A stretch of DNA of 64,000 nucleotides, taken from an uncultured Candidatus Saccharibacteria bacterium (GTDB lineage Bacteria > Patescibacteriota > Minisyncoccia > Phycocordibacterales > UBA9973). The stretch lies in assembly GCA_964354935.1 (NCBI GenBank), contig CAYHBT010000001.1, forward strand, positions 10,751-74,750. The letters run 5' to 3'. A model generated the notes under the pieces. That model was not told the DNA's origin, searched no databases, and saw nothing but the letters and a program-made list of their open reading frames with translations. The position numbers were made by a program, and so were the translations under genes. Below, one piece after another: positions 1-64,000 of the stretch (position 1 is the stretch's first letter; every line of letters starts with the position of its first letter).

Positions 1-1
1 T

Positions 2-1861
2 TTCGCTTTTGCCAAAAAATTCAATATTCCTTTACATGAAGTTGTTGAACCGCTTTTTGTTGATACTAGTAGTATTAGTGGAGTTCAAAATGATAAGCCT
101 TTTGTTGAACGAGAAGTTATTTCGGCTATCGTCAAACATTGGTCCGAAGACAAATATATAGGCCTTAGATGGAAAAAGGTTAATTGGGGAACTTTTATTA
201 CTGGCGGAGTAGAAGATGGTCAGACACCCGAAGAAGCGGCGCGAAGAGAAATAGAGGAGGAAACAGGTTACTTTAATTTCAAATCAGTTAAGGTCTTAGG
301 ACGTTCTTATAGTAAATTTTATCATGTACCGAAAAAGCAAAATCGTTTTGCGCATTTTACTAATTTTTATTTTGAATTAAAAAATGGAGAACAGAAAGTA
401 ATTTCGGAAGAAGAAAAAGGCAATCATGACATAGTCTGGCTTAAACCCGAAGAAATAGAAAATTTTATTACAGCCGAAGGCCAGAGACGCGATTGGAATT
501 TAGTGCAGGGAACAGAAAAAGCCATCGCAAAAAATGGAATTTTACTAGAACCATTAGAATTTAAAGGCAGGGAATGGGGTGAAGTGCGGGAAGATGTTAT
601 TAATTTTATTGTCAAAAATGGCTGGGGAGAAAGAAAAGTAAACTACAAACTCCGCGACTGGGTTTTTTCGAGGCAGAGGTATTGGGGCGAGCCTATACCG
701 GTGGTGCATTGCGCTAAGTGTGGCGTAGTCCCTGTTCCGGAGAAAGATTTGCCGGTGGAATTGCCGAAAGTAAAAAATTATCAGCCGACGGATAGCGGAG
801 AATCGCCGCTCGCCAATATTACAAAGTGGGTAAATACGAAATGTCCAAAGTGTAAAGGGCCTGCGAAGAGGGAAACAGACACGATGCCAAACTGGGCGGG
901 AAGTTCTTGGTATTTTTTGAGATATGTTGATGCTAAAAACAATAAAGAGTTTGCAAGCAAGAAAAATTTGGAATATTTCACGCCAGTCGATTGGTACAAC
1001 GGCGGAATGGAGCATACGACTTTGCATTTATTGTATTCTCGTTTCTGGCATAAATTTTTATATGATTTGAAAGTCGTGCCTACCAGCGAACCATATATGA
1101 AGCGTACTTCGCAAGGAATGATTTTAGGCGAAGGGGGGGTAAAAATGTCGAAATCTCTCGGGAATGTGATCAATCCGGACGATATTGTGAAAACCTACGG
1201 CGCAGACACTCTTCGATTGTATGAAATGTTTATGGGCCCGTTTGATCAATCAGTGGCATGGTCGTCGGAATCTATGATTGGACCGAGGAGGTTTTTGGAA
1301 AAAGTTTGGAGAATTGGATTTTCTATATCCTCGCCAAAGAAGAAAAATTCTTCGGCTTTCCTCCACCCTTCGGGCGGAACCTTCCGCCAGCAGAATTCTT
1401 CTTCTTTGGCTCGTCTCTTAAACAAAACCATCAAAAAAGTTTCAGAAGATATTGAAGGTATGAATTTCAACACGGCAATTTCCAGCATGATGATATTGGC
1501 GAACGAAATGGAAAAGACAGAAAATATTTCTATTGAAGATTATAAAATATTTTTAAAGCTTCTCTCACCATTTGCGCCACATATCTCGGAAGAGTTGTGG
1601 TCAATACTGGGTAATAAAAAGTCTATAAGTTTGGAATCTTGGCCGGCATATGATGTTTCTAAAATAAAAGACGATGAAATAAAAATTGTAATACAAATAA
1701 ACGGCAAACTTCGCGCAGAAATTATAATTCAAGCGGAAGACTCGGAAGAAAAAATCAAAGAAAAAGCTCTTGCAAACGAGTCTATTTCAAAGCATATCAC
1801 AGGTAAAAATATCAAAAAGGTAATATATGTAAAAAACCGACTTATCAACATTGTGCTGTAG
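2..1861 (+). CDS. leuS: leucyl-tRNA synthetase, C-terminal portion (5' end truncated by the window). Reading frame 2 is open from position 2. A Nudix-like domain lies upstream of the RDW/YWG catalytic motif.
   Basis: Carries GERKVNYKLRDWVFSRQRYWGEPIP and KMSKS motifs and a class I LeuRS C-terminal anticodon-binding region. The frame is continuous upstream of the first Met, through to the listed ORF 503..1861. Confidence 0.9.
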   Translation, partial: FAFAKKFNIPLHEVVEPLFVDTSSISGVQNDKPFVEREVISAIVKHWSEDKYIGLRWKKVNWGTFITGGVEDGQTPEEAARREIEEETGYFNFKSVKVLGRSYSKFYHVPKKQNRFAHFTNFYFELKNGEQKVISEEEKGNHDIVWLKPEEIENFITAEGQRRDWNLVQGTEKAIAKNGILLEPLEFKGREWGEVREDVINFIVKNGWGERKVNYKLRDWVFSRQRYWGEPIPVVHCAKCGVVPVPEKDLPVELPKVKNYQPTDSGESPLANITKWVNTKCPKCKGPAKRETDTMPNWAGSSWYFLRYVDAKNNKEFASKKNLEYFTPVDWYNGGMEHTTLHLLYSRFWHKFLYDLKVVPTSEPYMKRTSQGMILGEGGVKMSKSLGNVINPDDIVKTYGADTLRLYEMFMGPFDQSVAWSSESMIGPRRFLEKVWRIGFSISSPKKKNSSAFLHPSGGTFRQQNSSSLARLLNKTIKKVSEDIEGMNFNTAISSMMILANEMEKTENISIEDYKIFLKLLSPFAPHISEELWSILGNKKSISLESWPAYDVSKIKDDEIKIVIQINGKLRAEIIIQAEDSEEKIKEKALANESISKHITGKNIKKVIYVKNRLINIVL

Positions 1862-1908
1862 TTCTTTTGAGTTTGCATTTTTTTATTAAACCATAGTATA
1901 ATCTGCTT

Positions 1909-4077
1909 ATGCGATCAAACACATTTGACAGGCTTTCGTTTTTGTCACTCTTTTTAGTAATAATATTATTACCTTTTTTCTTTTTACCTTTTACCAATAT
2001 TCCGGTGGGGATTTCTAAGGGAGCGCTTCTGGTGATTGGGCTTGCTTTTTCTGTTATTTTTTGGGGTTTTGCCAGATTTTTTGACGGAAAAATCATTCTT
2101 CCAAAATCAATGTTTCTTGCGGCGGGTGGGGGGATAGTTTTAGTATTTTTCCTTTCGGCTCTTTTAGTGAAAGCTTCGCAAGTGTCTTTCTTTGGCACAA
2201 TGCTTGATGTCGGCACTTTTTGGTTTATGTTTGCTGGTTTTCTTTTGATGCTTATGTGTTCTATTTCTTTCCGTCACCCCAAGAGCGCTAGGCTGGTTTT
2301 ATTTGGAGCGATACTTTCTGCCGCGATTGTTTTAATTTTTCAAGCTATTCGTTTGTTGGCACCTCAAATTCTATCGCTGGGAGTGTTGGCTTCAAAAACC
2401 GATAATTTAATCGGTTCTTGGAACGAGCTGGGTATTTTTGCCGGATTTTCCGCAATAATGTCGCTTCTTGTTGTTGAATTTTTTTCAACTACAAGAATGG
2501 AAAAATTAATACTTCAATCTCTGATTGTGCTTTCAATGATATTGATTGCTGCTGTTAATTTTGCATTTGTGTGGGGTTTGCTCGGACTTTCGGCTTTGAT
2601 AATCTTCGTCTATAAAATTTCAATTTCTTCTAGTCGTAAGTTTGCGCAAGAATCAAAAGTGGAAGAAAATGGAGAGAAACATATTCATATATCCGGTGAA
2701 GGTGAAGAAAAAAATTATTTTCCAGTCTTTTCTTTTGCGATAGTGATGATTTCCCTGTTATTTTTTATGTCCGGACAGTCCATAGGATCAATATTGCCAA
2801 ATCGTCTCGGAATACAAAACAATGAAGTCGGTCCCAGTTTTCAAGCTACGGTTGAAGTTGCCAAATCAGTTCTTAAAGACAATCTTATTTTCGGTATAGG
2901 TCCAAATAAATTTGGAGAAGCTTGGACTATGTACAAGCCGAAGGCGGTAAATAGCACCGCTTTCTGGAATGTTTCTTTTGATACGGGTTCTGGATTGCTG
3001 CCAACCTTGGTCGCTACTACTGGTTATGCCAGTATCCTTGCTTGGCTCGTATTTTTTGTCTTTTTTATGATAAGTGGTGTCAAGTCTATTTTTTCGAGCA
3101 TCAAACATGGAATAAATTGGGAGACGATGGCTTTTTTCCTTCTGTCTCTATATTTATTTATTTCTTCTTTCTTTTATTCGACCGGTTCGGTAATATTTTT
3201 ACTCGCTTTAGCTTTCGCCGGAGTGTTTGCTGGTTTATCTGCCACAAACAACAAAGAGGGAGAAATTTCCATAGCGTTTTTAAGTGACCATAGGAAAAGT
3301 TTCTTTTCGATGATGTTTCTGGTTGTTTTGGTGATTCTTTCAGTGGCTGTCTCTTTTAAATATGTGGAACGTTTTGTTTCTGTTTCGTATTTTAGAAAAG
3401 CGCTTGCAGCAGAAACTGTTCCGGAAGCTATTACCTCAATTAGTAAAGCTCTTTCTCTATATACTAATGATTTATATTTGCGAGCGTATTCAGATGTTTA
3501 TCTTTTGAAATTAAATTCTTTAGTTTCTAAAGGAGATTCTTTGTCGGAAGCGGAAAAGACAGATTTACAGACAAGTTTAGATCAAGCTGTTTTGGGTGAT
3601 CAGCAGGCAATTGTCTATAATCCTAAAAATTATTTAAATTTTAGAGCTCTCGGTTCTCTGTATCAAAATCTAGCTTCATACGGAGTGAAAGATGCTTACG
3701 CTCGAGCAGTCGAAGCTTATCAAGCAGCTTCTACTTTAAATCCAAACAACCCCGGACTTAAGCTTTCTATGGCCATCTCATCTATTGCGGATAAAAAAAT
3801 TGATTCAGCGAAAGAGTATACTAATGCTGCTCTGGTTTTAAAACCAGATTATATAGATGCGTGGATTGTTCTCGCAGAAATAGCTAAAAGCGAAGGAGAT
3901 ACAAAAAATGCGCTTGAGTATGCGGAGACAGCTCTATATTTGGCTCCCACAAATGAAGATTTGAAAAAATATGTTAATTCTTTTAAAAACTCCAACTCTT
4001 CTTCGGTGACAGCTCCTTCGAATATTACTCCTCCTGATACTTCAAAGACCCCCGACGGTCCTATTAAGAAAAAATAA
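1909..4077 (+). CDS. polytopic membrane protein, O-antigen ligase (Wzy_C)-like with C-terminal TPR repeats
   Basis: At least 10 predicted TM helices, followed by TPR-like repeats (AYSDVYLLKL, ALGSLYQNLASYG, AYQAASTLNP, ALYLAPTNEDL). Confidence 0.6.
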   Translation: MRSNTFDRLSFLSLFLVIILLPFFFLPFTNIPVGISKGALLVIGLAFSVIFWGFARFFDGKIILPKSMFLAAGGGIVLVFFLSALLVKASQVSFFGTMLDVGTFWFMFAGFLLMLMCSISFRHPKSARLVLFGAILSAAIVLIFQAIRLLAPQILSLGVLASKTDNLIGSWNELGIFAGFSAIMSLLVVEFFSTTRMEKLILQSLIVLSMILIAAVNFAFVWGLLGLSALIIFVYKISISSSRKFAQESKVEENGEKHIHISGEGEEKNYFPVFSFAIVMISLLFFMSGQSIGSILPNRLGIQNNEVGPSFQATVEVAKSVLKDNLIFGIGPNKFGEAWTMYKPKAVNSTAFWNVSFDTGSGLLPTLVATTGYASILAWLVFFVFFMISGVKSIFSSIKHGINWETMAFFLLSLYLFISSFFYSTGSVIFLLALAFAGVFAGLSATNNKEGEISIAFLSDHRKSFFSMMFLVVLVILSVAVSFKYVERFVSVSYFRKALAAETVPEAITSISKALSLYTNDLYLRAYSDVYLLKLNSLVSKGDSLSEAEKTDLQTSLDQAVLGDQQAIVYNPKNYLNFRALGSLYQNLASYGVKDAYARAVEAYQAASTLNPNNPGLKLSMAISSIADKKIDSAKEYTNAALVLKPDYIDAWIVLAEIAKSEGDTKNALEYAETALYLAPTNEDLKKYVNSFKNSNSSSVTAPSNITPPDTSKTPDGPIKKK

Positions 4078-4082
4078 TAAAA

Positions 4083-5762
4083 ATGGATAGGATTCTCCGG
4101 ATCTTTGGCAAAGAGTACGCAAACATAAATCAAGCCGCGTTGCTTTTGGGTTCTTTTGCTTTTCTTTCACAAGTGCTGGCTTTATTCCGTGATCGCTCCA
4201 TTGCCCATTTTATAGGTCCCTCACCCTTGCTCGACGCTTATTATGCGGCTTTTCGCATACCGGATCTTATTTTTATCTGCATAGCGTCGCTAGCTTCTAT
4301 CACAGTGCTTATTCCATTTATCACAGCGAAGATGAATGCGGGTGTAGTGACGGACCAAGCACGCAAGTATCTCAACGATGTTTTTACTGTTTTTTTGATA
4401 ATGATAATATTTGTCTCTCTTGTGGCTTTTTTTGCTATACCGTATTTGACATCTTTTATCGCACCAGGATTTACGCCAGATATGCAAGCAAAGGTTATTG
4501 AGCTTTCACGCATAATGCTCCTTTCTCCGATATTGCTAGGACTTTCTAATTTGTTTGGAAGTATCACACAACTTTTTTCTAAATTTTTTATTTACTCTTT
4601 GAGTCCAATTTTTTATAATATTGGAATTATTATTGGTGTTATTTTTTTGTATCCTTTGTTTGGAATTTATGGATTAGCAACTGGAGTTGCTTTCGGAGCC
4701 TTGATGCATTTTGGTATACAAGCATTTGCATCTAAAAGTTGTGGCTTTACGCTCCGATTTTCTTTTTCGATTAATTTTTCCGATATCAAAGCTTTGGCTC
4801 TCATATCTCTTCCAAGGACATTGGGTCTCGCGTTCAACAACATAGCCCTGATTTCTATTATCGCTCTCGCATCATATTTGGAAGAAGGTTCTATCTCAAT
4901 TTTTAATCTTTCTTTCAACCTTCAATCTGTGCCACTTAATATCATCGGCATCTCTTATGCGGTTGCGGCTTTCCCAACTTTAGCCAAATCAATTTCTTTG
5001 GGAAAACTGGAAGAATTCAGAAAACATCTTAAATCTGCCGCGCGGGCAATAATTTTCTGGTCTTTGCCAGTAACTTTTCTTTTTATAGTGCTTCGCGCAC
5101 AGATTGTGCGTGTGATTCTCGGTTCTGGAAGTTTTTCTTGGGATAACACTCGTCTAGTGGCGGCGTCGCTCGCAATTTTTTCTATTTCTGTCATTGCGCA
5201 GGGAATGATTGCTCTACTGTCTAGAGCTTATTATGCAAGGGGAGATACCAAGCGTCCACTTACAGTAAATTTATTTTGTTCTATTTTAATCATAATTTTA
5301 TCTTTTGTCTTTACATATCTATTTGAAAATCTACTTTTGTTTAGATATTTCATCGAATCTCTGCTTAAGGTGTCGGATATTCCGGGTACCGCAGTCCTTA
5401 TGCTACCGCTCGCTTATTCTGTCGGTACTATTTTTAATGCTATCCTGCATTGGTTTTTTGTCAGGCGAGATTTTATGGGAGGGGAATCTTTTATCACCAA
5501 GACATTTTTCCAAAGTTTGGGCGCCTCGTTCTTTCTGGGGTTAGTGGCTTATCTATCCTTAAATATTATTTCTCCCATCTTTGGCACCACCACATTTTTG
5601 GGGGTGTTTCTGCAGGGGTTTATTTCCGGAATTTTTGGAATAATAGCGGCTGTTTTTGTGCTTTATCTTTTAAATAATGAGGAACTCAAAGATATAATTA
5701 AAACTCTCAAAACTAAATTTTGGAATACTAAAATCATCGCCTCCTCTCAGGAGGGGCTTTAA
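4083..5762 (+). CDS. murJ: lipid II flippase MurJ (MviN)
   Basis: N-terminal LSQVLALFRDRSIAHFIGPSPLLDAYYAAFRIPDLIF signature of the MurJ family. 14 TM helices. Confidence 0.85.
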   Translation: MDRILRIFGKEYANINQAALLLGSFAFLSQVLALFRDRSIAHFIGPSPLLDAYYAAFRIPDLIFICIASLASITVLIPFITAKMNAGVVTDQARKYLNDVFTVFLIMIIFVSLVAFFAIPYLTSFIAPGFTPDMQAKVIELSRIMLLSPILLGLSNLFGSITQLFSKFFIYSLSPIFYNIGIIIGVIFLYPLFGIYGLATGVAFGALMHFGIQAFASKSCGFTLRFSFSINFSDIKALALISLPRTLGLAFNNIALISIIALASYLEEGSISIFNLSFNLQSVPLNIIGISYAVAAFPTLAKSISLGKLEEFRKHLKSAARAIIFWSLPVTFLFIVLRAQIVRVILGSGSFSWDNTRLVAASLAIFSISVIAQGMIALLSRAYYARGDTKRPLTVNLFCSILIIILSFVFTYLFENLLLFRYFIESLLKVSDIPGTAVLMLPLAYSVGTIFNAILHWFFVRRDFMGGESFITKTFFQSLGASFFLGLVAYLSLNIISPIFGTTTFLGVFLQGFISGIFGIIAAVFVLYLLNNEELKDIIKTLKTKFWNTKIIASSQEGL

Positions 5763-5796
5763 AATAGTAATTTTAAATGCTAAGATGGTTTGATAT

Positions 5797-7557
5797 ATGA
5801 AAGTTAATTTTTTAAGAATTTTTCATTATCTTTGGCCTCAAGCAAAAAAACACCGAGTTTCTTTGGTGCTTGTGCTTTTTGCTTATGGGGTTGGGGTGGC
5901 ACTCGACGCTCTCCTTAAACCCCTTATTTTCAAACAAATTATCGACCTTTTTTCCTCTAGCGAAAATAGGGAAATTGTTTTACACCAAGCATTATATTTT
6001 GCCGCAATTACCTGTGTAGTTATATTTTTCTACAACATAGCATATCGTGTAGGAGATTATTCCGCTTCTTATTTTCAAAGCAAAGTGATCAAGCGTCTAT
6101 ATGATTTGACCTTTGAAAATTTAATGAAGCATTCTTATCATTTTTTTTCCAATAATTTCTCCGGAAGCATTATTGCTAAAGCAAAACGCTTTGCAAGATC
6201 TTTTGAAGTGTTATCCGATATAATCTTTTTTCAGATTTGGTTCTCTCTCATCACTCTTATCGGAGTCTTTATTATTTTATTTTTTAAGACTCAATTGCTC
6301 GCTTATATATTTTTAGGCTGGTCTTTGTTCTATATCGGTGTCACTCTTTTGTTTGTCAGGAAAAAAATCAAATACGATATTGCTGAAGCGGCGGCGGATT
6401 CGATGGTCACAGGTCGTTTTTCTGACGCTATTTTAAACATTTTGAACATAAAGATATTCAGCAGTAATAAAAAAGAGGAGCAGAGTTTCAGGTTGGTGAC
6501 CAAAGATCAGGAAATAAAACAACGTAACGCTTGGAATTTTAGTAATTTTCAAAATATGGCTCAGTCTTTGATGATGGCTGTGTTGCAAGTCACTGTCCTT
6601 TTTGCCAGTATTCGTCTTTGGTATGAAGGAGATATGTCATTGGGTATGTTGGTGCTTCTCCAAACATATATGCTCACTCTATTTGATATTTTATGGAATT
6701 TGGCGCGCTCGCTCACTAAAGCAATGAAGGCGCTGACCGACATGAAAGAGGTGGTTGATATTTTTGATTTACCTATCGACATCATTGATCCAAAAAAGCC
6801 GGAAGTTTTAAAAATAAATAAAGGACACATTGTTTTTCAAAATGTCTCTTTTGCCTATAAGGGTGGAAATGCCGTATTGAAAAATTTCAATTTAGATATT
6901 ACCCCTGGGGAGCGCATTGGTTTGGTTGGGCATTCAGGCGCCGGTAAATCGACTATCACTAAACTGCTTCTTCGTTTTGCCGATACAGTGGAAGGAAGTA
7001 TCATTATTGATGGGCAAGACATAAAAAATTTAACGCAAAATGATTTGCGTTCGGTTATTTCTTACGTTCCGCAAGAATCTATTTTATTTCATCGCACAAT
7101 CGGAGAAAATATTGCTTACAGTAAGCCACAAGCTACACAAAAAGAAATAGTTGAAGCCGCAAAAAAGGCGCACGCTGATGAGTTTATTTCCCAAATGCAA
7201 AAAGGCTATGAAACAATGGTGGGTGAGCGCGGAGTGAAACTCTCCGGCGGAGAAAGACAGCGAGTGGCGATAGCTCGCGCGATGCTGAAAGATTCGCCGA
7301 TACTAATGCTGGATGAGGCGACGAGTTCGCTAGATAGCATCAGCGAATCGTACATTCAGGACGCCTTCAATAAACTAATGGAAGGAAAAACAACTATTGT
7401 GATTGCGCACCGACTTTCGACTGTCCAAAAAATGGACAGAATTATTGTTTTAGAACAAGGTAAAATTGTTGAAGAGGGTACGCATAAAGAACTTTTAGAA
7501 AAGAAAGGTTTTTACGCCAATCTTTGGGAACATCAGACAGGTGGATTTTTGGAATAA
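5797..7557 (+). CDS. ABC exporter, fused permease and ATP-binding domains (MsbA-like)
   Basis: Six N-terminal TM helices. Walker A GHSGAGKST, ABC signature LSGGERQRVAIARA, Walker B ILMLDEATSSLD. Confidence 0.85.
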   Translation: MKVNFLRIFHYLWPQAKKHRVSLVLVLFAYGVGVALDALLKPLIFKQIIDLFSSSENREIVLHQALYFAAITCVVIFFYNIAYRVGDYSASYFQSKVIKRLYDLTFENLMKHSYHFFSNNFSGSIIAKAKRFARSFEVLSDIIFFQIWFSLITLIGVFIILFFKTQLLAYIFLGWSLFYIGVTLLFVRKKIKYDIAEAAADSMVTGRFSDAILNILNIKIFSSNKKEEQSFRLVTKDQEIKQRNAWNFSNFQNMAQSLMMAVLQVTVLFASIRLWYEGDMSLGMLVLLQTYMLTLFDILWNLARSLTKAMKALTDMKEVVDIFDLPIDIIDPKKPEVLKINKGHIVFQNVSFAYKGGNAVLKNFNLDITPGERIGLVGHSGAGKSTITKLLLRFADTVEGSIIIDGQDIKNLTQNDLRSVISYVPQESILFHRTIGENIAYSKPQATQKEIVEAAKKAHADEFISQMQKGYETMVGERGVKLSGGERQRVAIARAMLKDSPILMLDEATSSLDSISESYIQDAFNKLMEGKTTIVIAHRLSTVQKMDRIIVLEQGKIVEEGTHKELLEKKGFYANLWEHQTGGFLE

Positions 7558-7596
7558 CATCAACCCCACAGGCAAGACCTATGGGGTGAAAAAAAT

Positions 7597-9429
7597 ATGA
7601 AATTAGAAAATATAAGAAATTTTTCAATCATCGCGCACATAGACCACGGCAAAAGCACCTTGGCTGATAGAATGTTGGAAATCACGCATACAGTCGAAGC
7701 GCGAAAAATGCGTGATCAAGTGCTAGATTCTATGGAGCTTGAACGCGAACGCGGGATTACTATAAAAATGCAACCCGTAAGAATGGAATACGCAGTAGGT
7801 GCCGAAAAATACATTTTAAATCTCATCGATACCCCAGGGCATGTGGATTTCTCTTATGAAGTTTCTCGCGCTCTAAAGGCTGTAGAGGGTTCTATTTTAC
7901 TGGTTGATTCCACACAGGGAGTGCAGGCGCAGACACTCACCACGCTCGCTATGGCTCGCGGAGACAGTCTTGAGGGAGAGAGGAAGATTATTCCGGTGAT
8001 TTCCAAAATAGATTCGCCACTGGCTAGAATATCTGAAGTAAAAGAAGAGGTTGTAAAACTTTTAGGTTGCGATGAAAGCGAGATACTTTTAGTGTCGGGG
8101 CGTACAGGAGAAGGAGTCGAGAATCTTTTACAGGAAATAATAAAACGCGTTCCAGCGCCACCCTCCTCCCCTCATGAAGGGGAGGAGGGTGGGGTGGTGG
8201 GGGTGTTGCGCGCTTTGATTTTTGATTTCAAATATTCCAATCACCGAGGCGTGATAGTTTTTGTGCGAGTTCTTGATGGTAATGTTAAAAAAGGCGACAA
8301 TCTGCTATTTGCAGTTTCTGGTGAAAAATTTACCGCGCTTGAAGTGGGAACTTTCTCGCCAGAAGAAACCGCCCGTGAATCTCTTTCTTCGGGGGAAATC
8401 GGTTATATTGTCACTGGCATAAAAAAACCCGGTATCGCTTCGGTTGGAGACACAATTACTAAATTATCCAATCCTTTGCCTGCGCTTTCTGGATATATGC
8501 AGCCTATGCCGGTGGTCTGGGCGAGTGTCTTTCCGGAAGACGCCGATGATTTTGCTTTGCTTAAACTTTCTTTGGGCAAGCTTAAACTTTCTGATTCATC
8601 TTTCTCTTTTGAAGAAGAATCCTCGGGATCTTTGGGTAGAGGATTTCGTTGCGGATTTCTCGGAATGCTCCACTTGGAAATTATCACCGAAAGGCTTAAG
8701 CGAGAGTTTAATTTAAACTTGGTGATTACGACTCCTTCTATTATCTATGAAGTGGAAAACAATCAAGGGAAAAAAGAAAAAATTTATTCTCCCTATTTTT
8801 TTCCGGACGATGGAAATATAAAAGTCGTATTCGAACCTTGGGTGCACGCTCGCATCATTACACCTTCTCAATATTTGGGCAATATTATGCAAATTTTATT
8901 TGATCACGAAGCCGAAATCGGAGAAACCGAAAATTTCGGGGATAATCGCTCATCTATATCAGTCAGAATGCCTCTGCGTGAATTAATGCGTAATTTTTTC
9001 GATGAATTAAAAAGCACTTCTTCCGGCTATGGATCGATATCATATGAAATGGCGGAAATGCGCGAAGCGGATGTCACTCGGCTCGATATACTGGTGGCAG
9101 ACGAAGTCGTCCCTGCGTTTTCTAAAGTTATTTCCAAAAAAAGAGCTGAAGTTGAGGCGGAAAGTTCTGTTTTGAAATTGGAAAGTTTGCTGCCTCGACA
9201 GATGTTTACTCTCAAAATTCAAGGCAAGGCATTTGGGCGTATTATTTCTTCACGCACACTTTCTGGTATGAAAAAAGATGTTACTGCTCATATGTACGGA
9301 GGCGACATCACTCGTAAAATGAAACTTCGCGAAAAACAAAAGAAAGGTAAAAAGAAAATGAAAGAGCGTGGAAGAGTGAATATTCCGCAAGATGTATTCT
9401 TGAAAATGATGCGCAACGGAGAGAACTAG
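7597..9429 (+). CDS. lepA: elongation factor 4 (LepA)
   Basis: N-terminus IRNFSIIAHIDHGKSTLADR with GTPase motifs. Full LepA domain order. Contains an in-frame 15-bp palindrome encoding PPSSPHEGEEGG. Confidence 0.9.
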   Translation: MKLENIRNFSIIAHIDHGKSTLADRMLEITHTVEARKMRDQVLDSMELERERGITIKMQPVRMEYAVGAEKYILNLIDTPGHVDFSYEVSRALKAVEGSILLVDSTQGVQAQTLTTLAMARGDSLEGERKIIPVISKIDSPLARISEVKEEVVKLLGCDESEILLVSGRTGEGVENLLQEIIKRVPAPPSSPHEGEEGGVVGVLRALIFDFKYSNHRGVIVFVRVLDGNVKKGDNLLFAVSGEKFTALEVGTFSPEETARESLSSGEIGYIVTGIKKPGIASVGDTITKLSNPLPALSGYMQPMPVVWASVFPEDADDFALLKLSLGKLKLSDSSFSFEEESSGSLGRGFRCGFLGMLHLEIITERLKREFNLNLVITTPSIIYEVENNQGKKEKIYSPYFFPDDGNIKVVFEPWVHARIITPSQYLGNIMQILFDHEAEIGETENFGDNRSSISVRMPLRELMRNFFDELKSTSSGYGSISYEMAEMREADVTRLDILVADEVVPAFSKVISKKRAEVEAESSVLKLESLLPRQMFTLKIQGKAFGRIISSRTLSGMKKDVTAHMYGGDITRKMKLREKQKKGKKKMKERGRVNIPQDVFLKMMRNGEN

Positions 9430-9430
9430 T

Positions 9431-9472
9431 AGTGAGAGCTTTAGGCTCTAGGGAGAGTCTAAAGCTCTCACT
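9431..9472 (+). terminator. perfect 14-bp inverted repeat hairpin after lepA (AGTGAGAGCTTTAG...CTAAAGCTCTCACT). Belongs to the cagagcctaaRgc palindrome family.
   Basis: Inverted repeat read directly from the sequence. Downstream of it is an AT-rich stretch. Confidence 0.5.
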
Positions 9473-9580
9473 GAATGTTATTTTAGGCTGAAAATCGGAG
9501 AATAGAGCAAAATCATACTAATAATAATAAGAATGCTCACTGCCGCCCAAGCCATCTGTATCTTCTTTTGATGTTTTTTA

Positions 9581-9985
9581 TTGAAAAGCATATACTTAGT
9601 ATATCATTATATGAAAAGTTTTCAACAAAAAAGAGGATGGAGAAACATTCTGCAATCAAGACCTGTCTTAGTTTTTTTGTTTTTTTTACTTTTCATTTTT
9701 GCTTGGGGAGTGTTTGGCTTTATGGGCAAGATGAGAGCAACTAGCGAAAATCGTAAAATAGCCGAAAATAAAGTGGCACAACTACAAAAACAAAAAGCTA
9801 ATCTACAAAAAGAAATCAGTTCTCTGAATACCGAAGACGGTCGCGAAGAAAGTATTCGAGAAAGATTTCCTGTGGCCAAAGAGGGCGAAGAAGTGATTAT
9901 GATTATTGAAGATAAAAATAAGCCGGAAGTGAAGAAAGAAGATTCCGGAGGATTTTTTTCTTTTTTTGTTAATTTATTTAAATAA
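9581..9985 (+). CDS. septum formation initiator-like protein (FtsB/DivIC family)
   Basis: A single TM helix, then a coiled coil (KVAQLQKQKANLQKEISSL) and an ESIRERFPVAKEGEEVI motif resembling FtsB. Confidence 0.5.
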   Translation: MKSIYLVYHYMKSFQQKRGWRNILQSRPVLVFLFFLLFIFAWGVFGFMGKMRATSENRKIAENKVAQLQKQKANLQKEISSLNTEDGREESIRERFPVAKEGEEVIMIIEDKNKPEVKKEDSGGFFSFFVNLFK

Positions 9986-10002
9986 TATGATATAATGCGA
10001 TT

Positions 10003-11016
10003 ATGAAAATTGCATTATATGGTGTAGAAAAATCAGAACAATCCGTGTTTTTTAGTTCTCTTTCCGGTTCAGATATTTCATTTATTGAAGGAAAACTTGA
10101 TGAAGATAATACTGAAAAGGCAAAAGATGCCGATATGGTGTGTGTTTTTGTAGATTCAACAATAAATAAAATAGTTTTAGATTCTCTGCCTAATCTAAAA
10201 TTCATAGTCACGCGTTCGACTGGGCTTAATCATATTGATTGCGAATATGCTAAGAATAAAGGGATAAAAATTTCTTCTGTGCCCGCCTATGGCTCTCACA
10301 CTGTTGCCGAGTTTACTTTCGGATTAATTTTGAATCTTTCTAGAAATATAATTAAAGCAAACAACTATATTAGAGCATCATCTGATTTTAATTATTTTTT
10401 GGGAATGGAAGGATTTGATTTGTCTAATAAGACTTTAGGAATTATCGGTACAGGGAAAATAGGAAAAAATGTATTAAAAATAGCGAAAGGTTTTGCGATG
10501 AATGTGGTCGCCTATGATCTTCATCCGGATTTAATCTTTGCGAAAGAAAATAATTTTGAATACAAAAGTTTTCAAGAAGTTATTTCTCAATCCGACATAA
10601 TAACTCTACACGCTCCTTATAATAAAGAAAATCATCATTTAATAAACAAGGAAAATGTTTCTATTATGAAAAAAGGAGTTTTTCTGATAAATACTGCTCG
10701 TGGCGAGCTGATCGATACGGATGCGCTTATTTTCGGACTCAAGGAGGGGATTATTGCCGGAGCCGGCCTCGATGTGCTGGAAGGGGAAAAAGAATTAAAA
10801 GAAGAAATAGAGATTCTCGCTTCATCTTCAAGGTTGACCAGAATACAAGATTATAAAACGCTTCTTGAAGATCGCGTCTTGATCGATATGCCAAATGTGA
10901 TCATTACTCCACACATCGCTTTTTATACCCGTGAAGCTGTCGCTGAAATTTTAAAAGTGACCATTTTAAATATTCAAGGTTTTATTAATAACAATCCAAT
11001 AAATCTTGTACAATAA
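10003..11016 (+). CDS. D-isomer-specific 2-hydroxyacid dehydrogenase (hydroxypyruvate/glycerate dehydrogenase-like)
   Basis: Rossmann GIIGTGKIGKNV motif. Catalytic region resembles that of D-2-hydroxyacid dehydrogenases. Overlaps the start of the glycerate kinase gene (taATGa). Confidence 0.75.
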   Translation: MKIALYGVEKSEQSVFFSSLSGSDISFIEGKLDEDNTEKAKDADMVCVFVDSTINKIVLDSLPNLKFIVTRSTGLNHIDCEYAKNKGIKISSVPAYGSHTVAEFTFGLILNLSRNIIKANNYIRASSDFNYFLGMEGFDLSNKTLGIIGTGKIGKNVLKIAKGFAMNVVAYDLHPDLIFAKENNFEYKSFQEVISQSDIITLHAPYNKENHHLINKENVSIMKKGVFLINTARGELIDTDALIFGLKEGIIAGAGLDVLEGEKELKEEIEILASSSRLTRIQDYKTLLEDRVLIDMPNVIITPHIAFYTREAVAEILKVTILNIQGFINNNPINLVQ

Positions 11017-12287
11017 TGAAACGCTGGATACAGAATTTTGAAGAATTAGCTACGACAGAAAATCGAAAATTGATTCTAAATATTGCCGAAGCGGGTCTGG
11101 AATCAATTGATACAGAAGCTGTAATATCAAATTCAGTCAAACTCCAGAATGATGTTTTAAACATTATGGGTGAGGACTTTGATTTATCTAAATTTAAAAA
11201 AGTAAAAGTTGTTGGTTTTGGCAAAGCTTCTATTGATGGAGCTCACGCCTTGGAAAAAATTTTGGGTTCAAAGATTACGGCTGGCGCTGTAGTTGGTTTA
11301 CACAAGGGCGATTCAAAATATATTGAAATTTTTGCTGGAACTCACCCTCGACCCAGCCAGACCAATGTCGATGCTGGAGAGAAAATATATGAAATAGTAA
11401 AAGATTCTGGGGCAGAAGATTTAATTATTGTTTTGGTTTCAGGAGGTGGTTCCGCCTTGCTGTGTTATTCAGACAATGAATGCGAAAATAATGTTGCACT
11501 CTATGATCAATTTTTAAAAGTGGGGGGAACCATAGGAGAAATTAATACAATAAGAAAACATCTTTCAATACTAAAAGGTGGCGGTTTGGCAAAAATTGCC
11601 TATCCTGCGACAGTTGTTGGTCTGATTTTTTCTGATATCCCTGGAGATCATTTTGAAGATGTGGCGTCCGGTCCGACTTATAAAGATAAAAGCACGACAG
11701 AAGATGCTCTTAAAATTATCAGCAAATATAATTTAAGCAAATTTGATTTACTGGAGACGCTCAAAGAAGATAAATATTTTGAAAAAGTTAAAAATTTTGT
11801 TTTAGTTTCAAATAAAACAGCTCTTTTGGCGATGGCTAAAAAATCCAATGAGCTTGGTCTTAAGCCAAACATCATTTCGACTGAAATGTATGATGAAGTC
11901 AAAAGCGCTCTCGTGAAAATTTTTGACGCTAAAGAAAATGACACAGTTGTTTTAGCCGCCGGCGAACCCAAGCTCGAGGTTAAAAAGAAAGGCGGTAGCG
12001 GTGGCAGGAGTCTCTTTATGGGGCTACAGGCTATCCAGATGGGGCTAGTAGATAAAGATTCTGTATTAATACCCCTAGCTTCTGATGGTATGGATAATAG
12101 CGACGCGGCGGGAGCAATAATAGACCAAAATACCTTGGATAAAATAAAAAACTCAGGTTTCGATACGCAAAAGCATTTAGACGACTTCGACGCTTATCCG
12201 GTTTTCCAAAATTCTAAAGACATCATTATGACCGGCCCCACCGGCGCCAATGTTTCTGATTTGATGATTTTGCTTACGAAGAAATAA
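11016..12287 (+). CDS. glycerate 2-kinase (MOFRL family)
   Basis: LVSGGGSALL and KVVGFGKAS motifs typical of MOFRL/GckA glycerate kinases. Confidence 0.7.
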   Translation: MKRWIQNFEELATTENRKLILNIAEAGLESIDTEAVISNSVKLQNDVLNIMGEDFDLSKFKKVKVVGFGKASIDGAHALEKILGSKITAGAVVGLHKGDSKYIEIFAGTHPRPSQTNVDAGEKIYEIVKDSGAEDLIIVLVSGGGSALLCYSDNECENNVALYDQFLKVGGTIGEINTIRKHLSILKGGGLAKIAYPATVVGLIFSDIPGDHFEDVASGPTYKDKSTTEDALKIISKYNLSKFDLLETLKEDKYFEKVKNFVLVSNKTALLAMAKKSNELGLKPNIISTEMYDEVKSALVKIFDAKENDTVVLAAGEPKLEVKKKGGSGGRSLFMGLQAIQMGLVDKDSVLIPLASDGMDNSDAAGAIIDQNTLDKIKNSGFDTQKHLDDFDAYPVFQNSKDIIMTGPTGANVSDLMILLTKK

Positions 12288-13030
12288 TGAAACTAATCAA
12301 TTTAAATCTTCAAGGAGGTGTTGTATATGGACCTCTGATAGAATTTGTAAAAAAATACTCACCTGATATTGATATTTTTTGTTTTCAAGAAGTATTTCAT
12401 AATGCGCTAATTACAAGACCGCTTTTAGGTAATGTCCGGCCGAATCTTTTTTCTGAACTTAAAGATATTCTTCCCAATTTTAATGGGTATTATGCTGTTC
12501 CGATAGAAAATGATGTCGGCGGGTTGGCGATATTTATAAAAAAATCTTTTATTGTTAATAAAGTTGATAATATCGTTATTTTTCCGGAATTGAATACGAC
12601 AGAAGATGAAAATGATGATAGTTATTTTTCTATGGGCAGAAATTTACAATATGTGGAATTTAGCTATTTAGAAAAAACGTATATCGTTTTTAATTTTCAT
12701 GGCATGTGGATTGCAAAAGGGAAAGCGGATACAGAGAAACGCATTCTGCAATCTGAGAAGATAAGGGAAATTTTTGATAAATTAAAAGGAGCTAGGATTT
12801 TATGTACAGACTTAAATGTTACACCAGATACCGAAAGTATAGCTATTTTAAGAAAAGGAAACAAGGATTTAGTTCAGGAATATGGAATAACCTCAACCAG
12901 AAGTTTATCCAAAGGAAGATCGGAAGTAGTTGATTATGTAATAGTTTCTCTGGAAGTAGAAGTTAAAAATTTTGAAACTCTAAAAGAAGAAGTTTCGGAT
13001 CATTTGCCGTTGTTTTTAGATTTTAAATAA
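12287..13030 (+). CDS. endonuclease/exonuclease/phosphatase (EEP) family protein
   Basis: CFQEV catalytic Glu, TDLN, and C-terminal SDHLPL motifs. Confidence 0.65.
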   Translation: MKLINLNLQGGVVYGPLIEFVKKYSPDIDIFCFQEVFHNALITRPLLGNVRPNLFSELKDILPNFNGYYAVPIENDVGGLAIFIKKSFIVNKVDNIVIFPELNTTEDENDDSYFSMGRNLQYVEFSYLEKTYIVFNFHGMWIAKGKADTEKRILQSEKIREIFDKLKGARILCTDLNVTPDTESIAILRKGNKDLVQEYGITSTRSLSKGRSEVVDYVIVSLEVEVKNFETLKEEVSDHLPLFLDFK

Positions 13031-13049
13031 ATATCTATCCTTTTCCCAC

Positions 13050-13105
13050 GTTTTCGCAAGAACTTTTCGCAAGAACCGTTTTCGCAAGAACCGTTCTTGC
13101 GAAAG
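13050..13105. repeat. REP cluster: three tandem ttttcgcaagaac units ending in the perfect palindrome ttcgcaagaaccgttcttgcgaa
   Basis: Palindrome read directly from the sequence. It is repeated at 13805..13830. Confidence 0.8.
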
Positions 13106-13130
13106 TCTGGATGTTTAGTATAATTAAAGA

Positions 13131-13799
13131 ATGTTTCGTAAAGATCCATTTCTAACTGGTGAATACTACCACTTGTACAACCGTGGCATAGACAAGCGGG
13201 TAATTTTTAAACTAAAAAGAGATTACGAAAGATTTATGATGCTTCTTTATCTTGCAAATTCAAATGACTCTTTCCGACTTGATGATATTTTAAATAAAGA
13301 ACATAAGACATTTAGTGAAGTTTTAATATTAGAGAGAGGTGAACCGCTCGTTTCCATTGGCGCATGGTGCTTGATGACAAATCATTTTCATCTTTTAATT
13401 AGGCAAGAAATTGATGGTGGGATTACTAAATTTATGAGAAAGTTGGGTGTAGGATATTCAATGTTTTTTAATATAAAATATCAGAGAACAGGATCTCTTT
13501 TTGGTGGACTATTTAAATCAAAATTAATTGGAACTGATGATAATTACATGAGACAGTTGCTTGGATATATTCACATCAATCCTCTTGAGATAGAATTTCC
13601 CGAATGGAAAAATCAGATTAAAAAATCTTCAGTTGATATGAAAAAATTTCTTGAATCTTATAGATATTCTAGTTACCAAGATTATCTTGGCAAAGATAGA
13701 GTTGAGAAAAATATAATCAACCCTAAAGCTTTCCCTGAGTATTTTGAGAATTCAAAAAAGTTTGAGGATTTTGTTGATAATTATTTTGTTGAAATTTAA
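13131..13799 (+). CDS. REP-associated tyrosine transposase (RAYT; IS200-like Y1 HUH transposase) copy 1
   Basis: GEYYHLYNRG, HUH motif NHFHLL, and catalytic-Tyr region YIHINPLE. Confidence 0.8.
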   Translation: MFRKDPFLTGEYYHLYNRGIDKRVIFKLKRDYERFMMLLYLANSNDSFRLDDILNKEHKTFSEVLILERGEPLVSIGAWCLMTNHFHLLIRQEIDGGITKFMRKLGVGYSMFFNIKYQRTGSLFGGLFKSKLIGTDDNYMRQLLGYIHINPLEIEFPEWKNQIKKSSVDMKKFLESYRYSSYQDYLGKDRVEKNIINPKAFPEYFENSKKFEDFVDNYFVEI

Positions 13800-13804
13800 C
13801 CGAC

Positions 13805-13830
13805 TTTCGCAAGAACCGTTCTTGCGAAAG
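13805..13830. repeat. REP palindrome tttcgcaagaaccgttcttgcgaaag (3' flank of RAYT-1)
   Basis: Same palindrome as at 13081..13103. Confidence 0.8.
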
Positions 13831-13836
13831 TTGCTA

Positions 13837-15006
13837 TTATCCTTTTCCTACGGCTTCTGAGATATTTTTGTAGCCGTCTTTTTGGAGGAGTTGCACTAAT
13901 CCTAAATTTATATCGCTGATTAGTTGCGGACCTTCGAAAATCATTCCAGTGATGAGCTGTACGAGTGAAGCACCGGATTTTATTTTTCTATACGCGTCTT
14001 CTGCGCTAGATATTCCGCCGACGCCGATGATTACAAACTTTCCGTTTGTTTTTTTGTAAATATATCTTATTAATTCATCAGAAAGATTATCCAATACTTT
14101 GCCCGAAAGTCCGCCTAATTCTGATACATTTTTATCTATAATGTTTTTGTTGTCGCGGCTTTTTGTTAAATTAGTGCAAATAAATCCATCGATTTTCCAT
14201 TTTTCTGCGGTCTCGATTATTTCGCCAATTTCTTTTTTATCTAGGTCCGGAGACATTTTTAGAAAAATGGGTTTATTTTTAGGGACGGACATAATTTTTT
14301 CAAGCAAAGCATTTAATTTTACGCCATCATTAAACGGTTGACCGCCGAAAGCGTTTGGACAGCTGATGTTGATAGTGAAATAATCACCGATATCAGCCAA
14401 AATTTTATAAGCCTTAAAATAATCTCCTATTGCATTTTCAAGATCGGCTGTTTCTTTGCAGTTGGTCTTGGCTATGCTTATCCCGACCGGAATAGAGAAT
14501 TTTTTATTTTTTAATCTTTCAGCGATTTTTTCACAGCCGTCGTTTGCAAGACCATAATAAACAGCCAACGATTTGGATTTTTTTAATCGCCAAAGACGAG
14601 GTCTTGGATTACCTCTGCAAGGTTCTCCTGTGATTGATCCGGCTTCCATAAAACCGAATCCAATTGCTGGCATAATTTCCGTCAATTCAGCATTTTTGTC
14701 AAAACCAGCCGAAAGACCAACGGGGTTTTTAAATTTAATTCCCAAAATCTTTTGCTCCAAAGCCGGATTAAAATAATTAAAGCAAGCGCGGGAAATAGCT
14801 CTCGTTGTCGCATATTTACCCCAAAAAATTAGAAAGGCAGACATCCAGTCGTGAACCAATTCCGGATCAAATTTAAAGAAAATGGGCTTAAAAATCCATT
14901 TATACTTCTTTTCGATTATGAAATTTCTGGCAACAATTAGCTTATCTTGCATATGTTTTAATGGTAGCAAAAATGTGGTAAAATAAAAAGCGCAATGGAA
15001 GAACAA
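13837..15006 (-). CDS. pyrD: dihydroorotate dehydrogenase, class 2-like (quinone-type) with an N-terminal extension
   Basis: GFGFMEAGSIT, NISCPN and GVGGISSAEDA motifs of a DHODH TIM barrel. About 70 aa of hydrophobic N-terminal extension. Confidence 0.8.
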   Translation of the reverse strand: MFFHCAFYFTTFLLPLKHMQDKLIVARNFIIEKKYKWIFKPIFFKFDPELVHDWMSAFLIFWGKYATTRAISRACFNYFNPALEQKILGIKFKNPVGLSAGFDKNAELTEIMPAIGFGFMEAGSITGEPCRGNPRPRLWRLKKSKSLAVYYGLANDGCEKIAERLKNKKFSIPVGISIAKTNCKETADLENAIGDYFKAYKILADIGDYFTINISCPNAFGGQPFNDGVKLNALLEKIMSVPKNKPIFLKMSPDLDKKEIGEIIETAEKWKIDGFICTNLTKSRDNKNIIDKNVSELGGLSGKVLDNLSDELIRYIYKKTNGKFVIIGVGGISSAEDAYRKIKSGASLVQLITGMIFEGPQLISDINLGLVQLLQKDGYKNISEAVGKG

Positions 15007-16221
15007 GCAGAATATCCAATCAGTGCGATTTTAGCGGAAGAAATAAAGGATTCAAGGGGGAATCCGACCATTAAGGTCACGATCTCAGTCGGCGGTGTCT
15101 CCGACAGTTTTTCGGTGCCGTCCGGCGCCAGCACCGGTATTCACGAAGCACACGAATTGCGTGATGGCGACGGTAGAGGGGTAAAAGATGCAATTAAAAA
15201 AATAAACGACACAATTGCTCCGGCTTTGATTGGTAAAAATGTTCTCAATCAAAAAGAAATAGATAAAATAATGCTCGTGCTCGACGGCACTCCCAATAAA
15301 GATAATTTGGGCGGAAATTCAATGATTGGGGTAAGTATTGCTTGCGCTAAGGTTGCAGCTAAGGTGACTAATCGTGAGGTTTATGAATATTTGCGGACAT
15401 TAGAAGAGATGAAAAGTTCAAGAAAGACGCCGTATCTTTTTATGAATTTAATCAATGGTGGTAAACACGCGAAGAATGATCTAGCGTTTCAGGAATATCA
15501 CATAGTACCTGAGACATCAAATACAGCAGAAGCAATTAATATTGGTATTAAAATACAAAATACTTTAAAAGAAATTATTGTAAAAGATTTGGGCGAAGAA
15601 TCTTTGGTTTTAGGAGACGAAGGGGGGTTCGCGCCCAAAACAAGTGATATTTGTAAACCACTTACTTATTTGACCGAAGCGATAGAAAAAAATAATTTGC
15701 AAGATAAAGTTCGCCTAGCTCTCGATGTCGCCGCTTCTTCTTTTTACGAAAATGGCGTTTATAAAATTGCGAATAAAAATGTCGCCTCGGAAGGTCTGAT
15801 GGATATTTATAATTCTTTAATTTCAGAATTTAATCTATTTTCGATAGAAGATCCTTTTGATGAAGAAGATTTCGAAAATTTTAAAAAGCTGAAAGAAAAA
15901 AATCCCAGCCTGTATGTCGTCGGCGATGATCTGACTGTTTCCAATAAATTTAGATTAAGCAGGGCGATTGAAAACAAAAGTATAAATGCGATTATCATAA
16001 AACCGAATCAAATCGGTACATTGTCGGAAACGCTTGAGACGATGAAGCTTGCTAGAGAAAATGATATAGAAATCATTGTGAGCCACAGAAGCGGGGAAAC
16101 AGATGATGATTTTATTGCAGACTTGGCCTATGCTTTTGGTTGTTTTGGTTTTAAATCTGGCTCTCCTTTAAAACCCGAAAGAATGGTAAAATATCAAAGA
16201 TTAATAGAAATAACAAAATAA
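14995..16221 (+). CDS. eno: enolase
   Basis: SGASTGIHEAHELRDGD and SHRSGETDDDFIADLA motifs. Confidence 0.9.
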   Translation: MEEQAEYPISAILAEEIKDSRGNPTIKVTISVGGVSDSFSVPSGASTGIHEAHELRDGDGRGVKDAIKKINDTIAPALIGKNVLNQKEIDKIMLVLDGTPNKDNLGGNSMIGVSIACAKVAAKVTNREVYEYLRTLEEMKSSRKTPYLFMNLINGGKHAKNDLAFQEYHIVPETSNTAEAINIGIKIQNTLKEIIVKDLGEESLVLGDEGGFAPKTSDICKPLTYLTEAIEKNNLQDKVRLALDVAASSFYENGVYKIANKNVASEGLMDIYNSLISEFNLFSIEDPFDEEDFENFKKLKEKNPSLYVVGDDLTVSNKFRLSRAIENKSINAIIIKPNQIGTLSETLETMKLARENDIEIIVSHRSGETDDDFIADLAYAFGCFGFKSGSPLKPERMVKYQRLIEITK

Positions 16222-16223
16222 TT

Positions 16224-17021
16224 ATGAATTCAAAAGCGCAAATTATGGCTACTATCGGTCCAGCCACCAAAGATAAAAAAATAATCGGAGAAATGATAGC
16301 AGGTAATATGGACATTGCTCGTTTGAATTTTTCTTGGGGAACTCATGAAGAGCACACTCTTTATATTAAAAATATCAGAGAAGAGGCGCAAAAAGCCGGT
16401 AGAATTATTCCAATCGTTCAGGATTTGTCCGGTCCAAGAATACAAGAAATAGCTGGACATAAATTCAACATCGAAGCGCTGGAGCTGATTACATCTAAAG
16501 ATTTGTCTGATTTAAAATTTGGCATTGAGCAAGGGGTGGATTATGTAGCGATGTCGTTTGTCGGACACAAAGACGACATTTCTAATTTACGGGATAAAAT
16601 GCGGGAATTCGGCAAAGTGATTCCGATTATTGCCAAAATTGAACGCGAAATCGCGGTTCGCAACATAAATGAAATTATAGAAAATTCCGATGCCATTATG
16701 GTCGCTCGCGGAGATTTAGGAAATGAAGTTCCGCTTGAGCAGATTCCTTTTATTCAAAAGGATATTATTGAAAAATGCAAAGCGGCAGGTAAGCCGGTAA
16801 TCGTCGCCACTCAAATAATGGAATCTATGATGCACAATCCATATCCGACTCGCGCCGAAGTCACAGATGTCGCCTATGCTGTATTAAATGGGGCAGATAT
16901 TCTAATGCTTTCGGAAGAAACCGCCATAGGAAAATATCCGCTCGAATCCGTCGCGATGATGGAAAGGGGAATGATTGAAGCGGAAAAACATCTAAAAGAT
17001 ATTAAAATAAATAGTTTATAA
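16224..17021 (+). CDS. pyk: pyruvate kinase, minimal form (A-domain TIM barrel only; no B lid domain and no C-terminal domain)
   Basis: IMATIGPA, ARLNFSWG, IIAKIE, MVARGDLG, KPVIVATQIMESM and MLSEETAIGKYP motifs. Only 265 aa. Confidence 0.8.
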   Translation: MNSKAQIMATIGPATKDKKIIGEMIAGNMDIARLNFSWGTHEEHTLYIKNIREEAQKAGRIIPIVQDLSGPRIQEIAGHKFNIEALELITSKDLSDLKFGIEQGVDYVAMSFVGHKDDISNLRDKMREFGKVIPIIAKIEREIAVRNINEIIENSDAIMVARGDLGNEVPLEQIPFIQKDIIEKCKAAGKPVIVATQIMESMMHNPYPTRAEVTDVAYAVLNGADILMLSEETAIGKYPLESVAMMERGMIEAEKHLKDIKINSL

Positions 17022-17024
17022 AAG

Positions 17025-17095
17025 TGCGGAATGGGGTAATCGAAACCCCGCCTAATCCTTGGGAAGGACTCATTCTACCACTAAACTAATTCCGC
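17025..17095 (-). tRNA. tRNA-Gly(CCC)
   Basis: Reverse complement reads gcggaattagtttagtggtagaatgagtccttcccaaggattaggcggggtttcgattaccccattccgca. Anticodon loop ttCCCaa. No encoded CCA. Confidence 0.75.
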
Positions 17096-17108
17096 ATATT
17101 GTCCAACA

Positions 17109-17133
17109 TTGTCCAACACTCGGTGTTGGACAA
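17109..17133. repeat. REP palindrome ttgtccaacactcggtgttggacaa, with a tandem half-copy just upstream
   Basis: Perfect palindrome. Flanks RAYT-2. Confidence 0.8.
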
Positions 17134-17799
17134 TCAATTTATCCAATCTAATTCTTCCTTTAACAGTTTTGCCGAGCTTGTTTTCACAAATTCATCATAT
17201 TCGTTTTTATTTTTAAACTGTCCGTTGATTATAGCAGTAATCAATAATTCTTCAAATCTATTTTTATTTACACAATCTTGATAGCTTGACCAAGGGTAAA
17301 TATTTTCTTTATTCAGCCACTCTTTTAATTCTCTTGGATTTCTGTGGATATACGCAGACAGGTATAGAAGCTGATTATTATCTTTTACATGTACTGCTTT
17401 GTATGGTCCCTGAAATAGGTGTCCTGATTTGTGGTATTTTGTATTGTAATATTTTGTATAACTATTCAAAACTCTTTGCATATATCTAGCGATACCATTT
17501 TCTTCAACTTCCTTAACGATCAAGTGAAAATGGTTTGACATTAAACAAAAAGAGGTGAGTTCCACGAATCTACCTTTTACGATTTCTTTTTTGGTTTTTA
17601 TATCAATGTCAAACACTGAGTGTTGGACAAATGATTTTATCGAACGACCAATCTGTTGAAAAACAGTAGGGGATTGAAAGTATAAAATTAAAAACAAAAA
17701 TCTTATTCTATCCATGTTGTCGTGAAAGATTAATTGTTTACTCATTCCGCGATTAAAGATATGATAATACTCTCCCGGTGCTATTTTTATATTTCTCAT
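17134..17799 (-). CDS. REP-associated tyrosine transposase (RAYT) copy 2
   Basis: GEYYHIFNRG, MSNHFHLIV and YIHRNPRE motifs. Confidence 0.8.
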   Translation of the reverse strand: MRNIKIAPGEYYHIFNRGMSKQLIFHDNMDRIRFLFLILYFQSPTVFQQIGRSIKSFVQHSVFDIDIKTKKEIVKGRFVELTSFCLMSNHFHLIVKEVEENGIARYMQRVLNSYTKYYNTKYHKSGHLFQGPYKAVHVKDNNQLLYLSAYIHRNPRELKEWLNKENIYPWSSYQDCVNKNRFEELLITAIINGQFKNKNEYDEFVKTSSAKLLKEELDWIN

Positions 17800-17826
17800 A
17801 TTACTATTATATAACTTTATTTCTAA

Positions 17827-17851
17827 CTGTCCAACACTCGGTGTCGGACAG
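17827..17851. repeat. REP palindrome ctgtccaacactcggtgtcggacag (other flank of RAYT-2)
   Basis: Near-perfect palindrome. Same family as the one at 17109. Confidence 0.75.
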
Positions 17852-17994
17852 TTGCAGGGTTAAAGGAGAATGTGATAAAATTAAAATATGTCAAAACAAG
17901 ATGAATTTCCAAAGTCACAAGGAGCTGATAATACAAAAGAAGGTATAATGGCTAGAAAGGCAAGATTGTTGCAAGAGCAGAGAGAGAGAGAAGA

Positions 17995-18291
17995 TTGTCA
18001 GAGATTTTTGAAAAATTTAACCCAATAGAACAAGAACGTTTTCGTTTAGAATTTTATGAAACCAGAGAATGGGAATCTTTTTTACAAAATTTGAGTGAAG
18101 TTATTAATAGTTTGCTTTTAGCTGATGTATTTGCAGACAATGAGGAGTTAGAAAAAGAGTGTAAAGAGGTTTTATCGTTGGTTGACAATAAAGATGTTAG
18201 TCAACCCAAGAAATATTACGATTTAGTTGGGAAAATATCCACTTTCTTTTTTGAAAGGAATATCTATATACATTCAAAATTACCAGATTAG
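17995..18291 (+). CDS. hypothetical protein (acidic, about 98 aa), possibly using a TTG start. A 48-aa ORF at 17888..18034 overlaps it in another frame.
   Basis: ORF only. Confidence 0.3.
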   Translation: MSEIFEKFNPIEQERFRLEFYETREWESFLQNLSEVINSLLLADVFADNEELEKECKEVLSLVDNKDVSQPKKYYDLVGKISTFFFERNIYIHSKLPD

Positions 18292-18348
18292 TATTTTTAT
18301 TTTTTATGATATACTAAAAGCAATTAACAATTAGTTTTTTTAATTTTT

Positions 18349-18594
18349 ATGCCAAATACAAACAAAGAAGTAATAATTTATTCGACTCCAACCTGCCATT
18401 TCTGCCATATGGCAAAAGATTTTTTTAAGGAAAACAACATTGCTTATACCGAACACGATGTGGCAAGCGATCAAGCTAAAAGAAAAGAATTAGTGGAAAA
18501 AAGCGGACAACTTGGCGTGCCGGTCATTATCATCGGCGGCGAACTCGTCGTCGGCTTCAATAAACCTAAAATAGTAGAGTTGCTTGGACTTTAA
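18349..18594 (+). CDS. glutaredoxin-like protein (NrdH/YruB-type)
   Basis: CHFC active site and a thioredoxin-fold C-terminus (GVPVIIIGGELVVGF). Confidence 0.8.
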   Translation: MPNTNKEVIIYSTPTCHFCHMAKDFFKENNIAYTEHDVASDQAKRKELVEKSGQLGVPVIIIGGELVVGFNKPKIVELLGL

Positions 18595-18621
18595 TCTATC
18601 TCTAATATACTATTGTACTAT

Positions 18622-18693
18622 GCCCTCGTAGTTCAATGGATAGAACAAATTCGTCCTAAGAATTGGATGTCAGTTCGATTCTGGCCGAGGGCA
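18622..18693 (+). tRNA. tRNA-Arg(CCT)
   Basis: Sequence gccctcgtagttcaatggatagaacaaattcgtCCTaagaattggatgtcagttcgattctggccgagggca. Cloverleaf with a TTCGATT T-loop. Confidence 0.7.
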
Positions 18694-18733
18694 CAATTTT
18701 GATTTTTCTTTCTATTTTTGCTAGTATTTACTT

Positions 18734-18970
18734 ATGTTGCCGGAAGAAAGAGAACTTTTAAAAAAGAGTGTCAGTCTTGCGGAAGAGAATAATAAAATGC
18801 TTCATCTAATGAGGCGTTCTCAGCGGGTTTCGCAATTTATGAGCCTTTTGTATTGGGTGCTCATTATAGGTTCCGCCGTCGGCGCATATGTTCTTATCCA
18901 GCCGTATGTAGATCAAGTTGTGGAAACTTACGGAAGTTTTAGTTCGATGATTAAGAATTTTGCAAGATAA
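18734..18970 (+). CDS. hypothetical small membrane protein
   Basis: One predicted TM helix (LLYWVLIIGSAVGAYVLI). Confidence 0.35.
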   Translation: MLPEERELLKKSVSLAEENNKMLHLMRRSQRVSQFMSLLYWVLIIGSAVGAYVLIQPYVDQVVETYGSFSSMIKNFAR

Positions 18971-19058
18971 ATATATTGAGATGAAACTAAAAAAGTTGAA
19001 AAGACGTGATTATATTGCTAGTATAGTCAAAGATGGTTTTATAAAAATAAAACCTTAG

Positions 19059-19130
19059 GCCGAGGTAGCTCAGTAGTAGAGCTCTCCCCTGAAGAGGGAT
19101 AGGTCGGCAGTGCGATTCTGCCCCTCGGCA
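19059..19130 (+). tRNA. tRNA-Phe(GAA)
   Basis: Sequence gccgaggtagctcagtagtagagctctcccctGAAgagggataggtcggcagtgcgattctgcccctcggca. The T-loop reads tgcgatt, not the canonical ttcgatt. Confidence 0.75.
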
Positions 19131-19249
19131 CATATTCGGAATAAGTAGAGCCGACGCTGTACTCAGCTCCGACGATTCTGTCGGAGAGCCGACCTTGCGT
19201 CGGCTTTGGTAGTAGCGTTCCCCTCCGACGCTACGGTCGGAGCAGGCTG

Positions 19250-19306
19250 AAGAGGGATAGGTCACCAGTTCGATTCTGGTCCTCGGCACAAAGCACCAAC
19301 ATACAA
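19250..19306 (+). pseudogene. duplicated 3' half of tRNA-Phe (anticodon loop through acceptor end) with a canonical TTCGATT T-loop. It lies 120 nt downstream of the intact gene.
   Basis: ctgaagagggataggtcaccagttcgattctggtcctcggca parallels residues 32-73 of the upstream tRNA-Phe. Confidence 0.6.
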
Positions 19307-19308
19307 AA

Positions 19309-19334
19309 GAGCACACTGCTGTGCTCTTTTTCTG
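19309..19334 (+). terminator. rho-independent terminator (agagcacactgctgtgctct + TTTTT)
   Basis: Hairpin followed by a T-tract. Confidence 0.6.
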
Positions 19335-19575
19335 TGCTTTGTGCAGACGGAAGTATGTTTTTCTAGTAAGAAAAATAACTGAGTCCGGGGCTGGAAAATT
19401 TGCTTTTGACGGAAAGCAAATTATTGTGGCTCACATGAACTATGAACGCGAAGCGTTCTAATAATAGTATTCTCGCGGATTTCTTTTTAAAAATTCGGCG
19501 GGATTCGGAACTCTGCCCGCAGGAGAGATGTGCTATGAGGAATGTGTAGAGGATTTTTATACGAGATTCGTTTAG

Positions 19576-20538
19576 TTATTCTAATTCCAAGCCTATTCTG
19601 TTTTTTTTTGCTAAATTTAGATAATGTTTTCCAATTGCAATATCAAATATAGCCATACCCATTGGATTAAACATAACTGGCTGTTCTTTAGAATAAGATT
19701 TCATGCAGTTATTTATCACCATATCCACAATAGATTTCGTGTTCTCTTTCTGTAATGTTTTCTCAATGTGAAAAATTTCAATATCTGTTTTCTCCCTGCA
19801 CACTTCCTCCCAGTTATCTACTATTATTGAATTTTTCACAAACTCATACATATTGGTTTTATAATCTCGCAGTGACACATTAAGGAGTAAAGAACCTGGC
19901 TTTGGCTTTTTATCAATATATGTTTTTTTAGATACAGTGCATGTGATTACAACGTCACTTTGTTCGTATGCCTCTAACCAATTTCTTGCAATTACCACCT
20001 TGGGATTATTTTGAAAATTTTCTGGATCAATCTCTCGAAGATCATGAATAATAATTTTTGAAATTTTATCACCATATAATTCTTTGCACATATGATAGTG
20101 ATATTGACCGATGGGTCCAAAACCAATGATTCCAACGGTGAAACTATTTAAATTTCTAACTTGTAAAAAATATCTCAGGACTAAAGAACTTACGGATACT
20201 GTACGGATTATACTCAGACGATTGGCATTAATAATTGAGAGAAATTGACCCGTATTTGAGTTGTTTAGAATGATAACACTAGAAGCTCTCGGAATCTTTT
20301 TCTCGATATTTTTTGGGAAACTTGCAATCCATTTTATTCCAGCTATGTTGAATTTTCCACCAATATATGCTGGCATTGCAATGATCCTGTTTTTTAAATC
20401 CTTAAATCGTAGATATGGCTTAACAGGCTGAACTATGTCTGATTGGGCCAAACATTTAACCGCATCGACGATTATATCTGTGCACGATTTCCAATCAATA
20501 CCAAGCTTGTCTATATCTTTTTCATTTAAATAAATCAT
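19576..20538 (-). CDS. sbnB: SbnB-like NAD-dependent dehydrogenase (ornithine cyclodeaminase/mu-crystallin family). In SbnB this is the second step of L-2,3-diaminopropionate synthesis.
   Basis: Blocks VQPVKPYLR, RIIAMPAYIGGKFNIAGIKWIAS, VVITCTV and NPMGMAIFDI match S. aureus SbnB as recalled from memory. Translationally coupled to the upstream PLP enzyme (ATGA overlap). Confidence 0.7.
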   Translation of the reverse strand: MIYLNEKDIDKLGIDWKSCTDIIVDAVKCLAQSDIVQPVKPYLRFKDLKNRIIAMPAYIGGKFNIAGIKWIASFPKNIEKKIPRASSVIILNNSNTGQFLSIINANRLSIIRTVSVSSLVLRYFLQVRNLNSFTVGIIGFGPIGQYHYHMCKELYGDKISKIIIHDLREIDPENFQNNPKVVIARNWLEAYEQSDVVITCTVSKKTYIDKKPKPGSLLLNVSLRDYKTNMYEFVKNSIIVDNWEEVCREKTDIEIFHIEKTLQKENTKSIVDMVINNCMKSYSKEQPVMFNPMGMAIFDIAIGKHYLNLAKKNRIGLELE

Positions 20539-21491
20539 ATTGTTATTCCAAAATTTTCTTTACACCACTTAGCATTAAATATTGTGGTCAAGTATCGTTT
20601 ACCGTTGTCGGCAAAGATGGTTAACACAGTAGGTGGTTCAGCAAATGTTTTATTTTTGAAATAGGTCTCAATTGCAGATATTACAGATCCTGATGAACCA
20701 CCGACAAATAGGCCATGATCTTTTATAAGTCGATGGCACATTTCAATTGCTGATTTTTCTGGTACTTTTATGACTTCATCAATCTGAGCACTTTGCAGTA
20801 TTGACGGAACCATACTTGAACCCATTCCAGGGATATAACGTTTTTTTGGTTCACCGCCAAATATAATTGAACCTTCAGTATCGACTGCAATTATTTTTGT
20901 CTGAGGAAATAATTTCTTGATTTTTTGAGACACTCCTGTAATAGTTCCACCTGAACTTACGCCTACGAATACATAATCTATAATGGATAGATCATTACAA
21001 ATTTCAGTGCCTAATGTTTCATAATATGCAGCAGCATTGTATGGGTTGCTGTACTGGTTTACCCAGTATGAATTTGGGTATGCCGAAATTAGTTCCTTAA
21101 CTTTTTTGATGCGGTTGAGCAAGTAGCCTCCATTTCCATCAACTTCAGAAATCTTTGTGACATGCTCTGTCAGATTTTTCAAGATTGCTTCGTTGATGGG
21201 TGAGATGTTTTTGTCTATGATACAGTGGAATTTTAAGTCTAATTTTTTACAGTATGAAGCTAAGGAGATGCCTAAATTCCCCGATGACGACTCGATGATT
21301 ACAGTGTCTTTATTAATCTCACCAGTTGAAAGTACTTTATTAAGAATATAAGATGCAGCACGATCTTTAACGCTACCAGTTGGGTTATAGCCTTCCAGTT
21401 TTGCAAACAATTTAATATTGTCTAAACCATTATGGTTAATTTTAATGAGAGGAGTATTACCCACATTGTCTAGAAAATCTTTATATATCAT
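20535..21491 (-). CDS. sbnA: SbnA-like PLP-dependent enzyme (cysteine synthase fold). In SbnA this condenses O-phospho-L-serine with L-glutamate.
   Basis: KDR PLP-lysine region (TGSVKDRAASYIL), IESSSGNLGISLA, GGYLLNRIKKVKEL, YWVNQYSN, IIAVDTEGSIIFG and GMGSSMVPSIL, as in the SbnA family. Confidence 0.7.
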   Translation of the reverse strand: MIYKDFLDNVGNTPLIKINHNGLDNIKLFAKLEGYNPTGSVKDRAASYILNKVLSTGEINKDTVIIESSSGNLGISLASYCKKLDLKFHCIIDKNISPINEAILKNLTEHVTKISEVDGNGGYLLNRIKKVKELISAYPNSYWVNQYSNPYNAAAYYETLGTEICNDLSIIDYVFVGVSSGGTITGVSQKIKKLFPQTKIIAVDTEGSIIFGGEPKKRYIPGMGSSMVPSILQSAQIDEVIKVPEKSAIEMCHRLIKDHGLFVGGSSGSVISAIETYFKNKTFAEPPTVLTIFADNGKRYLTTIFNAKWCKENFGITI

Positions 21492-21646
21492 CGAAGTTCC
21501 TTTAATTTAGATGGTTAGTAATATATAATAGTATTTATTATTAGTCAAGCAAAACGTAATGGTTCAATAGCTTGAAATAATAAGACAGATCGAATACTTT
21601 TATGTTAATATATAAACACTTATCTATATTATAAATAAGTATAAAG

Positions 21647-22402
21647 ATGAAAGAAAATTTACCAAAACAAAATCCATCGCTCGGCATTAATGTTTTTAGA
21701 CACGGTAAATCACGATACAAACAAGAAGAAGTGCTAATTGAAGAAGCTAGGGACTTAACAGCAGAAGGAGTTGATGATGTTAAAAAAAGTGCTGAAGCAT
21801 TAGTTAAGCTTATTAAACCAGATGAAGAGGTTGAGATCTGGTCATCTCCGATGGGGAGAACATTACAAACTGCAAAAATAATTGCTCAGGTTTTAGAGGA
21901 AAAGCAAGTACATATTCGAAAAAAAGGAGATTCTAATAAACATGGGATAAAAGTTTTCGAACAATTTTCGGAAGTTAAAAATTTTTCGTGGAAACTTTTT
22001 TATCCACTTGTAGCTGGTGGTGAAGTTGAATTTGCTGGAAATCAACGAGACTTTCTATTACGTCGTTTATTTTCTCCTTCATTTAAAATGCCTTTAGTAA
22101 AAAATGTCTTAAAAGAAGGACTTGTTGAATTCAAACGAATAAGTAATATGGGTACGAATGATAAAAAAGGATTTAATCGTAAGTTTAGACGAAAAGATCG
22201 TCAGGAATTAAACTATTATCTAAATCATAAAGAAGAAGTAGGGTTTGGAAAAGCTATTTCTGAAGAAGATCAAATGACATTAACTCAAAATAATGCAAGA
22301 TTTTTAATCCAAAAAATGAACATTCCAGAGAGTATTTTAAATAAGCCTTTTCAGCAATTAAGTAATACTGAAATACAAATTTTAAGTGCTGCATTGCGTT
22401 AG
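21647..22402 (+). CDS. histidine phosphatase superfamily protein (phosphoglycerate mutase-like) with a C-terminal extension
   Basis: RHG motif (VFRHGKSRY) and IWSSPMGRTLQTA. Confidence 0.6.
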   Translation: MKENLPKQNPSLGINVFRHGKSRYKQEEVLIEEARDLTAEGVDDVKKSAEALVKLIKPDEEVEIWSSPMGRTLQTAKIIAQVLEEKQVHIRKKGDSNKHGIKVFEQFSEVKNFSWKLFYPLVAGGEVEFAGNQRDFLLRRLFSPSFKMPLVKNVLKEGLVEFKRISNMGTNDKKGFNRKFRRKDRQELNYYLNHKEEVGFGKAISEEDQMTLTQNNARFLIQKMNIPESILNKPFQQLSNTEIQILSAALR

Positions 22403-22484
22403 GTAAAAGATTAAAAAATTAAAGAAATATCCTTAGATTGATTTATGATTATTAGATCAATGATAGTATCTAAATAATTTTAAA

Positions 22485-23327
22485 ATGGACACAAATTATG
22501 GAAAAAAAACTGCTCCTCCCACTCAATTAATTGCTGAATCTTTTGGTTCTAGAAAAAAACCAGTCCCTTTGAAGGGTGGACAATGTACAACTTATATTTC
22601 TGGAAATATAGTTCTAAAACCAGTTGGACGCGCCGAATCATTAATCTGGAAAGCAGAAGTTTTTAACAATTTGCCCGAAGTTTCAGTTTCTAATGTTCGT
22701 TTCACTAAATACATTAAATCGATTTATAATACATGGATACACGAAGGTTATAGTGCATACTTTTTCTTAGCAGGAAAACATGTAAGTGGTAAATATAAAG
22801 AAAAATTAAAGGCTAGTTGCGAATATCATAAACTTCTTAAAAATATTAAAAAACCTAGTTTTTTAGATGTTCCCGGAGGTCCTTGGTCAACAGCTAATAA
22901 GGTTGCTTTAGATGAAAAGGAATTTGATTATGATTATGATTTTTTTGATTTATATAATCAGATAAAACCACATTTAGAACCCCTAGATAAAAATAAACAG
23001 TTAATTCACGCAGATTTATCAGGAAATTTTCTTTTTGATGAAATTTTACCTCCGGCCATTATAGATTTTTCTCCTGCTTGGGCGCCAAACGGATTTGCTG
23101 AAGCAATAATGTTGGCTGATGCAATTGTTTGGGAAAATGCTGACTACAAAGATTTGGAGGTTTTTAAGAAAGTACCTAATATTGGAAAATTGGTGTGGAG
23201 GGGAATTTTAACTAGAATTGTAGAACAAGCTGAACATATTAAATGGTTTGGTAAAGATAGAGTATTGGCTGTTAAGGACGCACAAGCATTTCAAAAGGCA
23301 ATAGATTATTTAAAAGTAAATTATTAG
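22485..23327 (+). CDS. APH/choline-kinase-like phosphotransferase family protein
   Basis: Gly-rich loop plus Lys (LKGGQCTTYISGNIVLKPV), catalytic loop HADLSGNFLF, and IDFSPAW. Confidence 0.5.
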   Translation: MDTNYGKKTAPPTQLIAESFGSRKKPVPLKGGQCTTYISGNIVLKPVGRAESLIWKAEVFNNLPEVSVSNVRFTKYIKSIYNTWIHEGYSAYFFLAGKHVSGKYKEKLKASCEYHKLLKNIKKPSFLDVPGGPWSTANKVALDEKEFDYDYDFFDLYNQIKPHLEPLDKNKQLIHADLSGNFLFDEILPPAIIDFSPAWAPNGFAEAIMLADAIVWENADYKDLEVFKKVPNIGKLVWRGILTRIVEQAEHIKWFGKDRVLAVKDAQAFQKAIDYLKVNY

Positions 23328-23347
23328 TTGCTCACAATTGAATTTTT

Positions 23348-23845
23348 CTAGAGCGATTTGACTTTAATGTTATTGGTTTTGTCTTTGTCCACTTTTTGCA
23401 GCTTGATGGTGAGCAGGCCGTGTTTTTCGGTCGCTTCGACTTCTTCCGGTTCTATTTCTTGCGGGAGTGAAAGAGTGCGAGAAAATCTTCCCCAATATAA
23501 TTCTTTGGTGAAATAATTTTCATCGTCTATATTGCGATGCTCTTCGCGTTGGCCGATGATGGTGATGATATCGCGAGCGATGGTCAACTCCAAATCTTCC
23601 GGTTTTACTCCGGCTACCATTGTCTGCACGACGATTTCCGTCGGAGTCTGATAGACATCGACTGCCAGCTCTGCTTCTTCATTTTCTTCTTCAATCCAAT
23701 TGTTGTTGGTCTCCTGTTTTTTTTCTTTATCGTTATTTTTACGCGAATGCGCGCCGACTGAAATTCTTTTCGGCTCTTCGTATTCTTCTTTTTCAGCGTG
23801 AGTATTTCCAGTTAGTCTATCCCAAAAACTTCTTTTTTTATCCAT
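23348..23845 (-). CDS. Hsp20/alpha-crystallin small heat-shock protein with a charged N-terminal extension
   Basis: Alpha-crystallin domain spanning VDVYQTPTEIVVQTMVAGVKPEDLELTIA through GLLTIKLQK. Confidence 0.75.
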   Translation of the reverse strand: MDKKRSFWDRLTGNTHAEKEEYEEPKRISVGAHSRKNNDKEKKQETNNNWIEEENEEAELAVDVYQTPTEIVVQTMVAGVKPEDLELTIARDIITIIGQREEHRNIDDENYFTKELYWGRFSRTLSLPQEIEPEEVEATEKHGLLTIKLQKVDKDKTNNIKVKSL

Positions 23846-23920
23846 CCCATTATAAATTAAATTAATAATCTTTGTTTATATATCCCGTTCGATTAAATTT
23901 ATAACGGGACAAGTAAATTT

Positions 23921-24640
23921 TTATTTCATTCTTCTTACTTTTTCAAAAAGTAACATCATAATAATAGTCACGACCCACAAGAAACCAAACACTTTCAGAA
24001 AGTCATTTCCACTATTCCTTATTATAAAAAAATTAAAGACACTATGCAAGAGGATAGCCGAGATTAGGCCAAGAAAGAGGTACAATACTCTTTTAAACAT
24101 TCCGGAATACATAGAAATCCCGAGCATTATTCCTAAAATTCCACTAGAAACGGTGTGTAAAAGAGTCGATCCTAAAAATCTGAGCTCTCCGGTTAGCAAT
24201 CCGACCGTGTTTTGTCCCAATTGAAGCGGTTTGATTAAAAATAGGGCGTTTTCAAGGGCTGCAAAGCCCAAGGCGGCAGTTATTAAGTAAACTGGCCAAT
24301 CCATCGGTTCATCAATAAAGCTTGTTCGGGCGAGCACAATTAGCACTGCGAGATACTTGATCACTTCTTCGACGCTTGCCCAAAGCGCGATTTGACTTTC
24401 CGCTCCGCCGATATGCGTTTGGATAAATCTTTGTATGGGCAAAGCAAAAATCACTCCTGCCATACCAACGATAAATACCACCGCGAGAATCCCTTTTGGT
24501 TCAGGATTCCTTTTGTCTTCTTTGAGCCAAAACCACAACCATAAAAGAGAGGGAATAATTCCCCCTAAAAAAGCCAAGCCTAAAATTTTCGGGTCGCTAG
24601 TCATTTGGCTTGCCCGCCAAACTGGAGGGCCATTTTTCAA
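23921..24640 (-). CDS. PrsW-family intramembrane metalloprotease-like membrane protein
   Basis: Multiple TM helices. EEVIKY, FAALEN and HTVSSG motifs. Confidence 0.5.
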   Translation of the reverse strand: MKNGPPVWRASQMTSDPKILGLAFLGGIIPSLLWLWFWLKEDKRNPEPKGILAVVFIVGMAGVIFALPIQRFIQTHIGGAESQIALWASVEEVIKYLAVLIVLARTSFIDEPMDWPVYLITAALGFAALENALFLIKPLQLGQNTVGLLTGELRFLGSTLLHTVSSGILGIMLGISMYSGMFKRVLYLFLGLISAILLHSVFNFFIIRNSGNDFLKVFGFLWVVTIIMMLLFEKVRRMK

Positions 24641-26762
24641 CCATTAATAAATTTTTATTTTTAGTTGGCATCATAGACCATATTTCTTCAGTGACGAATG
24701 GAGTGAAAGGATGCAGAATTTTTAAAATTTTTATAAGAGTGCTAATTAAAAATTGTTTGCGTGAAAGTATTATTGCCTCATGTAAGTTTGCTGTTTCAAA
24801 AATTGATTTACTTTCTTCAATAATGATATCCGCAAATCGCCCCCATGTATAATGATAAATTTTTTCGGCAGCAATATAAAATTTATATTCGTCCATCTCT
24901 TTAGTTATTTCGCTGATTAAGTTGTCTATTTCTTTTATTTGGTCTTTATCTTCTTGATTAAAATCAGTAAAATTTTCATCATATTTTATATCTTTCGTAT
25001 TGTCCAAGACAAATCTTGTTATATTCCAAATTTTGTTTGCAAAATTTTTATAGCCCCTAATTTTATCTTCAGATAAAGCAAGCGAAGTTCCCGGAGTGTT
25101 ACCTACAACCATTCCCATACGAAATGCGTCAGTGCCGTATTTCTCCGTTAGTATTAATGGATCAATAACATTTCCTTTGCTTTTGCTCATTTTTTGCCCC
25201 TTTGCGTCTAGGACTAGTCCGTGCAGATAAACGGTGGTAAAAGGTACTTTTCCTGTTATGTAAAGTCCCAACATAATCATTCTCGAAACCCAAAAAAATA
25301 TTATTTCTCCGGCTGTTTCCATCACATCGGTCGGGTAAAATGTTTTAAAATCAGGGGAGTCAGGATAACCGAGAGTTACAAAAGGCCATTGGCCTGATGA
25401 AAACCAAGTATCAAAAGTGTCGTGGTCTTGTGTAACTTCACTGCTACATTTTTCACATTTTTCAATTTTGTTTTCTAGATCTACCATGCCATGTCCGCAT
25501 TTAGCGCAAATTTTTGCCGGAATGGGAATGCCCCAGACTATTTGTCTCGAGATATTCCAATCCATTATATTTTCTAGCCAGTAAGTTGTGATCTTTTTAT
25601 AATGCTCGGGAATATATTTTATTTCTTCATTATTTATTTTTTCTAACGCTTTTTCCGCGAGCGGTTTCATTTTTACGAACCATTGGCTTTTTATTTGTGG
25701 TTCAATGATTGTTCCGCATTTATAACAAGTTCGGACGACATGTTTATAATTTTCATCTATTTTTTCCACCAAACCTTTTTTTTGAAGTTTTTCAACTATC
25801 AATGCTCGCGCTTTTTTTATATGCTGTCCCGCGAACTCTCCAGCGATAGGGAGCAGTTTGCCATTTTCATCAATAACTTGCTCTTTATCTAAATTATGTC
25901 TTTCAGCTATTCCAAAGTCAGTCGCATCGTGCCAAGGAGTGATGGTCATTACACCAGTACCGAAATTCATATCCAAAGCATCGTCTTTTATGATCGTGGC
26001 CGTAATTTTTCCATTTATCCACTCCAATTCAAATTGCTCTCCATCTTCGTATTGTTTATAGCGTTTATCGTCAGGATGCATAACAACATATTTATCTCCG
26101 AATTTTGTTTCAGGTCTTGAAGTTGATATCGTAAATGGTCCATATTTTAAATAATAATATGGCTCAACTCTTTCTTCGTCTTTTATTTCAAGATCAGAAA
26201 AAGAAGTTTGATGTTTTGAGCACCAACTAACAATTCTATTTCCTCGATAGATTAAATTGTCATCATTCATTCTTTTAAATGTCTGATAGACAGTTTTTAT
26301 CACATCAGGATCAAGGGTAAATTTTTCTCGTGACCAATCACAGGAAGCTCCCATTTTTTTTATCTGAGATTTTATATTTTTTGAATTGGTGAGAGTAAAG
26401 TCTAAAATTTCTTTATATAGTTGTTTTGGTTCTATTTCAAATCTAGTTCGTCCTTCTTTTTCTAATTTTTTTTCATAAACAACTTGAGTTTCAAAACCGG
26501 CATGGTCTAGTCCCGGAAGCCAAAGCGTTTTGAATCCTCTCATTCTTTTGTAACGAACCATTATGTCTTCAATCGTCATCACTAAGCCGTGCCCGGCGTG
26601 CAGAGAACCATTAGCATTAGTCGGGGGCATTATGAGTGTAAAGGGCTTCGCCTTAGGATCAGCCGTTTTGTCCGGATTAAAAAAACCGCTATCTTCCCAT
26701 AGCTTGTAGATTCTTTCTTCGGTTTCTTTGGGGTTGTAGGGCTTTTTTAGCTTTTCGTCCAT
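24597..26762 (-). CDS. valS: valyl-tRNA synthetase (short C-terminus)
   Basis: PPTNANGSLHAGH (HIGH), KMSKSKGN, and an editing domain (TSRPET, GTGVMTITPWHD). Confidence 0.9.
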   Translation of the reverse strand: MDEKLKKPYNPKETEERIYKLWEDSGFFNPDKTADPKAKPFTLIMPPTNANGSLHAGHGLVMTIEDIMVRYKRMRGFKTLWLPGLDHAGFETQVVYEKKLEKEGRTRFEIEPKQLYKEILDFTLTNSKNIKSQIKKMGASCDWSREKFTLDPDVIKTVYQTFKRMNDDNLIYRGNRIVSWCSKHQTSFSDLEIKDEERVEPYYYLKYGPFTISTSRPETKFGDKYVVMHPDDKRYKQYEDGEQFELEWINGKITATIIKDDALDMNFGTGVMTITPWHDATDFGIAERHNLDKEQVIDENGKLLPIAGEFAGQHIKKARALIVEKLQKKGLVEKIDENYKHVVRTCYKCGTIIEPQIKSQWFVKMKPLAEKALEKINNEEIKYIPEHYKKITTYWLENIMDWNISRQIVWGIPIPAKICAKCGHGMVDLENKIEKCEKCSSEVTQDHDTFDTWFSSGQWPFVTLGYPDSPDFKTFYPTDVMETAGEIIFFWVSRMIMLGLYITGKVPFTTVYLHGLVLDAKGQKMSKSKGNVIDPLILTEKYGTDAFRMGMVVGNTPGTSLALSEDKIRGYKNFANKIWNITRFVLDNTKDIKYDENFTDFNQEDKDQIKEIDNLISEITKEMDEYKFYIAAEKIYHYTWGRFADIIIEESKSIFETANLHEAIILSRKQFLISTLIKILKILHPFTPFVTEEIWSMMPTKNKNLLMVEKWPSSLAGKPND

Positions 26763-26800
26763 ACCCCAATAATATCATATTTATCCGCCCTTTGGCGAGG

Positions 26801-27955
26801 TTAAAGCTTTAAATTACCAGTCGCTTTAATGGATTCCGGCTTGGGGACTTTTTTCTTGTTTTTTATATAATTTAAATATCCGGCGATGCCGATCATTAGA
26901 GAATTGTCTCCTGCTAGACCTTTTGGAGGCAAAAAGAGTTTGGTTTGGCGGCCAACATTTTTCTTCATTTCTCTTTGTAGATGTGTATTGCAAGCTACTC
27001 CGCCGGCGACGATCAAAGTTTTTACGTCGTATTTTTCCATCGCTTTTTTGGTTTTATGGACGAGGCATTCGATTGCTGCGTTTTCAAATTCTAGAGCTAT
27101 CTTAGATTTTATCTCATCTGTTAATTTTCCGTCCGGAGAAATTTTTCTGATTAAATACAAAACAGCGGTTTTTAATCCCGCGAAAGAAAAATCAAAATTT
27201 TTACTGTGGAGCATGGGGCGAGGCAGGGAACAAGAGAAATCAAATCTTGTGGGGTCGCAATTTTTCTGCTGAAAAATTTGCTCCGTCCTCGGCCCGTCGG
27301 CCTGCGTAGACCCCCCAAGATTTATTTCTCTTGTTCCTCTTAACTGCTCCGCCAGTTTTGAAATCTGTGGACCGCCAGGGTAGGGAAGATCGAGCATTCT
27401 AGCGACTTTATCAAAAGCTTCGCCGACGGCATCGTCCAAAGTTTTGCCGATGATTTCGTAATCCATCCATTTTTTCATCAACACCAGTTGCGTGTGTCCG
27501 CCGGAAACCAAAAGTGATAATGCCGGAAATTTTATTTTGGAAACTGCAAATTTTCCTTTATGTTTTCCAAACACAGAAAGTATGTGCCCTTCCATATGGT
27601 TTACCGGAATCAAAGGTGTATTCCATTTTTCCGCCAAATTTTTCGCAAAAGAAATTCCTTCCCAGAGGCACATTTCTAGTCCCGGACCATAAGTGACGGC
27701 GATAGCGTCTACCGGTCTTCCTTTTTTATCCAACTTTGCTTGTTTCAAACTTGCCTCTAAAACAATCGGCAGGTTTTCTGCGTGTTCTCTTTTTGCCAAG
27801 ACAGGATACACTCCGCCGTAAGGAATATGAACATTTATCTGCGAATTTGAATTATTCGCTAAAACTTTAAAAGAAGCATTTGTGATGCCTCCCTTTATCT
27901 CCATTATGCTTATTGCTGTGTCATCACAACTTGTCTCAATACTTAAAAGTTTCAT
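26801..27955 (-). CDS. tsaD: tRNA N6-adenosine threonylcarbamoyltransferase TsaD, with an in-frame insertion of about 38 aa
   Basis: IETSCDDTAISI, HMEGH, VSGGHTQL and YPGGPQIS motifs. The insertion LRGTREIN...RFDFSCS lies before LPRPM. Confidence 0.85.
   Translation of the reverse strand: MKLLSIETSCDDTAISIMEIKGGITNASFKVLANNSNSQINVHIPYGGVYPVLAKREHAENLPIVLEASLKQAKLDKKGRPVDAIAVTYGPGLEMCLWEGISFAKNLAEKWNTPLIPVNHMEGHILSVFGKHKGKFAVSKIKFPALSLLVSGGHTQLVLMKKWMDYEIIGKTLDDAVGEAFDKVARMLDLPYPGGPQISKLAEQLRGTREINLGGSTQADGPRTEQIFQQKNCDPTRFDFSCSLPRPMLHSKNFDFSFAGLKTAVLYLIRKISPDGKLTDEIKSKIALEFENAAIECLVHKTKKAMEKYDVKTLIVAGGVACNTHLQREMKKNVGRQTKLFLPPKGLAGDNSLMIGIAGYLNYIKNKKKVPKPESIKATGNLKL
27227..27337. repeat. hairpin element copy A: about 29-bp inverted-repeat arms flanking a conserved 52-nt core (ttttctgctgaaaaatttgctccgtcctcggcccgtcggcctgcg), inserted in-frame in tsaD
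   Basis: The core is about 90% identical to the one at 52777..52828. The arms differ between copies. Confidence 0.75.
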
Positions 27956-27956
27956 G

Positions 27957-28029
27957 TGCGCGATACAGGATTCGAACCTATGGCCTACCCCACGTCAAGG
28001 GGTCGCTCTACCAACTGAGCTAATCGCGC
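27957..28029 (-). tRNA. tRNA-Val(GAC)
   Basis: Reverse complement reads gcgcgattagctcagttggtagagcgaccccttGACgtggggtaggccataggttcgaatcctgtatcgcgca. Confidence 0.8.
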
Positions 28030-28041
28030 TCAATCTAGATA

Positions 28042-29289
28042 TTAGCTTTTTTCTTGTATTCGTTCAAGCGCCAATATGAAAGCTCCCATGCGGAGCGAGG
28101 TTTTTGATTCTCGAGCTTTTTGGGAAACTTTTTTAGCCGCCGATTCCATAATCTTTTTTAATTTTTCAAAAACTGCTTTTTCCGTCCAATGTTCGCTTTT
28201 TAAATTTTGTTCCCATTCAAAATAGGATACGGTGACGCCTCCGGAATTCGCTAAAATATCCGGTATAACAGAAATGCCTTTTTTAAATAAAATTTCATCG
28301 GCTTCCGGCGTGATGGGGCCGTTTGCGAGTTCTAAAATAGCTTTAGCTTTTATTTTATTCGCGTTCTTTTCGGTGATGACATTTTCAAAAGCGGCAGGCA
28401 CCAAGAGATCACAGGGGAGTTCGAGCAATTCCTCATTTGTTATATTTTCCGCTTCCGGAAAATTTTTCAAACCGCCCGTTGTTTTTTTGTAAGCTTCAAC
28501 TTTTTTCAAATCCAGACCGTCTTTTTTAAAAATTGCGCTATGTGAGTCAGAGACAGCTATTACAGTATGTCCATTTTCAGCAAAAATACGCGCCGCATTT
28601 CCGCCGACATTTCCAAATCCCTGAATCGCTACTTTACATTTTTGCGGTTTTCGCGGAAGCCTTGCTTCCGCGCGGAGAGCTTCAAAGACATAAAATCCAC
28701 CGAGCCCAGTCGCAGGACCTCGGCCTTCTGAACCCTGCCCGCCCTGTGGCGTGGCTCCTTTTTCGACAGGTTTGCCGGTAAATGTGGCGCCTGTCCGGTC
28801 GCCGGTTATCTTGGAGTATTCATCTACCATATAAGCCATTATTTCTCCGTTGGTATTTACATCCGGAGCTGGCACATCTTTGTAGGGTCCCAAAACATCG
28901 GCAAGACCCTGCACCCACCCACGCGAAAGTCTTTCTAGTTCATCTTTAGACAAATCTTTTGGGTCAACTGTGATTCCACCCTTGCCTCCGCCCATCGGAA
29001 TTCCGACAACCGCGCATTTGAGGGTCATCCAAAATGCGAGCGCTTTCACTTCATTTATTTCGGTGTCTGGATGATATCTGATTCCGCCTTTATAAGGTCC
29101 GAGAGCGTTGTTGTATTGCACGCGGTAACCCGAAAAAATTTTCACAGACCCATCGTCCATTTTGATAGGAATAGAAATTCTAATATCGCGATTGGGTTCG
29201 CGTAGGTGCGTGATGAAATCGTTCCCGAAATTCTTAATTTTGGCGACTTTGTCGAGTTGCGCCATTGCGTTTTGAAAAGGATTTTGCAT
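28042..29289 (-). CDS. gdhA: glutamate dehydrogenase (Glu/Leu/Phe/Val dehydrogenase family)
   Basis: GGGKGG region, QGFGNVGG Rossmann motif, plus a low-complexity Gly-rich insertion. Confidence 0.85.
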   Translation of the reverse strand: MQNPFQNAMAQLDKVAKIKNFGNDFITHLREPNRDIRISIPIKMDDGSVKIFSGYRVQYNNALGPYKGGIRYHPDTEINEVKALAFWMTLKCAVVGIPMGGGKGGITVDPKDLSKDELERLSRGWVQGLADVLGPYKDVPAPDVNTNGEIMAYMVDEYSKITGDRTGATFTGKPVEKGATPQGGQGSEGRGPATGLGGFYVFEALRAEARLPRKPQKCKVAIQGFGNVGGNAARIFAENGHTVIAVSDSHSAIFKKDGLDLKKVEAYKKTTGGLKNFPEAENITNEELLELPCDLLVPAAFENVITEKNANKIKAKAILELANGPITPEADEILFKKGISVIPDILANSGGVTVSYFEWEQNLKSEHWTEKAVFEKLKKIMESAAKKVSQKARESKTSLRMGAFILALERIQEKS

Positions 29290-29297
29290 TAGTGTGA

Positions 29298-30071
29298 TTA
29301 TATTATCAATTTCTCCAAAATCTCTAATTCTTCTTTTGAATTTACACCCAAGGCTTCGCGCGGTTCTATATCTATCGATTCTATTTTTGTTTTTTCGTTC
29401 ATTGCTATTTTTACCAAATCTGTCAGATAATATTCTTTTTGAGCGTTGTTAGTATCTAAGGTTTTTAGTTTTTCCCAAAGCCATTTTGCCTCAAAACAAA
29501 AATAACACGGATTGACTTCCGTAACTTTTTTTTCTTCCTCGCTTGCGTCTTTAAACTGGACGTCTTTGATGATATTTCCCTTAGAGTCGCGAATTATTCG
29601 CGAGAAGTCTTTATAAAATACATTTCGCCAATCTTCAAAATCGGGAAGCTTTACCGTCGCCAGTGTTATTTTTATCTTAGAGTCTAAATGTTTTTCGACT
29701 AATTTTTTTATTGTTTCCGGATTGACAAAGGGGTGGTCGCCATAAAGCACAACTATATGCTCTGCGTTATTCTCGAGTTTATCCTCTGCCGCCATTACCG
29801 CGTGTCCGGTTCCTAGCTGTTTTGTTTGCGTGGCGTAATCATATTCACTGCCGAGCTCACGCATAACGGCTTCCTTGCCGTAGCCGACGACGATTACGGG
29901 TTTATCGTCAATGCCGGATTTTCTAACAGAAGAAAGCAGATGCTTGATCAAAGACTCACCACGAATTTTTATTAAAACTTTCGGTATTTCGCTTTGCATT
30001 CTATTGCCTTTCCCTCCAGCTAAAATCACTACTTTAATTTTGTTTTTCTCAGCCATTTCAAGATTATACAC
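29298..30071 (-). CDS. sugar-phosphate nucleotidyltransferase (GlmU N-terminal-like NTP transferase)
   Basis: VVILAGGKGNRM...PKVL motif. Confidence 0.65.
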   Translation of the reverse strand: MYNLEMAEKNKIKVVILAGGKGNRMQSEIPKVLIKIRGESLIKHLLSSVRKSGIDDKPVIVVGYGKEAVMRELGSEYDYATQTKQLGTGHAVMAAEDKLENNAEHIVVLYGDHPFVNPETIKKLVEKHLDSKIKITLATVKLPDFEDWRNVFYKDFSRIIRDSKGNIIKDVQFKDASEEEKKVTEVNPCYFCFEAKWLWEKLKTLDTNNAQKEYYLTDLVKIAMNEKTKIESIDIEPREALGVNSKEELEILEKLII

Positions 30072-30074
30072 TAA

Positions 30075-31466
30075 TCAATCATTTTTAAAACATTTATAGA
30101 TCGCAACGGTATTTAAGGGAGTGTCTGGAGAAATTCTTTCAAAAGATTTGTAAGGCGCGCAGAAGTTATCGAATATGTTTTTGTCGAAATATCCTTCAAA
30201 ACCTGTGTCTTTTATGTTTTGTTCCGGATAGTCCGCTATTCGCGCTACGAGATATATGCCGGATTTTGTCGCTCTTTCTGATATCAAACTCAAGTCTTGC
30301 GCGCTGGAAGCAAAATTTTGTACATTCGTGTCTATCACATTATCGAATATTTTTTTACCGGACATCAGAGCTAGAAGCGGAGTGGCTTCCGCTGAGCCAT
30401 AAATGGGCAAATTCTCCGGCGTGTCCTTTAGCATCTCTGATATTTCTTTTGGATTTTTAAAAATCCCCTGAGGTTGGTAAATATTTACATAAGCAGACAT
30501 TGAGTAAATAGCCACAAAGATAAAAAGAACGATGAGCGTCCAAGCGAATTCTTCGCGCTTGCTGTTTAAAAAATCTAAAAATTCCACTGCAAGTATTATC
30601 ATAAAGGGGATTAAAAGATGTAGGTACATATAATACAAATCTCTATAAAGCAGAAAAAATACGGCAGAAAATATTAATGAAAAAATCCAAGTCTTATTTT
30701 TCACCACAAATGCGCCGGCAATGGCGGAAGCAAAGAGCAACCATTCAAAACTGAAGAATACTCCGAAAATTTTTAATTTATCTATTCCAAAAGGACGATT
30801 GAGGTGATGGGTGATGAGGTTGTCGAAAGTCTGCTCGGGGAAAAATATAAAAAAGGGCGATAAAACTATGAATGAAGCGGTGAGTCCACCCAAAACAATA
30901 TCTCGAGCGGGCTTGTATTCTTTGGAGAAAAGTTTATAAACCAGAAAGCCGATCAGCGCGGCTCCGGCATAGAGCTTACATAGGCAGGCGAGGGCCCAAA
31001 GCGCGCCGGACCAAAAATGTTTTTTCTTTTGATCAAGTATAAGCGCTAGCAACATAAAAAATATCATCATTTCCGCTCCGGTCACATAATCGGAGGTGGA
31101 AATAACAGTAAAGGAGAAAAGATAGAGAGCTGGAGCCAGCACTGCGTAAAGATTATTTTTTCGCAGGAGAAGGTAAAGTAAAATAGCAGAAGCGCTGTCG
31201 AATAATATCGGCAAAGCTTTAAACAAGATGATATGCGAGCCGAAAAAAGCCTTGAACCCCGTCATTAGATATATGAAAAAAGGCGGGTCAGCGTAAAAGA
31301 AATCTTTGTATGGCACAAGGCCGTGAAGCACCGCGTCCGACATATAAAAGTAGACATTTTCATCGCCAAATCTGAATTGCAAAGTGGAGAGTTTCCAGAC
31401 GACAAAAGAGGCGACAGCTAAGACGACTATCCAAATATTTTTATAAGATGTGGGCTTGTTATCCAT
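30075..31466 (-). CDS. GT-C fold membrane glycosyltransferase (family 39 / ArnT-PMT-like)
   Basis: About 12 TM helices. N-terminal luminal loop with a YKDFFYADPP motif. Confidence 0.6.
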   Translation of the reverse strand: MDNKPTSYKNIWIVVLAVASFVVWKLSTLQFRFGDENVYFYMSDAVLHGLVPYKDFFYADPPFFIYLMTGFKAFFGSHIILFKALPILFDSASAILLYLLLRKNNLYAVLAPALYLFSFTVISTSDYVTGAEMMIFFMLLALILDQKKKHFWSGALWALACLCKLYAGAALIGFLVYKLFSKEYKPARDIVLGGLTASFIVLSPFFIFFPEQTFDNLITHHLNRPFGIDKLKIFGVFFSFEWLLFASAIAGAFVVKNKTWIFSLIFSAVFFLLYRDLYYMYLHLLIPFMIILAVEFLDFLNSKREEFAWTLIVLFIFVAIYSMSAYVNIYQPQGIFKNPKEISEMLKDTPENLPIYGSAEATPLLALMSGKKIFDNVIDTNVQNFASSAQDLSLISERATKSGIYLVARIADYPEQNIKDTGFEGYFDKNIFDNFCAPYKSFERISPDTPLNTVAIYKCFKND

Positions 31467-32037
31467 AAATTTTCTTTAAAACCTTTGGAATTTTTTTAAA
31501 ATCTTCTTTCAAAACTTCGCGCATTGAGCCATCATACAGCGCCGCCGCGGGGTGATAAAGAGGGAAGAAGTATTTGGTAGACATTCCTTTAAATGCTTTA
31601 ATGAGAAGCTTTCCATGCGCTTTTCCAATTTGTAATTCAGGGAAAAAATTATTCATCGCATGCCGGCCGAGGAAGATAATAAGCTTGGGGGAAATTATTT
31701 TCAATTCATCGAGTAGCCACGCTCGGCAAGCGGATTTTTCTTCCGGCAGGGGATCGCGGTTGTTTGGTGGACGGTATTTTACTATGTTTGTAATATAAAT
31801 ATCTTCTCGTTTTAGATTTATCAACCCCAGCATCTCGTTCAAAAATTTTCCTGCCGCTCCGACAAAAGGTTCGCCTGTCTTGTCTTCGGATTTCCCCGGA
31901 GCTTCGCCGATAAAGACAATCTCCGCGCTGGCGGAGCCCACTCCCGTCACCGCCTGCGTAGCCGTTTTCTTCAGTTCGCATTGGCATTCGGATTTCCATT
32001 TCGTGTGCAGATTTTGGAGTTGTTGAGCTTTGTCCAT
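31459..32037 (-). CDS. udg: uracil-DNA glycosylase, family 4
   Basis: GEAPGKSEDKTGEPFVGAAGKFL motif. Confidence 0.8.
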   Translation of the reverse strand: MDKAQQLQNLHTKWKSECQCELKKTATQAVTGVGSASAEIVFIGEAPGKSEDKTGEPFVGAAGKFLNEMLGLINLKREDIYITNIVKYRPPNNRDPLPEEKSACRAWLLDELKIISPKLIIFLGRHAMNNFFPELQIGKAHGKLLIKAFKGMSTKYFFPLYHPAAALYDGSMREVLKEDFKKIPKVLKKIYG

Positions 32038-32198
32038 ACGCTAAATTGTATATAATTTTCAACACTTTTTCAAGTTCGCCCCGTACCAAGCTTGGCTTTG
32101 GTGCGGGGTTATCCACAGCCCAGACTTGCGTAATGTATTTTGTACGTATAAAATATATTACATTATAAATAATACATCCGCTTCAGGCGGAAAATTAT

Positions 32199-32624
32199 AT
32201 GATAGGAAAACCAGAATGGTTTAGAAGGAGAAAATACACTGGCTGGGGATTCACTCCGGTCACTTGGCAGGGTTGGGTTTATGTGATTATTATGATACTT
32301 CCGATTGTCGCGCTCGCTTCCGCAAGCAATCTGGGTAAATTTTGGATAACGGCGGTCATCATTTGGGCGGTCGTGTTTACTCTCGATTGCGCTCATATTA
32401 TCGCTCATTTGCCGAAAGACGAACGCGACCGAATGCACGAAGCGATTGCCGAGAGAAACGCTCTATGGGTGATCGTCGCCGTCTTGGCGGTCGGGATAGG
32501 GTATCAAGCCGCTACTAGCGCCGCATCTCAAGTGGTAGAGATGGACCCTGTGATTCTCATCGCTATTTTTGCGGGGCTTGTTGCTAAAATAATTTCCAAC
32601 ATTTATTTGGATAAAAAAGACTAA
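32199..32624 (+). CDS. small membrane protein (partner of the YozG-like HTH regulator). GC-rich gene.
   Basis: Three or four TM helices. Its GC content is clearly above that of the surrounding sequence. Confidence 0.5.
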
Positions 32625-32632
32625 TAAATAAA

Positions 32633-32830
32633 ATGGAAACAAAAATTGCTTATTATAGAAACAAGCTTTCTCTGACCCAAGAAGAGCTCGCGCGGGTTGT
32701 CGGCGTCACTCGGCAGACGATTATCTCGCTCGAGCAGAATCGCTACAATCCCTCGCTTCACTTGGCGTATAAAATAACCAAAGCGCTCAAACAGAAAAAC
32801 ATCGAAGATGTTTTCACTGTACAAATTTGA
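32633..32830 (+). CDS. XRE-family HTH transcriptional regulator (YozG/HTH_26-like)
   Basis: [37 protein letters not shown]. Confidence 0.8.
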
Positions 32831-32899
32831 AAAATGTGGTAATCTATTTTTTGAGCAGTACCGCCTTGGTCTCAATCCAAAGGCTATTGTCGGGATCAC

Positions 32900-33196
32900 T
32901 GGGTGATCCTAACAAGAGTCAACCAAACTGATTGGTGAAAAAGGGTCTAGTATGGATAAAAAAAAGAAGGTAGGCGGCACCAAGGTGGTGCCGATGGGAT
33001 TCAAGCCTGCTCAGGCTGAGCAGGTAAATTTCCGGCCGAAGTTCCTTCGTCCGGTCGAGAAACCGAATGTGGTTCGAGAGGTGCCGTTGGTCTGGAGACA
33101 GACCGCACGCGGGGGCACGTGGGATCGTGCCCATAGTATCTGGTAGGAGGTGTGACCGTCGGGAGAGTTCTCTCCCGGCGGTCATTTTATTTTTGC
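32900..33196 (+). ncRNA. candidate structured RNA, or a decayed foreign gene. A GC-rich run of at least six consecutive perfect hairpins ends in a strong intrinsic terminator. A 64-aa Lys/Arg-rich ORF (32952..33146) overlaps it.
   Basis: Hairpins cggcaccaaggtggtgccg, cctgctcaggctgagcagg, ggtctggagacagacc, gggcacgtgggatcgtgccc, and gaccgtcgggagagttctctcccggcggtc followed by a T-tract. Confidence 0.3.
33154..33196 (+). terminator. rho-independent terminator (14-bp stem plus a T-tract)
   Basis: gaccgtcgggagag ttc tctcccggcggtc followed by attttatttttg. Confidence 0.7.
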
Positions 33197-33239
33197 AATT
33201 TAGCTTAAAAATGTTATATTTTCTCTGTAGTCATTTTTC

Positions 33240-33311
33240 GGCTCTATCGTCTAATAGTTAGGACACGAGCTTTTCAAGCTCGGAATCCGGGTGCGATTCC
33301 CGGTAGAGTCA
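33240..33311 (+). tRNA. tRNA-Glu(TTC)
   Basis: Sequence ggctctatcgtctaatagttaggacacgagctttTTCaagctcggaatccgggtgcgattcccggtagagtca. Confidence 0.8.
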
Positions 33312-33312
33312 C

Positions 33313-34308
33313 ATGCAATCATTAATCGAGAATTTCGGGAACCAGTTGGAAGAAGCGCTCCAAATAGGGGAGAAAGCGAAGCTGGCGAAGAGGAATAAAT
33401 CTTTTGCCAATGTTTTGATTGTCGGAATGGGCGGTTCGGGCATAGCGGGGACGATTATTTCCGAGCTTGTGGCGCACGAGTCCAAGATTCCCATCTTGGT
33501 CAGCAAGCATTATTTTCTGCCGGCTTTCGTGAGCGGGGCGAGCCTCGTCATTGTCTCTTCTTATTCCGGCAATACCGAAGAATCCATCGAGGCTATCCTT
33601 TATGCTCTAAAGAAAAAAGCCAAAGTTGTCTGCATCGCTTCCGGCGGGAAAATTTTAGAAATAGCCAAGAAAAAGAAACTGGATTATATCGTCATTCCCG
33701 CGGGTATGCCTCCTAGGGCCTGTCTCGGATATTCTCTGATGCAGATGTTTTTTATTTTGAACCGTTTTGGCATCATTACCGGAAAATTCAAGAAAGATTT
33801 CAAATTGGCAATTTCACTTATCAGAAATGAAAAGCAAAATATAAAAATAGAAGCGAGAAAAATCGCGAAAGTTTTGCTCGAGAAAATACCGATTATTTAT
33901 TCTTCGGCGGGGCACGAAGGCGTGTCTGTTCGTTTTCGCCAGCAATTAAATGAGAATTCCAAAATGCTGGCGTGGCACAACATTATTCCGGAGATGAATC
34001 ACAATGAATTGGTGGGCTGGACAAAAAAAGACAAAAATTTGGCGGTGGTTATTTTCCGCAACGATTCCGATTATTCACGAGTGAAAAAGCGGATTGATGT
34101 GACCAAAGAGATAATTTCAAAATATGCGCCAAAAATAGTGGAGATTCATTCAAAAGGTAAGTCTATGATTGAAAAGGCTGTGTATCACATTCATTTGACA
34201 GACTGGGTCTCGGCCATTTTGGCGGAAATGAAAGAAATAGATAGCCGTGAGAACAAGGTGATAGATTATTTAAAGAATATACTTGCTCGCGGAGATGGTG
34301 AGATTTGA
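33313..34308 (+). CDS. bifunctional phosphoglucose/phosphomannose isomerase (archaeal-type, SIS domain)
   Basis: VGMGGSGIAG and SYSGNTEE motifs of a SIS domain. About 330 aa. Confidence 0.75.
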   Translation: MQSLIENFGNQLEEALQIGEKAKLAKRNKSFANVLIVGMGGSGIAGTIISELVAHESKIPILVSKHYFLPAFVSGASLVIVSSYSGNTEESIEAILYALKKKAKVVCIASGGKILEIAKKKKLDYIVIPAGMPPRACLGYSLMQMFFILNRFGIITGKFKKDFKLAISLIRNEKQNIKIEARKIAKVLLEKIPIIYSSAGHEGVSVRFRQQLNENSKMLAWHNIIPEMNHNELVGWTKKDKNLAVVIFRNDSDYSRVKKRIDVTKEIISKYAPKIVEIHSKGKSMIEKAVYHIHLTDWVSAILAEMKEIDSRENKVIDYLKNILARGDGEI

Positions 34309-34374
34309 ACTCACGATACCTTGCGGTATGCCGGTTTTCGAAACCGGTGCCTTAAACCACTCAGCCACATCTCC
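34290..34374 (-). tRNA. tRNA-Ser(CGA); overlaps the last 19 nt of the PGI/PMI gene on the opposite strand
   Basis: Reverse complement reads ggagatgtggctgagtggtttaaggcaccggtttCGAaaaccggcataccgcaaggtatcgtgagttcaaatctcaccatctccg. Long variable arm. Confidence 0.8.
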
Positions 34375-34392
34375 CTTTTAAAAAAGTTACAA

Positions 34393-35361
34393 CTATTTCG
34401 TATTCAACGCAAGATAAATATCTTCGAGCGCGCGGACGGCATCGCCGGCGGCGATGTTGTTTTGATGATAGAGGACATCGGTGCAATCTCCGGCCGCCCA
34501 GATGCCTTGTGTCTGCGTCTTTTGCGTTTTAGGGTCTATTATTACTCTGCCTATTTCGTCGAGCGGAACGATGTCCTTAGCAAAACCGGTGTTTGGGATT
34601 TGCCCTATCTCCACAAAAATACCGGCGACAAGAAGCTCCACGATTTCTCCGGTCGTTTTATTTTTGTAGATAATGCCTTCCACGAATTTATCGCCTTTCA
34701 CTTCCAAAATGTCGACATTTTTAACCGCTTTCATTTTTGGATTTTTCAAAACTTTTTCTACCGTAATTTCATCGGCGCGGAAAGACTCGCTTCGATGTAA
34801 GAGGGTCACAGACTTGCAGTAAGCGAGGAGCTGGGAAGCGCTTTCAAATCCGGCGTTGCCTCCACCGATCACGACGACGTCTTGCCCTTCAAATAGAGGT
34901 CCGTCACAAGAAGCGCAATAGGTGAGGCCTTTATGTTCCAGTCTGTCCGCATTTTTCGCTTCCAACTTTCTGCGTCCGCTACCTGTCGCTATTAAAATAG
35001 TTTTTGTCTCAAATTCTTGACCGGATTCCGTCTTAACTAAGAAAACAGAGCCTAAAGCTCTGTTGAGTAGAGCTTTAGGCTCTGGAGGCACCATCTTTAC
35101 TGAAATTACTTTTTCACCCTCTTTCACTTCTAATGTTTGTCCGGCTCCGGCGTTTGCAAGCACATGTGTTTTTAAATTTTCCGCGAGTTCATTGCCGGAG
35201 AGGGAAGTCGTCCCGATCCAGTTGTATATTTTTTCAGACACGACAGACTGCCCGCCCCATTCGGCAGTGACGAAAAGGGTCTGTAGTCTTTTGCGAGAAG
35301 CATAGACTGCTGCCGCCGCTCCAGCCGGCCCGCCTCCGATGATTGTTAAATCGTAAATCAT
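34393..35361 (-). CDS. trxB: thioredoxin reductase
   Basis: IIGGGPAGAAAA, CASCDGPLF redox-active disulfide, and a second NAD(P)-binding GGGNAG motif. Contains an in-frame palindrome encoding PEPKALLNRALGS. Confidence 0.9.
   Translation of the reverse strand: MIYDLTIIGGGPAGAAAAVYASRKRLQTLFVTAEWGGQSVVSEKIYNWIGTTSLSGNELAENLKTHVLANAGAGQTLEVKEGEKVISVKMVPPEPKALLNRALGSVFLVKTESGQEFETKTILIATGSGRRKLEAKNADRLEHKGLTYCASCDGPLFEGQDVVVIGGGNAGFESASQLLAYCKSVTLLHRSESFRADEITVEKVLKNPKMKAVKNVDILEVKGDKFVEGIIYKNKTTGEIVELLVAGIFVEIGQIPNTGFAKDIVPLDEIGRVIIDPKTQKTQTQGIWAAGDCTDVLYHQNNIAAGDAVRALEDIYLALNTK
35045..35084. repeat. perfect 16-bp palindrome CAGAGCCTAAAGCTCT..AGAGCTTTAGGCTCTG, in-frame inside trxB
   Basis: Same family as the hairpins at 9431..9472 and 45716..45757. 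Confidence 0.8.
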
Positions 35362-35383
35362 ATGAACCTTATTTTATCAAATA

Positions 35384-36343
35384 CTATTTAAAATTCCTAA
35401 TACTTTTTAAATTAAAAGTCTTTCCAAATATTTTTGTTGAAATTTTTTCTATTTCTGGGTGTTTTTTGAATAAATCAATAAATTGTTTCTTTTTGCCATT
35501 AAATTCTGGATTTTTACTTGAAATTAACTGATGCCACCTAGTGTGAGTTTTTAATTTACTCGCTTTTCCTTGATAGCGAAATTTGTCGAAAGACGAACCC
35601 CCACCAAATAAACTCATTTTTTCAAAGGAGAGCAAAGTTTTATCTAAGTGTAATTTTTGGGCGATATTTTTTTTGGTTTTTGAAGAAGAAAACCAATCAT
35701 CGTATTTTATCATAATTGTTTTATCGAAACCGTAAATTTGTTGTTTTCTTAAAACAAAATTGGCATAAATTTTCCACAATTTCAGAAATTTTACGAGATT
35801 TATTTTTCCGGATATTTTCTCTTCTCTCGTAATAGGCTTTTCATACATTATTCTGCTTGCAAGAAGATTGAAAGGATTGCGAATGATGACAATTGCGATT
35901 TTTTCTCCCACATTGTCGCTCACTTTATCTATGCAGTGATTTATTTTTTCGCAATCGGTGTGAAGATTATAGTTTTCAAAATTCAGAATTACATTTTTAA
36001 ATGTAGAGTATTTTTTAAATACGTTTTTTACTTCAGGAATCCAATTATTTTTTCTAAAATAGACCAATCTTTGAATAGGTCCTTCTGTAGATGCAAAAAA
36101 AGTGGCGATACGTTCTTTTACATTTTTAAAATTATAATATTTTCTATTATTTAAATAAAATTTTCTTCTTTTTTCTATGGGCTGATTTAAGGGAGAGTCA
36201 TTGAAAAAAGCCTTATTCTTTTTTAAAGATTCATATATCCAATCTGTGATTGCGTGATGTCCAGAACGAGAAATGGCAAAGACGGCAAAAACTCTGTCTA
36301 TTTTTTTTATTTTGTAGTCAATCATATACACAACCGACTTCAA
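35384..36343 (-). CDS. hypothetical protein, possibly sulfotransferase-like (P-loop-like SRSGHHAITDW and RNPFNLLASR motifs). AT-rich gene.
   Basis: Weak motif resemblance only. Confidence 0.3.
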   Translation of the reverse strand: MKSVVYMIDYKIKKIDRVFAVFAISRSGHHAITDWIYESLKKNKAFFNDSPLNQPIEKRRKFYLNNRKYYNFKNVKERIATFFASTEGPIQRLVYFRKNNWIPEVKNVFKKYSTFKNVILNFENYNLHTDCEKINHCIDKVSDNVGEKIAIVIIRNPFNLLASRIMYEKPITREEKISGKINLVKFLKLWKIYANFVLRKQQIYGFDKTIMIKYDDWFSSSKTKKNIAQKLHLDKTLLSFEKMSLFGGGSSFDKFRYQGKASKLKTHTRWHQLISSKNPEFNGKKKQFIDLFKKHPEIEKISTKIFGKTFNLKSIRNFK

Positions 36344-36363
36344 AAACTGAAACTGGTTGTTTT

Positions 36364-37548
36364 TTACTTTTTACGTCTTAAAAATGCTGGAACAGCGCTC
36401 CAATCATCTCCGTCATCTTCGATGATTTCTTCTTTTATTTCTTTCTTTTCTATTTTCTTAATGAAATCATTATTGCTGATGGTTCCGCCTTGAATAGTAT
36501 TGTGAATTCCTCTTTTGATTACGGCTGGACTTTCATCTTTGACGAGTGGGCCGGAAGCGCTTGCTCCACTAAAAAGATTCTTGCGAGGCATATCGGCAGG
36601 GAAGTTGGTAGCAATGACAGTTACTTTGAGTTCGCCTTTTTTCAAATTCTCGTCCAAGATTGTGCCGAAGATCACCTTTGCGTCCTTGTCGATGGATTCG
36701 GTGATTACTTTTGCGGCTTCCTGAATTTCGTGAATCGTCAAATCATCTCCGCCGGAAATTGCAAAGAGTACTCCTTTGGCGCCGTGAATAGATATTTCCA
36801 AAAGGGGAGAATTGATTGCAGCGACGGCAGCTTTTTCCGCGCGATTCTCTCCAGAAGAGGTTCCGATACCCATCAGCGCGCTACCAGCGTCTTTCATCAC
36901 GGCTTTGATATCGGCAAAGTCGACATTGATTATACCGGGGGTGGTGATAAGGTCGGAAATGCCTTCTACTGCTTGACGCAATACATTGTCGGCGCTAGAA
37001 AAAGCATCTTTGAAATTAGTATTTTTATCAGAAAGTTGAAGCAATTTGTCGTTTGGAATAACGATGATTGCGTCCACTTCTTTAGATAATTCTTCAATTC
37101 CTTTTTCTGCAATTTTCATTCGGTGATTGCCTTCAAAGAAGAAAGGTTTGGTCGTGACGGCGACGGTCAGGATTCCTTGCTCTTTCGCCGCGCGGGCGAC
37201 AATCGGTGCGGCGCCGGTGCCGGTGCCTCCGCCCATTCCGCAAGCAATGAAAATCATATCCGCTCCCTTGATGACATCTTGAATTTCTGATTTTGTCTCT
37301 TCGGCGGCCTTTCTGCCGACTTCCGGATCCATTCCCGCTCCGAGACCTTTCGTCAAATTTTTTCCAATGTGAATTTTTTTATCAGCCAATGAGTGGTGCA
37401 GGTCTTGCGTATCGGTATTCATACAAATAAAGGAAACTCCTTTGACTTTGGAATTGATCATATGGTTCACGGCATTTTTTCCAGATCCACCGACTCCGAT
37501 GACCATAATTCGAGCGAAACTCTCTATTGCTTGATTTACTTTTGGCAT
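36364..37548 (-). CDS. ftsZ: cell division protein FtsZ
   Basis: [13 protein letters not shown] tubulin signature. [15 protein letters not shown]. Confidence 0.95.
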
Positions 37549-37664
37549 AATTTTAGTTTTTATTGATAATTAAGGTGTATGAAAGCATACTAGCACTGAA
37601 CCTAAAAAAAGCAAATTTCCTTGCTTTTCTAGAACCTAGCCCCTAGAACCTAAAACCTAATTCT

Positions 37665-38828
37665 TTAAGGCATTAGTTGTCTTACACTTGATTTTATTGA
37701 ATTTTTTATGTCCTTAAAAAGATTTCTGAACGAGCCTTCCGAGTAACCATTGTTGTCTCTACCCGTTATCACCAGACCGAGAGCGGTAAACCACGCAGAG
37801 TCGCGGAGTTTGGTTTTAGTGGTGCCAAAGATTTCTGTCGTGCCGAGGCTGGCAGGAAGTTTGAGTGTTGATTTTGAAAGTTCCACGAGTCCTTCAGTGT
37901 TTGCTCCTCCTCCGGTAAACACAATACCCGCAGGCAAGAGCTCAGATCTCTTAATTTTCTTTAGATGATTATCTATCAACTCAAAAATATCCGAGAGACG
38001 CGCTTCAATAATTTCGTCTAATTTTTTCTTGGAAAAATCCTCAAAAATTTCTCCCTGCTTAAAGTTTTCCGCCTTATTGAGAGGGATTTTGAATCCGAGC
38101 GCAATGTCGTTGGTGATGTCGGCAGAGCCGATTGAAAAAGTGTGGATTGATATTGGTAAATTATTTTCAAAAACAGCCAAAGAAGTTTTTTGTGATCCGA
38201 TGTCTACTAGCGCCACTCCGACTATTTTTTGTTTTTGATCAAGCGCAATCTGGCTCAAAGCAATTGGAGAAGCGATGACATCAATCGTTTCGATTCCGGA
38301 TTCGGCTAAGACACTTATTAATTCATCTAGATGCTGAATGGAGTAAGTCACAAAAAGCCCTCTTACTTCGAGTTTGGTTCCGCGCATGCCTTCAGGTCGG
38401 CCTAGCACTTCTTTGCCGTCTAGTCGGAAAGAAATAGGAAAAGTCTGAATTATTTTTTTGTTAGTTAAATTTAAATTTTCCTCACAATCCTGCAGAGCTT
38501 TGCCGATGTCGAGTCCGGTCACTTCGCCGTCTGCCTTGGATACAATCGCTGTGCCGGTAGTTGTTTCTCCACGCAGAGAGATTCCTCCGACTGAAACAAA
38601 AGCGCGTTTTATTTTTATTGTTGAAGTTTTCTCTGCAGTCTCTACGGCAGTTTTTATTGAAACAAGAAGCAGAGCAGGGTCGACGACAAATCCGTGGCGC
38701 ATACCGAGCGTTTCACTCTCGCCGATGCCGATAATTTTAGGATTTTTTTCTCCTTTTAGAAACTCTCCCACCACGACTCTCGTCGAGGTGGAGCCAACGT
38801 CTATTCCGACTGAAATATTTCGTATCAT
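37665..38828 (-). CDS. ftsA: cell division protein FtsA
   Basis: Actin-like ATPase motifs VGIDVGSTSTRVVVGE and GGGANTEGL. Confidence 0.9.
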   Translation of the reverse strand: MIRNISVGIDVGSTSTRVVVGEFLKGEKNPKIIGIGESETLGMRHGFVVDPALLLVSIKTAVETAEKTSTIKIKRAFVSVGGISLRGETTTGTAIVSKADGEVTGLDIGKALQDCEENLNLTNKKIIQTFPISFRLDGKEVLGRPEGMRGTKLEVRGLFVTYSIQHLDELISVLAESGIETIDVIASPIALSQIALDQKQKIVGVALVDIGSQKTSLAVFENNLPISIHTFSIGSADITNDIALGFKIPLNKAENFKQGEIFEDFSKKKLDEIIEARLSDIFELIDNHLKKIKRSELLPAGIVFTGGGANTEGLVELSKSTLKLPASLGTTEIFGTTKTKLRDSAWFTALGLVITGRDNNGYSEGSFRNLFKDIKNSIKSSVRQLMP

Positions 38829-39189
38829 ATTTTTTTTCCGCTCTCTCCATTGTACTACTATGTTCGAGACCTTTCAAATGCAACATTCCGTGGATAACTA
38901 AGAATCCCAAGAACTGTTCGAAATTTTTGGAAAAATTCTTCGCTTCTCTTTTAATAACTGCGGGGCATAAAATTAGCTCCCCTTTATTTTTAAGCAAAGC
39001 AAAAGACAAGACATTGGTGGATTTATCTTTGTTGCGATATTTTTTATTTATCTCACGAGATTGCTTTTCATTCACAAAAGCAATCGAGAGAGAATATTTC
39101 TTTCCTAAAATATCATTCTTAATCTCAACAAAAGGCAGGCTTGGAAGCTTGCCTTTTGTTTTATTTATTAGAGAAAAATCTTCTTCCAT
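38737..39189 (-). CDS. ybeY: rRNA maturation endoribonuclease YbeY
   Basis: HGMLHLKGLEH zinc-binding motif. Its C-terminal tail overlaps the start of ftsA. Confidence 0.8.
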   Translation of the reverse strand: MEEDFSLINKTKGKLPSLPFVEIKNDILGKKYSLSIAFVNEKQSREINKKYRNKDKSTNVLSFALLKNKGELILCPAVIKREAKNFSKNFEQFLGFLVIHGMLHLKGLEHSSTMERAEKKYDTKYFSRNRRWLHLDESRGGRVSKRRKKS

Positions 39190-39195
39190 ATCGGA

Positions 39196-39435
39196 CTACT
39201 TGGTTTTGACGACCATTTTGCCGAGCTTTTTCAGATGTTCTATTTCTTTTCGGCGAGCCATTCTCTTGAGCGCGCTTTTCTTCATCTTGAGTTTGGACTC
39301 TTTTCGGACATTATAGCGGGCGCCTTTTACCTTGCGAATGATGCCGGATTCTTGAATTCTGCGTGAAAAACGACGCAAAATGCTCGAATTGTTTTCGTTT
39401 GGGTTTTTCTTCACTTCAATGACTGTGTTTGCCAT
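39196..39435 (-). CDS. rpsU: 30S ribosomal protein S21
   Basis: LRRFSRRIQESGI...KMKKSALKRMARRKE follows the bS21 pattern. Confidence 0.7.
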   Translation of the reverse strand: MANTVIEVKKNPNENNSSILRRFSRRIQESGIIRKVKGARYNVRKESKLKMKKSALKRMARRKEIEHLKKLGKMVVKTK

Positions 39436-39511
39436 ATCGCTAGATTATCACATAAATAGAATTTTGCAAAGTTTCATTGACTTTAGTCTCTAAAAAGGAT
39501 AAATTTAAAAT

Positions 39512-39988
39512 ATGAAAAGCGTAAATCAGACTGGTGACTATATAACTGAAGAAAAAAGACGCGAATTAGAAAACGAGCTCGCGGATTTGAAGGGACCAAA
39601 AAGAAAAGAAATTTTGGTGAATTTAGAGTATGCAAAATCCCTCGGCGATTTGTCGGAAAATGCCGAATATCATCAAACTCGCGAAGATCAAGGCAAGCTC
39701 GAAGAGCGTATTGCCAAAGTCGAGCAAATTTTGCAATCCTCAGAGACTTTCAAGAGACACGGCGGAGATGTAGTTTGTGTCGGTTCTAAAGTCGTCGTCC
39801 AAAAAGAAGGCAAACAAGAAGATATAATATATACTATAGTGGGGTCTGAGGAAGCAGATATGGCAAAAGGGAAAATTTCCAACAAGTCTCCTTTTGGAAT
39901 AGTGCTCTTGGGTAAAAAGAAGGGCGAAAATGTTTCTTTAAAGACCCCGAACGGAGTGGTAAAATATAAAATAATTAGTGTGTCTTAA
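39512..39988 (+). CDS. greA: transcription elongation factor GreA
   Basis: LGDLSENAEYHQTREDQ coiled-coil motif. C-terminal FKBP-like domain. Confidence 0.9.
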   Translation: MKSVNQTGDYITEEKRRELENELADLKGPKRKEILVNLEYAKSLGDLSENAEYHQTREDQGKLEERIAKVEQILQSSETFKRHGGDVVCVGSKVVVQKEGKQEDIIYTIVGSEEADMAKGKISNKSPFGIVLLGKKKGENVSLKTPNGVVKYKIISVS

Positions 39989-40010
39989 CTGAAGCTAGTA
40001 AATTAAATAA

Positions 40011-41504
40011 ATGTCTTCAATTGATGAAATTAGAGATGCCAGAATAAAAAAGCTCGAACTCTTGCGAAGCAAGGGTTCGAACCCGTATCCGGCGGATTCA
40101 AAAAGGGAGCTTTCTTTGAAGGAAGCGATAGAAAATTTCGATAAACTAGAAAAAGAAAAAAATACAAAATGGATTGCCGGCAGGATAATGTCTATCCGCG
40201 GGCAGGGAGCTATTGTCTTTGTGACATTAAATGATGGCACAGCGCTTTTCCAAGGTTTACTAAAAAAAGATATTCTAGGTGAAGATAAGTTAAATTTTTT
40301 TAGTGAAGTGGTAGACATCGGAGACTTCGTAGAAATTCAAGGTACTTTTTTTGCCACCAAGAGAGGGGAGAAGACGCTCGAAGCGAAAGATTGGCGAATG
40401 CTTTCCAAAAGCTTGCGACCGCTTCCAGAAAAATGGCACGGTTTGCAGGATGTGGAAGAAAGATTCCGAAAAAGATATTTGGATATTTTGATGAATCCGG
40501 AGCTCAAAGAGCTTTTTGAAAAGAAGGCAAAGTTTTGGAATACTATCCGCGAATATTTAATTTCTAAAAATTTTCTAGAAGTGGAGACTCCAGTGCTAGA
40601 AAATACCACAGGCGGAGCCGATGCTCGTCCGTTTATCACTCATCACAATGCTCTTGATATTGATGTGTATATGAGAATTTCCGCTGGGGAATTATGGCAA
40701 AAAAAGTTGTTAGTTGCTGGTTTTCCGAGAACATTTGAAATTGGGCGTATTTTTAGAAACGAAGGAATTTCACCGGAGCACCTGCAGGATTACACTCAGC
40801 TTGAATACTATATGGCGTATGCGGATTATGAGACGGGTATGGAAATGACCAAAGAATTATATCGATTAATTGCAGAAAAAGTTTTCGGCACAACCAAATT
40901 TAAAATAAAAGGGTTCGATATCGATTTGAATAAAGAATGGGAAATTTACGACTTCAGTAAATTAATCGAAGAAAAATTCGGCATCAATCCGGTTACAGAA
41001 ATTTATTCTAAAACAGGCAAGATGGTAGAAGAAAAAGATTTAAAAGAAATTTGTAAAAAAGCCGGTATCGAATATGAAAGTGCGGAATTTAATATCACTC
41101 GTACTATAGATAATCTTTGGAAAGTTTTAAGAAAAGAAATAGGAGGTCCGGGGTTCTTGATTAATGTTCCAGTATCACTCGAACCGCTAGCTAAGAGAAA
41201 TAGGAATAATCCAAACACAGTCGAAAGATTTCAAGTCATTCTCGCTGGCAGTGAAATGGGCAAGGGTTTCAGCGAGCTCAATGATCCAGTCGATCAGCGT
41301 GGGAGATTTATGGAACAGCAAGCTTTGCGCGACGCTGGAGATGATGAAGCGCAAATGGCAGATATGGAATTTGTGGAAGCGCTCGAATACGCGATGCCTC
41401 CGGCGTTCGGCTTCGGTCTTTCCGAAAGACTTTTTAGTTTTCTAATGGACAAACCAGTTCGCGAGACACAGCTTTTTCCTTTAATGAGGCTAAAAGAAGA
41501 ATAA
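40011..41504 (+). CDS. lysS: lysyl-tRNA synthetase (class II)
   Basis: FLEVETPVL (motif 1), FRNEGISPEHLQDYT (motif 2), and a C-terminal motif 3. Confidence 0.9.
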   Translation: MSSIDEIRDARIKKLELLRSKGSNPYPADSKRELSLKEAIENFDKLEKEKNTKWIAGRIMSIRGQGAIVFVTLNDGTALFQGLLKKDILGEDKLNFFSEVVDIGDFVEIQGTFFATKRGEKTLEAKDWRMLSKSLRPLPEKWHGLQDVEERFRKRYLDILMNPELKELFEKKAKFWNTIREYLISKNFLEVETPVLENTTGGADARPFITHHNALDIDVYMRISAGELWQKKLLVAGFPRTFEIGRIFRNEGISPEHLQDYTQLEYYMAYADYETGMEMTKELYRLIAEKVFGTTKFKIKGFDIDLNKEWEIYDFSKLIEEKFGINPVTEIYSKTGKMVEEKDLKEICKKAGIEYESAEFNITRTIDNLWKVLRKEIGGPGFLINVPVSLEPLAKRNRNNPNTVERFQVILAGSEMGKGFSELNDPVDQRGRFMEQQALRDAGDDEAQMADMEFVEALEYAMPPAFGFGLSERLFSFLMDKPVRETQLFPLMRLKEE

Positions 41505-41721
41505 GAAACAAACTTGCCTAAGTCGGACTTCGGCAGTCTGTATAAATGAAAAACTCCGGAATCAAAGATTCTCGGAGCATCTTGGTGGGCGCTTTTTGCA
41601 CCCGATTTTGGAGCACTACCTCCCTCTCACTTAGACCCGCGTAATTGCTACTGTCTTTGTGAGAGGGAGGCCGATCAATATACGCCAGAGACATTATCTC
41701 ACAAAATATAATTTAAGTAAA

Positions 41722-41754
41722 TAAAAAAACCCGAGGGTACCATGTGGTCCTCGG
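41722..41754 (-). terminator. intrinsic-terminator-like hairpin cccgagg..cctcggg. The T-tract is on the minus strand, so it may be bidirectional.
   Basis: A-run on the plus strand before the stem. Confidence 0.4.
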
Positions 41755-41928
41755 GCTCAACCGGATGGCAGATTTATTTGCCGAACTGGTTTCGATCTTG
41801 CCCACGAGCTCGGGAGAGGGTTGCGGGTCGGAGGTGGGGAAATCCCGCAACCACCTTTTTCCCGATGGGTCTGCTCGTGGGCAAAATCTATAATACTTAA
41901 AGTTTTTAATTTGTCAAATTTATGACTA

Positions 41929-41965
41929 TTTTGAACATATGTAAAAGATAGTAAGATAAAAATTA
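41929..41965 (-). promoter_or_regulatory. conserved about 30-nt palindromic motif (cttacTATCTTTTACATATGTTCAAaatagtcataa on the minus strand), copy 3, about 250 nt upstream of mraZ
   Basis: Same motif as at 55882..55919 and 56541..56575. Core ACATATGT palindrome. Confidence 0.5.
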
Positions 41966-42208
41966 TTTATAAATAAAAACGCTCCTGAGGTGTTAGCCTA
42001 GGAGCGAAATTGGTGGCGCATCGCGCCGATTTAGTTTGGAAGAATTACCCCCTGCTAGCTCTTGTGTCACACTCGCGGTGCGAATTAACAAGAAACCAAC
42101 AGGGGGGGTCAACCAAACCGCCATATTCCTATGGCGAGAAAAGTATAAAACTTAAAGACACCAAAGTCACTAAAGTTATCCACAGGGTAGCTTTGTATTT
42201 CGCTTGTT

Positions 42209-42712
42209 TTGTTTTATGGGTGGAGTACAATATATATGAAGTGGGAAAAAGTGGGAAATAATAATTTTATGCTAATCGGAGAATACATACACACAATCGA
42301 TGAGAAGAGTAGAATTTCTTTGCCGGTAAAATTTCGCAAAGAGATGGGCAGAAAAATCATTATTACTCCAGGGCTTGGTCAGTGTTTGTTTATCTTTACA
42401 AACAAAGAATGGGAAAAAGTGAGCAAGAGGCTTTCTAGTTCAGATTCAGATCTTTCGTTTCTTAAAGCTGATCAAAGAAATTTCAATCGATATATGTTTG
42501 GACGAGCGGCAGAAGTAGAAATTGATTCAATAGGTAGAATGCTAATTCCTGAATATTTACAGACAAGAATTGGTTTGAAAAATTCGGCGGCGATTATCGG
42601 AGTCAAAGACAGAGTGGAAATTTGGAATGAGAAGATGTGGTCGGAGCAGAAAGCAATCGTCGAAAAGCAAGCGGAAGAATTAGCGGAAAAGCTTGGAAAC
42701 GAAGAGAAATAA
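42209..42712 (+). CDS. mraZ: transcriptional regulator MraZ (likely true start MLIGEY at 42269)
   Basis: Tandem MraZ repeats: GEYIHTIDEKSRISLP and GRAAEVEIDSIGRMLIP. Confidence 0.85.
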   Translation: MFYGWSTIYMKWEKVGNNNFMLIGEYIHTIDEKSRISLPVKFRKEMGRKIIITPGLGQCLFIFTNKEWEKVSKRLSSSDSDLSFLKADQRNFNRYMFGRAAEVEIDSIGRMLIPEYLQTRIGLKNSAAIIGVKDRVEIWNEKMWSEQKAIVEKQAEELAEKLGNEEK

Positions 42713-43613
42713 GATGAGCGTACACAAGACAGTTCTTTTAAATGAAGCTATAGAAGGTTTAAACCTAAAAGCAAAATCAACCGTATTGGACGGCACATTT
42801 GGCGGCGGTGGGCACAGCTTAGAGATTTGTCGCAGATTTCCTGATGTAAAAATAATCGCCCTTGACCAAGACAAGAATGTTTTTGTGCGGGAAGATAAAT
42901 TCAAAAGTTGCAACATTTCTTTTGTTAATGAAAATTTTAGGAATATAGATAAAGTTTTGTCCGCCCAAGGCGGACTCACCTCGGGCGAGGAGAAAATAGA
43001 TGGAATCATTTTTGATTTAGGTTTGAGTTCTGATCAGTTGGAAAGTTCCGGACGAGGATTTTCTTTTATGCGAGATGAGCCGCTCATAATGACGATGAAA
43101 GAAAATCCTCTTCCGGAAGATATCACAGCTTTTGAGGTTGTGAATACTTGGGCAGAGGAAAGTTTGGCTGATATTATTTATGGTTACGGTGAAGAAAAGC
43201 AGGCTCGACCGATTGCTAAATCGATAGTGGAGTTTAGAAAGAAAAGAGAGATTAAAACCACTTTTGATTTAGTCAAAATAATCGAGCAAGCGATTCCTGC
43301 CAGATTTCGAAGGGGAAGAATCCACTGCGCGACCAAAACTTTTCAAGCAATCAGAATCGCGGTGAATGATGAATTGGGCGCATTATCTGAAGGGCTATCC
43401 AAAGGATTTCAGGCATTAAAGGTGGGAGGCAGAATGTCAGTGATAACATTTCATAGTTTGGAGGATCGGATAGTCAAGAGATTTTTTAAAAAACAAGCAG
43501 AAGAAAAGATGGTCTTATTAATAAATAAAAAACCAATCACCGCAAGCATTGAAGAAATTAAAAATAATCCGAGGGCTAGAAGCGCAAAGTTAAGAATTTT
43601 AGAAAAAAAATAA
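42693..43613 (+). CDS. rsmH: 16S rRNA (cytosine1402-N4)-methyltransferase RsmH (likely start MSVHKTV at 42717)
   Basis: VLDGTFGGGGHS SAM-binding motif. Confidence 0.9.
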   Translation: METKRNKMSVHKTVLLNEAIEGLNLKAKSTVLDGTFGGGGHSLEICRRFPDVKIIALDQDKNVFVREDKFKSCNISFVNENFRNIDKVLSAQGGLTSGEEKIDGIIFDLGLSSDQLESSGRGFSFMRDEPLIMTMKENPLPEDITAFEVVNTWAEESLADIIYGYGEEKQARPIAKSIVEFRKKREIKTTFDLVKIIEQAIPARFRRGRIHCATKTFQAIRIAVNDELGALSEGLSKGFQALKVGGRMSVITFHSLEDRIVKRFFKKQAEEKMVLLINKKPITASIEEIKNNPRARSAKLRILEKK

Positions 43614-43617
43614 AAAT

Positions 43618-44013
43618 ATGAAGCAAATAAGTTCAAAATTAAATATGTATGTAAGCAGTGTCGGTATTGTAAACAACAATATCGAAAAGCTTGCCTTAAA
43701 ACTCATCACATGGTCTTTTGGGGCGTTTGCGCTTCTCTATATTTTATTTTTAGGAAATATGGTTATAAATATTGTCGAACGCCGAAGTTTTGAGACTGAA
43801 GCACGCTCACTTTCAAGTGAAGTTGGCGATTTAGAGCTCATTTATTTATCAATGTCCAAAGATATCGATCTCACTTTGTCGTATTCTATGGGATTTAAAG
43901 AAACCAAAACAACATTTGCCAACCGTAAATCTCTCAGTTCTGCCGGTTTCAATTCTGTGTCTCCTGTTGATGAAATATTTGAAAGCGTAAAAGCAACTCA
44001 AAATGGCATCTAG
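43618..44013 (+). CDS. ftsL: FtsL-like cell division membrane protein
   Basis: Single TM helix. Sits between rsmH and ftsI in the dcw cluster. Confidence 0.5.
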   Translation: MKQISSKLNMYVSSVGIVNNNIEKLALKLITWSFGAFALLYILFLGNMVINIVERRSFETEARSLSSEVGDLELIYLSMSKDIDLTLSYSMGFKETKTTFANRKSLSSAGFNSVSPVDEIFESVKATQNGI

Positions 44014-45715
44014 TCTCATTTGGCGATCTAAAATTATTTTATTTTGCTTTATAATTTTTAGTTTGGTTTTGATATCCAAACTTTTTTTGGTGCAGGTGGT
44101 GCGTGGTAGCGATTATTCCGAATTGGCGGATCGTCAGTATTCCACTCCTTCTCCAAATATCTATGAACGCGGAACTATTTTTTTTCAAAGTAAGGACGGA
44201 CAACTCATTTCGGCTGCCACCCAGACTACCGGATTCAAAATTGCCATCAATCCAAGCAAAATTTCTGATGTGGAAAGTGTTTTTCAGAGACTTTCTAAAA
44301 TAATAAAATTAGACCAAGTCGATTTCATTTCTAAAGCTGGCAAAAAAAATGATCCATACGAAGAGATTGCCTTTCATCTTTCCAAGGAAGAGGCGGACGC
44401 GGTATCCAACTTGAAAATTTCTGGTCTGAGTATTTTTAAGGAAAAATGGCGTTTTTACCCTGGTGGATCTTTGGCTTCTCATACGCTCGGTTTGGTGGGG
44501 TATAAAGATGCCGAGCTCGGAGGACGCTACGGTCTCGAGAGATTTTACAACGACGAGCTTCTGCGCACCAACGACAATCTGTATGTAAATTTTTTTGCTG
44601 AAGTTTTTTCCGATATAAATCGCACCCTATTCAGCGGAGGAATCAAAGAAGGTGATATCGTGACGACCATTGAGCCGACTGTTCAAAATTTTTTAGAGAA
44701 AAAATTAGAAGAAGTGAAAGAAAAATATCAGGTGGATTCGATTGGCGGGATCATTATGAATCCGATTGATGGTTCGATTTATGCTATGGGCGTGAAGCCG
44801 GATTTTAATCCAAACGATTTTTCTCAAGTCAAAAAGACTTCTACCTTTTCTAACCCTTTAGTGGAGAATGTTTTAGAATTCGGCTCCGTCGTAAAACCAC
44901 TGGTGATGGCTTCCGCGCTTGATGCCGGCGTCGTCACTCCCGCTACTACCTATAACGACAAGGGATCAGTGATAGTTGAAAAAAAAGAAATTTTTAATTT
45001 TGATAAAAAAGGCAGAGGTCCGGAGACGACAATGCAGGAAGTACTCAATCAATCTCTCAATACCGGAATGGTTTTCGTGGAACAAAAACTCGGCAAAGAA
45101 AAATTTAAAGATTACTTGCTTTCATATGGCATTAAAGAAAAAACTGGAATTGATTTACCAAACGAAACTAGGGGGTTGGTAGCCAATTTAAATAGTCCGC
45201 GTGAAATAGAATATGCAAACGCTGCTTTTGGTCAAGGTATAGCTTTGACGCCTATGGAGATGATTCGAGCGCTTGCTTCACTTTCAAATGGAGGAAATTT
45301 GGTTGTGCCTCATATTGCCAAAGAAATACTCTATGAAAGCGGTGGTTCAAAAAAAATCACTTATCCTGTGACTCGCGCAAAAATAAGCAAAGAAACATCC
45401 GAGGTGATAACCGGAATGTTGGTGGAGGTGATGGATAAAGCCATTAAAAGCGGTGCGGGAAAATTAGAGCATTTTAATGTGGCAGTAAAAACCGGCACAG
45501 CGCAGGTTGCAGACAACACCACGGGGGGATACTATGAAGATAGACATACTCATTCATTTGTGGGATATTTCCCAGCTTATGATCCGAAATTTATTGTTTT
45601 TCTGTATGCAGTAAATCCAAAGGGGGTGCCGTATGCCGCGACGACTTGGTCTGATCCGTTTTTAGATATCACCAAGTTTTTATTGAATTATTATGAAATT
45701 TCACCGGACAGATAA
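44003..45715 (+). CDS. ftsI: peptidoglycan D,D-transpeptidase FtsI (class B PBP)
   Basis: SVVKP (SxxK), SLN and KTGTA motifs. N-terminal TM anchor. Confidence 0.85.
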   Translation: MASSLIWRSKIILFCFIIFSLVLISKLFLVQVVRGSDYSELADRQYSTPSPNIYERGTIFFQSKDGQLISAATQTTGFKIAINPSKISDVESVFQRLSKIIKLDQVDFISKAGKKNDPYEEIAFHLSKEEADAVSNLKISGLSIFKEKWRFYPGGSLASHTLGLVGYKDAELGGRYGLERFYNDELLRTNDNLYVNFFAEVFSDINRTLFSGGIKEGDIVTTIEPTVQNFLEKKLEEVKEKYQVDSIGGIIMNPIDGSIYAMGVKPDFNPNDFSQVKKTSTFSNPLVENVLEFGSVVKPLVMASALDAGVVTPATTYNDKGSVIVEKKEIFNFDKKGRGPETTMQEVLNQSLNTGMVFVEQKLGKEKFKDYLLSYGIKEKTGIDLPNETRGLVANLNSPREIEYANAAFGQGIALTPMEMIRALASLSNGGNLVVPHIAKEILYESGGSKKITYPVTRAKISKETSEVITGMLVEVMDKAIKSGAGKLEHFNVAVKTGTAQVADNTTGGYYEDRHTHSFVGYFPAYDPKFIVFLYAVNPKGVPYAATTWSDPFLDITKFLLNYYEISPDR

Positions 45716-45757
45716 ACAGAGCCTAAGGCACTGGCTAGCCAGTGCCTTAGGCTCTGT
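45716..45757 (+). terminator. perfect 19-bp palindrome ACAGAGCCTAAGGCACTGG..CCAGTGCCTTAGGCTCTGT after ftsI
   Basis: Same family as the palindromes at 9431 and 35045. Confidence 0.5.
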
Positions 45758-45766
45758 AAAGCAACT

Positions 45767-47071
45767 ATGAAAACCACATTCAAAAAAATAATAGCTTATA
45801 TTTTGCGCTTGGAATCGCAATTGGTTCTCGCTAAATATAAACCAAAAATTATCGCTATCACCGGTAGCGTCGGCAAGACTTCCACCAAAGATGCCGTCTA
45901 TGCTGTGCTTTCAAAAGTCGCCCATGTTCGCAAAAGCGAAAAAAGTTACAACAGCGAAATCGGGCTGCCACTCACTATTTTAGGAATCCCTAATGGCTGG
46001 AACAATCCTTTCGTGTGGTTTTTAAATATTCTGAAAGGTCTATGGCTTTTCATTGTGCCCTTTAAGCGGAATAAATATCCGAAATGGCTGGTGCTCGAAG
46101 TCGGAGTCGGCAAGGAAGGAGATATGCGTCGTACGGCTTCGTGGCTCCAAACCGATGTGGTCATCATCACCGCAATCGGAGAAACTCCTGTGCATATCGA
46201 ATTTTTTAGTTCGCGCAAGCATTTAATTGAAGAAAAATCACAGCTTATAAAAACTCTTAAAAAAGACGGGCTTCTGATATTAAATGCCGATGACCCTGAT
46301 GTATTGTCGATGAAAACTAAAACAAGAAATCTGACAACAACTTTTGGTTTTGGAGAAAATGCCGATGTGCTTGGGTCTAGCGATAGTATGACTTACGACG
46401 AAAAAGGAGTTCCCATTGGGGTAACTTTTCGAATCGATGAAGCGGGCACAAGTTTGCCGATTGTCATCGAGGGGGTTTTTGGCAGGAATCATATATATGC
46501 ATCTTTGGCGTCTTTAGCGCTCGCTTCGGCGTTAAAATTGAATATGATATCAGCGATAGAAGCTCTTAAAAATTATGATATTGCTCCGGGGAGAATGCGG
46601 TTATTGCAAGGCATCAATGGTTCGATGATTATTGACGATACTTACAATTCTTCTCCGACCGCTTCTCTGTCTGCGCTTTTGACATTGGGGCAAGTGAAAT
46701 GTCTGGGGAGAAAAATAGCAGCGCTTGGCGATATGCTTGAATTAGGTAAACACACCGAGGAAGCTCACAAAAACATAGGAAAAATTGCCAAAGACTATTG
46801 TGATATTTTGGTAGTTGTCGGATCCCGAGCTCAAGGAATAAAAGAAGGCGCGATAGAGGCGGGTATGAACAAAGAAAATATTTTTGATTTTTTAAAATCG
46901 CTGGAAGCTGGAGAATTTATAAAAACTTTTGTGCAGAAAGGGGATTTAGTGTTGGTGAAAGGCTCTCAAGGAATGCGTATGGAGCGAGTCTCCGAGTCGA
47001 TACTTTTTGATAAAGAAAACAAAGAAAAATTGCTCGTCCGCCAAGACAAAGAGTGGCAAAAAAAACTGTAA
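45767..47071 (+). CDS. murF: UDP-N-acetylmuramoyl-tripeptide--D-alanyl-D-alanine ligase MurF
   Basis: ITGSVGKTSTKD P-loop and Mur ligase middle and C-terminal domains. Confidence 0.85.
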   Translation: MKTTFKKIIAYILRLESQLVLAKYKPKIIAITGSVGKTSTKDAVYAVLSKVAHVRKSEKSYNSEIGLPLTILGIPNGWNNPFVWFLNILKGLWLFIVPFKRNKYPKWLVLEVGVGKEGDMRRTASWLQTDVVIITAIGETPVHIEFFSSRKHLIEEKSQLIKTLKKDGLLILNADDPDVLSMKTKTRNLTTTFGFGENADVLGSSDSMTYDEKGVPIGVTFRIDEAGTSLPIVIEGVFGRNHIYASLASLALASALKLNMISAIEALKNYDIAPGRMRLLQGINGSMIIDDTYNSSPTASLSALLTLGQVKCLGRKIAALGDMLELGKHTEEAHKNIGKIAKDYCDILVVVGSRAQGIKEGAIEAGMNKENIFDFLKSLEAGEFIKTFVQKGDLVLVKGSQGMRMERVSESILFDKENKEKLLVRQDKEWQKKL

Positions 47072-47072
47072 G

Positions 47073-47321
47073 TTAAATTTCTCCTATAAATTTAGCGATC
47101 CATTTTTCCGCTTTATCAACTACGGAGGAGACGTGACTAGATTTTTGCGCGTGTTTTTGAATATGAAAACGGACGATGGGAAAATAAAGTGAAAGAAGTA
47201 AAAAGCCGATTACTAAGAAGAGAATTCCCTGCAAGACAGGTAACACCAAGCCGAGTAATCCCAGTACAATAAATACAATTCCAGAGGTTAGGATTAAAAC
47301 TTTTTTTATCTGCTTTTGCAT
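47073..47321 (-). CDS. small two-TM membrane protein
   Basis: Hydrophobic segments only. Confidence 0.35.
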   Translation of the reverse strand: MQKQIKKVLILTSGIVFIVLGLLGLVLPVLQGILFLVIGFLLLSLYFPIVRFHIQKHAQKSSHVSSVVDKAEKWIAKFIGEI

Positions 47322-47352
47322 AATTAGATTGTAACAAAAATTTTATAAATTA

Positions 47353-48651
47353 TTAAGCGTTGCTTCCAGCAATGTATCCCGTCGTCCAGCAGAGCTGAAG
47401 AGAAAATCCTCCGCTCGGGCGGTTTATGTGTAATAGGTCTCCAGTGATAAAGAGATTTTCAAAAATTTTCGACCGCATTGTTTTCGTGTCGATTTCCGCC
47501 AAATCTACTCCGCCGTCGGCGACCACCGCTCTATCGAAACCCATAAGTCCGGTGATGGTTGCAGGTAGAGCTTTCAAAAGAGAAATTAAGCGCTTGCGGG
47601 ATTCTCGCGAAAGGCTATGGATTTTGGTTTCGGTATCTAAATCTTTCAAGAGAGACAAAATTGCTTTTGCTGTGCCATTTGGCAAAAGTTCAGGCAAAAT
47701 ATTTTTAAACATTTTATTTTTATTATCATCAAAAAGTTTCAATATTTTTTTCTCTAGCCTAGATTCGTCATTCTCCGGAAAAAGATCGATTTTTGCAGTG
47801 ACGGCTCCTTCTTCGAGCAAGTCGGCGATTTTTCCGGCAGAGTTTAATATGAGCGGACCAGAAAGACCGAAGTGAGTGAATAAAAGTTTACCCGTTTTAG
47901 AAAATTTTTTCTTGCCGTTTACGCAGAAAGTGATTTTCATGTTTGGAACAGAAATGCCGGATAGAGATTTTATCCATTCATCTTCGACTTTTATCGGCAC
48001 AATTGTCGGAGTGGGGGATTTTACAGTATGACCCAAATTTTTGAGCCAATTAAATCCATCTCCTGTCGAGCCTGTTTCGGGGTGTGAATTGCCTCCGGTT
48101 GCCAATATGTATGAATGAGCGGTGTATGTGTCGTTGCCGGATTGGATACCAGTAATTACCCCCACCTTGCCTCCCCCTACATAGGGGGAGGTGCCGAAGG
48201 CGGAGGGGGTATGAGAGGTCAGTATTTTTTTCACCGCCGAATTTGTTTTTATCATTACTCCTAAACTTTTCAAATCTTTTTCCAAAACCTTAAAAACATC
48301 AAAAGCTTTTTCTGTTTTCGGGAAGGCTCTTTTGCGCGCCTGCACAACAAGGGGTAGACCTCTCTTTTCAAAATATTCAAATGTCTCTTTTACTCCAAAC
48401 TGCGCGAAAGAAGAATACAAAAACTGCTCGGCTTCTCCGTAATTTTTTAATAGCGCACGGGTATCATATTCAGCATTGGTGATGTTGCATCTGCCTCCGC
48501 CGGTGATTTTTAGTTTTTTCCCAAGCTCGCGATTTTTCTCTATTAGCAACACTTTTTTGCCGTTTTGCGCGCTACAAGCGGCCGCCATCATTCCAGACGC
48601 TCCTCCGCCGATTACAATTACATCAAAATCATTTTCAGGGTTTTTATGCAT
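47353..48651 (-). CDS. HI0933/BaiN-like FAD-dependent oxidoreductase
   Basis: DVIVIGGGASGMMAA FAD-binding motif and a GGGRCNITN motif. Contains a GC-rich in-frame palindrome at 48170..48191. Confidence 0.75.
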   Translation of the reverse strand: MHKNPENDFDVIVIGGGASGMMAAACSAQNGKKVLLIEKNRELGKKLKITGGGRCNITNAEYDTRALLKNYGEAEQFLYSSFAQFGVKETFEYFEKRGLPLVVQARKRAFPKTEKAFDVFKVLEKDLKSLGVMIKTNSAVKKILTSHTPSAFGTSPYVGGGKVGVITGIQSGNDTYTAHSYILATGGNSHPETGSTGDGFNWLKNLGHTVKSPTPTIVPIKVEDEWIKSLSGISVPNMKITFCVNGKKKFSKTGKLLFTHFGLSGPLILNSAGKIADLLEEGAVTAKIDLFPENDESRLEKKILKLFDDNKNKMFKNILPELLPNGTAKAILSLLKDLDTETKIHSLSRESRKRLISLLKALPATITGLMGFDRAVVADGGVDLAEIDTKTMRSKIFENLFITGDLLHINRPSGGFSLQLCWTTGYIAGSNA

Positions 48652-48727
48652 TTAGTCTAACTATACAGAATTTCAGCTTATTTTCAATTTCGCATACGTA
48701 TTGTGTATGCAAATAATGATCGCCCTT

Positions 48728-49600
48728 TTATCTCTCAAGCAAATGAGAAATATCGCCTATTGGGGTGAGTTTGAATCTGTTTAGGAGCGGGGAGAGGATG
48801 TCTACGAATTTTTTAATTTTATCAAGCTCAGCATCGAGTTCGGCAAAACTATTGAATCTTTTTTTGCTGTAAATCACCAGTTCACCATCTACGAATTCCA
48901 TGTCGTGATTCCATTTTGAGTCGAGAAGGAGCGCGAAAATTTGCGGAGTAAAAATTTGGAGCGTCTCTATCTCATATTCTTTCGGTGAATACAATTTAAA
49001 TTTATCTTCAAATTCGCTCGGTAGAGTTATTTTAGCAAGAGGAGAAAAAAAAGAAGGGGCATTCGAATACCAATCGCTTTTGTAATTCAAATAAAGATGC
49101 GGAAATGTTCCGGTGAATTTTATTTCAAATACCGTAAATGAATATGTTGTTTTATTTTTTCCGCTACCGATAGTGTATTGATATTCAAAGATATGAAAGG
49201 GATGATTGTTGTAACTACCGGAAATTCCGTGGCTTACATTCGGCGAATGCCCGATATTAAATAAAAGAGCTTTTTCGTGCGAGATGTCTTTACTCAATGT
49301 GTATTCCCATCCGTATTTTAGGGCAAGCTGTTTCCAAAATGCTTCACGAACTCGTGAATAGATTATTGTGAACCACACTACCAAAAGAATCCAAGGGAAA
49401 GCAGGAATCCAAAATCCTAGTTCTGATGAAGTAATTTCCGGCGGCAAATATAAAATACAAGCTACTGTCCAGATTAATAACAGCAAAATCGTAAGAATAA
49501 TTTTTCTAGATTTTTTCTTGAGAGCCTGAAAAAATAACTGCTTTACATCAAGCACTTCGCCGTATTCAGGAGAAGGGGATTCAGGTTTGGTTTCGTTCAT
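48728..49600 (-). CDS. hypothetical membrane-anchored protein
   Basis: Two N-terminal TM helices. No recognisable motifs. Confidence 0.35.
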   Translation of the reverse strand: MNETKPESPSPEYGEVLDVKQLFFQALKKKSRKIILTILLLLIWTVACILYLPPEITSSELGFWIPAFPWILLVVWFTIIYSRVREAFWKQLALKYGWEYTLSKDISHEKALLFNIGHSPNVSHGISGSYNNHPFHIFEYQYTIGSGKNKTTYSFTVFEIKFTGTFPHLYLNYKSDWYSNAPSFFSPLAKITLPSEFEDKFKLYSPKEYEIETLQIFTPQIFALLLDSKWNHDMEFVDGELVIYSKKRFNSFAELDAELDKIKKFVDILSPLLNRFKLTPIGDISHLLER

Positions 49601-49733
49601 AATATGGACTGATTATAACATTTTTGATTTATTAACAAAAAATGCTATATTTGGCAGCGAGGGAGAAGAAAAAAATGTATTTTTACTTCGACCGAGTGAA
49701 CCAAATATATTGTACTCAATATATTTTTTCTAC

Positions 49734-49805
49734 GGCTCTATCGTCTAACGGTTAGGACGAATCCTTCTCAAGGATTAAATCGCGGTTCGATTCCGCGTAG
49801 AGTCA
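49734..49805 (+). tRNA. tRNA-Glu(CTC)
   Basis: Sequence ggctctatcgtctaacggttaggacgaatcctTCTCaaggattaaatcgcggttcgattccgcgtagagtca. The anticodon CTC sits in the loop ttCTCaa. Confidence 0.8.
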
Positions 49806-49946
49806 CAACGAAATTTATTAAGATAATGTTGGTAATTTACGCATATGCAGAAATTACCAACAAAAAAATTATTCCTCCAACTTCGGTTTCTCCACTTCGA
49901 GTGGTGTCTGCTTTGTTAATTTTATTTCTTGTTATATAATTAAAAT

Positions 49947-50294
49947 ATGGAAAATACAAAACTTGTAGTCGAAAATTTTAGGACAAAATCCGCGATGTCT
50001 GCAATAGAGACTGAGCAAAACATCAGAAAGTTTGGCAGAATTTTATCGAGGGCCCGTGCGGAGCTTCAAGTTTCTAGGGCATATATGGCTCAAATACTTG
50101 GTGTGCGTGAACCTGCTATAATCCAGTGGGAAGAGGGTAAAGCTTTTCCAGAAAGAAGGAGACTTGCGGATATAGCCAAAATCTATGAAATAGATCTAGC
50201 AGAATTAATCACAGCCTATGAAATTTCGACAAATGTTCATAAAAAAAGTACCGAAGTTGTAAAAACAATACGGGGTATGGGCGGATCATATTAA
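49947..50294 (+). CDS. XRE-family HTH DNA-binding protein
   Basis: ARAELQVSRAYMAQILGVREPAIIQWEEGKAFP helix-turn-helix. Confidence 0.7.
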   Translation: MENTKLVVENFRTKSAMSAIETEQNIRKFGRILSRARAELQVSRAYMAQILGVREPAIIQWEEGKAFPERRRLADIAKIYEIDLAELITAYEISTNVHKKSTEVVKTIRGMGGSY

Positions 50295-50301
50295 TTTTTT
50301 C

Positions 50302-51357
50302 TTATTCCTCTATTTTCGGCTTTTCCACTTCCAGCAAAGTCAGCTCCGGCGAAGTGCCGGCGATACGCAACACATCTTTGTCTATCTTTTTAAGTTCTTT
50401 ACTGGAAGCATTGTAATGATTGGAGACGGTATTGAGCGCGTTGCCTAATTTCACATGATATTCATCATAGGCTTTCAGGTGTTTTCCCAAATCGGAGACT
50501 TTTTTGATTATTTCTTTGGCAGATTCTTCTATTTTGAGAGCTTTGAGTCCTTGCAAGACGGTCTGCAAATACGCGAGGAAAGAAGTCGGACTCGTGATGA
50601 TCACTTTGTATTTTCCTGCGGCCCTTTGGATTAGGTTTTCATTATCTTCTCCCGCGCCGACTTTGTTGGTAATCAAATCATAATAAATGGCTTCGTGAGG
50701 GATAAACATAAAGGCGAAATCGGTCGTGCCTTTTGTCGGCTGGATGTATTTGGAAGTTTCGACAATTCTATTTTTCAAATCATTCTCAAAAATTTTCTCT
50801 AGCTTTTTCTTTTCTGTTTCGTCTCTTTCCTCAACCATCTTGTTATAATTCTCCAGCGAGAATTTTGAGTCTATCGGAATGATTTTGTCTTTCACGAAGA
50901 CTACGGCGTCAACTATGGTTTTGTCTGGGAATTCATACTGCATCTGATAGCTCCCCGGAGGGAGGACATTTTTCAGAACTGTCTCGAGGTAATATTCACC
51001 CAGTATTCCGCGCTGTTTTGGATTCTTCAAAATATTCTCCAAGCTCTGCAATTGATCGGCGAAAGAAATGACTTGCTTGTTTGTCTCGTCGAGTCTCGTG
51101 AGCCTCTCCGTCACATCGCGAATAATTTTATTTGATTCAGAAGAATGAAATTTCAAGCTCTCATTGACCTGCTTGTGGCTTTCGCCAATCTTATTGTCTA
51201 CTGTTCGCGAGAGTTCATTTATCTGTGTTAAAATTAAATTTAAACCGATTTCTTTTTCTTTTGAATCTTCACCATCTTCTTTTCTTTTTCCAAAGACAAA
51301 AAAGCCCACTACCAACCCTCCCAAAATTGCTATAAAAATCCAGACGATGTTTTGCAT
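50302..51357 (-). CDS. rmuC: DNA recombination protein RmuC
   Basis: N-terminal TM helix, a long coiled coil, and a conserved RmuC C-terminal nuclease-like domain (FAFMFIPHEAIYYD). Confidence 0.75.
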   Translation of the reverse strand: MQNIVWIFIAILGGLVVGFFVFGKRKEDGEDSKEKEIGLNLILTQINELSRTVDNKIGESHKQVNESLKFHSSESNKIIRDVTERLTRLDETNKQVISFADQLQSLENILKNPKQRGILGEYYLETVLKNVLPPGSYQMQYEFPDKTIVDAVVFVKDKIIPIDSKFSLENYNKMVEERDETEKKKLEKIFENDLKNRIVETSKYIQPTKGTTDFAFMFIPHEAIYYDLITNKVGAGEDNENLIQRAAGKYKVIITSPTSFLAYLQTVLQGLKALKIEESAKEIIKKVSDLGKHLKAYDEYHVKLGNALNTVSNHYNASSKELKKIDKDVLRIAGTSPELTLLEVEKPKIEE

Positions 51358-51394
51358 TAGTTTATTTTAGCATATTTTAGAATTTGTATTTCAA

Positions 51395-51440
51395 CCCCTC
51401 CTCAATTGAGGAGGGGTACCCTTTAGGGCGGGGTGGTAAT
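51395..51440. repeat. GC-rich palindrome CCCCTCCTCaattgAGGAGGGG with a G-rich tail. Intergenic copy of the lepA/oxidoreductase palindrome family.
   Basis: Read directly from the sequence. Confidence 0.7.
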
Positions 51441-51524
51441 TTAAAAAATAAGTAAAAATAAGAAACCGCCTGCAAGAGCCAGACGGTCTCTCACAAGCGG
51501 CGATGCGCACGCTTTCAATTTTCA

Positions 51525-51752
51525 TTATGAAATCCTTTCCACGATGATTCCAGATTTTTTAAGTTTCTGGATATCTTCGTCGTTGACATTTAACATTGAA
51601 AAAATAGGTCCAGTTTTTTCTTTTGATTTGGAAAGCAAGAATTGTTCTTTTCCCACCATTCCTTCAAGACTCTTTCCCGTAATAAGAACGATGTCATCTG
51701 TGACCTCATTGATGCTTTTTTCCTTTGGCCAACTCACAAGCTGTATTTCCAT
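51525..51752 (-). CDS. hypothetical small protein
   Basis: ORF only. Confidence 0.3.
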   Translation of the reverse strand: MEIQLVSWPKEKSINEVTDDIVLITGKSLEGMVGKEQFLLSKSKEKTGPIFSMLNVNDEDIQKLKKSGIIVERIS

Positions 51753-51861
51753 ATTTTTTTATCCCTTTCGTGAAAAAATTTAACACACACACGATACGAT
51801 TGTCAAGAAAACTTTGTTAATTTTAAGTTCAGGAATATAATTGTTTTATGTATTTATCTTA

Positions 51862-51899
51862 TCCAAAAACAAACCCGCCCAAGCGGTAAAGCTTGGGCG
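51862..51899 (-). terminator. rho-independent terminator of the exonuclease gene (CGCCCAAGC-ggtaaa-GCTTGGGCG plus a T-tract on the minus strand)
   Basis: Perfect 9-bp stem with a T-rich tail on the minus strand. Confidence 0.65.
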
Positions 51900-52001
51900 A
51901 GGTATAAATACAATCCTAATATCCTATAGGCGAGGGCAACTTTCGTTACTATTAGATTATAGTATATGTGTGCTAAAAATACAATGAGCTGTGGATAACC
52001 A

Positions 52002-52718
52002 TTATTTCCCCAAATAATGTTTTAAAGTATATATCCAATCCTCATCTATCTGGTCGCCCGCAAGTTTTTGGGCTAGCAGCCATTCTAAATAATCTCTATT
52101 TGTCTTTAAAACATCTTCAATTTTTTTGCCGATATGTTTGCCGAAGTTAAACGAACGAAGGAGGGAAGGGTGGCCGGAGATTTCTATCATTTTTTCTATG
52201 GCTTCGCTTTCACTTACTTTATCCTCTGACATTATTTTATTTTTCAGTCGTTCAAAAAGTTTCTCCAAGACCATCACATCGCCGAGGGCGTCGTGCGCCG
52301 TCGCGTCTATTTCTATATCGAGATAGTAACGCAGGTATTGGAGTTTGTATTGTGCTATTTTTTCTTCTTTATCCAAAAATCTGGCAACTCGCAAGGTGCA
52401 GATAAAGTTCGCAGGTTCTATACCTTCTTTTTTAATAATCATCAAATCAAAAGGCGCGTTGTGGGCGACCACGACAGAATCCTCATCTTCAAAAATGGAT
52501 TTTATTTTTTCTTTGTCTTCACTTTCGGAAAAAGATGGTTTGTCCGCCACCATTTTATTAGTGATGTGATGTACGGCAGAAGCTTCCGGGGGGATTTTGA
52601 TTTCCGGCTTGTAAAGACCGACAAACTTTTCATCACCGGATTTGTAAGCAATCTGGCACAAAAAATCTTTCTGTTCGTTGCCCGTGGTTTCTGTATCAAA
52701 GAATATAAGTTTAGACAT
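52002..52718 (-). CDS. DEDDh 3'-5' exonuclease (DnaQ/epsilon-like) with a C-terminal FGKHIGKKIEDV...YLEWL domain
   Basis: FFDTETTG (Exo I), VAHNAPFD (Exo II) and HDALGD (Exo III) motifs. Confidence 0.75.
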   Translation of the reverse strand: MSKLIFFDTETTGNEQKDFLCQIAYKSGDEKFVGLYKPEIKIPPEASAVHHITNKMVADKPSFSESEDKEKIKSIFEDEDSVVVAHNAPFDLMIIKKEGIEPANFICTLRVARFLDKEEKIAQYKLQYLRYYLDIEIDATAHDALGDVMVLEKLFERLKNKIMSEDKVSESEAIEKMIEISGHPSLLRSFNFGKHIGKKIEDVLKTNRDYLEWLLAQKLAGDQIDEDWIYTLKHYLGK

Positions 52719-52746
52719 TTCACTATTTTAACATAGTTTGATATAA

Positions 52747-52858
52747 TACAGAAAGGAAATTTGCTGTTTTTGGGTCACATAATTTTCTGCTGAAAATTTG
52801 TTCCTTCTCGGCCCGTCGGCCTGCGAAAGACCCAAAAACAGCAAATTTCCTTTCTGTA
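52747..52858. repeat. hairpin element copy B: perfect 30-bp inverted-repeat arms (tacagaaaggaaatttgctgtttttgggtc / gacccaaaaacagcaaatttcctttctgta) flanking the conserved 52-nt core. Intergenic.
   Basis: The core matches copy A in tsaD. The arms are unrelated to those of copy A. Confidence 0.8.
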
Positions 52859-52859
52859 T

Positions 52860-53309
52860 ATGTTGCATGAACAAATAAAATCTGGAATAAAAGAAGCCAT
52901 GATGGCGAAAGATGCCTTGCGTCTTGCGTCATTTCGGGCCATGTCGGCCGCTTTTACCAACGAGCTGGTCGCTAAAAACAAAAAACCGCAAGATATGCTC
53001 TCCGACGAAGAGGCGATTGCTGTGATTGCTCGACTCGCCAAACAACGCAAAGATTCCATCGAGCAATTTAAAAAAGGAGGCAGGGAGGATTTGGTCAAAG
53101 AAGAACAAGCTGAGCTTTCAATATTAGAAACCTATCTGCCGAAAATGATGAGTAAAGCAGAAGTTGAAAAAATTGCTAAAGCGAAAAAGGCTGAATTGGG
53201 TATTACTGATGCCACCAAGAAAGGAATGCTGATGTCGGCGTTGATGAAAGATTTGAAAGGCAAGGCAGACGGCGCTGTAGTCAAAGAAGCCGTCGATTCA
53301 CTTTTCTAA
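52860..53309 (+). CDS. yqeY: GatB/YqeY domain protein
   Basis: YqeY-like helical domain. About 149 aa. Confidence 0.7.
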   Translation: MLHEQIKSGIKEAMMAKDALRLASFRAMSAAFTNELVAKNKKPQDMLSDEEAIAVIARLAKQRKDSIEQFKKGGREDLVKEEQAELSILETYLPKMMSKAEVEKIAKAKKAELGITDATKKGMLMSALMKDLKGKADGAVVKEAVDSLF

Positions 53310-53328
53310 AAATTGGCGGCGAAAAATT

Positions 53329-54234
53329 ATGGAAAGAACAAACAAAAAACTGGTCACGCACGACGGCTCGTTTCATACGGACGATATTTTTGCCTGTGCT
53401 GCTCTTTCGCTCGTTCTTGAAAAAAATGGTGAAGCTTTTGAGATTATTCGCACGAGAGATGAAGAGATTGTAAAAAGCGGGGATTTTGTCTTTGATGTAG
53501 GAGGTATATATGATGAAAAAAATAATCGGTTTGATCATCATCAGGCTGGTGGAGCGGGAAAAAGAGAAAATGGTATTGAGTATTCTTCTTTTGGCCTCGT
53601 TTGGCGTAAATTCGGTGTTGAAATTTCCGGCAATCAAGAAGTCGCTCAATTTATAGAACAAAAGCTCGTAATTCCGGTCGATGCCAATGACAACGGAATT
53701 GATTTATACAAAAATAATTTTCCAAATGTTTCTGTGTATACGCTGCAAGATATTTTCGCCACCTTTTCTCCGACCGCATTGGAAGATTTAGAAAAAGATA
53801 AGCAATTTTTAATTGCGCTTATTTGGGCGAAAGAAATTTTAAAAAGAGAAATAAAAAAAGCGAATGATCAAATAGAAATTACTAAAATTATTCGAGGTTT
53901 TTACAACCAAGCAAAAGACAAGAGATTGATTGTGATAGATGCGCCGAAAGTTTCTAGGTTTGAAATTTGGGATAGCTTGCAAGATTTTTCCGAACCTCTC
54001 TTTGCGGTCTATGGAGACAATGAAGGCTGGTCTGTGGTGGCAATGAGAAAAGATAAAAATAGTTTTGGCAACAGAAAGGATTTTCCAAAATTATGGGGTG
54101 GTAAAAAAGCAAAAGAATTGCAAGATATTGCGGGTGTTGATGATGCTGTCTTCTGCCACAACAAGCTTTTCTTATCAATTGCCAAAACAAAAGAAGGAGC
54201 TATCAAATTAGCGCAAATTGCTGTAGAATCCTAA
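53329..54234 (+). CDS. MYG1/UPF0160-family metal-dependent hydrolase
   Basis: THDGSFHTDDIFACAAL N-terminal motif and DHHQ. Confidence 0.7.
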   Translation: MERTNKKLVTHDGSFHTDDIFACAALSLVLEKNGEAFEIIRTRDEEIVKSGDFVFDVGGIYDEKNNRFDHHQAGGAGKRENGIEYSSFGLVWRKFGVEISGNQEVAQFIEQKLVIPVDANDNGIDLYKNNFPNVSVYTLQDIFATFSPTALEDLEKDKQFLIALIWAKEILKREIKKANDQIEITKIIRGFYNQAKDKRLIVIDAPKVSRFEIWDSLQDFSEPLFAVYGDNEGWSVVAMRKDKNSFGNRKDFPKLWGGKKAKELQDIAGVDDAVFCHNKLFLSIAKTKEGAIKLAQIAVES

Positions 54235-54236
54235 AT

Positions 54237-55229
54237 ATGGCATTTATTGATGAAATACAAATACACGCAGAAGCTGGTCGCGGTGGCAACGGCGTCGTGC
54301 GCTGGCATCGGCAGAAATTCGAGCCAAAAGGCGGACCGGCGGGTGGAGACGCGGGGCGGGGTGGAGATTTTTTCGTACGAGCAATTCGCGATGTGCATGT
54401 GCTTTTGAAATATAAAGCCAAAAAGAATTTTAGCGCGGGCAGGGGAGAAGACGGCGGAAGTAAAAGTCTACACGGAGCAAACGGCGAAGATTTTATTTTA
54501 GATTTGCCCATTGGTTCCATTGTTACCAATTTAGCGACGGAGGAAAAATGGCAATTGACCGAGGAGGGGCAACAGATTTTGCTTTTAAAGGGAGGCTTTG
54601 GCGGATTTGGCAATGAGCATTTTAAAAGTTCGGTCAACACAACTCCACGCGAATCAAATACCGGCGGACCCGGAGAGACGGGGGATTTCAAAATAGAACT
54701 CGAGCTTTTTGCCGATATTGGATTTGTGGGGCTTCCAAACGCGGGCAAGTCTTCGCTATTGAATGCGCTCACCAATGCAGATGCAAAAGTGGGAGATTAT
54801 GCTTTCACGACTCTTGATCCGAATTTGGGGGATTTTCACGGTTATATAATTGCCGATATTCCGGGAATTATCGAAGGAGCTTCTGAAGGAAAAGGGCTAG
54901 GTGTAAAATTCTTGCGTCATATCAAACGCACCAAAATGCTTGCGCACTTGGTATCTTTTGAAAATCCAAATATGATGAAAAGCTACAAAGAGATTCGTAA
55001 AGAACTCCAAAAATACGATAAAGATTTGAATTTAGGCGAAGAGGGACTTTCTGAAAAAGAAGAAATAATTATTTTGACAAAGACAGATGTGGTAGACGAA
55101 AAAGTTGTCGATAAAAAAATTAAAGACTTCAAGAAAGTTAGTAAAAATATTTTTGCAATCTCCTTATATGATGATAAAATAGTAAAAAAGTTCGCTGACT
55201 CTCTCATAAAAATTTTGAAAAAAGCTTAA
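54237..55229 (+). CDS. obg: GTPase Obg
   Basis: N-terminal Gly-rich Obg fold (GRGGNGVVRW, GGPAGGDAGRGGD). G1 GLPNAGKSS, DIPGII. Confidence 0.9.
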   Translation: MAFIDEIQIHAEAGRGGNGVVRWHRQKFEPKGGPAGGDAGRGGDFFVRAIRDVHVLLKYKAKKNFSAGRGEDGGSKSLHGANGEDFILDLPIGSIVTNLATEEKWQLTEEGQQILLLKGGFGGFGNEHFKSSVNTTPRESNTGGPGETGDFKIELELFADIGFVGLPNAGKSSLLNALTNADAKVGDYAFTTLDPNLGDFHGYIIADIPGIIEGASEGKGLGVKFLRHIKRTKMLAHLVSFENPNMMKSYKEIRKELQKYDKDLNLGEEGLSEKEEIIILTKTDVVDEKVVDKKIKDFKKVSKNIFAISLYDDKIVKKFADSLIKILKKA

Positions 55230-55239
55230 AAAATAATTT

Positions 55240-55850
55240 ATGAAAATTTTTAGGAACGGTTTAGCAACAGGATTGATTCTCCAGCTTGCGGTAGGTCCAG
55301 TATTTTTTTTATCACTAATCTCGCATTGCAAAGAACAATTTTTGACGGATTGGCTGGTGTGGTGGCGGTCACTATAGTTGATTACTTTTATATTATGCTA
55401 TCCGTTCTAGGTATTGGGAAATTATTAGAAAACAAGAAGATTAAAAAGTGGTTTGGAATTTTGAGTTCGATTATATTGGTTGTCTTTGGAATGATTATCA
55501 TAAAGGGTGCAATGAATGGAAACGTTTTAACTACCATTAACGCCAATTCAGCGAATTTATTTTCCAGTTTCATTTCCGTTTTTCTCCTTACTGTTTCTAG
55601 TCCCATGACTATTGTTTCCTTTACAAGCATATTTTTCACAAAAGCCATTGAATATAATTATACAAAAAAGGAATTGTTTATTTTTGGTTTCGGGACTGGA
55701 ATGGCAACATTTTTGTTTATGGGAACATTTGTAATTTTATTTTCCTTAATCAAAGGAACCATGCCTATATTACTAACTCAAACATTGAATATGGTTGTTG
55801 GATGTTTACTTGTTGCATATGGAGGAATAAGATTTTTAAAAACATTGTAA
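55240..55850 (+). pseudogene. LysE/RhtB-family translocator, frameshifted at a T8 homopolymer (55303..55310). N-terminal 20 aa are in one frame, the rest in ORF 55326..55850.
   Basis: Frame A reads MKIFRNGLATGLILQLAVGPVFF. After the T-run, frame B continues ...ITNLALQRTIFDGLAGVV. A run of nine T would restore a single ORF. Confidence 0.55.
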
Positions 55851-55881
55851 GAAATTATTGAGACTTCTTTTTGTTTTATTA

Positions 55882-55919
55882 TTTATGACTATCTTTTACA
55901 TATGTTTAAGATGGTCATA
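55882..55919 (+). promoter_or_regulatory. conserved about 30-nt palindromic motif, copy 1 (ttatgacTATCTTTTACATATGTTTAAgatggtcataa), 30 nt upstream of the PaaX-like gene. A TATAAT sits at 55936.
   Basis: Repeat of the motif at 56541 and 41929(rc). Confidence 0.55.
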
Positions 55920-55947
55920 AGGATTATGTTATTGTATAATAGGCAAC

Positions 55948-56502
55948 ATGAAAGGAGAAATAATTTATAAAATTCTAAATTCTTTGGGTGATGTGGTGCT
56001 TGACCAAGTTGATTTTGTAAACGCTTTTTTGGCGGCAGGATATGGCGCAACAGGCAATAAAATAAATTATGAATTTTCAAAAATACAAGACAAAAGAATT
56101 AGAAGACAGCTGGAAAAAGAAAAAATATCAAAATTTAAAAATTACTTAGCCAAGCTCAAAGGTAACGGACTGATTTTAGAGAATGAATCAAAAAAAATAT
56201 ATCTAAGCGAAAAAGGCAAGAACAAATTAAATAAATTTAAAAATTCCCCTTTATCAAACAAAGAAAATTATAAAAAGAAAATAGGGGAAAGAGTTGTGGT
56301 TGTCAGCTATGACATACCAATAGCTTTTAACAAAGAAAGAAATATTTTGAGAGATATGTTGCGTATGCTAGGTTTCAATTTAGTTCATAAAAGTGTCTGG
56401 ATTGGCAAGGTTTTATTACCCGAGAGATTTGTTGCTGATTTAAGCAAATTGGGAATTTTGGATTATGTAGAAATTTTAGAAGTAACAAAAAACGGTACTT
56501 AA
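55948..56502 (+). CDS. PaaX-like transcriptional regulator (N-terminal winged HTH plus a Cas2/VapD-like middle domain; lacks the usual PaaX C-terminal domain)
   Basis: IYLSEKGKNKL wing. RVVVVSYDIPIAFNKERNILRDMLRMLGFNLVHKSVWIG resembles the PaaX/Cas2 fold pattern. Confidence 0.5.
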   Translation: MKGEIIYKILNSLGDVVLDQVDFVNAFLAAGYGATGNKINYEFSKIQDKRIRRQLEKEKISKFKNYLAKLKGNGLILENESKKIYLSEKGKNKLNKFKNSPLSNKENYKKKIGERVVVVSYDIPIAFNKERNILRDMLRMLGFNLVHKSVWIGKVLLPERFVADLSKLGILDYVEILEVTKNGT

Positions 56503-56540
56503 AAATCAAAAGATTAATTAATCTAATTTATTGCGGGTTT

Positions 56541-56575
56541 CTTACTATCTTTTACATATGTTCAACATCGTAAGG
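56541..56575 (+). promoter_or_regulatory. conserved about 30-nt palindromic motif, copy 2 (cttacTATCTTTTACATATGTTCAAcatcgtaagg), 55 nt upstream of gatB
   Basis: Repeat of the motif at 55882 and 41929(rc). Confidence 0.55.
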
Positions 56576-56627
56576 TTCTGTAGGAAGATTTATTAAAATA
56601 TTTTAAATATGTTAATATATTAGAGTT

Positions 56628-58058
56628 ATGGCGAACAAATATTACCCCACAATTGGACTAGAGATTCACGCAGAATTAAAGACGGAAACCAAGATGTTTT
56701 GTGGTTGCAGGAATAATCCTGATGAGGAGAAGCCGAACACTAATATTTGTCCGGTTTGTATGGCGCATCCGGGGGCTTTGCCGGTTTTAAACAAGAAAGC
56801 CATAAAGAATGTTATCAAAGTTGGCTTGGCGGTCGGCGGCAAGATTGCAGACTTCACAGAATTTGACCGAAAAAATTATTTTTATCCGGACATCCCGAAA
56901 GGTTATCAGATTTCGCAGTACAAATATCCGATAGTTTCTGGTGGAAATTTGGCGGGCATAGACATCACTCGAGTGCATTTAGAAGAAGATACAGCGAATA
57001 ATAAACATGACAGGGGAGACTTCTCTTTGATTGATTTCAACCGTTCCGGCGTGCCGCTTATGGAGCTTGTGACTGAAGCGCATACTTTTGAAAGTGCAGA
57101 GGAGACAGCTAAGACAGCCTCAAAATTTGCCAAAGAGCTTCAGCTTATACTTTGGTACTTGGGTGTGTCTGAAGCGAATATGGAGAAAGGCGAAATGCGA
57201 GTGGAAGCGAATATTTCTGTTTCCACTGACCCCAAAAAATTAAGCACAAAAGTGGAAGTAAAAAATTTGAACTCTTTCAAGAGTGTGGAAAAAGCAATCA
57301 AGTTTGAGATAGATAGAATGATAGAACTTCATGAAAGCGGCAAAGCGTCGGAAATAGTGCAGGAGACGCGCGGCTGGGACGAATCAAAGCAGAAAACTTT
57401 TTCGCAGAGAAAAAAAGAGGGGAGTGCGGACTATCGATATTTTCCTGAGCCGGATTTACCGAAGCTGTATTTGCATAAGGCTTTCGATTTAGAAAAAATA
57501 AAAAAAGAATTGCCGGAATTACCGGAGGCAAAACGCGCACGATATAAAAAAGATTTTGGAATAAAAGAAGAAGATATAGAGGTTTACATAAATGATCCTG
57601 AACTGGGCGCATGGTTTGAAGAAGCGGCGAAGATTTTGAAAGATAAAGAAAAAATAAAAATAGCATCAAATTATATTACGACAGACTATATGGGTCTCAA
57701 AAAAGCCCACTTGGCGGTTAAACCGCCAAGTGTTGGGAATTTCGCTGAATTAATAAATTTGGTGGCAGAAAATAAAATTTCTTCACGAGTAGCGAAAGAT
57801 ATCTTGGCGATGATTGTTGTAAGCGATGAATCGCCGCTTAAAATTGCAACAGAAAAAAATCTTCTACAAAGTAGCGACACAGGTGAACTTAAAAAAATTG
57901 CTCAAAAAATTATCGATGCCAATCCGAAAGTTGTGGCAGACTACAAAGGCGGTAAAGAACAGGCCACAATGTCCTTGGTTGGACAAATAATGAAAGAAAC
58001 CAAAGGCTCGGCGAATCCGGCGGTGACGAAGCAAATATTAGTTGAACTTCTAAAATAA
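56628..58058 (+). CDS. gatB: aspartyl/glutamyl-tRNA amidotransferase subunit B
   Basis: YPTIGLEIHAEL and CGCRNNPDE N-terminal region. C-terminal YqeY-like domain. Confidence 0.9.
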   Translation: MANKYYPTIGLEIHAELKTETKMFCGCRNNPDEEKPNTNICPVCMAHPGALPVLNKKAIKNVIKVGLAVGGKIADFTEFDRKNYFYPDIPKGYQISQYKYPIVSGGNLAGIDITRVHLEEDTANNKHDRGDFSLIDFNRSGVPLMELVTEAHTFESAEETAKTASKFAKELQLILWYLGVSEANMEKGEMRVEANISVSTDPKKLSTKVEVKNLNSFKSVEKAIKFEIDRMIELHESGKASEIVQETRGWDESKQKTFSQRKKEGSADYRYFPEPDLPKLYLHKAFDLEKIKKELPELPEAKRARYKKDFGIKEEDIEVYINDPELGAWFEEAAKILKDKEKIKIASNYITTDYMGLKKAHLAVKPPSVGNFAELINLVAENKISSRVAKDILAMIVVSDESPLKIATEKNLLQSSDTGELKKIAQKIIDANPKVVADYKGGKEQATMSLVGQIMKETKGSANPAVTKQILVELLK

Positions 58059-58132
58059 GAGTACTTGTCCCGTTAGAAATTCTACGGATATGTTATAATA
58101 ATTAAAATTATTAATTTAAAATTTCTAACGGG

Positions 58133-59005
58133 ATGAAAACATACAAAGAATATATTTTAGAAGCCGACCAAAAGGGAATCGCGATTGGGCATTTTAATGT
58201 TTCAAATTTAGAAGCCTTGCATGGTATTTACAATGCGGCAAAAAAATTAAACTTGCCGATTATTATCGGACTCTCCGAGGGAGAAGAGGCGTTTTTCGGC
58301 AAAGAAGAAGCTGTCGCTGTCGTCAGAGCTTTGCGAACAAGAGATAATTATCCGATATTTTTGAATGCCGATCACCATTATAGTTTTGAAGCGGTCAAGG
58401 CGTCGCTTGACGCGGGTTTTGATTCCGCGGTCATTGATCTGGTCAAGCTTCCGCTCGAAGAAAACATAAGAATCACCAAACAATGCGTCGAATACGCTCG
58501 CGAGCTTTCTAAAAAAGAAAACAGAGAAATTTTGATAGAAGCGGAACTGGGTTTTATCGGTTCTTCTTCAAAAATTTTAGACAAAATTCCTGATGGCGTG
58601 TCGGAAGCGACGATGACTACGCCGGAAGACGCAAAATATTTCGTCGAGGCGACCGGAGTAGATCTGCTCGCGCCTTCTATCGGCAATGTTCACGGAATGG
58701 TTAAAAGCGGAAATCCAAGGCTTCATCCAGAACGAGTCAAAGCTATTCGCGCGGCGACCGGCGTTCCGCTTGTCCTGCACGGCGGGTCTGGTTCGATGGA
58801 CGAAGATTTCATCGCTTGCATCAAAGAAGGGGTGGATATCGTACACATAAATACCGAAATCCGCGTCGCTTTCACTAATACATTGAGGAAATCTTTGGCG
58901 GAAAATCTAGAAGAAATCACTCCTTACAAATATATGCCTGCAAGCATCGATGCGGTCCAAAAAGTTGTCGAATCCCGACTGAAATTATTTAGCGGAATGA
59001 AATAA
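58133..59005 (+). CDS. fba: class II fructose/ketose-bisphosphate aldolase
   Basis: GHFNV, the His-rich metal site LNADHH, and HGGSG. Confidence 0.85.
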   Translation: MKTYKEYILEADQKGIAIGHFNVSNLEALHGIYNAAKKLNLPIIIGLSEGEEAFFGKEEAVAVVRALRTRDNYPIFLNADHHYSFEAVKASLDAGFDSAVIDLVKLPLEENIRITKQCVEYARELSKKENREILIEAELGFIGSSSKILDKIPDGVSEATMTTPEDAKYFVEATGVDLLAPSIGNVHGMVKSGNPRLHPERVKAIRAATGVPLVLHGGSGSMDEDFIACIKEGVDIVHINTEIRVAFTNTLRKSLAENLEEITPYKYMPASIDAVQKVVESRLKLFSGMK

Positions 59006-59009
59006 TTTT

Positions 59010-60860
59010 TTGAAAAACTTGAAATCTGAAATTAAAAAATTTTTTAAGGGAGATGCGGAGGATAGTGAAGCGACCCTCTTTAAGTATTCGCACGATGCGA
59101 GCTTGCTCGAAGTGATGCCCAAGCTCGTGCTTTTTCCGAAAGATTCGGAAGATGTGAAAAATTTGCTTAAATGGGTGAATGCAAATTCCACTCGCTCAGA
59201 CTTACTAGAAAAATACGGCAAACTTTCTGTGACTGCCAGATGCGCGGGGACAGATATGTCGGGTGGAGCCATCGGAGAATCGATTATTTTGGATTTTACT
59301 CGTTATATGAATAAATTAATCGGCGGACCGTTGCCGATTGGCGGTGCGGGATTTAAAAAGAATAAAAATTATCCAGTTACGACTTCATCTATCACCGTGG
59401 AGCCCGGAATGTTTTATCGGGATTTTGAAAAAATAACTTTAGCAAAAGGACTTATCTTGCCCTGCTTCACCGCTTCAAAAAGCTTGAATGCGATGGGTGG
59501 AATGTTTGGCAACAATTCAGCGGGAGAGCGCACTTTGAAATATGGCAAAACCGAAGATTATATTTTGGAGACAAAGGTTGTCCTTGCTGATGGCAGTGAA
59601 TGCGTAGTTAAACCTTTAAACAAAGAAGAATTAAATAAAAAAATCGCACAGAATGATTTCGAAGGAGAAATTTATAAAAAAATATCTCAATTAATCACGC
59701 AAAATGAAGACGAGATAAGACATTCCAAACCAGTCGTTCATAAAAATTCTGCCGGATACTATATTTGGAATGTTGTGGAGGATTCGGCTGTAAAAAATTC
59801 TTCCGCTTTCCTCCACCCTGCGGGCGGAACCTTCCGCGGGGCGAATTCTTCACAGCCGAATCCTGAAGTGCCAAAAAATTCTCTTGATTCCTATTTTGAT
59901 CTAAACAAACTTCTCGTCGGCTCGCAAGGCACTTTAGGTATTGCGACCGAGCTGACTTTCAAAATAATACCGGAAAATAAGTATTCCAAATTAGTAGCGA
60001 TTTTTATGAAAGATCTGGCGCCGCTTGGTCGCTTGGTTGATGAGATTTTAAGATTAAACCCTGAAACACTAGAATCTTACGATGACAAGACGATGAGGTT
60101 GGCGGTACGATTTTTCCCAGATTTTTTGAAAACCAAAGGAATCTTTGGAATGTTGAAATTAATGAGGAATTTTTTGCCTGAATTTTTAATGATGATAAAG
60201 GGCGGTTTTCCAAAGCTGATTCTTTTGGTTGAATTTACCGGAGATGATGAAAAATTCGTCAATCAAAAATGTTTAAAGCTAGCAGATCAAATTAAAAATT
60301 TTAAATTAGAAGTTCACATCACCAAGTCCAACGAAGAGGCGAATAAATATTGGGATATCAGAAGAGAGAGTTTTGCTCTTTTGCGAAAACATGTAAAAGG
60401 AATGCGTACAGCGCCGTTTATTGATGATATCATCGTGCGACCAGAATTTCTACCGAAATTTATTCCCGAGCTGAATACTATTTTAAGCAAATATAATCTA
60501 ACTTACACGCTGGCGGGGCACGCGGGAGATGGCAATTTTCATATTATTCCTCTGATGGATTTCAAACGCCCCGATATTGCTAAAATAATAATGGATCTTT
60601 CTGAGAAAGTTTACGATTTAGTGGCGAAATATCAAGGTTCAATTACCGCCGAACACAATGACGGATTAATTCGCACTCCATATCTTAGTAAAATGTACGA
60701 CGAGATAATGCTTAAAATTTTCGCGCAAATTAAGGAAATTTTTGACTCCAAAAATATTTTAAATACTGGAAAAAAAGTCCCGACAGAAAATTTCGGTGGA
60801 ACGAAAGAATACATTGCTTCGCATATCGCGATGGAACACCAAGCTGGGCACAAAATTTAA
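59010..60860 (+). CDS. FAD-linked oxidase (GlcD/D-lactate dehydrogenase-like, FAD_binding_4 plus C-terminal domain) containing the same in-frame 60-nt repeat found in leuS
   Basis: FAD_binding_4 region (GAGTDMSGGA). C-terminal oxidase domain. Shares the repeat peptide KNSSAFLHPAGGTFR with leuS. Confidence 0.7.
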   Translation: MKNLKSEIKKFFKGDAEDSEATLFKYSHDASLLEVMPKLVLFPKDSEDVKNLLKWVNANSTRSDLLEKYGKLSVTARCAGTDMSGGAIGESIILDFTRYMNKLIGGPLPIGGAGFKKNKNYPVTTSSITVEPGMFYRDFEKITLAKGLILPCFTASKSLNAMGGMFGNNSAGERTLKYGKTEDYILETKVVLADGSECVVKPLNKEELNKKIAQNDFEGEIYKKISQLITQNEDEIRHSKPVVHKNSAGYYIWNVVEDSAVKNSSAFLHPAGGTFRGANSSQPNPEVPKNSLDSYFDLNKLLVGSQGTLGIATELTFKIIPENKYSKLVAIFMKDLAPLGRLVDEILRLNPETLESYDDKTMRLAVRFFPDFLKTKGIFGMLKLMRNFLPEFLMMIKGGFPKLILLVEFTGDDEKFVNQKCLKLADQIKNFKLEVHITKSNEEANKYWDIRRESFALLRKHVKGMRTAPFIDDIIVRPEFLPKFIPELNTILSKYNLTYTLAGHAGDGNFHIIPLMDFKRPDIAKIIMDLSEKVYDLVAKYQGSITAEHNDGLIRTPYLSKMYDEIMLKIFAQIKEIFDSKNILNTGKKVPTENFGGTKEYIASHIAMEHQAGHKI

Positions 60861-60862
60861 AT

Positions 60863-60888
60863 TTGCGTTAGAGGTCTTACCTAGTGCA
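60863..60888. repeat. degenerate REP3 copy (ttgcgttagaggtcttacctagtgca)
   Basis: Resembles the gcgttaggtcttgcctaacgc palindrome. Confidence 0.5.
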
Positions 60889-60900
60889 GAAAAAATTATT

Positions 60901-61419
60901 ATGGATCAACAATTTAAACAAATAAATCAAAATCAGTTTTCAAAAGGTGAGATTGAAAGTACAAGAAAGCTTAAGGAAAGAGCAGATATTAAACAAAATA
61001 TCGTTACAGCTATTCACAACGGAAATGCTGAACAATTAGTGAACGCTATTCAGAAAGCTAGGTATGTATTATTTGATCTTGAACACAAAGACCCCAAAAT
61101 AATGGATAGACAGAATAGATTGCATGTTGATGACGGCCACTGGCAGAGGCAGTTTGAAAAATTTCTTCAGGAAGTAAAAAGGAATGACGAACGCAAAGAT
61201 TATACTAATAATTCAGGCGAGATATATCTAGATGGTGTTTCAAGGATTTTCATTGAAGTTAAAGGAGATGAAGTCAAGCTTATACCTTCTTCGGTGTCTA
61301 AAGCAGAAGTCGCAAATATCTTAGCTCTCATAAATCAAGCCTTTGATTTTTATTACGACAAAGATAAATCAGTAGTTAGCCCAGAACTGAAAGCCTATAT
61401 TGAAACCAACCCAAATTAG
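60901..61419 (+). CDS. hypothetical protein bracketed by REP3 copies (listed ORF 60796..61419; likely start MDQQF at 60901)
   Basis: ORF only; no motifs recognised. Confidence 0.35.
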   Translation: MDQQFKQINQNQFSKGEIESTRKLKERADIKQNIVTAIHNGNAEQLVNAIQKARYVLFDLEHKDPKIMDRQNRLHVDDGHWQRQFEKFLQEVKRNDERKDYTNNSGEIYLDGVSRIFIEVKGDEVKLIPSSVSKAEVANILALINQAFDFYYDKDKSVVSPELKAYIETNPN

Positions 61420-61423
61420 ATTA

Positions 61424-61449
61424 CTGCGTTAGGTCTTGCCTAACGCAAG
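61424..61449. repeat. REP3 palindrome ctgcgttaggtcttgcctaacgcaag
   Basis: Perfect palindrome. The listed RAYT-3 ATG lies inside it. Confidence 0.8.
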
Positions 61450-62143
61450 GGTTATTTGGTATTATATTAATATGTCTATTCGGAAAGTGAACTTAGTTCA
61501 AGGTGAGTATTATCACATTTACAATCGCGGCAATAGTAAACAGAAAATTTTCCACGACAAGGAGGATTATTTAAGATTCATTTCTTTGCTTTATATTTCA
61601 AATACAAGCGAAAGTTTTAATCTTTACGATTTAAGCAGAGATCCTAATTTTAATATTTACGAGTTAGAAAGGAATAATCTTTTGGTTAACATAGGAGCAC
61701 ATTGTCTGATGCCAAATCATTTTCATATATTGATGACCGAAATATCAGAAGGAGGAATAAGTAAATTTATGCAAAAACTAGGTACTGCTTATTCTATGTA
61801 TTACAACACAAAGTACGAAAGAACTGGCGGGTTGTTTGAGGGCAAGTTTAAAGCTCAACACGCAAGTACAGATCGACATTTAAAATATTTATTTTCTTAT
61901 ATACATTTAAATCCAGTAAAGCTTATTCAAAGAGATTGGAAAGAGAAAGGGATTAAAAATAAAAGAGAAGCGATAGACTATCTGATTAAATATACTTATT
62001 CAAGCTACCTAGATTTTATGGGGGACAAGCGAGTTCAAAATAAAATATTAAATTTAGAATCATTCCCAAATTACTTCCCTAACAAGACTTCATTTAACGA
62101 AGAAATTTTTGAGTGGCTTAGCTTTCAGGAAGAATTGCGTTAG
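61436..62143 (+). CDS. REP-associated tyrosine transposase (RAYT) copy 3 (probable start MSIRKVN at 61473)
   Basis: GEYYHIYNRG, MPNHFHILM and YIHLNPVK motifs. Confidence 0.8.
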   Translation: MPNARVIWYYINMSIRKVNLVQGEYYHIYNRGNSKQKIFHDKEDYLRFISLLYISNTSESFNLYDLSRDPNFNIYELERNNLLVNIGAHCLMPNHFHILMTEISEGGISKFMQKLGTAYSMYYNTKYERTGGLFEGKFKAQHASTDRHLKYLFSYIHLNPVKLIQRDWKEKGIKNKREAIDYLIKYTYSSYLDFMGDKRVQNKILNLESFPNYFPNKTSFNEEIFEWLSFQEELR

Positions 62144-62169
62144 GCAAGACCTAACGCAACCTAACGCAA
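62135..62169. repeat. REP3 palindrome ttgcgttaggcaagacctaacgcaa plus a cctaacgcaa half-copy. Overlaps the RAYT-3 stop codon.
   Basis: Perfect palindrome in inverted orientation relative to 61424. Confidence 0.8.
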
Positions 62170-62205
62170 TTTGCATTTTAATTTTTTTTCTGTATACTTG
62201 AATTT

Positions 62206-62898
62206 ATGTTTGTAATTAAAGCTTCCAAGCGAGATTTGGACACAAAATTAGGAGTTTTAAGGAAATCCGGAATTATTCCGGCTGTTTTTTATGGAGCTGG
62301 CAAGGAAAGTACTTCTATTTCTATTTCGAATACTGAATTCAAGAAAGTCTGGAGAGAAGCCGGGGAATCTTCGGCTGTTAAAATCGGAATGGACAAAGGC
62401 GGAGATATTGATGTGCTAATTCACGAGGTGCAAGTCGATCCGGTAACCGATGAGCCAATACATGTAGATTTTCTCGCTATCGATATGACAAAGAAAATCA
62501 AAGTTAAAGTTCCTCTCGTCTTTGAAGGCATTTCCGGCGCAGTCAAGAGTGGAATTGGAAATCTTGTGAAGGTTCTTCACGAAATTGAAATCGAAGCCTT
62601 GCCAGCCGCATTGCCTCAGAATCTAAAAGTTGATATTTCCAAGCTTGAAGGTCTAGATAATAATATCATTGTTTCCGATATAAAACTTCCATCTGGAGTC
62701 GTGGCAATCACACACGGTACTGATGTCGTCGCTTCTATTGTCGCTCAGGTTGAGGAAAAAGAAGAAGTCGCCGCGCCGGTTGATTTGTCTGCTATTGAAG
62801 TAGAAAAGAAAGGCAAGGTTGAAGAGGAAGGAGCCGGAGCAGATGCTGCCGCCCCAGCTAAAGACGAAAAACCTGAAAAGAAAGCGGAGAAGAAGTAA
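62206..62898 (+). CDS. rplY: 50S ribosomal protein L25/general stress protein Ctc, with a C-terminal Ala/Lys/Glu-rich tail
   Basis: bL25 beta-barrel pattern (VFYG, VKIG, VQVDPVTDEPIHVDF) plus a CTC-type second domain. Confidence 0.8.
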   Translation: MFVIKASKRDLDTKLGVLRKSGIIPAVFYGAGKESTSISISNTEFKKVWREAGESSAVKIGMDKGGDIDVLIHEVQVDPVTDEPIHVDFLAIDMTKKIKVKVPLVFEGISGAVKSGIGNLVKVLHEIEIEALPAALPQNLKVDISKLEGLDNNIIVSDIKLPSGVVAITHGTDVVASIVAQVEEKEEVAAPVDLSAIEVEKKGKVEEEGAGADAAAPAKDEKPEKKAEKK

Positions 62899-62933
62899 AA
62901 TAAAAAATTAAAATTATGCTATAATAAAAACTA

Positions 62934-64000
62934 TGGGTAAGAAAACCATAGTTTTTATTTTGTTGGGTTTTGTATATATATTTAGTTTTTCCATCTCGAA
63001 ATCAATTTTGGCTTTTGATTGTCTTTCTCTCACCATATCCTCCGCTCAATCGGACAAAGATTATTGCAAAGGCGAGTTGGCTCAAATAGAAGCTGAACTC
63101 GCAGGACTAATAAATCAGCAAAAAGAGCAACAAAAACAAACAGGCACATTGAAGGGTGATGTCGACTATTTGACTAGTCAAATTAATGCCCTGAAGGCAA
63201 AAATCAAAGCGAGGGGCCTTATCATTGCCCAGCTTAAAGTAAATATAATAGAAAAAAACAATACCATCAAATCGCTTTCGGAAAAAATAGAGCGTGAACA
63301 TGAATCTTTGGCCCAACTTTTACGCAATACCAACGAATTTGATGAAGAGACAATAATACATTTAGTATTATCAGACGACAGTGTTTCTGGTTTTTTTAGC
63401 GATCTAGAATCTTATGCTTCAATCAAGCAAGCGGTAAAAAATTCAATTGATATTATCAATGGAGTAAAAGTCCAGACTGAAATTGCAAAAAAAGATTTAG
63501 AGATAAAACAAGATGCTGAGACTGATGCTAAAGCAGAACTTGAAAGCGCTCAAAAAAAAGTGTCTCAATCTGAAGCAGACAAAAAAGTATTATTGGCAAT
63601 TTCAAAAAACAAAGAGGCTGAATATCAAAAACTCGCGGCACAGAAAAAAATTCAAGCAGATAGAATTCGTAGCGCCCTATTCAGCCTTGCCGGCATATCG
63701 CAAAAAATAGATTTCGGCACGGCGCTTGAGTATGCAAATTTTGTAAAAAATCAGACAGGAGTGGATCCAGCTTTTTTGCTGGCTATTTTGACGCAGGAAA
63801 GTAATTTGGGATCAAATGTCGGCCAATGCTATCTGACCAATACCGAAACCGGAGCCGGAGTCGGCAAAAATACCGGAGCTGTTTTTGCAAATGTAATGAA
63901 GCCGACTCGTGATGTCGGACCTTTTTTAGAAATAACAAATATGCTTGAGATAAACGCTTTTCAAACTGCTGTTTCTTGTCCAATTGCCGGAGTCGCGGGG
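62934..64000 (+). CDS. secreted or membrane-anchored coiled-coil protein with a C-terminal lytic transglycosylase (SLT) domain. 3' partial: runs off the window.
   Basis: N-terminal signal/TM segment, a long coiled coil, and an SLT motif LLAILTQESNLGS. No stop codon before the window ends. Confidence 0.6.

Follow-up and report, generated by a model that had tools for sequence, protein, structure and literature searches.

REP sequences occur in tens to hundreds of copies per genome. Together with REPINs and the RAYT (TnpA_REP) transposases they make up the systems called 'REPtrons' (PMC2817692, PMC3116915, PMC3337134, PMC8266576), and what defines classical REPs is a conserved tetranucleotide, GTAG or CGTC, at the hairpin foot (PMC3733652, PMC8266576). 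Our literature searches found no report of REPs in Patescibacteria.

Rickettsia palindromic elements (RPEs), which are 100–150 bp long, reportedly lie in frame in genes, as Ogata et al. are said to have described in 2000; we know of no transposase that is cognate to them. RPEs are mentioned in PMC1779305 and PMC10969869, and Coxiella MITEs have been described within proteins (PMC5896051). In nematomorph mitochondrial genes, perfect inverted repeats of up to 284 bp occur in functional coding sequence (PMC6649704).

Here, three palindromes in a 64-kb stretch of DNA (the window, by which we mean the whole stretch that was analysed) are compared with these systems. We consider it probable, at roughly three chances in four, that they belong to a REP/REPIN-RAYT-like system with coding insertions resembling the RPEs of Rickettsia, spread by a transposase, retained mostly at harmless sites, and with arms that are kept symmetrical at the DNA level.

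Palindromes in the window

The earlier note on this sequence described three palindromes with a common arm motif, and all three lie where it placed them (Table 1). All are near-perfect and contain AGAGCCTAARGC, which with at most one mismatch is matched six times in the 64-kb window against 0.49 expected by chance; none of 100 shuffles reached six. The note's view that they form one family is supported. Every match is an arm of an inverted pair, giving about one site per 20 kb. Each single arm forms a small palindrome of its own (AGAGC-N5-GCTCT; a near-palindrome of 15 bp), and the arm centres are 19–23 bp apart within the palindrome.

The lepA palindrome begins 1 nt beyond the stop codon of that gene (9427–9429). 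The palindrome downstream of the FtsI-type gene begins directly after the stop codon (45713–45715) and ends 9 nt upstream of the murF ATG at 45767, so that it fills the spacer of the gene pair. The copies are not identical among themselves, and in the lepA copy the order of the arm types is reversed relative to the other two; the same order is seen in L098 (7416–7452).

The basic unit is a short hairpin with the consensus CAGATAGSGCCT-N-AGGCSCTATCTG, which has a shorter form in the window, ACAGAGCCTAARGC. The dispersed copies are inverted doublets of this hairpin, 39–46 nt long with 0–8 nt between the units, and fold into one long perfect hairpin. The family is here called family A, and the window copies belong to its shorter ACAGAGCC subtype; the canonical outer stem, AGATAGMGCCT, is matched in the window at chance level only. 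At gathering thresholds, Rfam models matched seven tRNAs in the window and nothing else.

Three independent assemblies (L001–L003) share an identical trxB palindrome, which is therefore not an assembly artefact. No presence/absence polymorphism of the palindromes was found among the three assemblies of the organism. The gdh gene is also identical in L001, L002 and the window, its lengths of 415 and 407 aa reflecting only a difference in the called start.

Table 1. Palindromes and associated genes in the window, in order of position.
Feature	Position	Strand	Description
Family-A palindrome after lepA	9431–9472	+	19-nt arms, 95% complementary, one G.T mismatch
RAYT-like Y1 (HUH) transposase gene	13131–13799	+	own TTTCGCAAGAAC hairpins, 13052–13104 upstream and 13803–13831 downstream
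RAYT-like Y1 transposase gene	17134–17799	-	TGTCCAACAC-family hairpins at 3' end, 17098–17134
TrxR/AhpF-C-like flavoprotein gene (trxB)	34393–35361	-	intact ORF, 322 aa, CASC redox motif
Family-A palindrome in trxB	35046–35084	-	CAGAGCCTAAAGCTCT / 7-nt loop / AGAGCTTTAGGCTCTG; arms 16 nt, perfect
Family-A palindrome between FtsI-type PBP gene and murF	45716–45757	+	42 nt, perfect
RAYT-like Y1 transposase gene	61436–62143	+	TTGCGTTAGG-family hairpins at start (61425–61447) and stop (62133–62171)

The insertion in trxB

The trxB product is of the low-molecular-weight TrxR/AhpF-C type, scoring below the NCBIfam cut-offs for both families. The palindrome is translated in frame as (P)EPKALLNRALGS(V), residues 93–106. 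Orthologues were compared, as the earlier note had proposed, by extracting the loop across loci with tblastn and MAFFT. Most orthologues keep an 11-aa basal loop, which is present in roughly 50 of 82 loci and in 34 of 120 protein clusters. Measured against this loop the palindrome lengthens the protein by 12 aa, and the note's figure of about 15 aa is corrected accordingly. Solved AhpF/TrxR homologues and most close orthologues are without it. This bears out the note's reading of the trxB copy as a coding insertion, which is genuine, in frame and specific to the lineage.

An AlphaFold2 model (mean pLDDT 79.6) has the insert between strands 85–91 and 106–111, with residues 96–102 at a pLDDT below 50; it is predicted to form, at the tip of a β-hairpin, a surface loop of low model confidence.

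In other orthologues this spot is taken up by perfect palindromes, which fall into at least six hairpin families, or by decayed remnants. Three of the families found in the trxB loop (B, C and F) recur elsewhere as the hairpins bordering RAYT-like genes. Single-unit and inverted-doublet forms occur at the same trxB site (L205 versus L134; L136 versus L207). In a neighbour-joining tree of TrxB, which is too star-like for independent gains to be counted, the hairpin families are interspersed with empty sites.

RPEs and the Coxiella MITEs (PMC5896051) resemble these insertions in being palindromic repeats that lie in frame in housekeeping genes and leave the ORF unbroken, with surface-exposed inserts that later decay into ordinary loop sequence. 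Family A, at 39–46 nt, is shorter than the RPEs and is not known to be related to them in sequence. It differs further in that at least six families here use one protein loop, and in that the arms stay perfect.

Family A in related genomes

Further members of the family proved abundant in related genomes. A scan of GTDB genomes gave at least 25 family-A sites in at least eight Patescibacteria MAGs, among 118 stretches listed. Among these matches there are at least nine copies in H52-bin032_1, at least five in RIFCSPHIGHO2_01_FULL_39_10 and at least four in AlinenSediments_bin-3871, compared with three in 64 kb of the present genome. Nearly all the listed copies from related MAGs share a consensus of about 44 nt; about 95 of the 118 stretches are one-off hairpins from unrelated phyla, and the present genome was not among the matches listed. 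The organism is itself a Patescibacterium of Nomurabacteria/Paceibacteria type, and the three palindromes belong, as diverged copies, to family A, a repeat family of Nomurabacteria-type Patescibacteria.

The intergenic copies mostly have the stop codon of a long ORF either inside the element or 0–3 nt away from it. In its canonical form the element puts a stop codon in each of the three frames. Variants whose loop is 5 nt long have an open frame, and lie in frame within HolB-like, PaaX-like and PurL-like genes. The bases flanking the conserved core vary between copies, yet the two ends are complementary to one another.

Two known classes of element do not fit. On either side of the core the bases form inverted complements and not direct repeats, so that there is no direct target-site duplication of the kind expected for a MITE. 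Membership of the GTAG/CGTC-tagged REP superfamilies was rejected, the flanks of family A being variable (CC, AC, GT, GC, TC, CG and others) with no tag conserved; the GTAG beside the lepA copy stems from the TAG-TAG stop region only.

RAYT-like transposase genes

The window contains three RAYT-like genes, each with a different hairpin family (Table 1). The TGTCCAACAC hairpins occur also upstream of the start of their gene (about 17824–17852) and, in imperfect form, inside its ORF (around 17611–17636). The RAYT-like proteins pass the Pfam Y1_Tnp cut-off of 23 with 24.5–37.3 bits, the product of the gene at 13131–13799 scoring 24.5. Their sole NCBIfam match is REP_Tyr_transpos (NF047646), at 25–39 bits and below the cut-off of 80. 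HFH (HUH-type) and Y-I-H-x-N-P motifs can be recognised in them. A PDB sequence search with one of the window proteins found no relative.

Neither a family-A RAYT-like gene nor the syntenic sigma-like/DUF8128/YceG locus is present in the 64-kb window, and the link between family A and a transposase in this genome therefore rests on its relatives. In three related genomes (L120, L208 and L209) the single hairpin CAGATAGSGCCT-N-AGGCSCTATCTG brackets a RAYT-like gene and also lies in frame inside it. The L120 gene (6500–7105; Pfam Y1_Tnp 33.4 bits, cut-off 23) has one family-A hairpin lying 18 nt before it and a second in frame at residue 57, and the window gene at 13131–13799 matches it with a tblastn E value of 1.5e-35. 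In L208 and L209 the position of the gene is syntenic and identical family-A hairpins are found at its 5' and 3' ends; the internal copy is perfect in L208 and imperfect in L209.

There are 3624 RAYT-like homologues with E <= 1e-10. Among the best 120 of these, the named ones are from Nomurabacteria/Paceibacterota and carry the IMG label "REP element-mobilizing transposase RayT". A cognate hairpin is located at one or other end of the ORF in all 12 full-length homologues in the loci examined (three of them from the window), the background density of such hairpins being 0.325 per kb.

These features resemble REP/REPIN-RAYT systems in several respects. Most of the dispersed short palindromic units lie just outside genes, and two inverted units make one long hairpin, as in a REPIN. 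There is a single-copy Y1/HUH gene with cognate hairpins on both sides and in a syntenic position (for family A, in the relatives), and one genome holds several paralogous transposase/hairpin pairs. The differences are also clear. The foot of the hairpin has neither GTAG nor CGTC, units and spacers are much shorter, the arms are perfect, and the copy number is low. The proteins have about 200–245 aa and fall below the NCBIfam RAYT cut-off, and cognate hairpins lie in frame within the transposase gene as well as around it. Moreover, host genes regularly take their stop codon from a copy or contain one in frame. The earlier note had missed the REP/REPIN-like nature of the family and its tie to RAYT-type Y1 genes.

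On this basis we hypothesise that recognition of the hairpin by the transposase takes place on single-stranded DNA and allows copies to spread. Copies would persist where they do little harm, mostly at the 3' ends of genes, where they abut or supply the stop codon. Rare survivors inside genes would be variants of a length that leaves the frame open, located at a surface loop. The trxB copy may be such a survivor, neutral to its host protein, in which a β-hairpin tip gains 12 residues that are simply translated. The symmetry of the arms would be kept at the DNA level, either by copying from arm to arm (template switching or conversion) or because the copies are of recent origin. Any effects of the intergenic copies on transcripts, as a 3'-end hairpin or through partial termination, would be secondary. 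Sites that are occupied in orthologous positions across species, namely the trxB loop and the ftsI-murF spacer, would also fit old, vertically inherited hairpins that have a function. The low copy number in the window, the divergence of its three copies, the missing tag, the NCBIfam scores below the cut-off and the uniformity of the three assemblies likewise weigh against the reading favoured here.

RNA structure and termination

The predicted RNA hairpins are very stable, at -30.2 kcal/mol for the trxB copy (z = -3.55), -36.3 kcal/mol for the lepA copy (z = -6.1) and -38.5 kcal/mol for the ftsI copy (z = -8.6). The note had described the lepA and ftsI copies as terminators. For lepA this has some support: the copy has a weak T-rich tail, AATGTTATTT, and is weakly terminator-like on the + strand. 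For ftsI it is not supported, as the copy lacks a sense-direction T-tract, is terminator-like on the antisense strand only, and is followed after 9 nt by the co-oriented murF start. The best sense-direction fit to a hairpin plus U-tract is in fact the coding trxB copy, TTTTCTTAGT, in which the T-tract represents conserved VFLV codons.

The hairpins could nevertheless be mainly RNA-level signals, acting as intrinsic terminators, attenuators or 3'-end stabilisers after lepA and ftsI, with the trxB copy as an internal attenuator when transcription and translation become uncoupled. Like intrinsic terminators, they are stable G+C-containing stem-loops, found 0–3 nt past stop codons, and T-rich sequence follows the lepA and trxB copies, both of which are terminator-like in the sense direction. 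In addition, several species have an occupied ftsI-murF junction, and single-unit relatives with A and T tracts resemble bidirectional terminators (for example L127, 4008–4036). We regard this explanation as unlikely, although it is the strongest of the three alternatives. A U-tract does not belong to the conserved element: it is missing in the sense direction from the ftsI copy, and after the trxB copy it is accounted for by the VFLV codons. The ftsI-murF junction elsewhere holds family A, another palindrome family, or nothing, being an empty spacer of 2–31 nt in 8 of 15 genomes. The same sequences also flank transposase genes and lie inside other ORFs.

The pattern of change in the arms bears on the same question. 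In the alignment of the arms 95.8% of cells are paired; of 18 pairs, 6 have changed on both sides and none on one side only, and the covariation follows Watson-Crick rules strictly. There are no G.U intermediates, which is not the outcome expected of selection on RNA. Selection at that level would leave the symmetry of the arms unexplained.

Origin of the arms

The strict two-sided covariation and the perfect arms are what would be seen if palindromes arose in place, with template switching during replication making inverted repeats and duplicating hairpins, and with no movement between sites. The single-unit and doublet forms at one trxB site agree with this, as do the ends that remain complementary while the bases outside the core vary. 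So does the abundance of such structures: perfect hairpins with stems of at least 12 bp number 146 in the CPR loci examined, against 1 in a first-order Markov simulation.

An analogous conversion between arms has been proposed for the nematomorph coding palindromes (PMC6649704). These likewise are inverted repeats inside functional coding sequence, with gain and loss between species, and with (near-)perfect arms and no excess of imperfect intermediates, which suggests arm-to-arm conversion. They differ in being long, with both arms encoding conserved protein sequence, and they have no dispersed families and no link to a transposase.

An origin in place leaves unexplained the near-identical 44-nt copies at many unlinked loci, the consensus shared across species, and the match between trxB-loop hairpins and those flanking RAYT-like genes elsewhere. 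As a complete account we consider it improbable. Template switching probably contributes to the perfection of the arms, without accounting for the origin of the family.

We give little weight to the least probable alternative, in which some host protein that is not a transposase (for instance a regulator, nucleoid protein or DNA-uptake receptor) binds the repeats as two adjacent 15-bp palindromic half-sites: the near-palindromic arm, the spacing of the arm centres and the consensus conserved across species would suit such sites, but complementarity runs through the spacers and flanks past the 15-mers, the motifs in the window are all arms of inverted pairs and, at their low density, unlike uptake sequences, and at least six unrelated families share the same architecture and sites, so that structure matters and not one recognition sequence. 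A DNA-uptake sequence or operator was rejected on the same grounds of paired arms and shared architecture among unrelated families.

A possible wider role for RAYT-like transposases

The transposase-spread system proposed above can be extended, tentatively and with the odds against it, to a more active role. In these ultra-small bacteria, RAYT-type transposases and their hairpins may repeatedly write peptide-coding hairpins into host proteins at hot spots defined by structure, with the trxB tip and the ftsI-murF spacer as integration sites. A small hairpin already in place would then receive a new one, from whichever family, as a nested insertion, or be replaced by it. The cognate copy lying in frame within each RAYT-like gene, which changes together with those on either side, would contribute to the working of the system, in autoregulation or as a master template.

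Implications

CPR genomes are 0.5–1 Mb in size and are usually regarded as almost repeat-free. If the reading favoured here is true, REP/REPIN-RAYT systems would extend to the Candidate Phyla Radiation. The palindromes would also be a second, independent and much more compact case, after the Rickettsia RPEs, of palindromic repeats that shape protein loops. In one enzyme loop at least six hairpin families are found, and basal, freshly inserted and decayed states are all sampled; the choice of target, the rules by which a frame survives and the mechanism that perfects the arms are therefore directly testable. For annotation, the point is that a hairpin of this kind can provide a stop codon, extend a loop or look like a terminator.

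The family-A palindromes of the window

The earlier note, made from the sequence alone, placed three palindromes in one repeat family, here called family A: one inside trxB, one after lepA and one after ftsI. All three were confirmed at these places (coordinates in the table below), and the shared arm motif is also borne out. With up to one mismatch, AGAGCCTAARGC has six matches in the window, all of them paired arms of the three sites, against a mean of 0.49 in shuffles, none of 100 of which reached six. Two points were absent from that note: the individual arms are small palindromes too, of the form AGAGC-N5-GCTCT, and the lepA copy has the two arm types in reverse order.

The trxB copy lies within the minus-strand ORF 34393-35361 and is translated in frame as (P)EPKALLNRALGS(V). 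The same palindrome is present in three independent assemblies and is therefore not an assembly artefact. The lepA copy begins 1 nt past the lepA stop codon; the ftsI copy follows the stop codon of an FtsI-type PBP gene without a gap and ends 9 nt 5' of the murF start. An Rfam scan of the window matched tRNA and no other family.

Palindromes, hairpins and RAYT-like genes (Y1, or HUH, transposase genes resembling the REP-associated RAYTs) in the window
Feature	Position	Strand	Description
lepA copy, family A	9431-9472		19-nt arms, one G.T mismatch
trxB copy, family A	35046-35084		16-nt perfect arms, 7-nt loop
ftsI copy, family A	45716-45757		42-nt perfect palindrome
RAYT-like gene	13131-13799	+	hairpin TTTCGCAAGAAC (= family F) at 13052-13104 (three tandem half-sites) and 13803-13831
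RAYT-like gene	17134-17799	-	TGTCCAACAC (= family C) at 17098-17134 and ~17824-17852; imperfect internal copy
Internal hairpin of the gene at 17134-17799	around 17611-17636		
RAYT-like gene	61436-62143	+	hairpin TTGCGTTAGG at 61425-61447 and 62133-62171
lepA interior	8158-8192		perfect palindrome, 15-nt arms CCACCCTCCTCCCCT / AGGGGAGGAGGGTGG, in-frame PPSSPHEGEEGG
gdh	28651-28673		in-frame perfect hairpin; single family-B unit, CGCGGAAGC-CTT-GCTTCCGCG
HI0933-like flavoprotein gene	48170-48191		in-frame perfect hairpin
gatB	57708-57732		in-frame perfect hairpin
Near greA/ybeY	39127-39160		hairpin ACAAAAGGCAAGCT..AGCTTGCCTTTTGT; terminator-like score on + strand

The trxB loop as an insertion site

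The protein that hosts the trxB copy is a low-molecular-weight flavoprotein of the TrxR/AhpF-C type; for either family its score falls short of the NCBIfam cut-off. Its closest homologues are from Candidatus Nomurabacteria, Paceibacterota and other Patescibacteria; the G+C content of the window is about 38%. The loop was compared across 82 orthologous loci at the DNA level and across the 120 nearest protein clusters. The basal loop has 11 residues (xxIxKNxEGFx) and no palindrome, and accounts for about 50 of these loci and 34 of these clusters; orthologues without it have loops of 14-26 residues. The segment holding the palindrome is moreover a gap in the alignment to solved AhpF structures, and the trxB copy is thus a coding insertion, as had been proposed. 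An AlphaFold2 model (mean pLDDT 79.6) predicts that the insert forms the tip of a β-hairpin; strands 85-91 and 106-111 stand on either side of it, and residues 96-102 have pLDDT values under 50.

In 14 of the 82 loci, and in L207, which was fetched separately (L-numbers denote loci from other genomes or assemblies), this exact site holds a perfect palindrome whose stem measures 12-25 bp. The site is a hot spot for palindromes: they fall into at least six unrelated sequence families, and single-unit hairpins occupy the same site in L205 (family E) and L136 (family F). Long loops free of palindromes look like decayed remnants, for example those of L151 and L177 for family D. A neighbour-joining tree of TrxB with the loop removed has the families interspersed with empty sites, at a resolution too poor for event counts.

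Hairpin families at the trxB loop
Family	Core	Peptide	Loci
A	AGMGCCTAARGC	PKAL..ALG	window, L005, L126, L128/L072, L137
B	GCGGAAGC-CTT-GCTTCCGC	EALL..SKAS	L130, L131, L141, L154
C	GTGTTGGACAC	GVGH..CPT	L138, L168, L170
D	TCGGACGTTGGACGTCCGA	DVGRP..	L179
E	AGCGGTTGAACCGCT	VEPLG..SGST	L134
F	AAGAACSGTTCTT	RTVL..RTVL	L207

Palindromes were also seen in frame elsewhere. Compared with Thermus EF4, that in the lepA interior corresponds to 8 inserted residues at the domain I-II linker, and three further housekeeping genes of the window contain perfect hairpins (gdh, the HI0933-like flavoprotein gene and gatB). The tsaD gene of a related genome (L004) has two perfect palindromes (11698-11722 and 12111-12157), one with 23-nt arms and the other of CCCCTCTCC type, which suggests that this clade commonly has palindromes in frame. 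In the same locus a reverse transcriptase gene (RVT_1, 12579-14003) adjoins a bAvd gene, as it does in L006 (8839-10261); this is probably a diversity-generating retroelement of a related Hainich groundwater genome.

Distribution of family A

A pattern scan over GTDB, with each species represented by one genome, matched at least 118 stretches. Among the matches listed, at least 25 are family-A sites, in at least eight Patescibacteria MAGs, so that the family has further members beyond the window; there are at least nine sites in H52-bin032_1, at least five in Nomurabacteria RIFCSPHIGHO2_01_FULL_39_10 and at least four in AlinenSediments_bin-3871. The remaining 95 or so of the matches listed are one-off hairpins from unrelated phyla. 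Staphylococcus lugdunensis gave at least three matches. A 40-nt hairpin, aataAGAGCCTAAATCGAATATTCGATTTAGGCTCTtatt, is identical in at least eight species-level gut MAGs (L008, L022, L043, L047, L049, L055, L065, L111), mostly labelled Clostridia, Eubacteriales or Candidatus Gallimonas; it has no relation to the CPR family and is clearly an element conserved in its own right.

Nearly all family-A sites listed share the consensus (C)AGAT-AGAGCCTTAGACTCT-(2-6 nt)-AGAGTCTAAGGCTCT-ATCT(G), and the subtype of the window's ftsI copy recurs in L023 and L072. For most intergenic copies, a long ORF ends within the element or has its stop codon 0-3 nt from the edge. All three frames of the canonical element contain stops. 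Variants whose loop is 5 nt long stay open, and it is these that lie in frame in HolB-like (L018), PaaX-like (L038, L104) and PurL-like (L113) genes. The ftsI-murF junction was compared in 15 loci, in all of which FtsI ends in PPDR-stop. Family A occupies the spacer of the window, L005/L101, L007 and L131; in L158 and L127 a CCCCTCTCC-type palindrome is found there instead, and eight loci have an empty spacer of 2-31 nt.

The 1-3 bases outside the AGAT..ATCT core vary among the copies of L007, L011, L020, L030, L046, L059, L063, L098 and L120, and are always complementary left to right (CC..GG, AC..GT, GT..AC, TC..GA). No direct target duplications were found at these flanks. This pattern fits insertion into the centre of small existing palindromes, or a palindrome growing outward.

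Association with RAYT-like transposase genes

Related genomes provide the putative link of family A to a transposase. In L120, the product of 6500-7105 matches Pfam Y1_Tnp (IS200-like) at 33.4 bits, above the cut-off of 23. The gene is preceded, at a distance of 18 nt, by the hairpin CCCCAGATAGGGCCT-a-AGGCCCTATCTGGGG, and contains TCAGATAGGGCCT-a-AGGCCCTATCTGA in frame at residue 57. Two close homologues agree with this. The RAYT-like gene of L208 has the same hairpin, CAGATAGCGCCT-N-AGGCGCTATCTG, 5' of its start, internally and spanning its stop; that of L209 has the variant CAGATAGCGC-tttag-GCGCTATCTG 5' of the start and spanning the stop, and an imperfect internal copy. Both genes lie between a sigma-like gene and DUF8128/yceG. 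The protein family comprises 3624 proteins at E <= 1e-10. In the best 120 of these the named members are Nomurabacteria or Paceibacterota, annotated in IMG as "REP element-mobilizing transposase RayT", and nearly all of the 120 keep the internal peptide QI[AEG][PS]KALSE, which is the translated family-A hairpin.

Neither a family-A RAYT-like gene nor its syntenic neighbours were found within the 64-kb window. Using tblastn, three RAYT-like homologues were found there, with a separate hairpin family around each of them. All three proteins pass Pfam Y1_Tnp, and their sole NCBIfam match is REP_Tyr_transpos, well under the cut-off. The TTTCGCAAGAAC and TGTCCAACAC families, which flank the first two genes, fill the trxB loop in other species; likewise, the trxB loop of L131 is filled by the very B-type hairpin that flanks RAYT-like genes in L183 and L152. 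A cognate hairpin stands at an ORF end in 12 of 12 full-length homologues among the loci compared; hairpins of this kind have a background frequency of 0.325 per kb.

Cognate hairpins also lie in frame inside RAYT-like genes: on + strand coordinates in L120 (6670-6696), L208 (10169-10193), L142 (7417-7441), L159 (3602-3626) and L186 (730-754), and also in L157 (reverse-strand 16667-16685, ~4267-4285 on the + strand) and the window (around 17611-17636). They are 5' of the HUH motif in one clade and after it in another. Within each lineage the internal hairpin matches the flanking copies, which suggests that they co-evolve and possibly act in autoregulation. We know of no description of in-frame cognate hairpins inside such genes.

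Termination and arm symmetry

An alternative is that family-A hairpins are functional terminators or attenuators. As RNA, the three elements of the window do form highly stable hairpins, at -30 to -38.5 kcal/mol (z from -3.6 to -8.6). The earlier note called the lepA and ftsI copies terminator hairpins; in a terminator consensus scan this stood weakly for lepA (tail AATGTTATTT) and failed for ftsI, where only the antisense strand looks like a terminator. In the sense direction the trxB copy does resemble one, owing to the T-rich run of conserved VFLV codons that follows the element. Given these mixed results termination is not a property common to the family, and we consider this explanation unlikely; transcript-level side effects are possible. 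The recurrent ACAAAAGGCAAGCT..AGCTTGCCTTTTGT hairpin near greA/ybeY, also present in many related genomes (L153, L164, L179, L188, L190, L191, L201 and L204), may be a conserved terminator or RNA element.

The arms were aligned for eight family-A copies, five from trxB loops and three intergenic. Standard pairs make up 95.8% of cells, and shuffled and slid controls score far lower. Six of the 18 arm pairs have changed on both sides; one-sided variation, and with it any G.U intermediate, is absent. Where the window has AGAGC/GCTCT, L005 has AGCGC/GCGCT, at four of four half-sites. Since selection at the RNA level would tolerate G.U pairs, the strict Watson-Crick symmetry of these sequences speaks for recent copying or a process acting on the DNA. 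Perfect hairpins (stem >=12 bp, G+C >=25%) number 146 in 959 kb of CPR loci, against 1 in a first-order Markov simulation. Template switching may maintain the symmetry; that the palindromes arose purely by template switching in place is improbable. That the repeats are binding sites for some other protein we regard as very improbable.

A probable REP/REPIN-RAYT-like system

The best-supported reading, to which we give a probability of about 75%, is that family A is a REP/REPIN-RAYT-like system with coding insertions like those of the Rickettsia palindromic elements (RPE); on this reading the family-A elements would be mobile. Text searches of the open-access literature found no report of such a system in Patescibacteria, and to our knowledge none has been described. 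It differs from classical REP in having no GTAG or CGTC tag, and from known systems in its much shorter elements with perfect arms, low copy number, divergent transposases, cognate hairpins in frame inside the transposase genes, and the use of one protein loop, that of trxB, by many hairpin families. What it shares with REP/REPIN-RAYT systems is a small hairpin unit, inverted doublets of which form one long hairpin, cognate hairpins flanking the transposase gene, several paralogous transposase/hairpin pairs per genome and a preference for gene ends; as with RPE, copies survive in frame at a surface loop. We do not place family A strictly within the classical REP families tagged with GTAG, but it most likely works as they do.

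What the first reader, a model, noticed from the sequence alone, without database searches (positions are those of the whole stretch)
55882..56575. Short PaaX-like regulator flanked by direct copies of a 30-nt palindromic motif that recurs upstream of the dcw cluster
The 184-aa protein combines a PaaX-type winged HTH (wing YLSEKGKNKL) with a Cas2/VapD-like middle domain (VVVVSYDIPIAFNKERNILRDMLRMLGFNLVHKSVWIG). It lacks the C-terminal domain of full-length PaaX.

The conserved motif TATCTTTTACATATGTTYAA has a core palindrome ACATATGT and is embedded in inverted-repeat arms. It occurs three times:
- immediately upstream of this gene (55882..55919);
- immediately downstream of it, which is upstream of gatB-fba-FAD oxidase (56541..56575);
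- in reverse orientation about 250 nt upstream of mraZ (41929..41965).

The simplest reading is an autoregulated repressor whose operator also controls translation-related and division-related operons.

Alternatively the direct repeats could mark the gene as a small inserted cassette.

As with the tsaD hairpin element, the motif has a conserved core with variable flanking inverted repeats.
Basis: partly seen in the sequence, partly recalled or inferred. Interest (0 to 1): 0.55.

Follow-up and report, generated by a model that had tools for sequence, protein, structure and literature searches.

The report
Regulator gene bracketed by its operators
A small DNA-binding protein of an uncultivated Parcubacteria-type bacterium has one copy of its own roughly 36-bp palindromic binding site on each side of its gene; this layout recurs across a very large, undescribed protein family, and the few extra copies sit mostly at gene ends, not in front of the cell-division genes.

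Summary
The 20-mer occurs exactly three times (0.03 expected by chance). The 184-aa protein has a winged-helix N-terminus and a Cas2-like domain (Pfam PaaX_M; the fold is closest to E. coli PaaX and to Cas2), and it lacks the PaaX C-terminal domain.

- **Bracketing is general.** In all 24 orthologous loci, and in 6 distant relatives with unrelated palindromes, a 32-40 bp dyad lies on both sides of the gene.
- **The site is double-stranded DNA, not a hairpin.** Arms within a site are no more complementary than arms taken from different sites. Two of the three window copies barely fold. Residue 65 of the recognition helix co-varies with the base pair 16 bp from the dyad centre (K/R with C:G, N with T:A; p=9e-6; at least 4 separate clades).
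- **The upstream copy overlaps the gene's own promoter.** It covers the -35 element of an apparently leaderless promoter, which indicates autoregulation.
- **The downstream copy belongs to the regulator, not to gatB.** It stays with the regulator when other genes separate the two.
- **The third copy is not an mraZ operator.** It lies between two putative minus-strand ncRNA genes.
- **Lone copies** in related genomes sit just after stop codons and are enriched between convergent genes.

Verdict: a cognate, autoregulated DNA-binding protein. The role of the gene-end sites is open; looping or a transcription boundary are the candidates.

The parts
55948..56502 (+). Gene for the 184-aa winged-helix + Cas2-like (short PaaX-like) DNA-binding protein.
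   Evidence: ORF. Pfam PaaX_M E=2.7e-8. AlphaFold2 model pLDDT 84.9. Foldseek top hits are PaaX 8a39, Rv0674 3kfw and many Cas2 structures. 167 homologues of about 189 aa in Parcubacteria/Nomurabacteria. 1965 cluster representatives in the profile search.
55948..56241 (+). N-terminal winged-helix region (residues 1-98). It holds the invariant GYGA turn, a long helix (residues 36-72) and a wing (residues 76-86).
   Evidence: Secondary structure of the model. Weak HTH_45 and Sso10a matches over residues 61-99. Invariant columns.
56140..56142 (+). Codon for Asn65 in the recognition helix (F-K-N-Y-L). This is the residue that co-varies with the base pair 16 bp from the dyad centre.
   Evidence: K/R65 goes with C:G in 16 of 17 lineages, N65 with T:A (occasional A or C at single half-sites) in 10 of 11, and I65 with T in 2 of 2. 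N65 appears in at least 4 separate neighbour-joining clades. Fisher p=8.8e-6.
56281..56484 (+). Cas2-like (PaaX_M) domain, residues 112-179, with invariant S120-Y121-D122 and S149/W151.
   Evidence: Pfam match over residues 118-182. Foldseek Cas2 hits with TM (target-normalised) mostly 0.4-0.6 and 16-29% identity. Invariant columns.
56500..56502 (+). Stop codon TAA where relatives have TTA (Leu). It removes the usual last 5 residues (LKSKN).
   Evidence: Alignment and sequence. The same 184-aa product is recorded on 5 contigs.
55883..55920 (.). Upstream palindrome (dyad centre 55901|55902); the autoregulatory operator.
   Evidence: The dyad centre is 46 nt before the ATG, as in most orthologues. 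Its right arm supplies the -35.
55912..55940 (+). The gene's own promoter, TGGTCA-17-TATAAT. The -10 ends 7 nt before the ATG, so the mRNA is leaderless or nearly so.
   Evidence: Promoter scan, 10 of 12 matches. TATAAT-N7-ATG is conserved across the orthologous loci.
56541..56574 (.). Downstream palindrome (dyad centre 56557|56558), 55 nt after the stop codon. It is the second bracket of the unit.
   Evidence: It is present after the stop codon in all 24 loci whatever the next gene is.
56610..56618 (+). Extended -10 element (TGTTAATAT) of the gatB promoter, 52 nt from the dyad centre.
   Evidence: The TGnTAnnAT motif is conserved upstream of gatB, but its distance from the dyad centre varies between 50 and 80 nt.
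41925..41952 (.). Third palindrome (dyad centre 41938|41939). Its asymmetric inner spacer is inverted relative to the other two copies.
   Evidence: Both half-sites have T at position 16, as expected for an N65 protein.
41890..41917 (-). Strong minus-strand promoter TTGACA-16-TATTAT. It starts 21 nt from the third dyad centre and faces away from mraZ.
   Evidence: Promoter scan, 11 of 12 matches.
41730..41885 (-). GC-rich, highly structured putative ncRNA ('RNA-B') ending in a hairpin plus T-run (context, not part of the element). It is the transcription unit downstream of the third site.
   Evidence: Sequence. Minimum free energy -81.8 kcal/mol for 171 nt. No Rfam family.
41970..42135 (-). 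Second putative minus-strand ncRNA ('RNA-A', context) with promoter GTGACT-17-TATACT at 42170-42142. Its terminator ends about 35 nt before the third dyad centre, and it lies between that site and mraZ.
   Evidence: No Rfam family.

Best explanation
The gene encodes a sequence-specific double-stranded-DNA-binding protein made of a winged helix and a Cas2-like domain. Its cognate site is the roughly 36-bp dyad tGTCYACTATC-N4-ACATATGT-N4-GATAGTRGACa; the window's lineage uses (T/A)(T/G)AC outer boxes.

Inferred binding mode: the protein binds as a dimer, with the Cas2-like domain serving as the dimerisation module as in PaaX and Cas2. The two recognition helices read the outer boxes; residue 65 reads base pair 16 from the dyad centre. 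The conserved central CATATG lies under the dimer axis.

The upstream copy covers positions about -64 to -28 of the gene's own leaderless promoter, including its -35, so the protein controls its own synthesis. Repression by occlusion is the most likely sign.

The downstream copy belongs to the same unit. It is most likely either an auxiliary operator that pairs with the upstream one across a loop of about 650 bp, or a bound-protein barrier that isolates the gene from its neighbours.

A handful of further copies per genome (rough extrapolation: 5-10) sit just after stop codons. The third window copy is one of these, lying between two minus-strand RNA genes. They probably act as boundary or roadblock sites, or as upstream promoter sites, rather than as classical operators.

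Shown here: the protein-site pairing, dsDNA-type recognition, the promoter overlap, and the constancy of the bracket.

Inferred: dimer stoichiometry, the sign of regulation, and looping or barrier action.
For: 1. Bracketing. All 24 orthologous loci (48-88% protein identity) have the palindrome both upstream and downstream of the gene. Six distant family members are bracketed by entirely different 32-40 bp palindromes with the same geometry. Two genomes carry two paralogues each, and each paralogue is bracketed by its own variant (L005/L016 and L018/L019).

2. Rarity elsewhere. Other sites are rare: one further site in the 64-kb window, and one further intergenic site in the roughly 8-kb flanks of the close orthologous loci. 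The double flank is therefore not chance.

3. Direct readout. Residue 65 of the recognition helix co-varies with base pair 16: K/R with C:G in 16 of 17 lineages, N with T:A in 10 of 11. N65 occurs in at least 4 separate clades, Fisher p=8.8e-6.

4. No hairpin constraint. Within-site arm complementarity is 9.15 of 12; cross-site complementarity in the same locus is 9.18 of 12 (Wilcoxon p=0.66). The window copies fold as RNA at -17.3, -3.3 and -2.5 kcal/mol, and the last two are not better than shuffles. The asymmetric inner spacer flips orientation between loci.

5. Promoter geometry. TGGTCA-17-TATAAT has its -35 inside the right arm. The dyad centre-to-ATG distance is 46 nt in 11 of 24 loci and 43-50 nt in 19. 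TATAAT-N7-ATG is conserved. In some lineages the arm itself supplies the -10 (L144, L009).

6. Protein fold. Pfam PaaX_M. Foldseek top hit is PaaX 8a39, followed by many Cas2 structures. The distant member P0150 matches TIGR02277 PaaX across the helix and the middle domain (E=1.5e-6).
Against: - No binding experiment exists, and the stoichiometry on a 36-bp site is unknown.
- A classical autorepressor does not need a second site after its own stop codon.
- 14 of 37 de-duplicated lone sites lie between convergent genes, where there is no promoter to regulate.
- The Cas2-type residues (YDI, SVW) are invariant. A pure dimerisation module would not obviously require that.
- G:U-type mismatches outnumber A:C-type mismatches 43 to 23 when sites are oriented by the upstream gene. 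This is a weak hint of an RNA-level constraint, and the sample is not phylogenetically independent.
- The residue 65 correlation is not corrected for phylogeny and has two exceptions (L024, L057).
Confidence: 0.7

Rival explanations
1. One reading: one repressor whose operator co-controls its own gene, the gatB-fba-FAD-oxidase operon and the mraZ/dcw operon.
For: The downstream copy lies 52 nt upstream of the gatB extended -10. gatB follows the regulator in many genomes. The third copy is in the long gap upstream of mraZ.
Against: - When other genes lie between the regulator and gatB (L004, L007, L009, L010, L090, L112), the site stays with the regulator and gatB has none.
- gatB also lacks the site in L042 and L102, where the regulator is absent from the interval.
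- In L007, L112 and L022 the next gene is convergent, yet the site is still present.
- The distance from the dyad centre to the gatB -10 varies from 50 to 80 nt.
- The third copy is 331 nt from the mraZ ATG, beyond a putative minus-strand RNA gene, and adjoins a minus-strand promoter.
Confidence: 0.1
2. The palindromes work as hairpins in RNA or single-stranded DNA. They would be terminators or 3'-end stabilisers, or substrates of a Cas2/VapD-like nuclease activity of the protein, analogous to Cas6 acting on CRISPR repeats.
For: - Lone sites sit 20-50 nt after stop codons and are enriched between convergent genes.
- The Cas2-type YDI motif is invariant.
- G:U-type mismatches outnumber A:C-type 43 to 23.
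- Some distant lineages have perfect 34-40 bp palindromes.
- No intrinsic terminator is detected around the gene.
Against: - There is no within-site compensatory covariation.
- Two of the three window copies do not fold better than shuffled sequence.
- The flanks are T-rich on the 5' side and A-rich on the 3' side (consensus). This is the opposite of an intrinsic terminator in either direction.
- The upstream copy is positioned relative to the gene's own -10, not relative to the preceding stop codon.
- The recognition-helix residue co-varies with a base pair.
Confidence: 0.1
3. A REP/RAYT-like or IS-like system: the protein mobilises or maintains its palindromes, and [site-gene-site] is a (domesticated) mobile cassette.
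For: - A single-copy gene is always bracketed by its own palindrome.
- Lone copies are dispersed in extragenic 3' regions.
- Several palindrome classes share the same convergent gaps.
- Some genomes carry several paralogues, each with its own class.
- The unit is missing from the obg-gatB interval in L102 and L042.
Against: - The protein has no HUH/Y1, DDE or recombinase domain.
- Copy number is low, about 1 extra site per 100 kb.
- obg-X-gatB synteny is conserved down to about 50% protein identity.
- No relatives were found in IMG/VR, phage or plasmid collections.
- No target-site duplications were noticed, but they were not looked for systematically.
- There is no hairpin covariation.
Confidence: 0.07
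4. The palindromes are bound by some other factor, and the gene's position between two copies is incidental.
For: No direct binding data exist. Other palindrome families occur at gene ends in the same genomes.
Against: - The bracket is present in 30 of 30 lineages examined while sites are otherwise rare.
- Paralogues in one genome each carry their own variant.
- Residue 65 co-varies with base pair 16.
Confidence: 0.03

Closest known systems
PaaX (phenylacetyl-CoA-responsive repressor; E. coli structure 8a39, M. tuberculosis Rv0674 3kfw)
   Same: N-terminal winged helix followed by a Cas2-like central domain. PaaX is the best full-length fold match, Pfam PaaX_M matches, and a distant family member matches TIGR02277. 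PaaX binds a palindromic operator as a dimeric repressor (established knowledge).
   Different: - No C-terminal PaaX domain, at 184-189 aa against about 305 aa.
- No match to the PaaX N-terminal model PF07848.
- No paa genes nearby.
- The operator is 32-40 bp rather than about 15 bp.
- The gene is bracketed by two sites.
- It keeps the Cas2-type YDI motif, which E. coli PaaX lacks (the last point is from memory and was not tested).
Cas2 / VapD
   Same: [quoted passage not shown] Motifs YDI...R..L...GF...SVW resemble Cas2. Foldseek probability is 0.96-1.0 for the best Cas2 hits (TM mostly 0.4-0.6, 16-29% identity). There are sub-threshold TIGR01573/PF09827 hits.
   Different: Fused to a winged helix. 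No CRISPR-like repeat array was found in the window, and none of the eight flanking genes checked is a cas gene. Sequence scores are below the curated cut-offs. The role here is probably dimerisation or DNA-spanning rather than spacer integration.
REP elements and their RAYT transposase-like genes
   Same: A single-copy, vertically inherited gene is flanked by the palindromes it is associated with. Further copies are extragenic at gene 3' ends, and several classes occur per genome.
   Different: Unrelated protein family with no HUH/Y1 domain. About ten rather than hundreds of copies. No evidence that base-pairing of the arms is maintained.
Tus-TerB and RTP-Ter (replication terminator proteins)
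   Same: A small DNA-binding protein (RTP is a winged-helix dimer) whose gene lies next to one of about ten dispersed cognate sites and is autoregulated through it (established knowledge).
   Different: The sites here are symmetric and orientation-free. They bracket the gene on both sides. Nothing shows that they cluster near a replication terminus; there is no skew inflection in the window.
Auxiliary-operator looping repressors (LacI O1/O2, GalR, DeoR), and factor-dependent terminators whose sites flank a transcription unit (TTF-I, mTERF)
   Same: One site sits at the promoter and a second after the end of the regulated unit. The regulator gene shows this layout, and so does purH in two genomes.
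   Different: Unrelated proteins. Neither looping nor termination is demonstrated here.

Membership tests
PaaX family (TIGR02277; PF07848 + PF20803 + PF08223) | Central Cas2-like domain PF20803 | tested here: met
   E=2.7e-8, 34.2 bits against a cut-off of 24. Also met in P0124 and P0150.
PaaX family (TIGR02277; PF07848 + PF20803 + PF08223) | PaaX N-terminal winged-helix model PF07848 | tested here: not met
   No PF07848 hit at E<=1; only HTH_45 at 20.7 bits, below its cut-off. At the fold level the whole chain still aligns to PaaX 8a39.
PaaX family (TIGR02277; PF07848 + PF20803 + PF08223) | C-terminal PaaX domain, full length of about 280-310 aa | tested here: not met
   The protein ends 5 residues after the Cas2-like domain at 184 aa, and family members are 185-205 aa. 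TIGR02277 is far below its cut-off: 27.9 against 264 bits for P0150, and no hit for the window protein.
PaaX family (TIGR02277; PF07848 + PF20803 + PF08223) | Association with phenylacetate catabolic (paa) genes | tested here: not met
   The neighbours are obg, a LysE-type exporter, gatB, fba and an FAD oxidase.
Cas2 (TIGR01573 / PF09827) | Sequence match above the curated cut-off | tested here: not met
   14.7 bits against 24.5 for the window protein. P0150 scores 21.2 against 24.5, and 23.5 against 23.8.
Cas2 (TIGR01573 / PF09827) | Cas2 fold with the Asp at the end of beta-1 | tested here: met
   Foldseek hits to many Cas2 structures. S120-Y121-D122 are invariant in 96 sequences.
Cas2 (TIGR01573 / PF09827) | Neighbourhood of cas1 and a CRISPR array | tested here: not met
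   No CRISPR-like repeat array was found in the window. None of the eight flanking genes checked is a cas gene; the rest of the window was not scanned for cas genes.
Autoregulated transcription factor with a dyad operator | Cognate site overlaps the gene's own core promoter at a conserved position | tested here: met
   The -35 TGGTCA lies inside the right arm. The dyad centre-to-ATG distance is 43-50 nt in 19 of 24 loci, with a conserved TATAAT-N7-ATG.
Autoregulated transcription factor with a dyad operator | Protein and site co-evolve (specificity residue against base) | tested here: met
   Residue 65 against base pair 16, p=8.8e-6, at least 4 separate clades. Lineage-specific palindromes in 6 distant members.
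Autoregulated transcription factor with a dyad operator | Demonstrated binding and an effect on transcription | not testable with these tools
   Needs EMSA or footprinting and reporter or transcript measurements.
REP/RAYT-type system | HUH/Y1 (IS200/IS605-like) transposase fold of the flanked gene | tested here: not met
   Only winged-helix and Cas2-like domains were found.
REP/RAYT-type system | Gene flanked by its own extragenic palindromes | tested here: met
REP/RAYT-type system | Palindromes act as hairpins (pairing maintained) and are highly repeated | tested here: not met
   No within-site excess of pairing. About 1 extra site per 100 kb.
Intrinsic (Rho-independent) terminator | Stable G+C-rich hairpin followed by a T-run | tested here: not met
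   No terminator-like site at 55800-56700. Free energies of -3.3 and -2.5 kcal/mol for two copies. The flanks are T-rich 5' and A-rich 3'.

The most novel reading that the evidence does not exclude
The window shows one member of a very large family of winged-helix + Cas2-like proteins, apparently confined to the Candidate Phyla Radiation (about 2000 clusters at 50% identity). Each gene is bracketed by two copies of its own 32-40 bp dyad. The few further copies per genome sit immediately after stop codons, often between convergent genes and next to other palindrome classes.

The family would then be a set of sequence-specific, protein-dependent transcription-unit boundary factors, acting as roadblock terminators or insulators. 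This would be functionally analogous to TTF-I or mTERF, whose sites also flank the units they delimit. Intrinsic terminators look sparse in the stretches examined here. Each factor would insulate and autoregulate its own gene.
Probability: 0.22. Interest if true: 0.8.

Novelty: new variant of a known kind. Interest (0 to 1): 0.58.

Why it matters
Almost nothing is known about gene regulation in Candidate Phyla Radiation bacteria, which cannot be grown alone.

This work gives a protein family with a predicted cognate DNA site for every lineage, read directly from the two flanks of its gene. It also gives a specific residue-to-base rule (K65 with C:G, N65 with T:A) that can be tested in vitro without cultivating the organism.

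The bracketed layout and the gene-end bias of the other sites are unusual for a bacterial regulator. If they reflect looping or protein-dependent transcription boundaries, they would show how very small genomes separate their transcription units. They would also give the Cas2 fold a second cellular role, as a DNA-spanning dimer module.

Tried and rejected
- **Rfam.** Searches of the whole window and of 41400-42400 found no family for the palindromes or for the GC-rich segments beside the third copy.
- **Solved structures by sequence.** No meaningful match came from the family profile or from P0150.
- **Hairpin or terminator reading.** Rejected on four grounds: no within-site covariation, weak folding of two of the three copies, the wrong flank polarity, and no terminator-like hit.
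- **gatB operator.** Rejected by synteny breaks.
- **mraZ/dcw operator.** Rejected by the local anatomy.
- **Mobile element.** No relatives in IMG/VR, phages or plasmids.
- **Replication-terminus idea.** There is no skew inflection in the window, and the sites are symmetric.
- **Related RNAs.** blastn for relatives of the two putative ncRNAs in 1.17 Mb of related loci found nothing.
- **Core specificity.** An attempt to link the central core (ACATATGT, CCATATGG, GCATATGC) to residues at the start of the long helix gave no consistent pattern.
- **Literature.** Searches for PaaX with Cas2, for Parcubacteria or Patescibacteria palindromes and terminators, and for Rho in the Candidate Phyla Radiation found no description of this family.
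Full report
**1. Observation**

The 20-mer TATCTTTTACATATGTTYAA occurs exactly at 55890-55909 (+), 56546-56565 (+) and 41931-41950 (-). No additional match appears even with three mismatches, and 0.03 matches are expected by chance. Each copy is the core of a longer imperfect palindrome: 55883-55920, 56541-56574 and 41925-41952.

Between the first two copies lies an ORF, 55948-56502 (+), of 184 aa. The neighbours are obg (54237-55229), a LysE-type exporter (55326-55850), gatB, class-II fructose-bisphosphate aldolase and an FAD-linked oxidase. lysS and mraZ flank the third copy at a distance.

**2. The protein**

- Pfam gives PaaX_M (PF20803) at E=2.7e-8, above its cut-off. The only helix-turn-helix hit is weak (HTH_45). 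Neither the PaaX N-terminal model nor the C-terminal model matches.
- An AlphaFold2 model built on 96 homologues has pLDDT 84.9. [quoted passage not shown]
- Foldseek against the PDB puts E. coli PaaX (8a39) first, with M. tuberculosis Rv0674 (3kfw) also among the top five. Many Cas2 structures match the C-terminal domain.
- A distant family member matches the PaaX model TIGR02277 across the recognition helix and the middle domain, and just misses the Cas2 cut-offs.
- The family is large. There are 167 close homologues of about 189 aa, and the source names seen for them are Parcubacteria, Nomurabacteria, Paceibacterota or Patescibacteria. A full profile search finds 1965 cluster representatives at E<=1e-3, and nearly all of those listed are 185-205 aa.
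- Public names are only 'hypothetical protein' or domain-derived.
- Invariant residues include the GYGA turn before the long helix and the Cas2-like S-Y-D and S-x-W motifs.
- The window copy ends at a TAA where relatives have TTA, which removes five residues. The same product is recorded on five contigs, so the stop codon is real.

**3. The bracket is universal**

I fetched 23 genomic loci with orthologues at 48-88% identity. In every one, as in the window, a palindrome lies upstream of the gene and another lies 21-68 nt after its stop codon. The dyad centre of the upstream copy is 43-50 nt before the ATG in 19 of 24 loci.

The consensus is tGTCYACTATC-N4-ACATATGT-N4-GATAGTRGACa. More distant orthologues change the core (CCATATGG, GCATATGC, TCATATGA) or the arms (GTTTAC) in both copies together.

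Six much more distant family members are bracketed by quite different palindromes with the same overall geometry:

| Locus | Bracketing palindrome |
|---|---|
| L144 | TCTACTATCyTGACGGCCGTCArGATAGTAGA |
| L147 | GTCCGCTAATTGACGATCGTCAGTTTAGCGGAC |
| L150 | TTCCGTTATACTTACGATCGTAAGTATAACGGAA |
| L151 | ATTTCCAGTTTGACGATCGTCAAAyTGGAAAT |
| L152 | ATGTCCTAACTTTCCGATCGGAAAGTTAGGACAT |
| L153 | ATATCAACTAATTAGCGACCGCTAATTAGTTGATAT |

Two assemblies contain two paralogues each (L005/L016 and L018/L019). Each paralogue is bracketed by its own variant.

Sites are otherwise rare. There is one extra site in the 64-kb window, and one extra intergenic site in the roughly 8-kb flanks of the close orthologous loci. 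A position-weight scan gave no hits in shuffled sequence. The association of gene and site is therefore specific.

**4. Duplex DNA site or hairpin?**

Five tests argue for duplex recognition.

- (a) Arm complementarity. In 45 loci with two or more sites, arms within a site pair at 9.15 of 12 positions. Arms taken from different sites of the same locus pair at 9.18 of 12 (Wilcoxon p=0.66). Half-sites therefore vary independently around a lineage-specific consensus.
- (b) Folding. As RNA, the three window copies fold at -17.3, -3.3 and -2.5 kcal/mol. The last two are no better than shuffled sequence.
- (c) Flanks. The flanks are T-rich on the 5' side and A-rich on the 3' side (consensus). This is the reverse of an intrinsic terminator in either direction. 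The terminator scan finds nothing at 55800-56700.
- (d) Orientation. The asymmetric inner spacers (TTTT against TCGA) flip orientation between loci, and between the two copies of one locus.
- (e) Residue-base covariation. Residue 65, in the helix F-K-[K/N]-Y-L that aligns with winged-helix recognition helices, co-varies with the base pair 16 bp from the dyad centre. Lys or Arg goes with C:G in 16 of 17 lineages. Asn goes with T:A in 10 of 11. Ile goes with T in 2 of 2. Asn65 appears in at least four separate clades of a neighbour-joining tree, and Fisher p=8.8e-6. Lys-to-G and Asn-to-A are the classical major-groove pairings (established knowledge). The window protein has Asn65, and all six of its half-sites carry T at that position.

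A weak contrary hint is that G:U-type mismatches outnumber A:C-type 43 to 23 when sites are oriented by the upstream gene.

Information content is concentrated in an outer box (positions -16 to -7) and in the central 8 bp. That gives three patches about one helical turn apart. This fits one dimer whose two winged helices read the outer boxes while the dimer axis lies over the core. This last step is an inference.

**5. Own promoter**

The promoter scan finds TGGTCA-17-TATAAT at 55912-55940. The -35 is formed by the right arm of the palindrome. The -10 ends 7 nt before the ATG. TATAAT-N7-ATG, preceded by the palindrome at a fixed distance (33 nt from dyad centre to -10), recurs across the orthologues. 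The mRNA is therefore probably leaderless, and the bound protein would cover about -64 to -28. In a few lineages the site lies 20 nt closer and its arm supplies the -10 itself (L009, L144). This is the standard geometry of autoregulation. Repression is the likelier sign but is not shown.

**6. The downstream copy belongs to the regulator, not to gatB**

The order obg - regulator - gatB - fba is conserved. Where other genes have been inserted between the regulator and gatB (L004, L007, L009, L010, L090, L112), the palindrome stays next to the regulator's stop codon and gatB has no site.

In L007, L112 and L022 the next gene is convergent, and the site is still there. In L102 (obg, 90 nt, gatB) and L042 (a pilin-like gene in the interval), the regulator and both palindromes are absent from this position, although the motif occurs elsewhere on those contigs.

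Where gatB does follow directly, the distance from the dyad centre to its extended -10 (TGnTAnnAT) varies between 50 and 80 nt.

So [site-gene-site] is one unit. No relatives were found in viral contigs, phages or plasmids, which argues against a currently mobile cassette.

**7. The third copy and lone sites elsewhere**

The third window copy lies in the 704-nt gap between lysS and mraZ. On the minus strand it sits about 35 nt downstream of the terminator of a GC-rich putative RNA, and 21 nt upstream of TTGACA-16-TATTAT (11 of 12 matches). That promoter drives a second GC-rich, strongly folding putative RNA ending in a hairpin plus T-run. Neither RNA matches Rfam. mraZ starts 331 nt away, on the other side of the first RNA gene.

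Only about 25 of them carry the regulator. The remaining palindromic sites lie next to varied housekeeping genes: dapF, parB/topA, pyrD, alr, rluB-like, dnaX and purH.

The dyad centres of these sites are typically 20-50 nt after a stop codon. After de-duplication, 14 of 37 are between convergent genes, against 16% of comparable gaps (p=1.5e-3). Of the rest, 18 are in tandem gaps and 5 in divergent gaps. When a gene follows, its -10 is 42-80 nt from the dyad centre, so the site abuts the promoter rather than overlapping it.

In two different species purH is bracketed like the regulator itself, with one site 53-62 nt before the start and one 30-40 nt after the stop.

The same convergent gaps often hold other palindrome classes.

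**8. Mechanism**

Best supported: a dimeric winged-helix/Cas2-like protein binds its roughly 36-bp dyad on duplex DNA and controls its own leaderless promoter through the upstream copy.

The second bracket and the gene-end sites have two candidate explanations. One is an auxiliary operator for DNA looping, which would account for the regulator and purH pairs. The other is a bound-protein barrier that delimits transcription units, which would also account for lone sites after stop codons and in convergent gaps. I cannot separate these by sequence alone.

Rivals, with my estimates:
- an RNA or ssDNA hairpin or nuclease substrate (0.10);
- a REP/RAYT-like element (0.07);
- an unrelated binding factor (0.03).

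**9. Comparison and novelty**

The protein works like, and is related to, PaaX, but it fails three of four PaaX membership features: the N-terminal model, the C-terminal domain and the paa gene context. It shares the fold and the key motif of Cas2, but not the sequence cut-offs or the CRISPR context.

The bracketed layout recalls three known arrangements: REP/RAYT, Tus-TerB or RTP-Ter autoregulation, and factor-dependent terminators whose sites flank their units. In each case the proteins or the site properties differ.

Literature searches found no description of this family or of its palindromes.

I rate it a new variant of a known kind: an autoregulated dyad-binding regulator. Three features are unusual and testable: universal double bracketing, gene-end sites, and a simple residue-to-base specificity rule.

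**10. Limits**

- Gene calls in the fetched loci are crude longest-ORF calls.
- The metagenome sample was selected by an exact 18-mer, and it contains related strains.
- The correlations are not phylogenetically corrected.
- Promoters are consensus matches.
- Nothing here demonstrates binding or a regulatory effect.

Noticed in passing
window 41730-41885 (-) and 41970-42135 (-): Two GC-rich, strongly folding segments, each with its own sigma-70-like promoter and a hairpin plus T-run on the minus strand. They are probably unannotated ncRNA genes. One contains a possible H-type pseudoknot (GGTGG/TTGCGGG...CCACC/CCCGCAA). No Rfam match, and no relatives in the fetched loci.
   Followed up: partly
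window 49827-49862; also L026 4761, L083 4342, L042 60, L136 11505 and 11549, L004 2524, L039 5977, L088 7510: A second palindrome class with core ATTTnnGCATATGCnnAAAT. Its outer arms differ greatly between copies but stay complementary within a copy, which is real covariation, unlike the element studied here. It lies mostly in convergent gaps, often 36-145 bp from a copy of the studied palindrome.
   Followed up: partly
L026/L083/L127, L044, L111/L133 and L115 (ACGGCCGT-type core); L073/L074 and L110 (GCGATCGC-type core): Further palindrome classes share the same convergent intergenic gaps. Their cores resemble those bracketing distant family members (GACGGCCGTC, GACGATCGTC). This suggests several paralogue/site pairs per genome.
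   Followed up: no
window 9431-9472, 35046-35084, 45716-45757: A family of GC-rich perfect hairpins (..AGAGCCTAAAGCTCT..). Two of them start right at a stop codon.
   Followed up: no
window 56500-56502: TAA replaces the TTA codon of relatives, shortening the protein from 189 to 184 aa. The truncated form is recorded on five contigs, so it is not a read error.
   Followed up: partly
L076 5969-6514 and L115 2165-2701; L006 3219-3854, L039 7544-8164, L121 919-1524: Other short PaaX_M-containing proteins occur in related genomes. One (181 aa) is divergent from dnaK, with what may be its own palindrome in the shared gap (seen in L115). Another (about 205 aa, with a hydrophobic helix) has a TTACCTAA...TTAGGTAA palindrome upstream only. 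The double bracket is therefore specific to the family studied.
   Followed up: partly
L053 4966 and 6624; L085 4084 and 5726: In two different species purH is bracketed by two copies of the palindrome, one 53-62 nt before the start and one 30-40 nt after the stop. This is the same layout as the regulator gene.
   Followed up: partly
L102 4897-4987; L042 4992-5605: In these genomes the regulator and both palindromes are missing between obg and gatB. L102 has a 90-nt gap there, and L042 has a pilin-like gene. The palindrome still occurs elsewhere on the same contigs.
   Followed up: partly
window 55326-55850: A LysE-type exporter gene sits between obg and the regulator here. It is absent in most relatives, where obg is directly upstream. 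The upstream palindrome stays with the regulator.
   Followed up: partly
window 55935-55950, 56610-56630, 42255-42271; many loci: Promoters in this lineage look leaderless or nearly so (-10 ending 4-9 nt before the ATG). They often have an extended -10 (TGnTAnnAT) and no clear -35.
   Followed up: partly
window 13048-13104 and 13803-13831: A short tandem repeat (CGTTTTCGCAAGAAC, about 3 copies) and related inverted repeats (TTTCGCAAGAAC...GTTCTTGCGAAA) lie in two neighbouring intergenic gaps.
   Followed up: no
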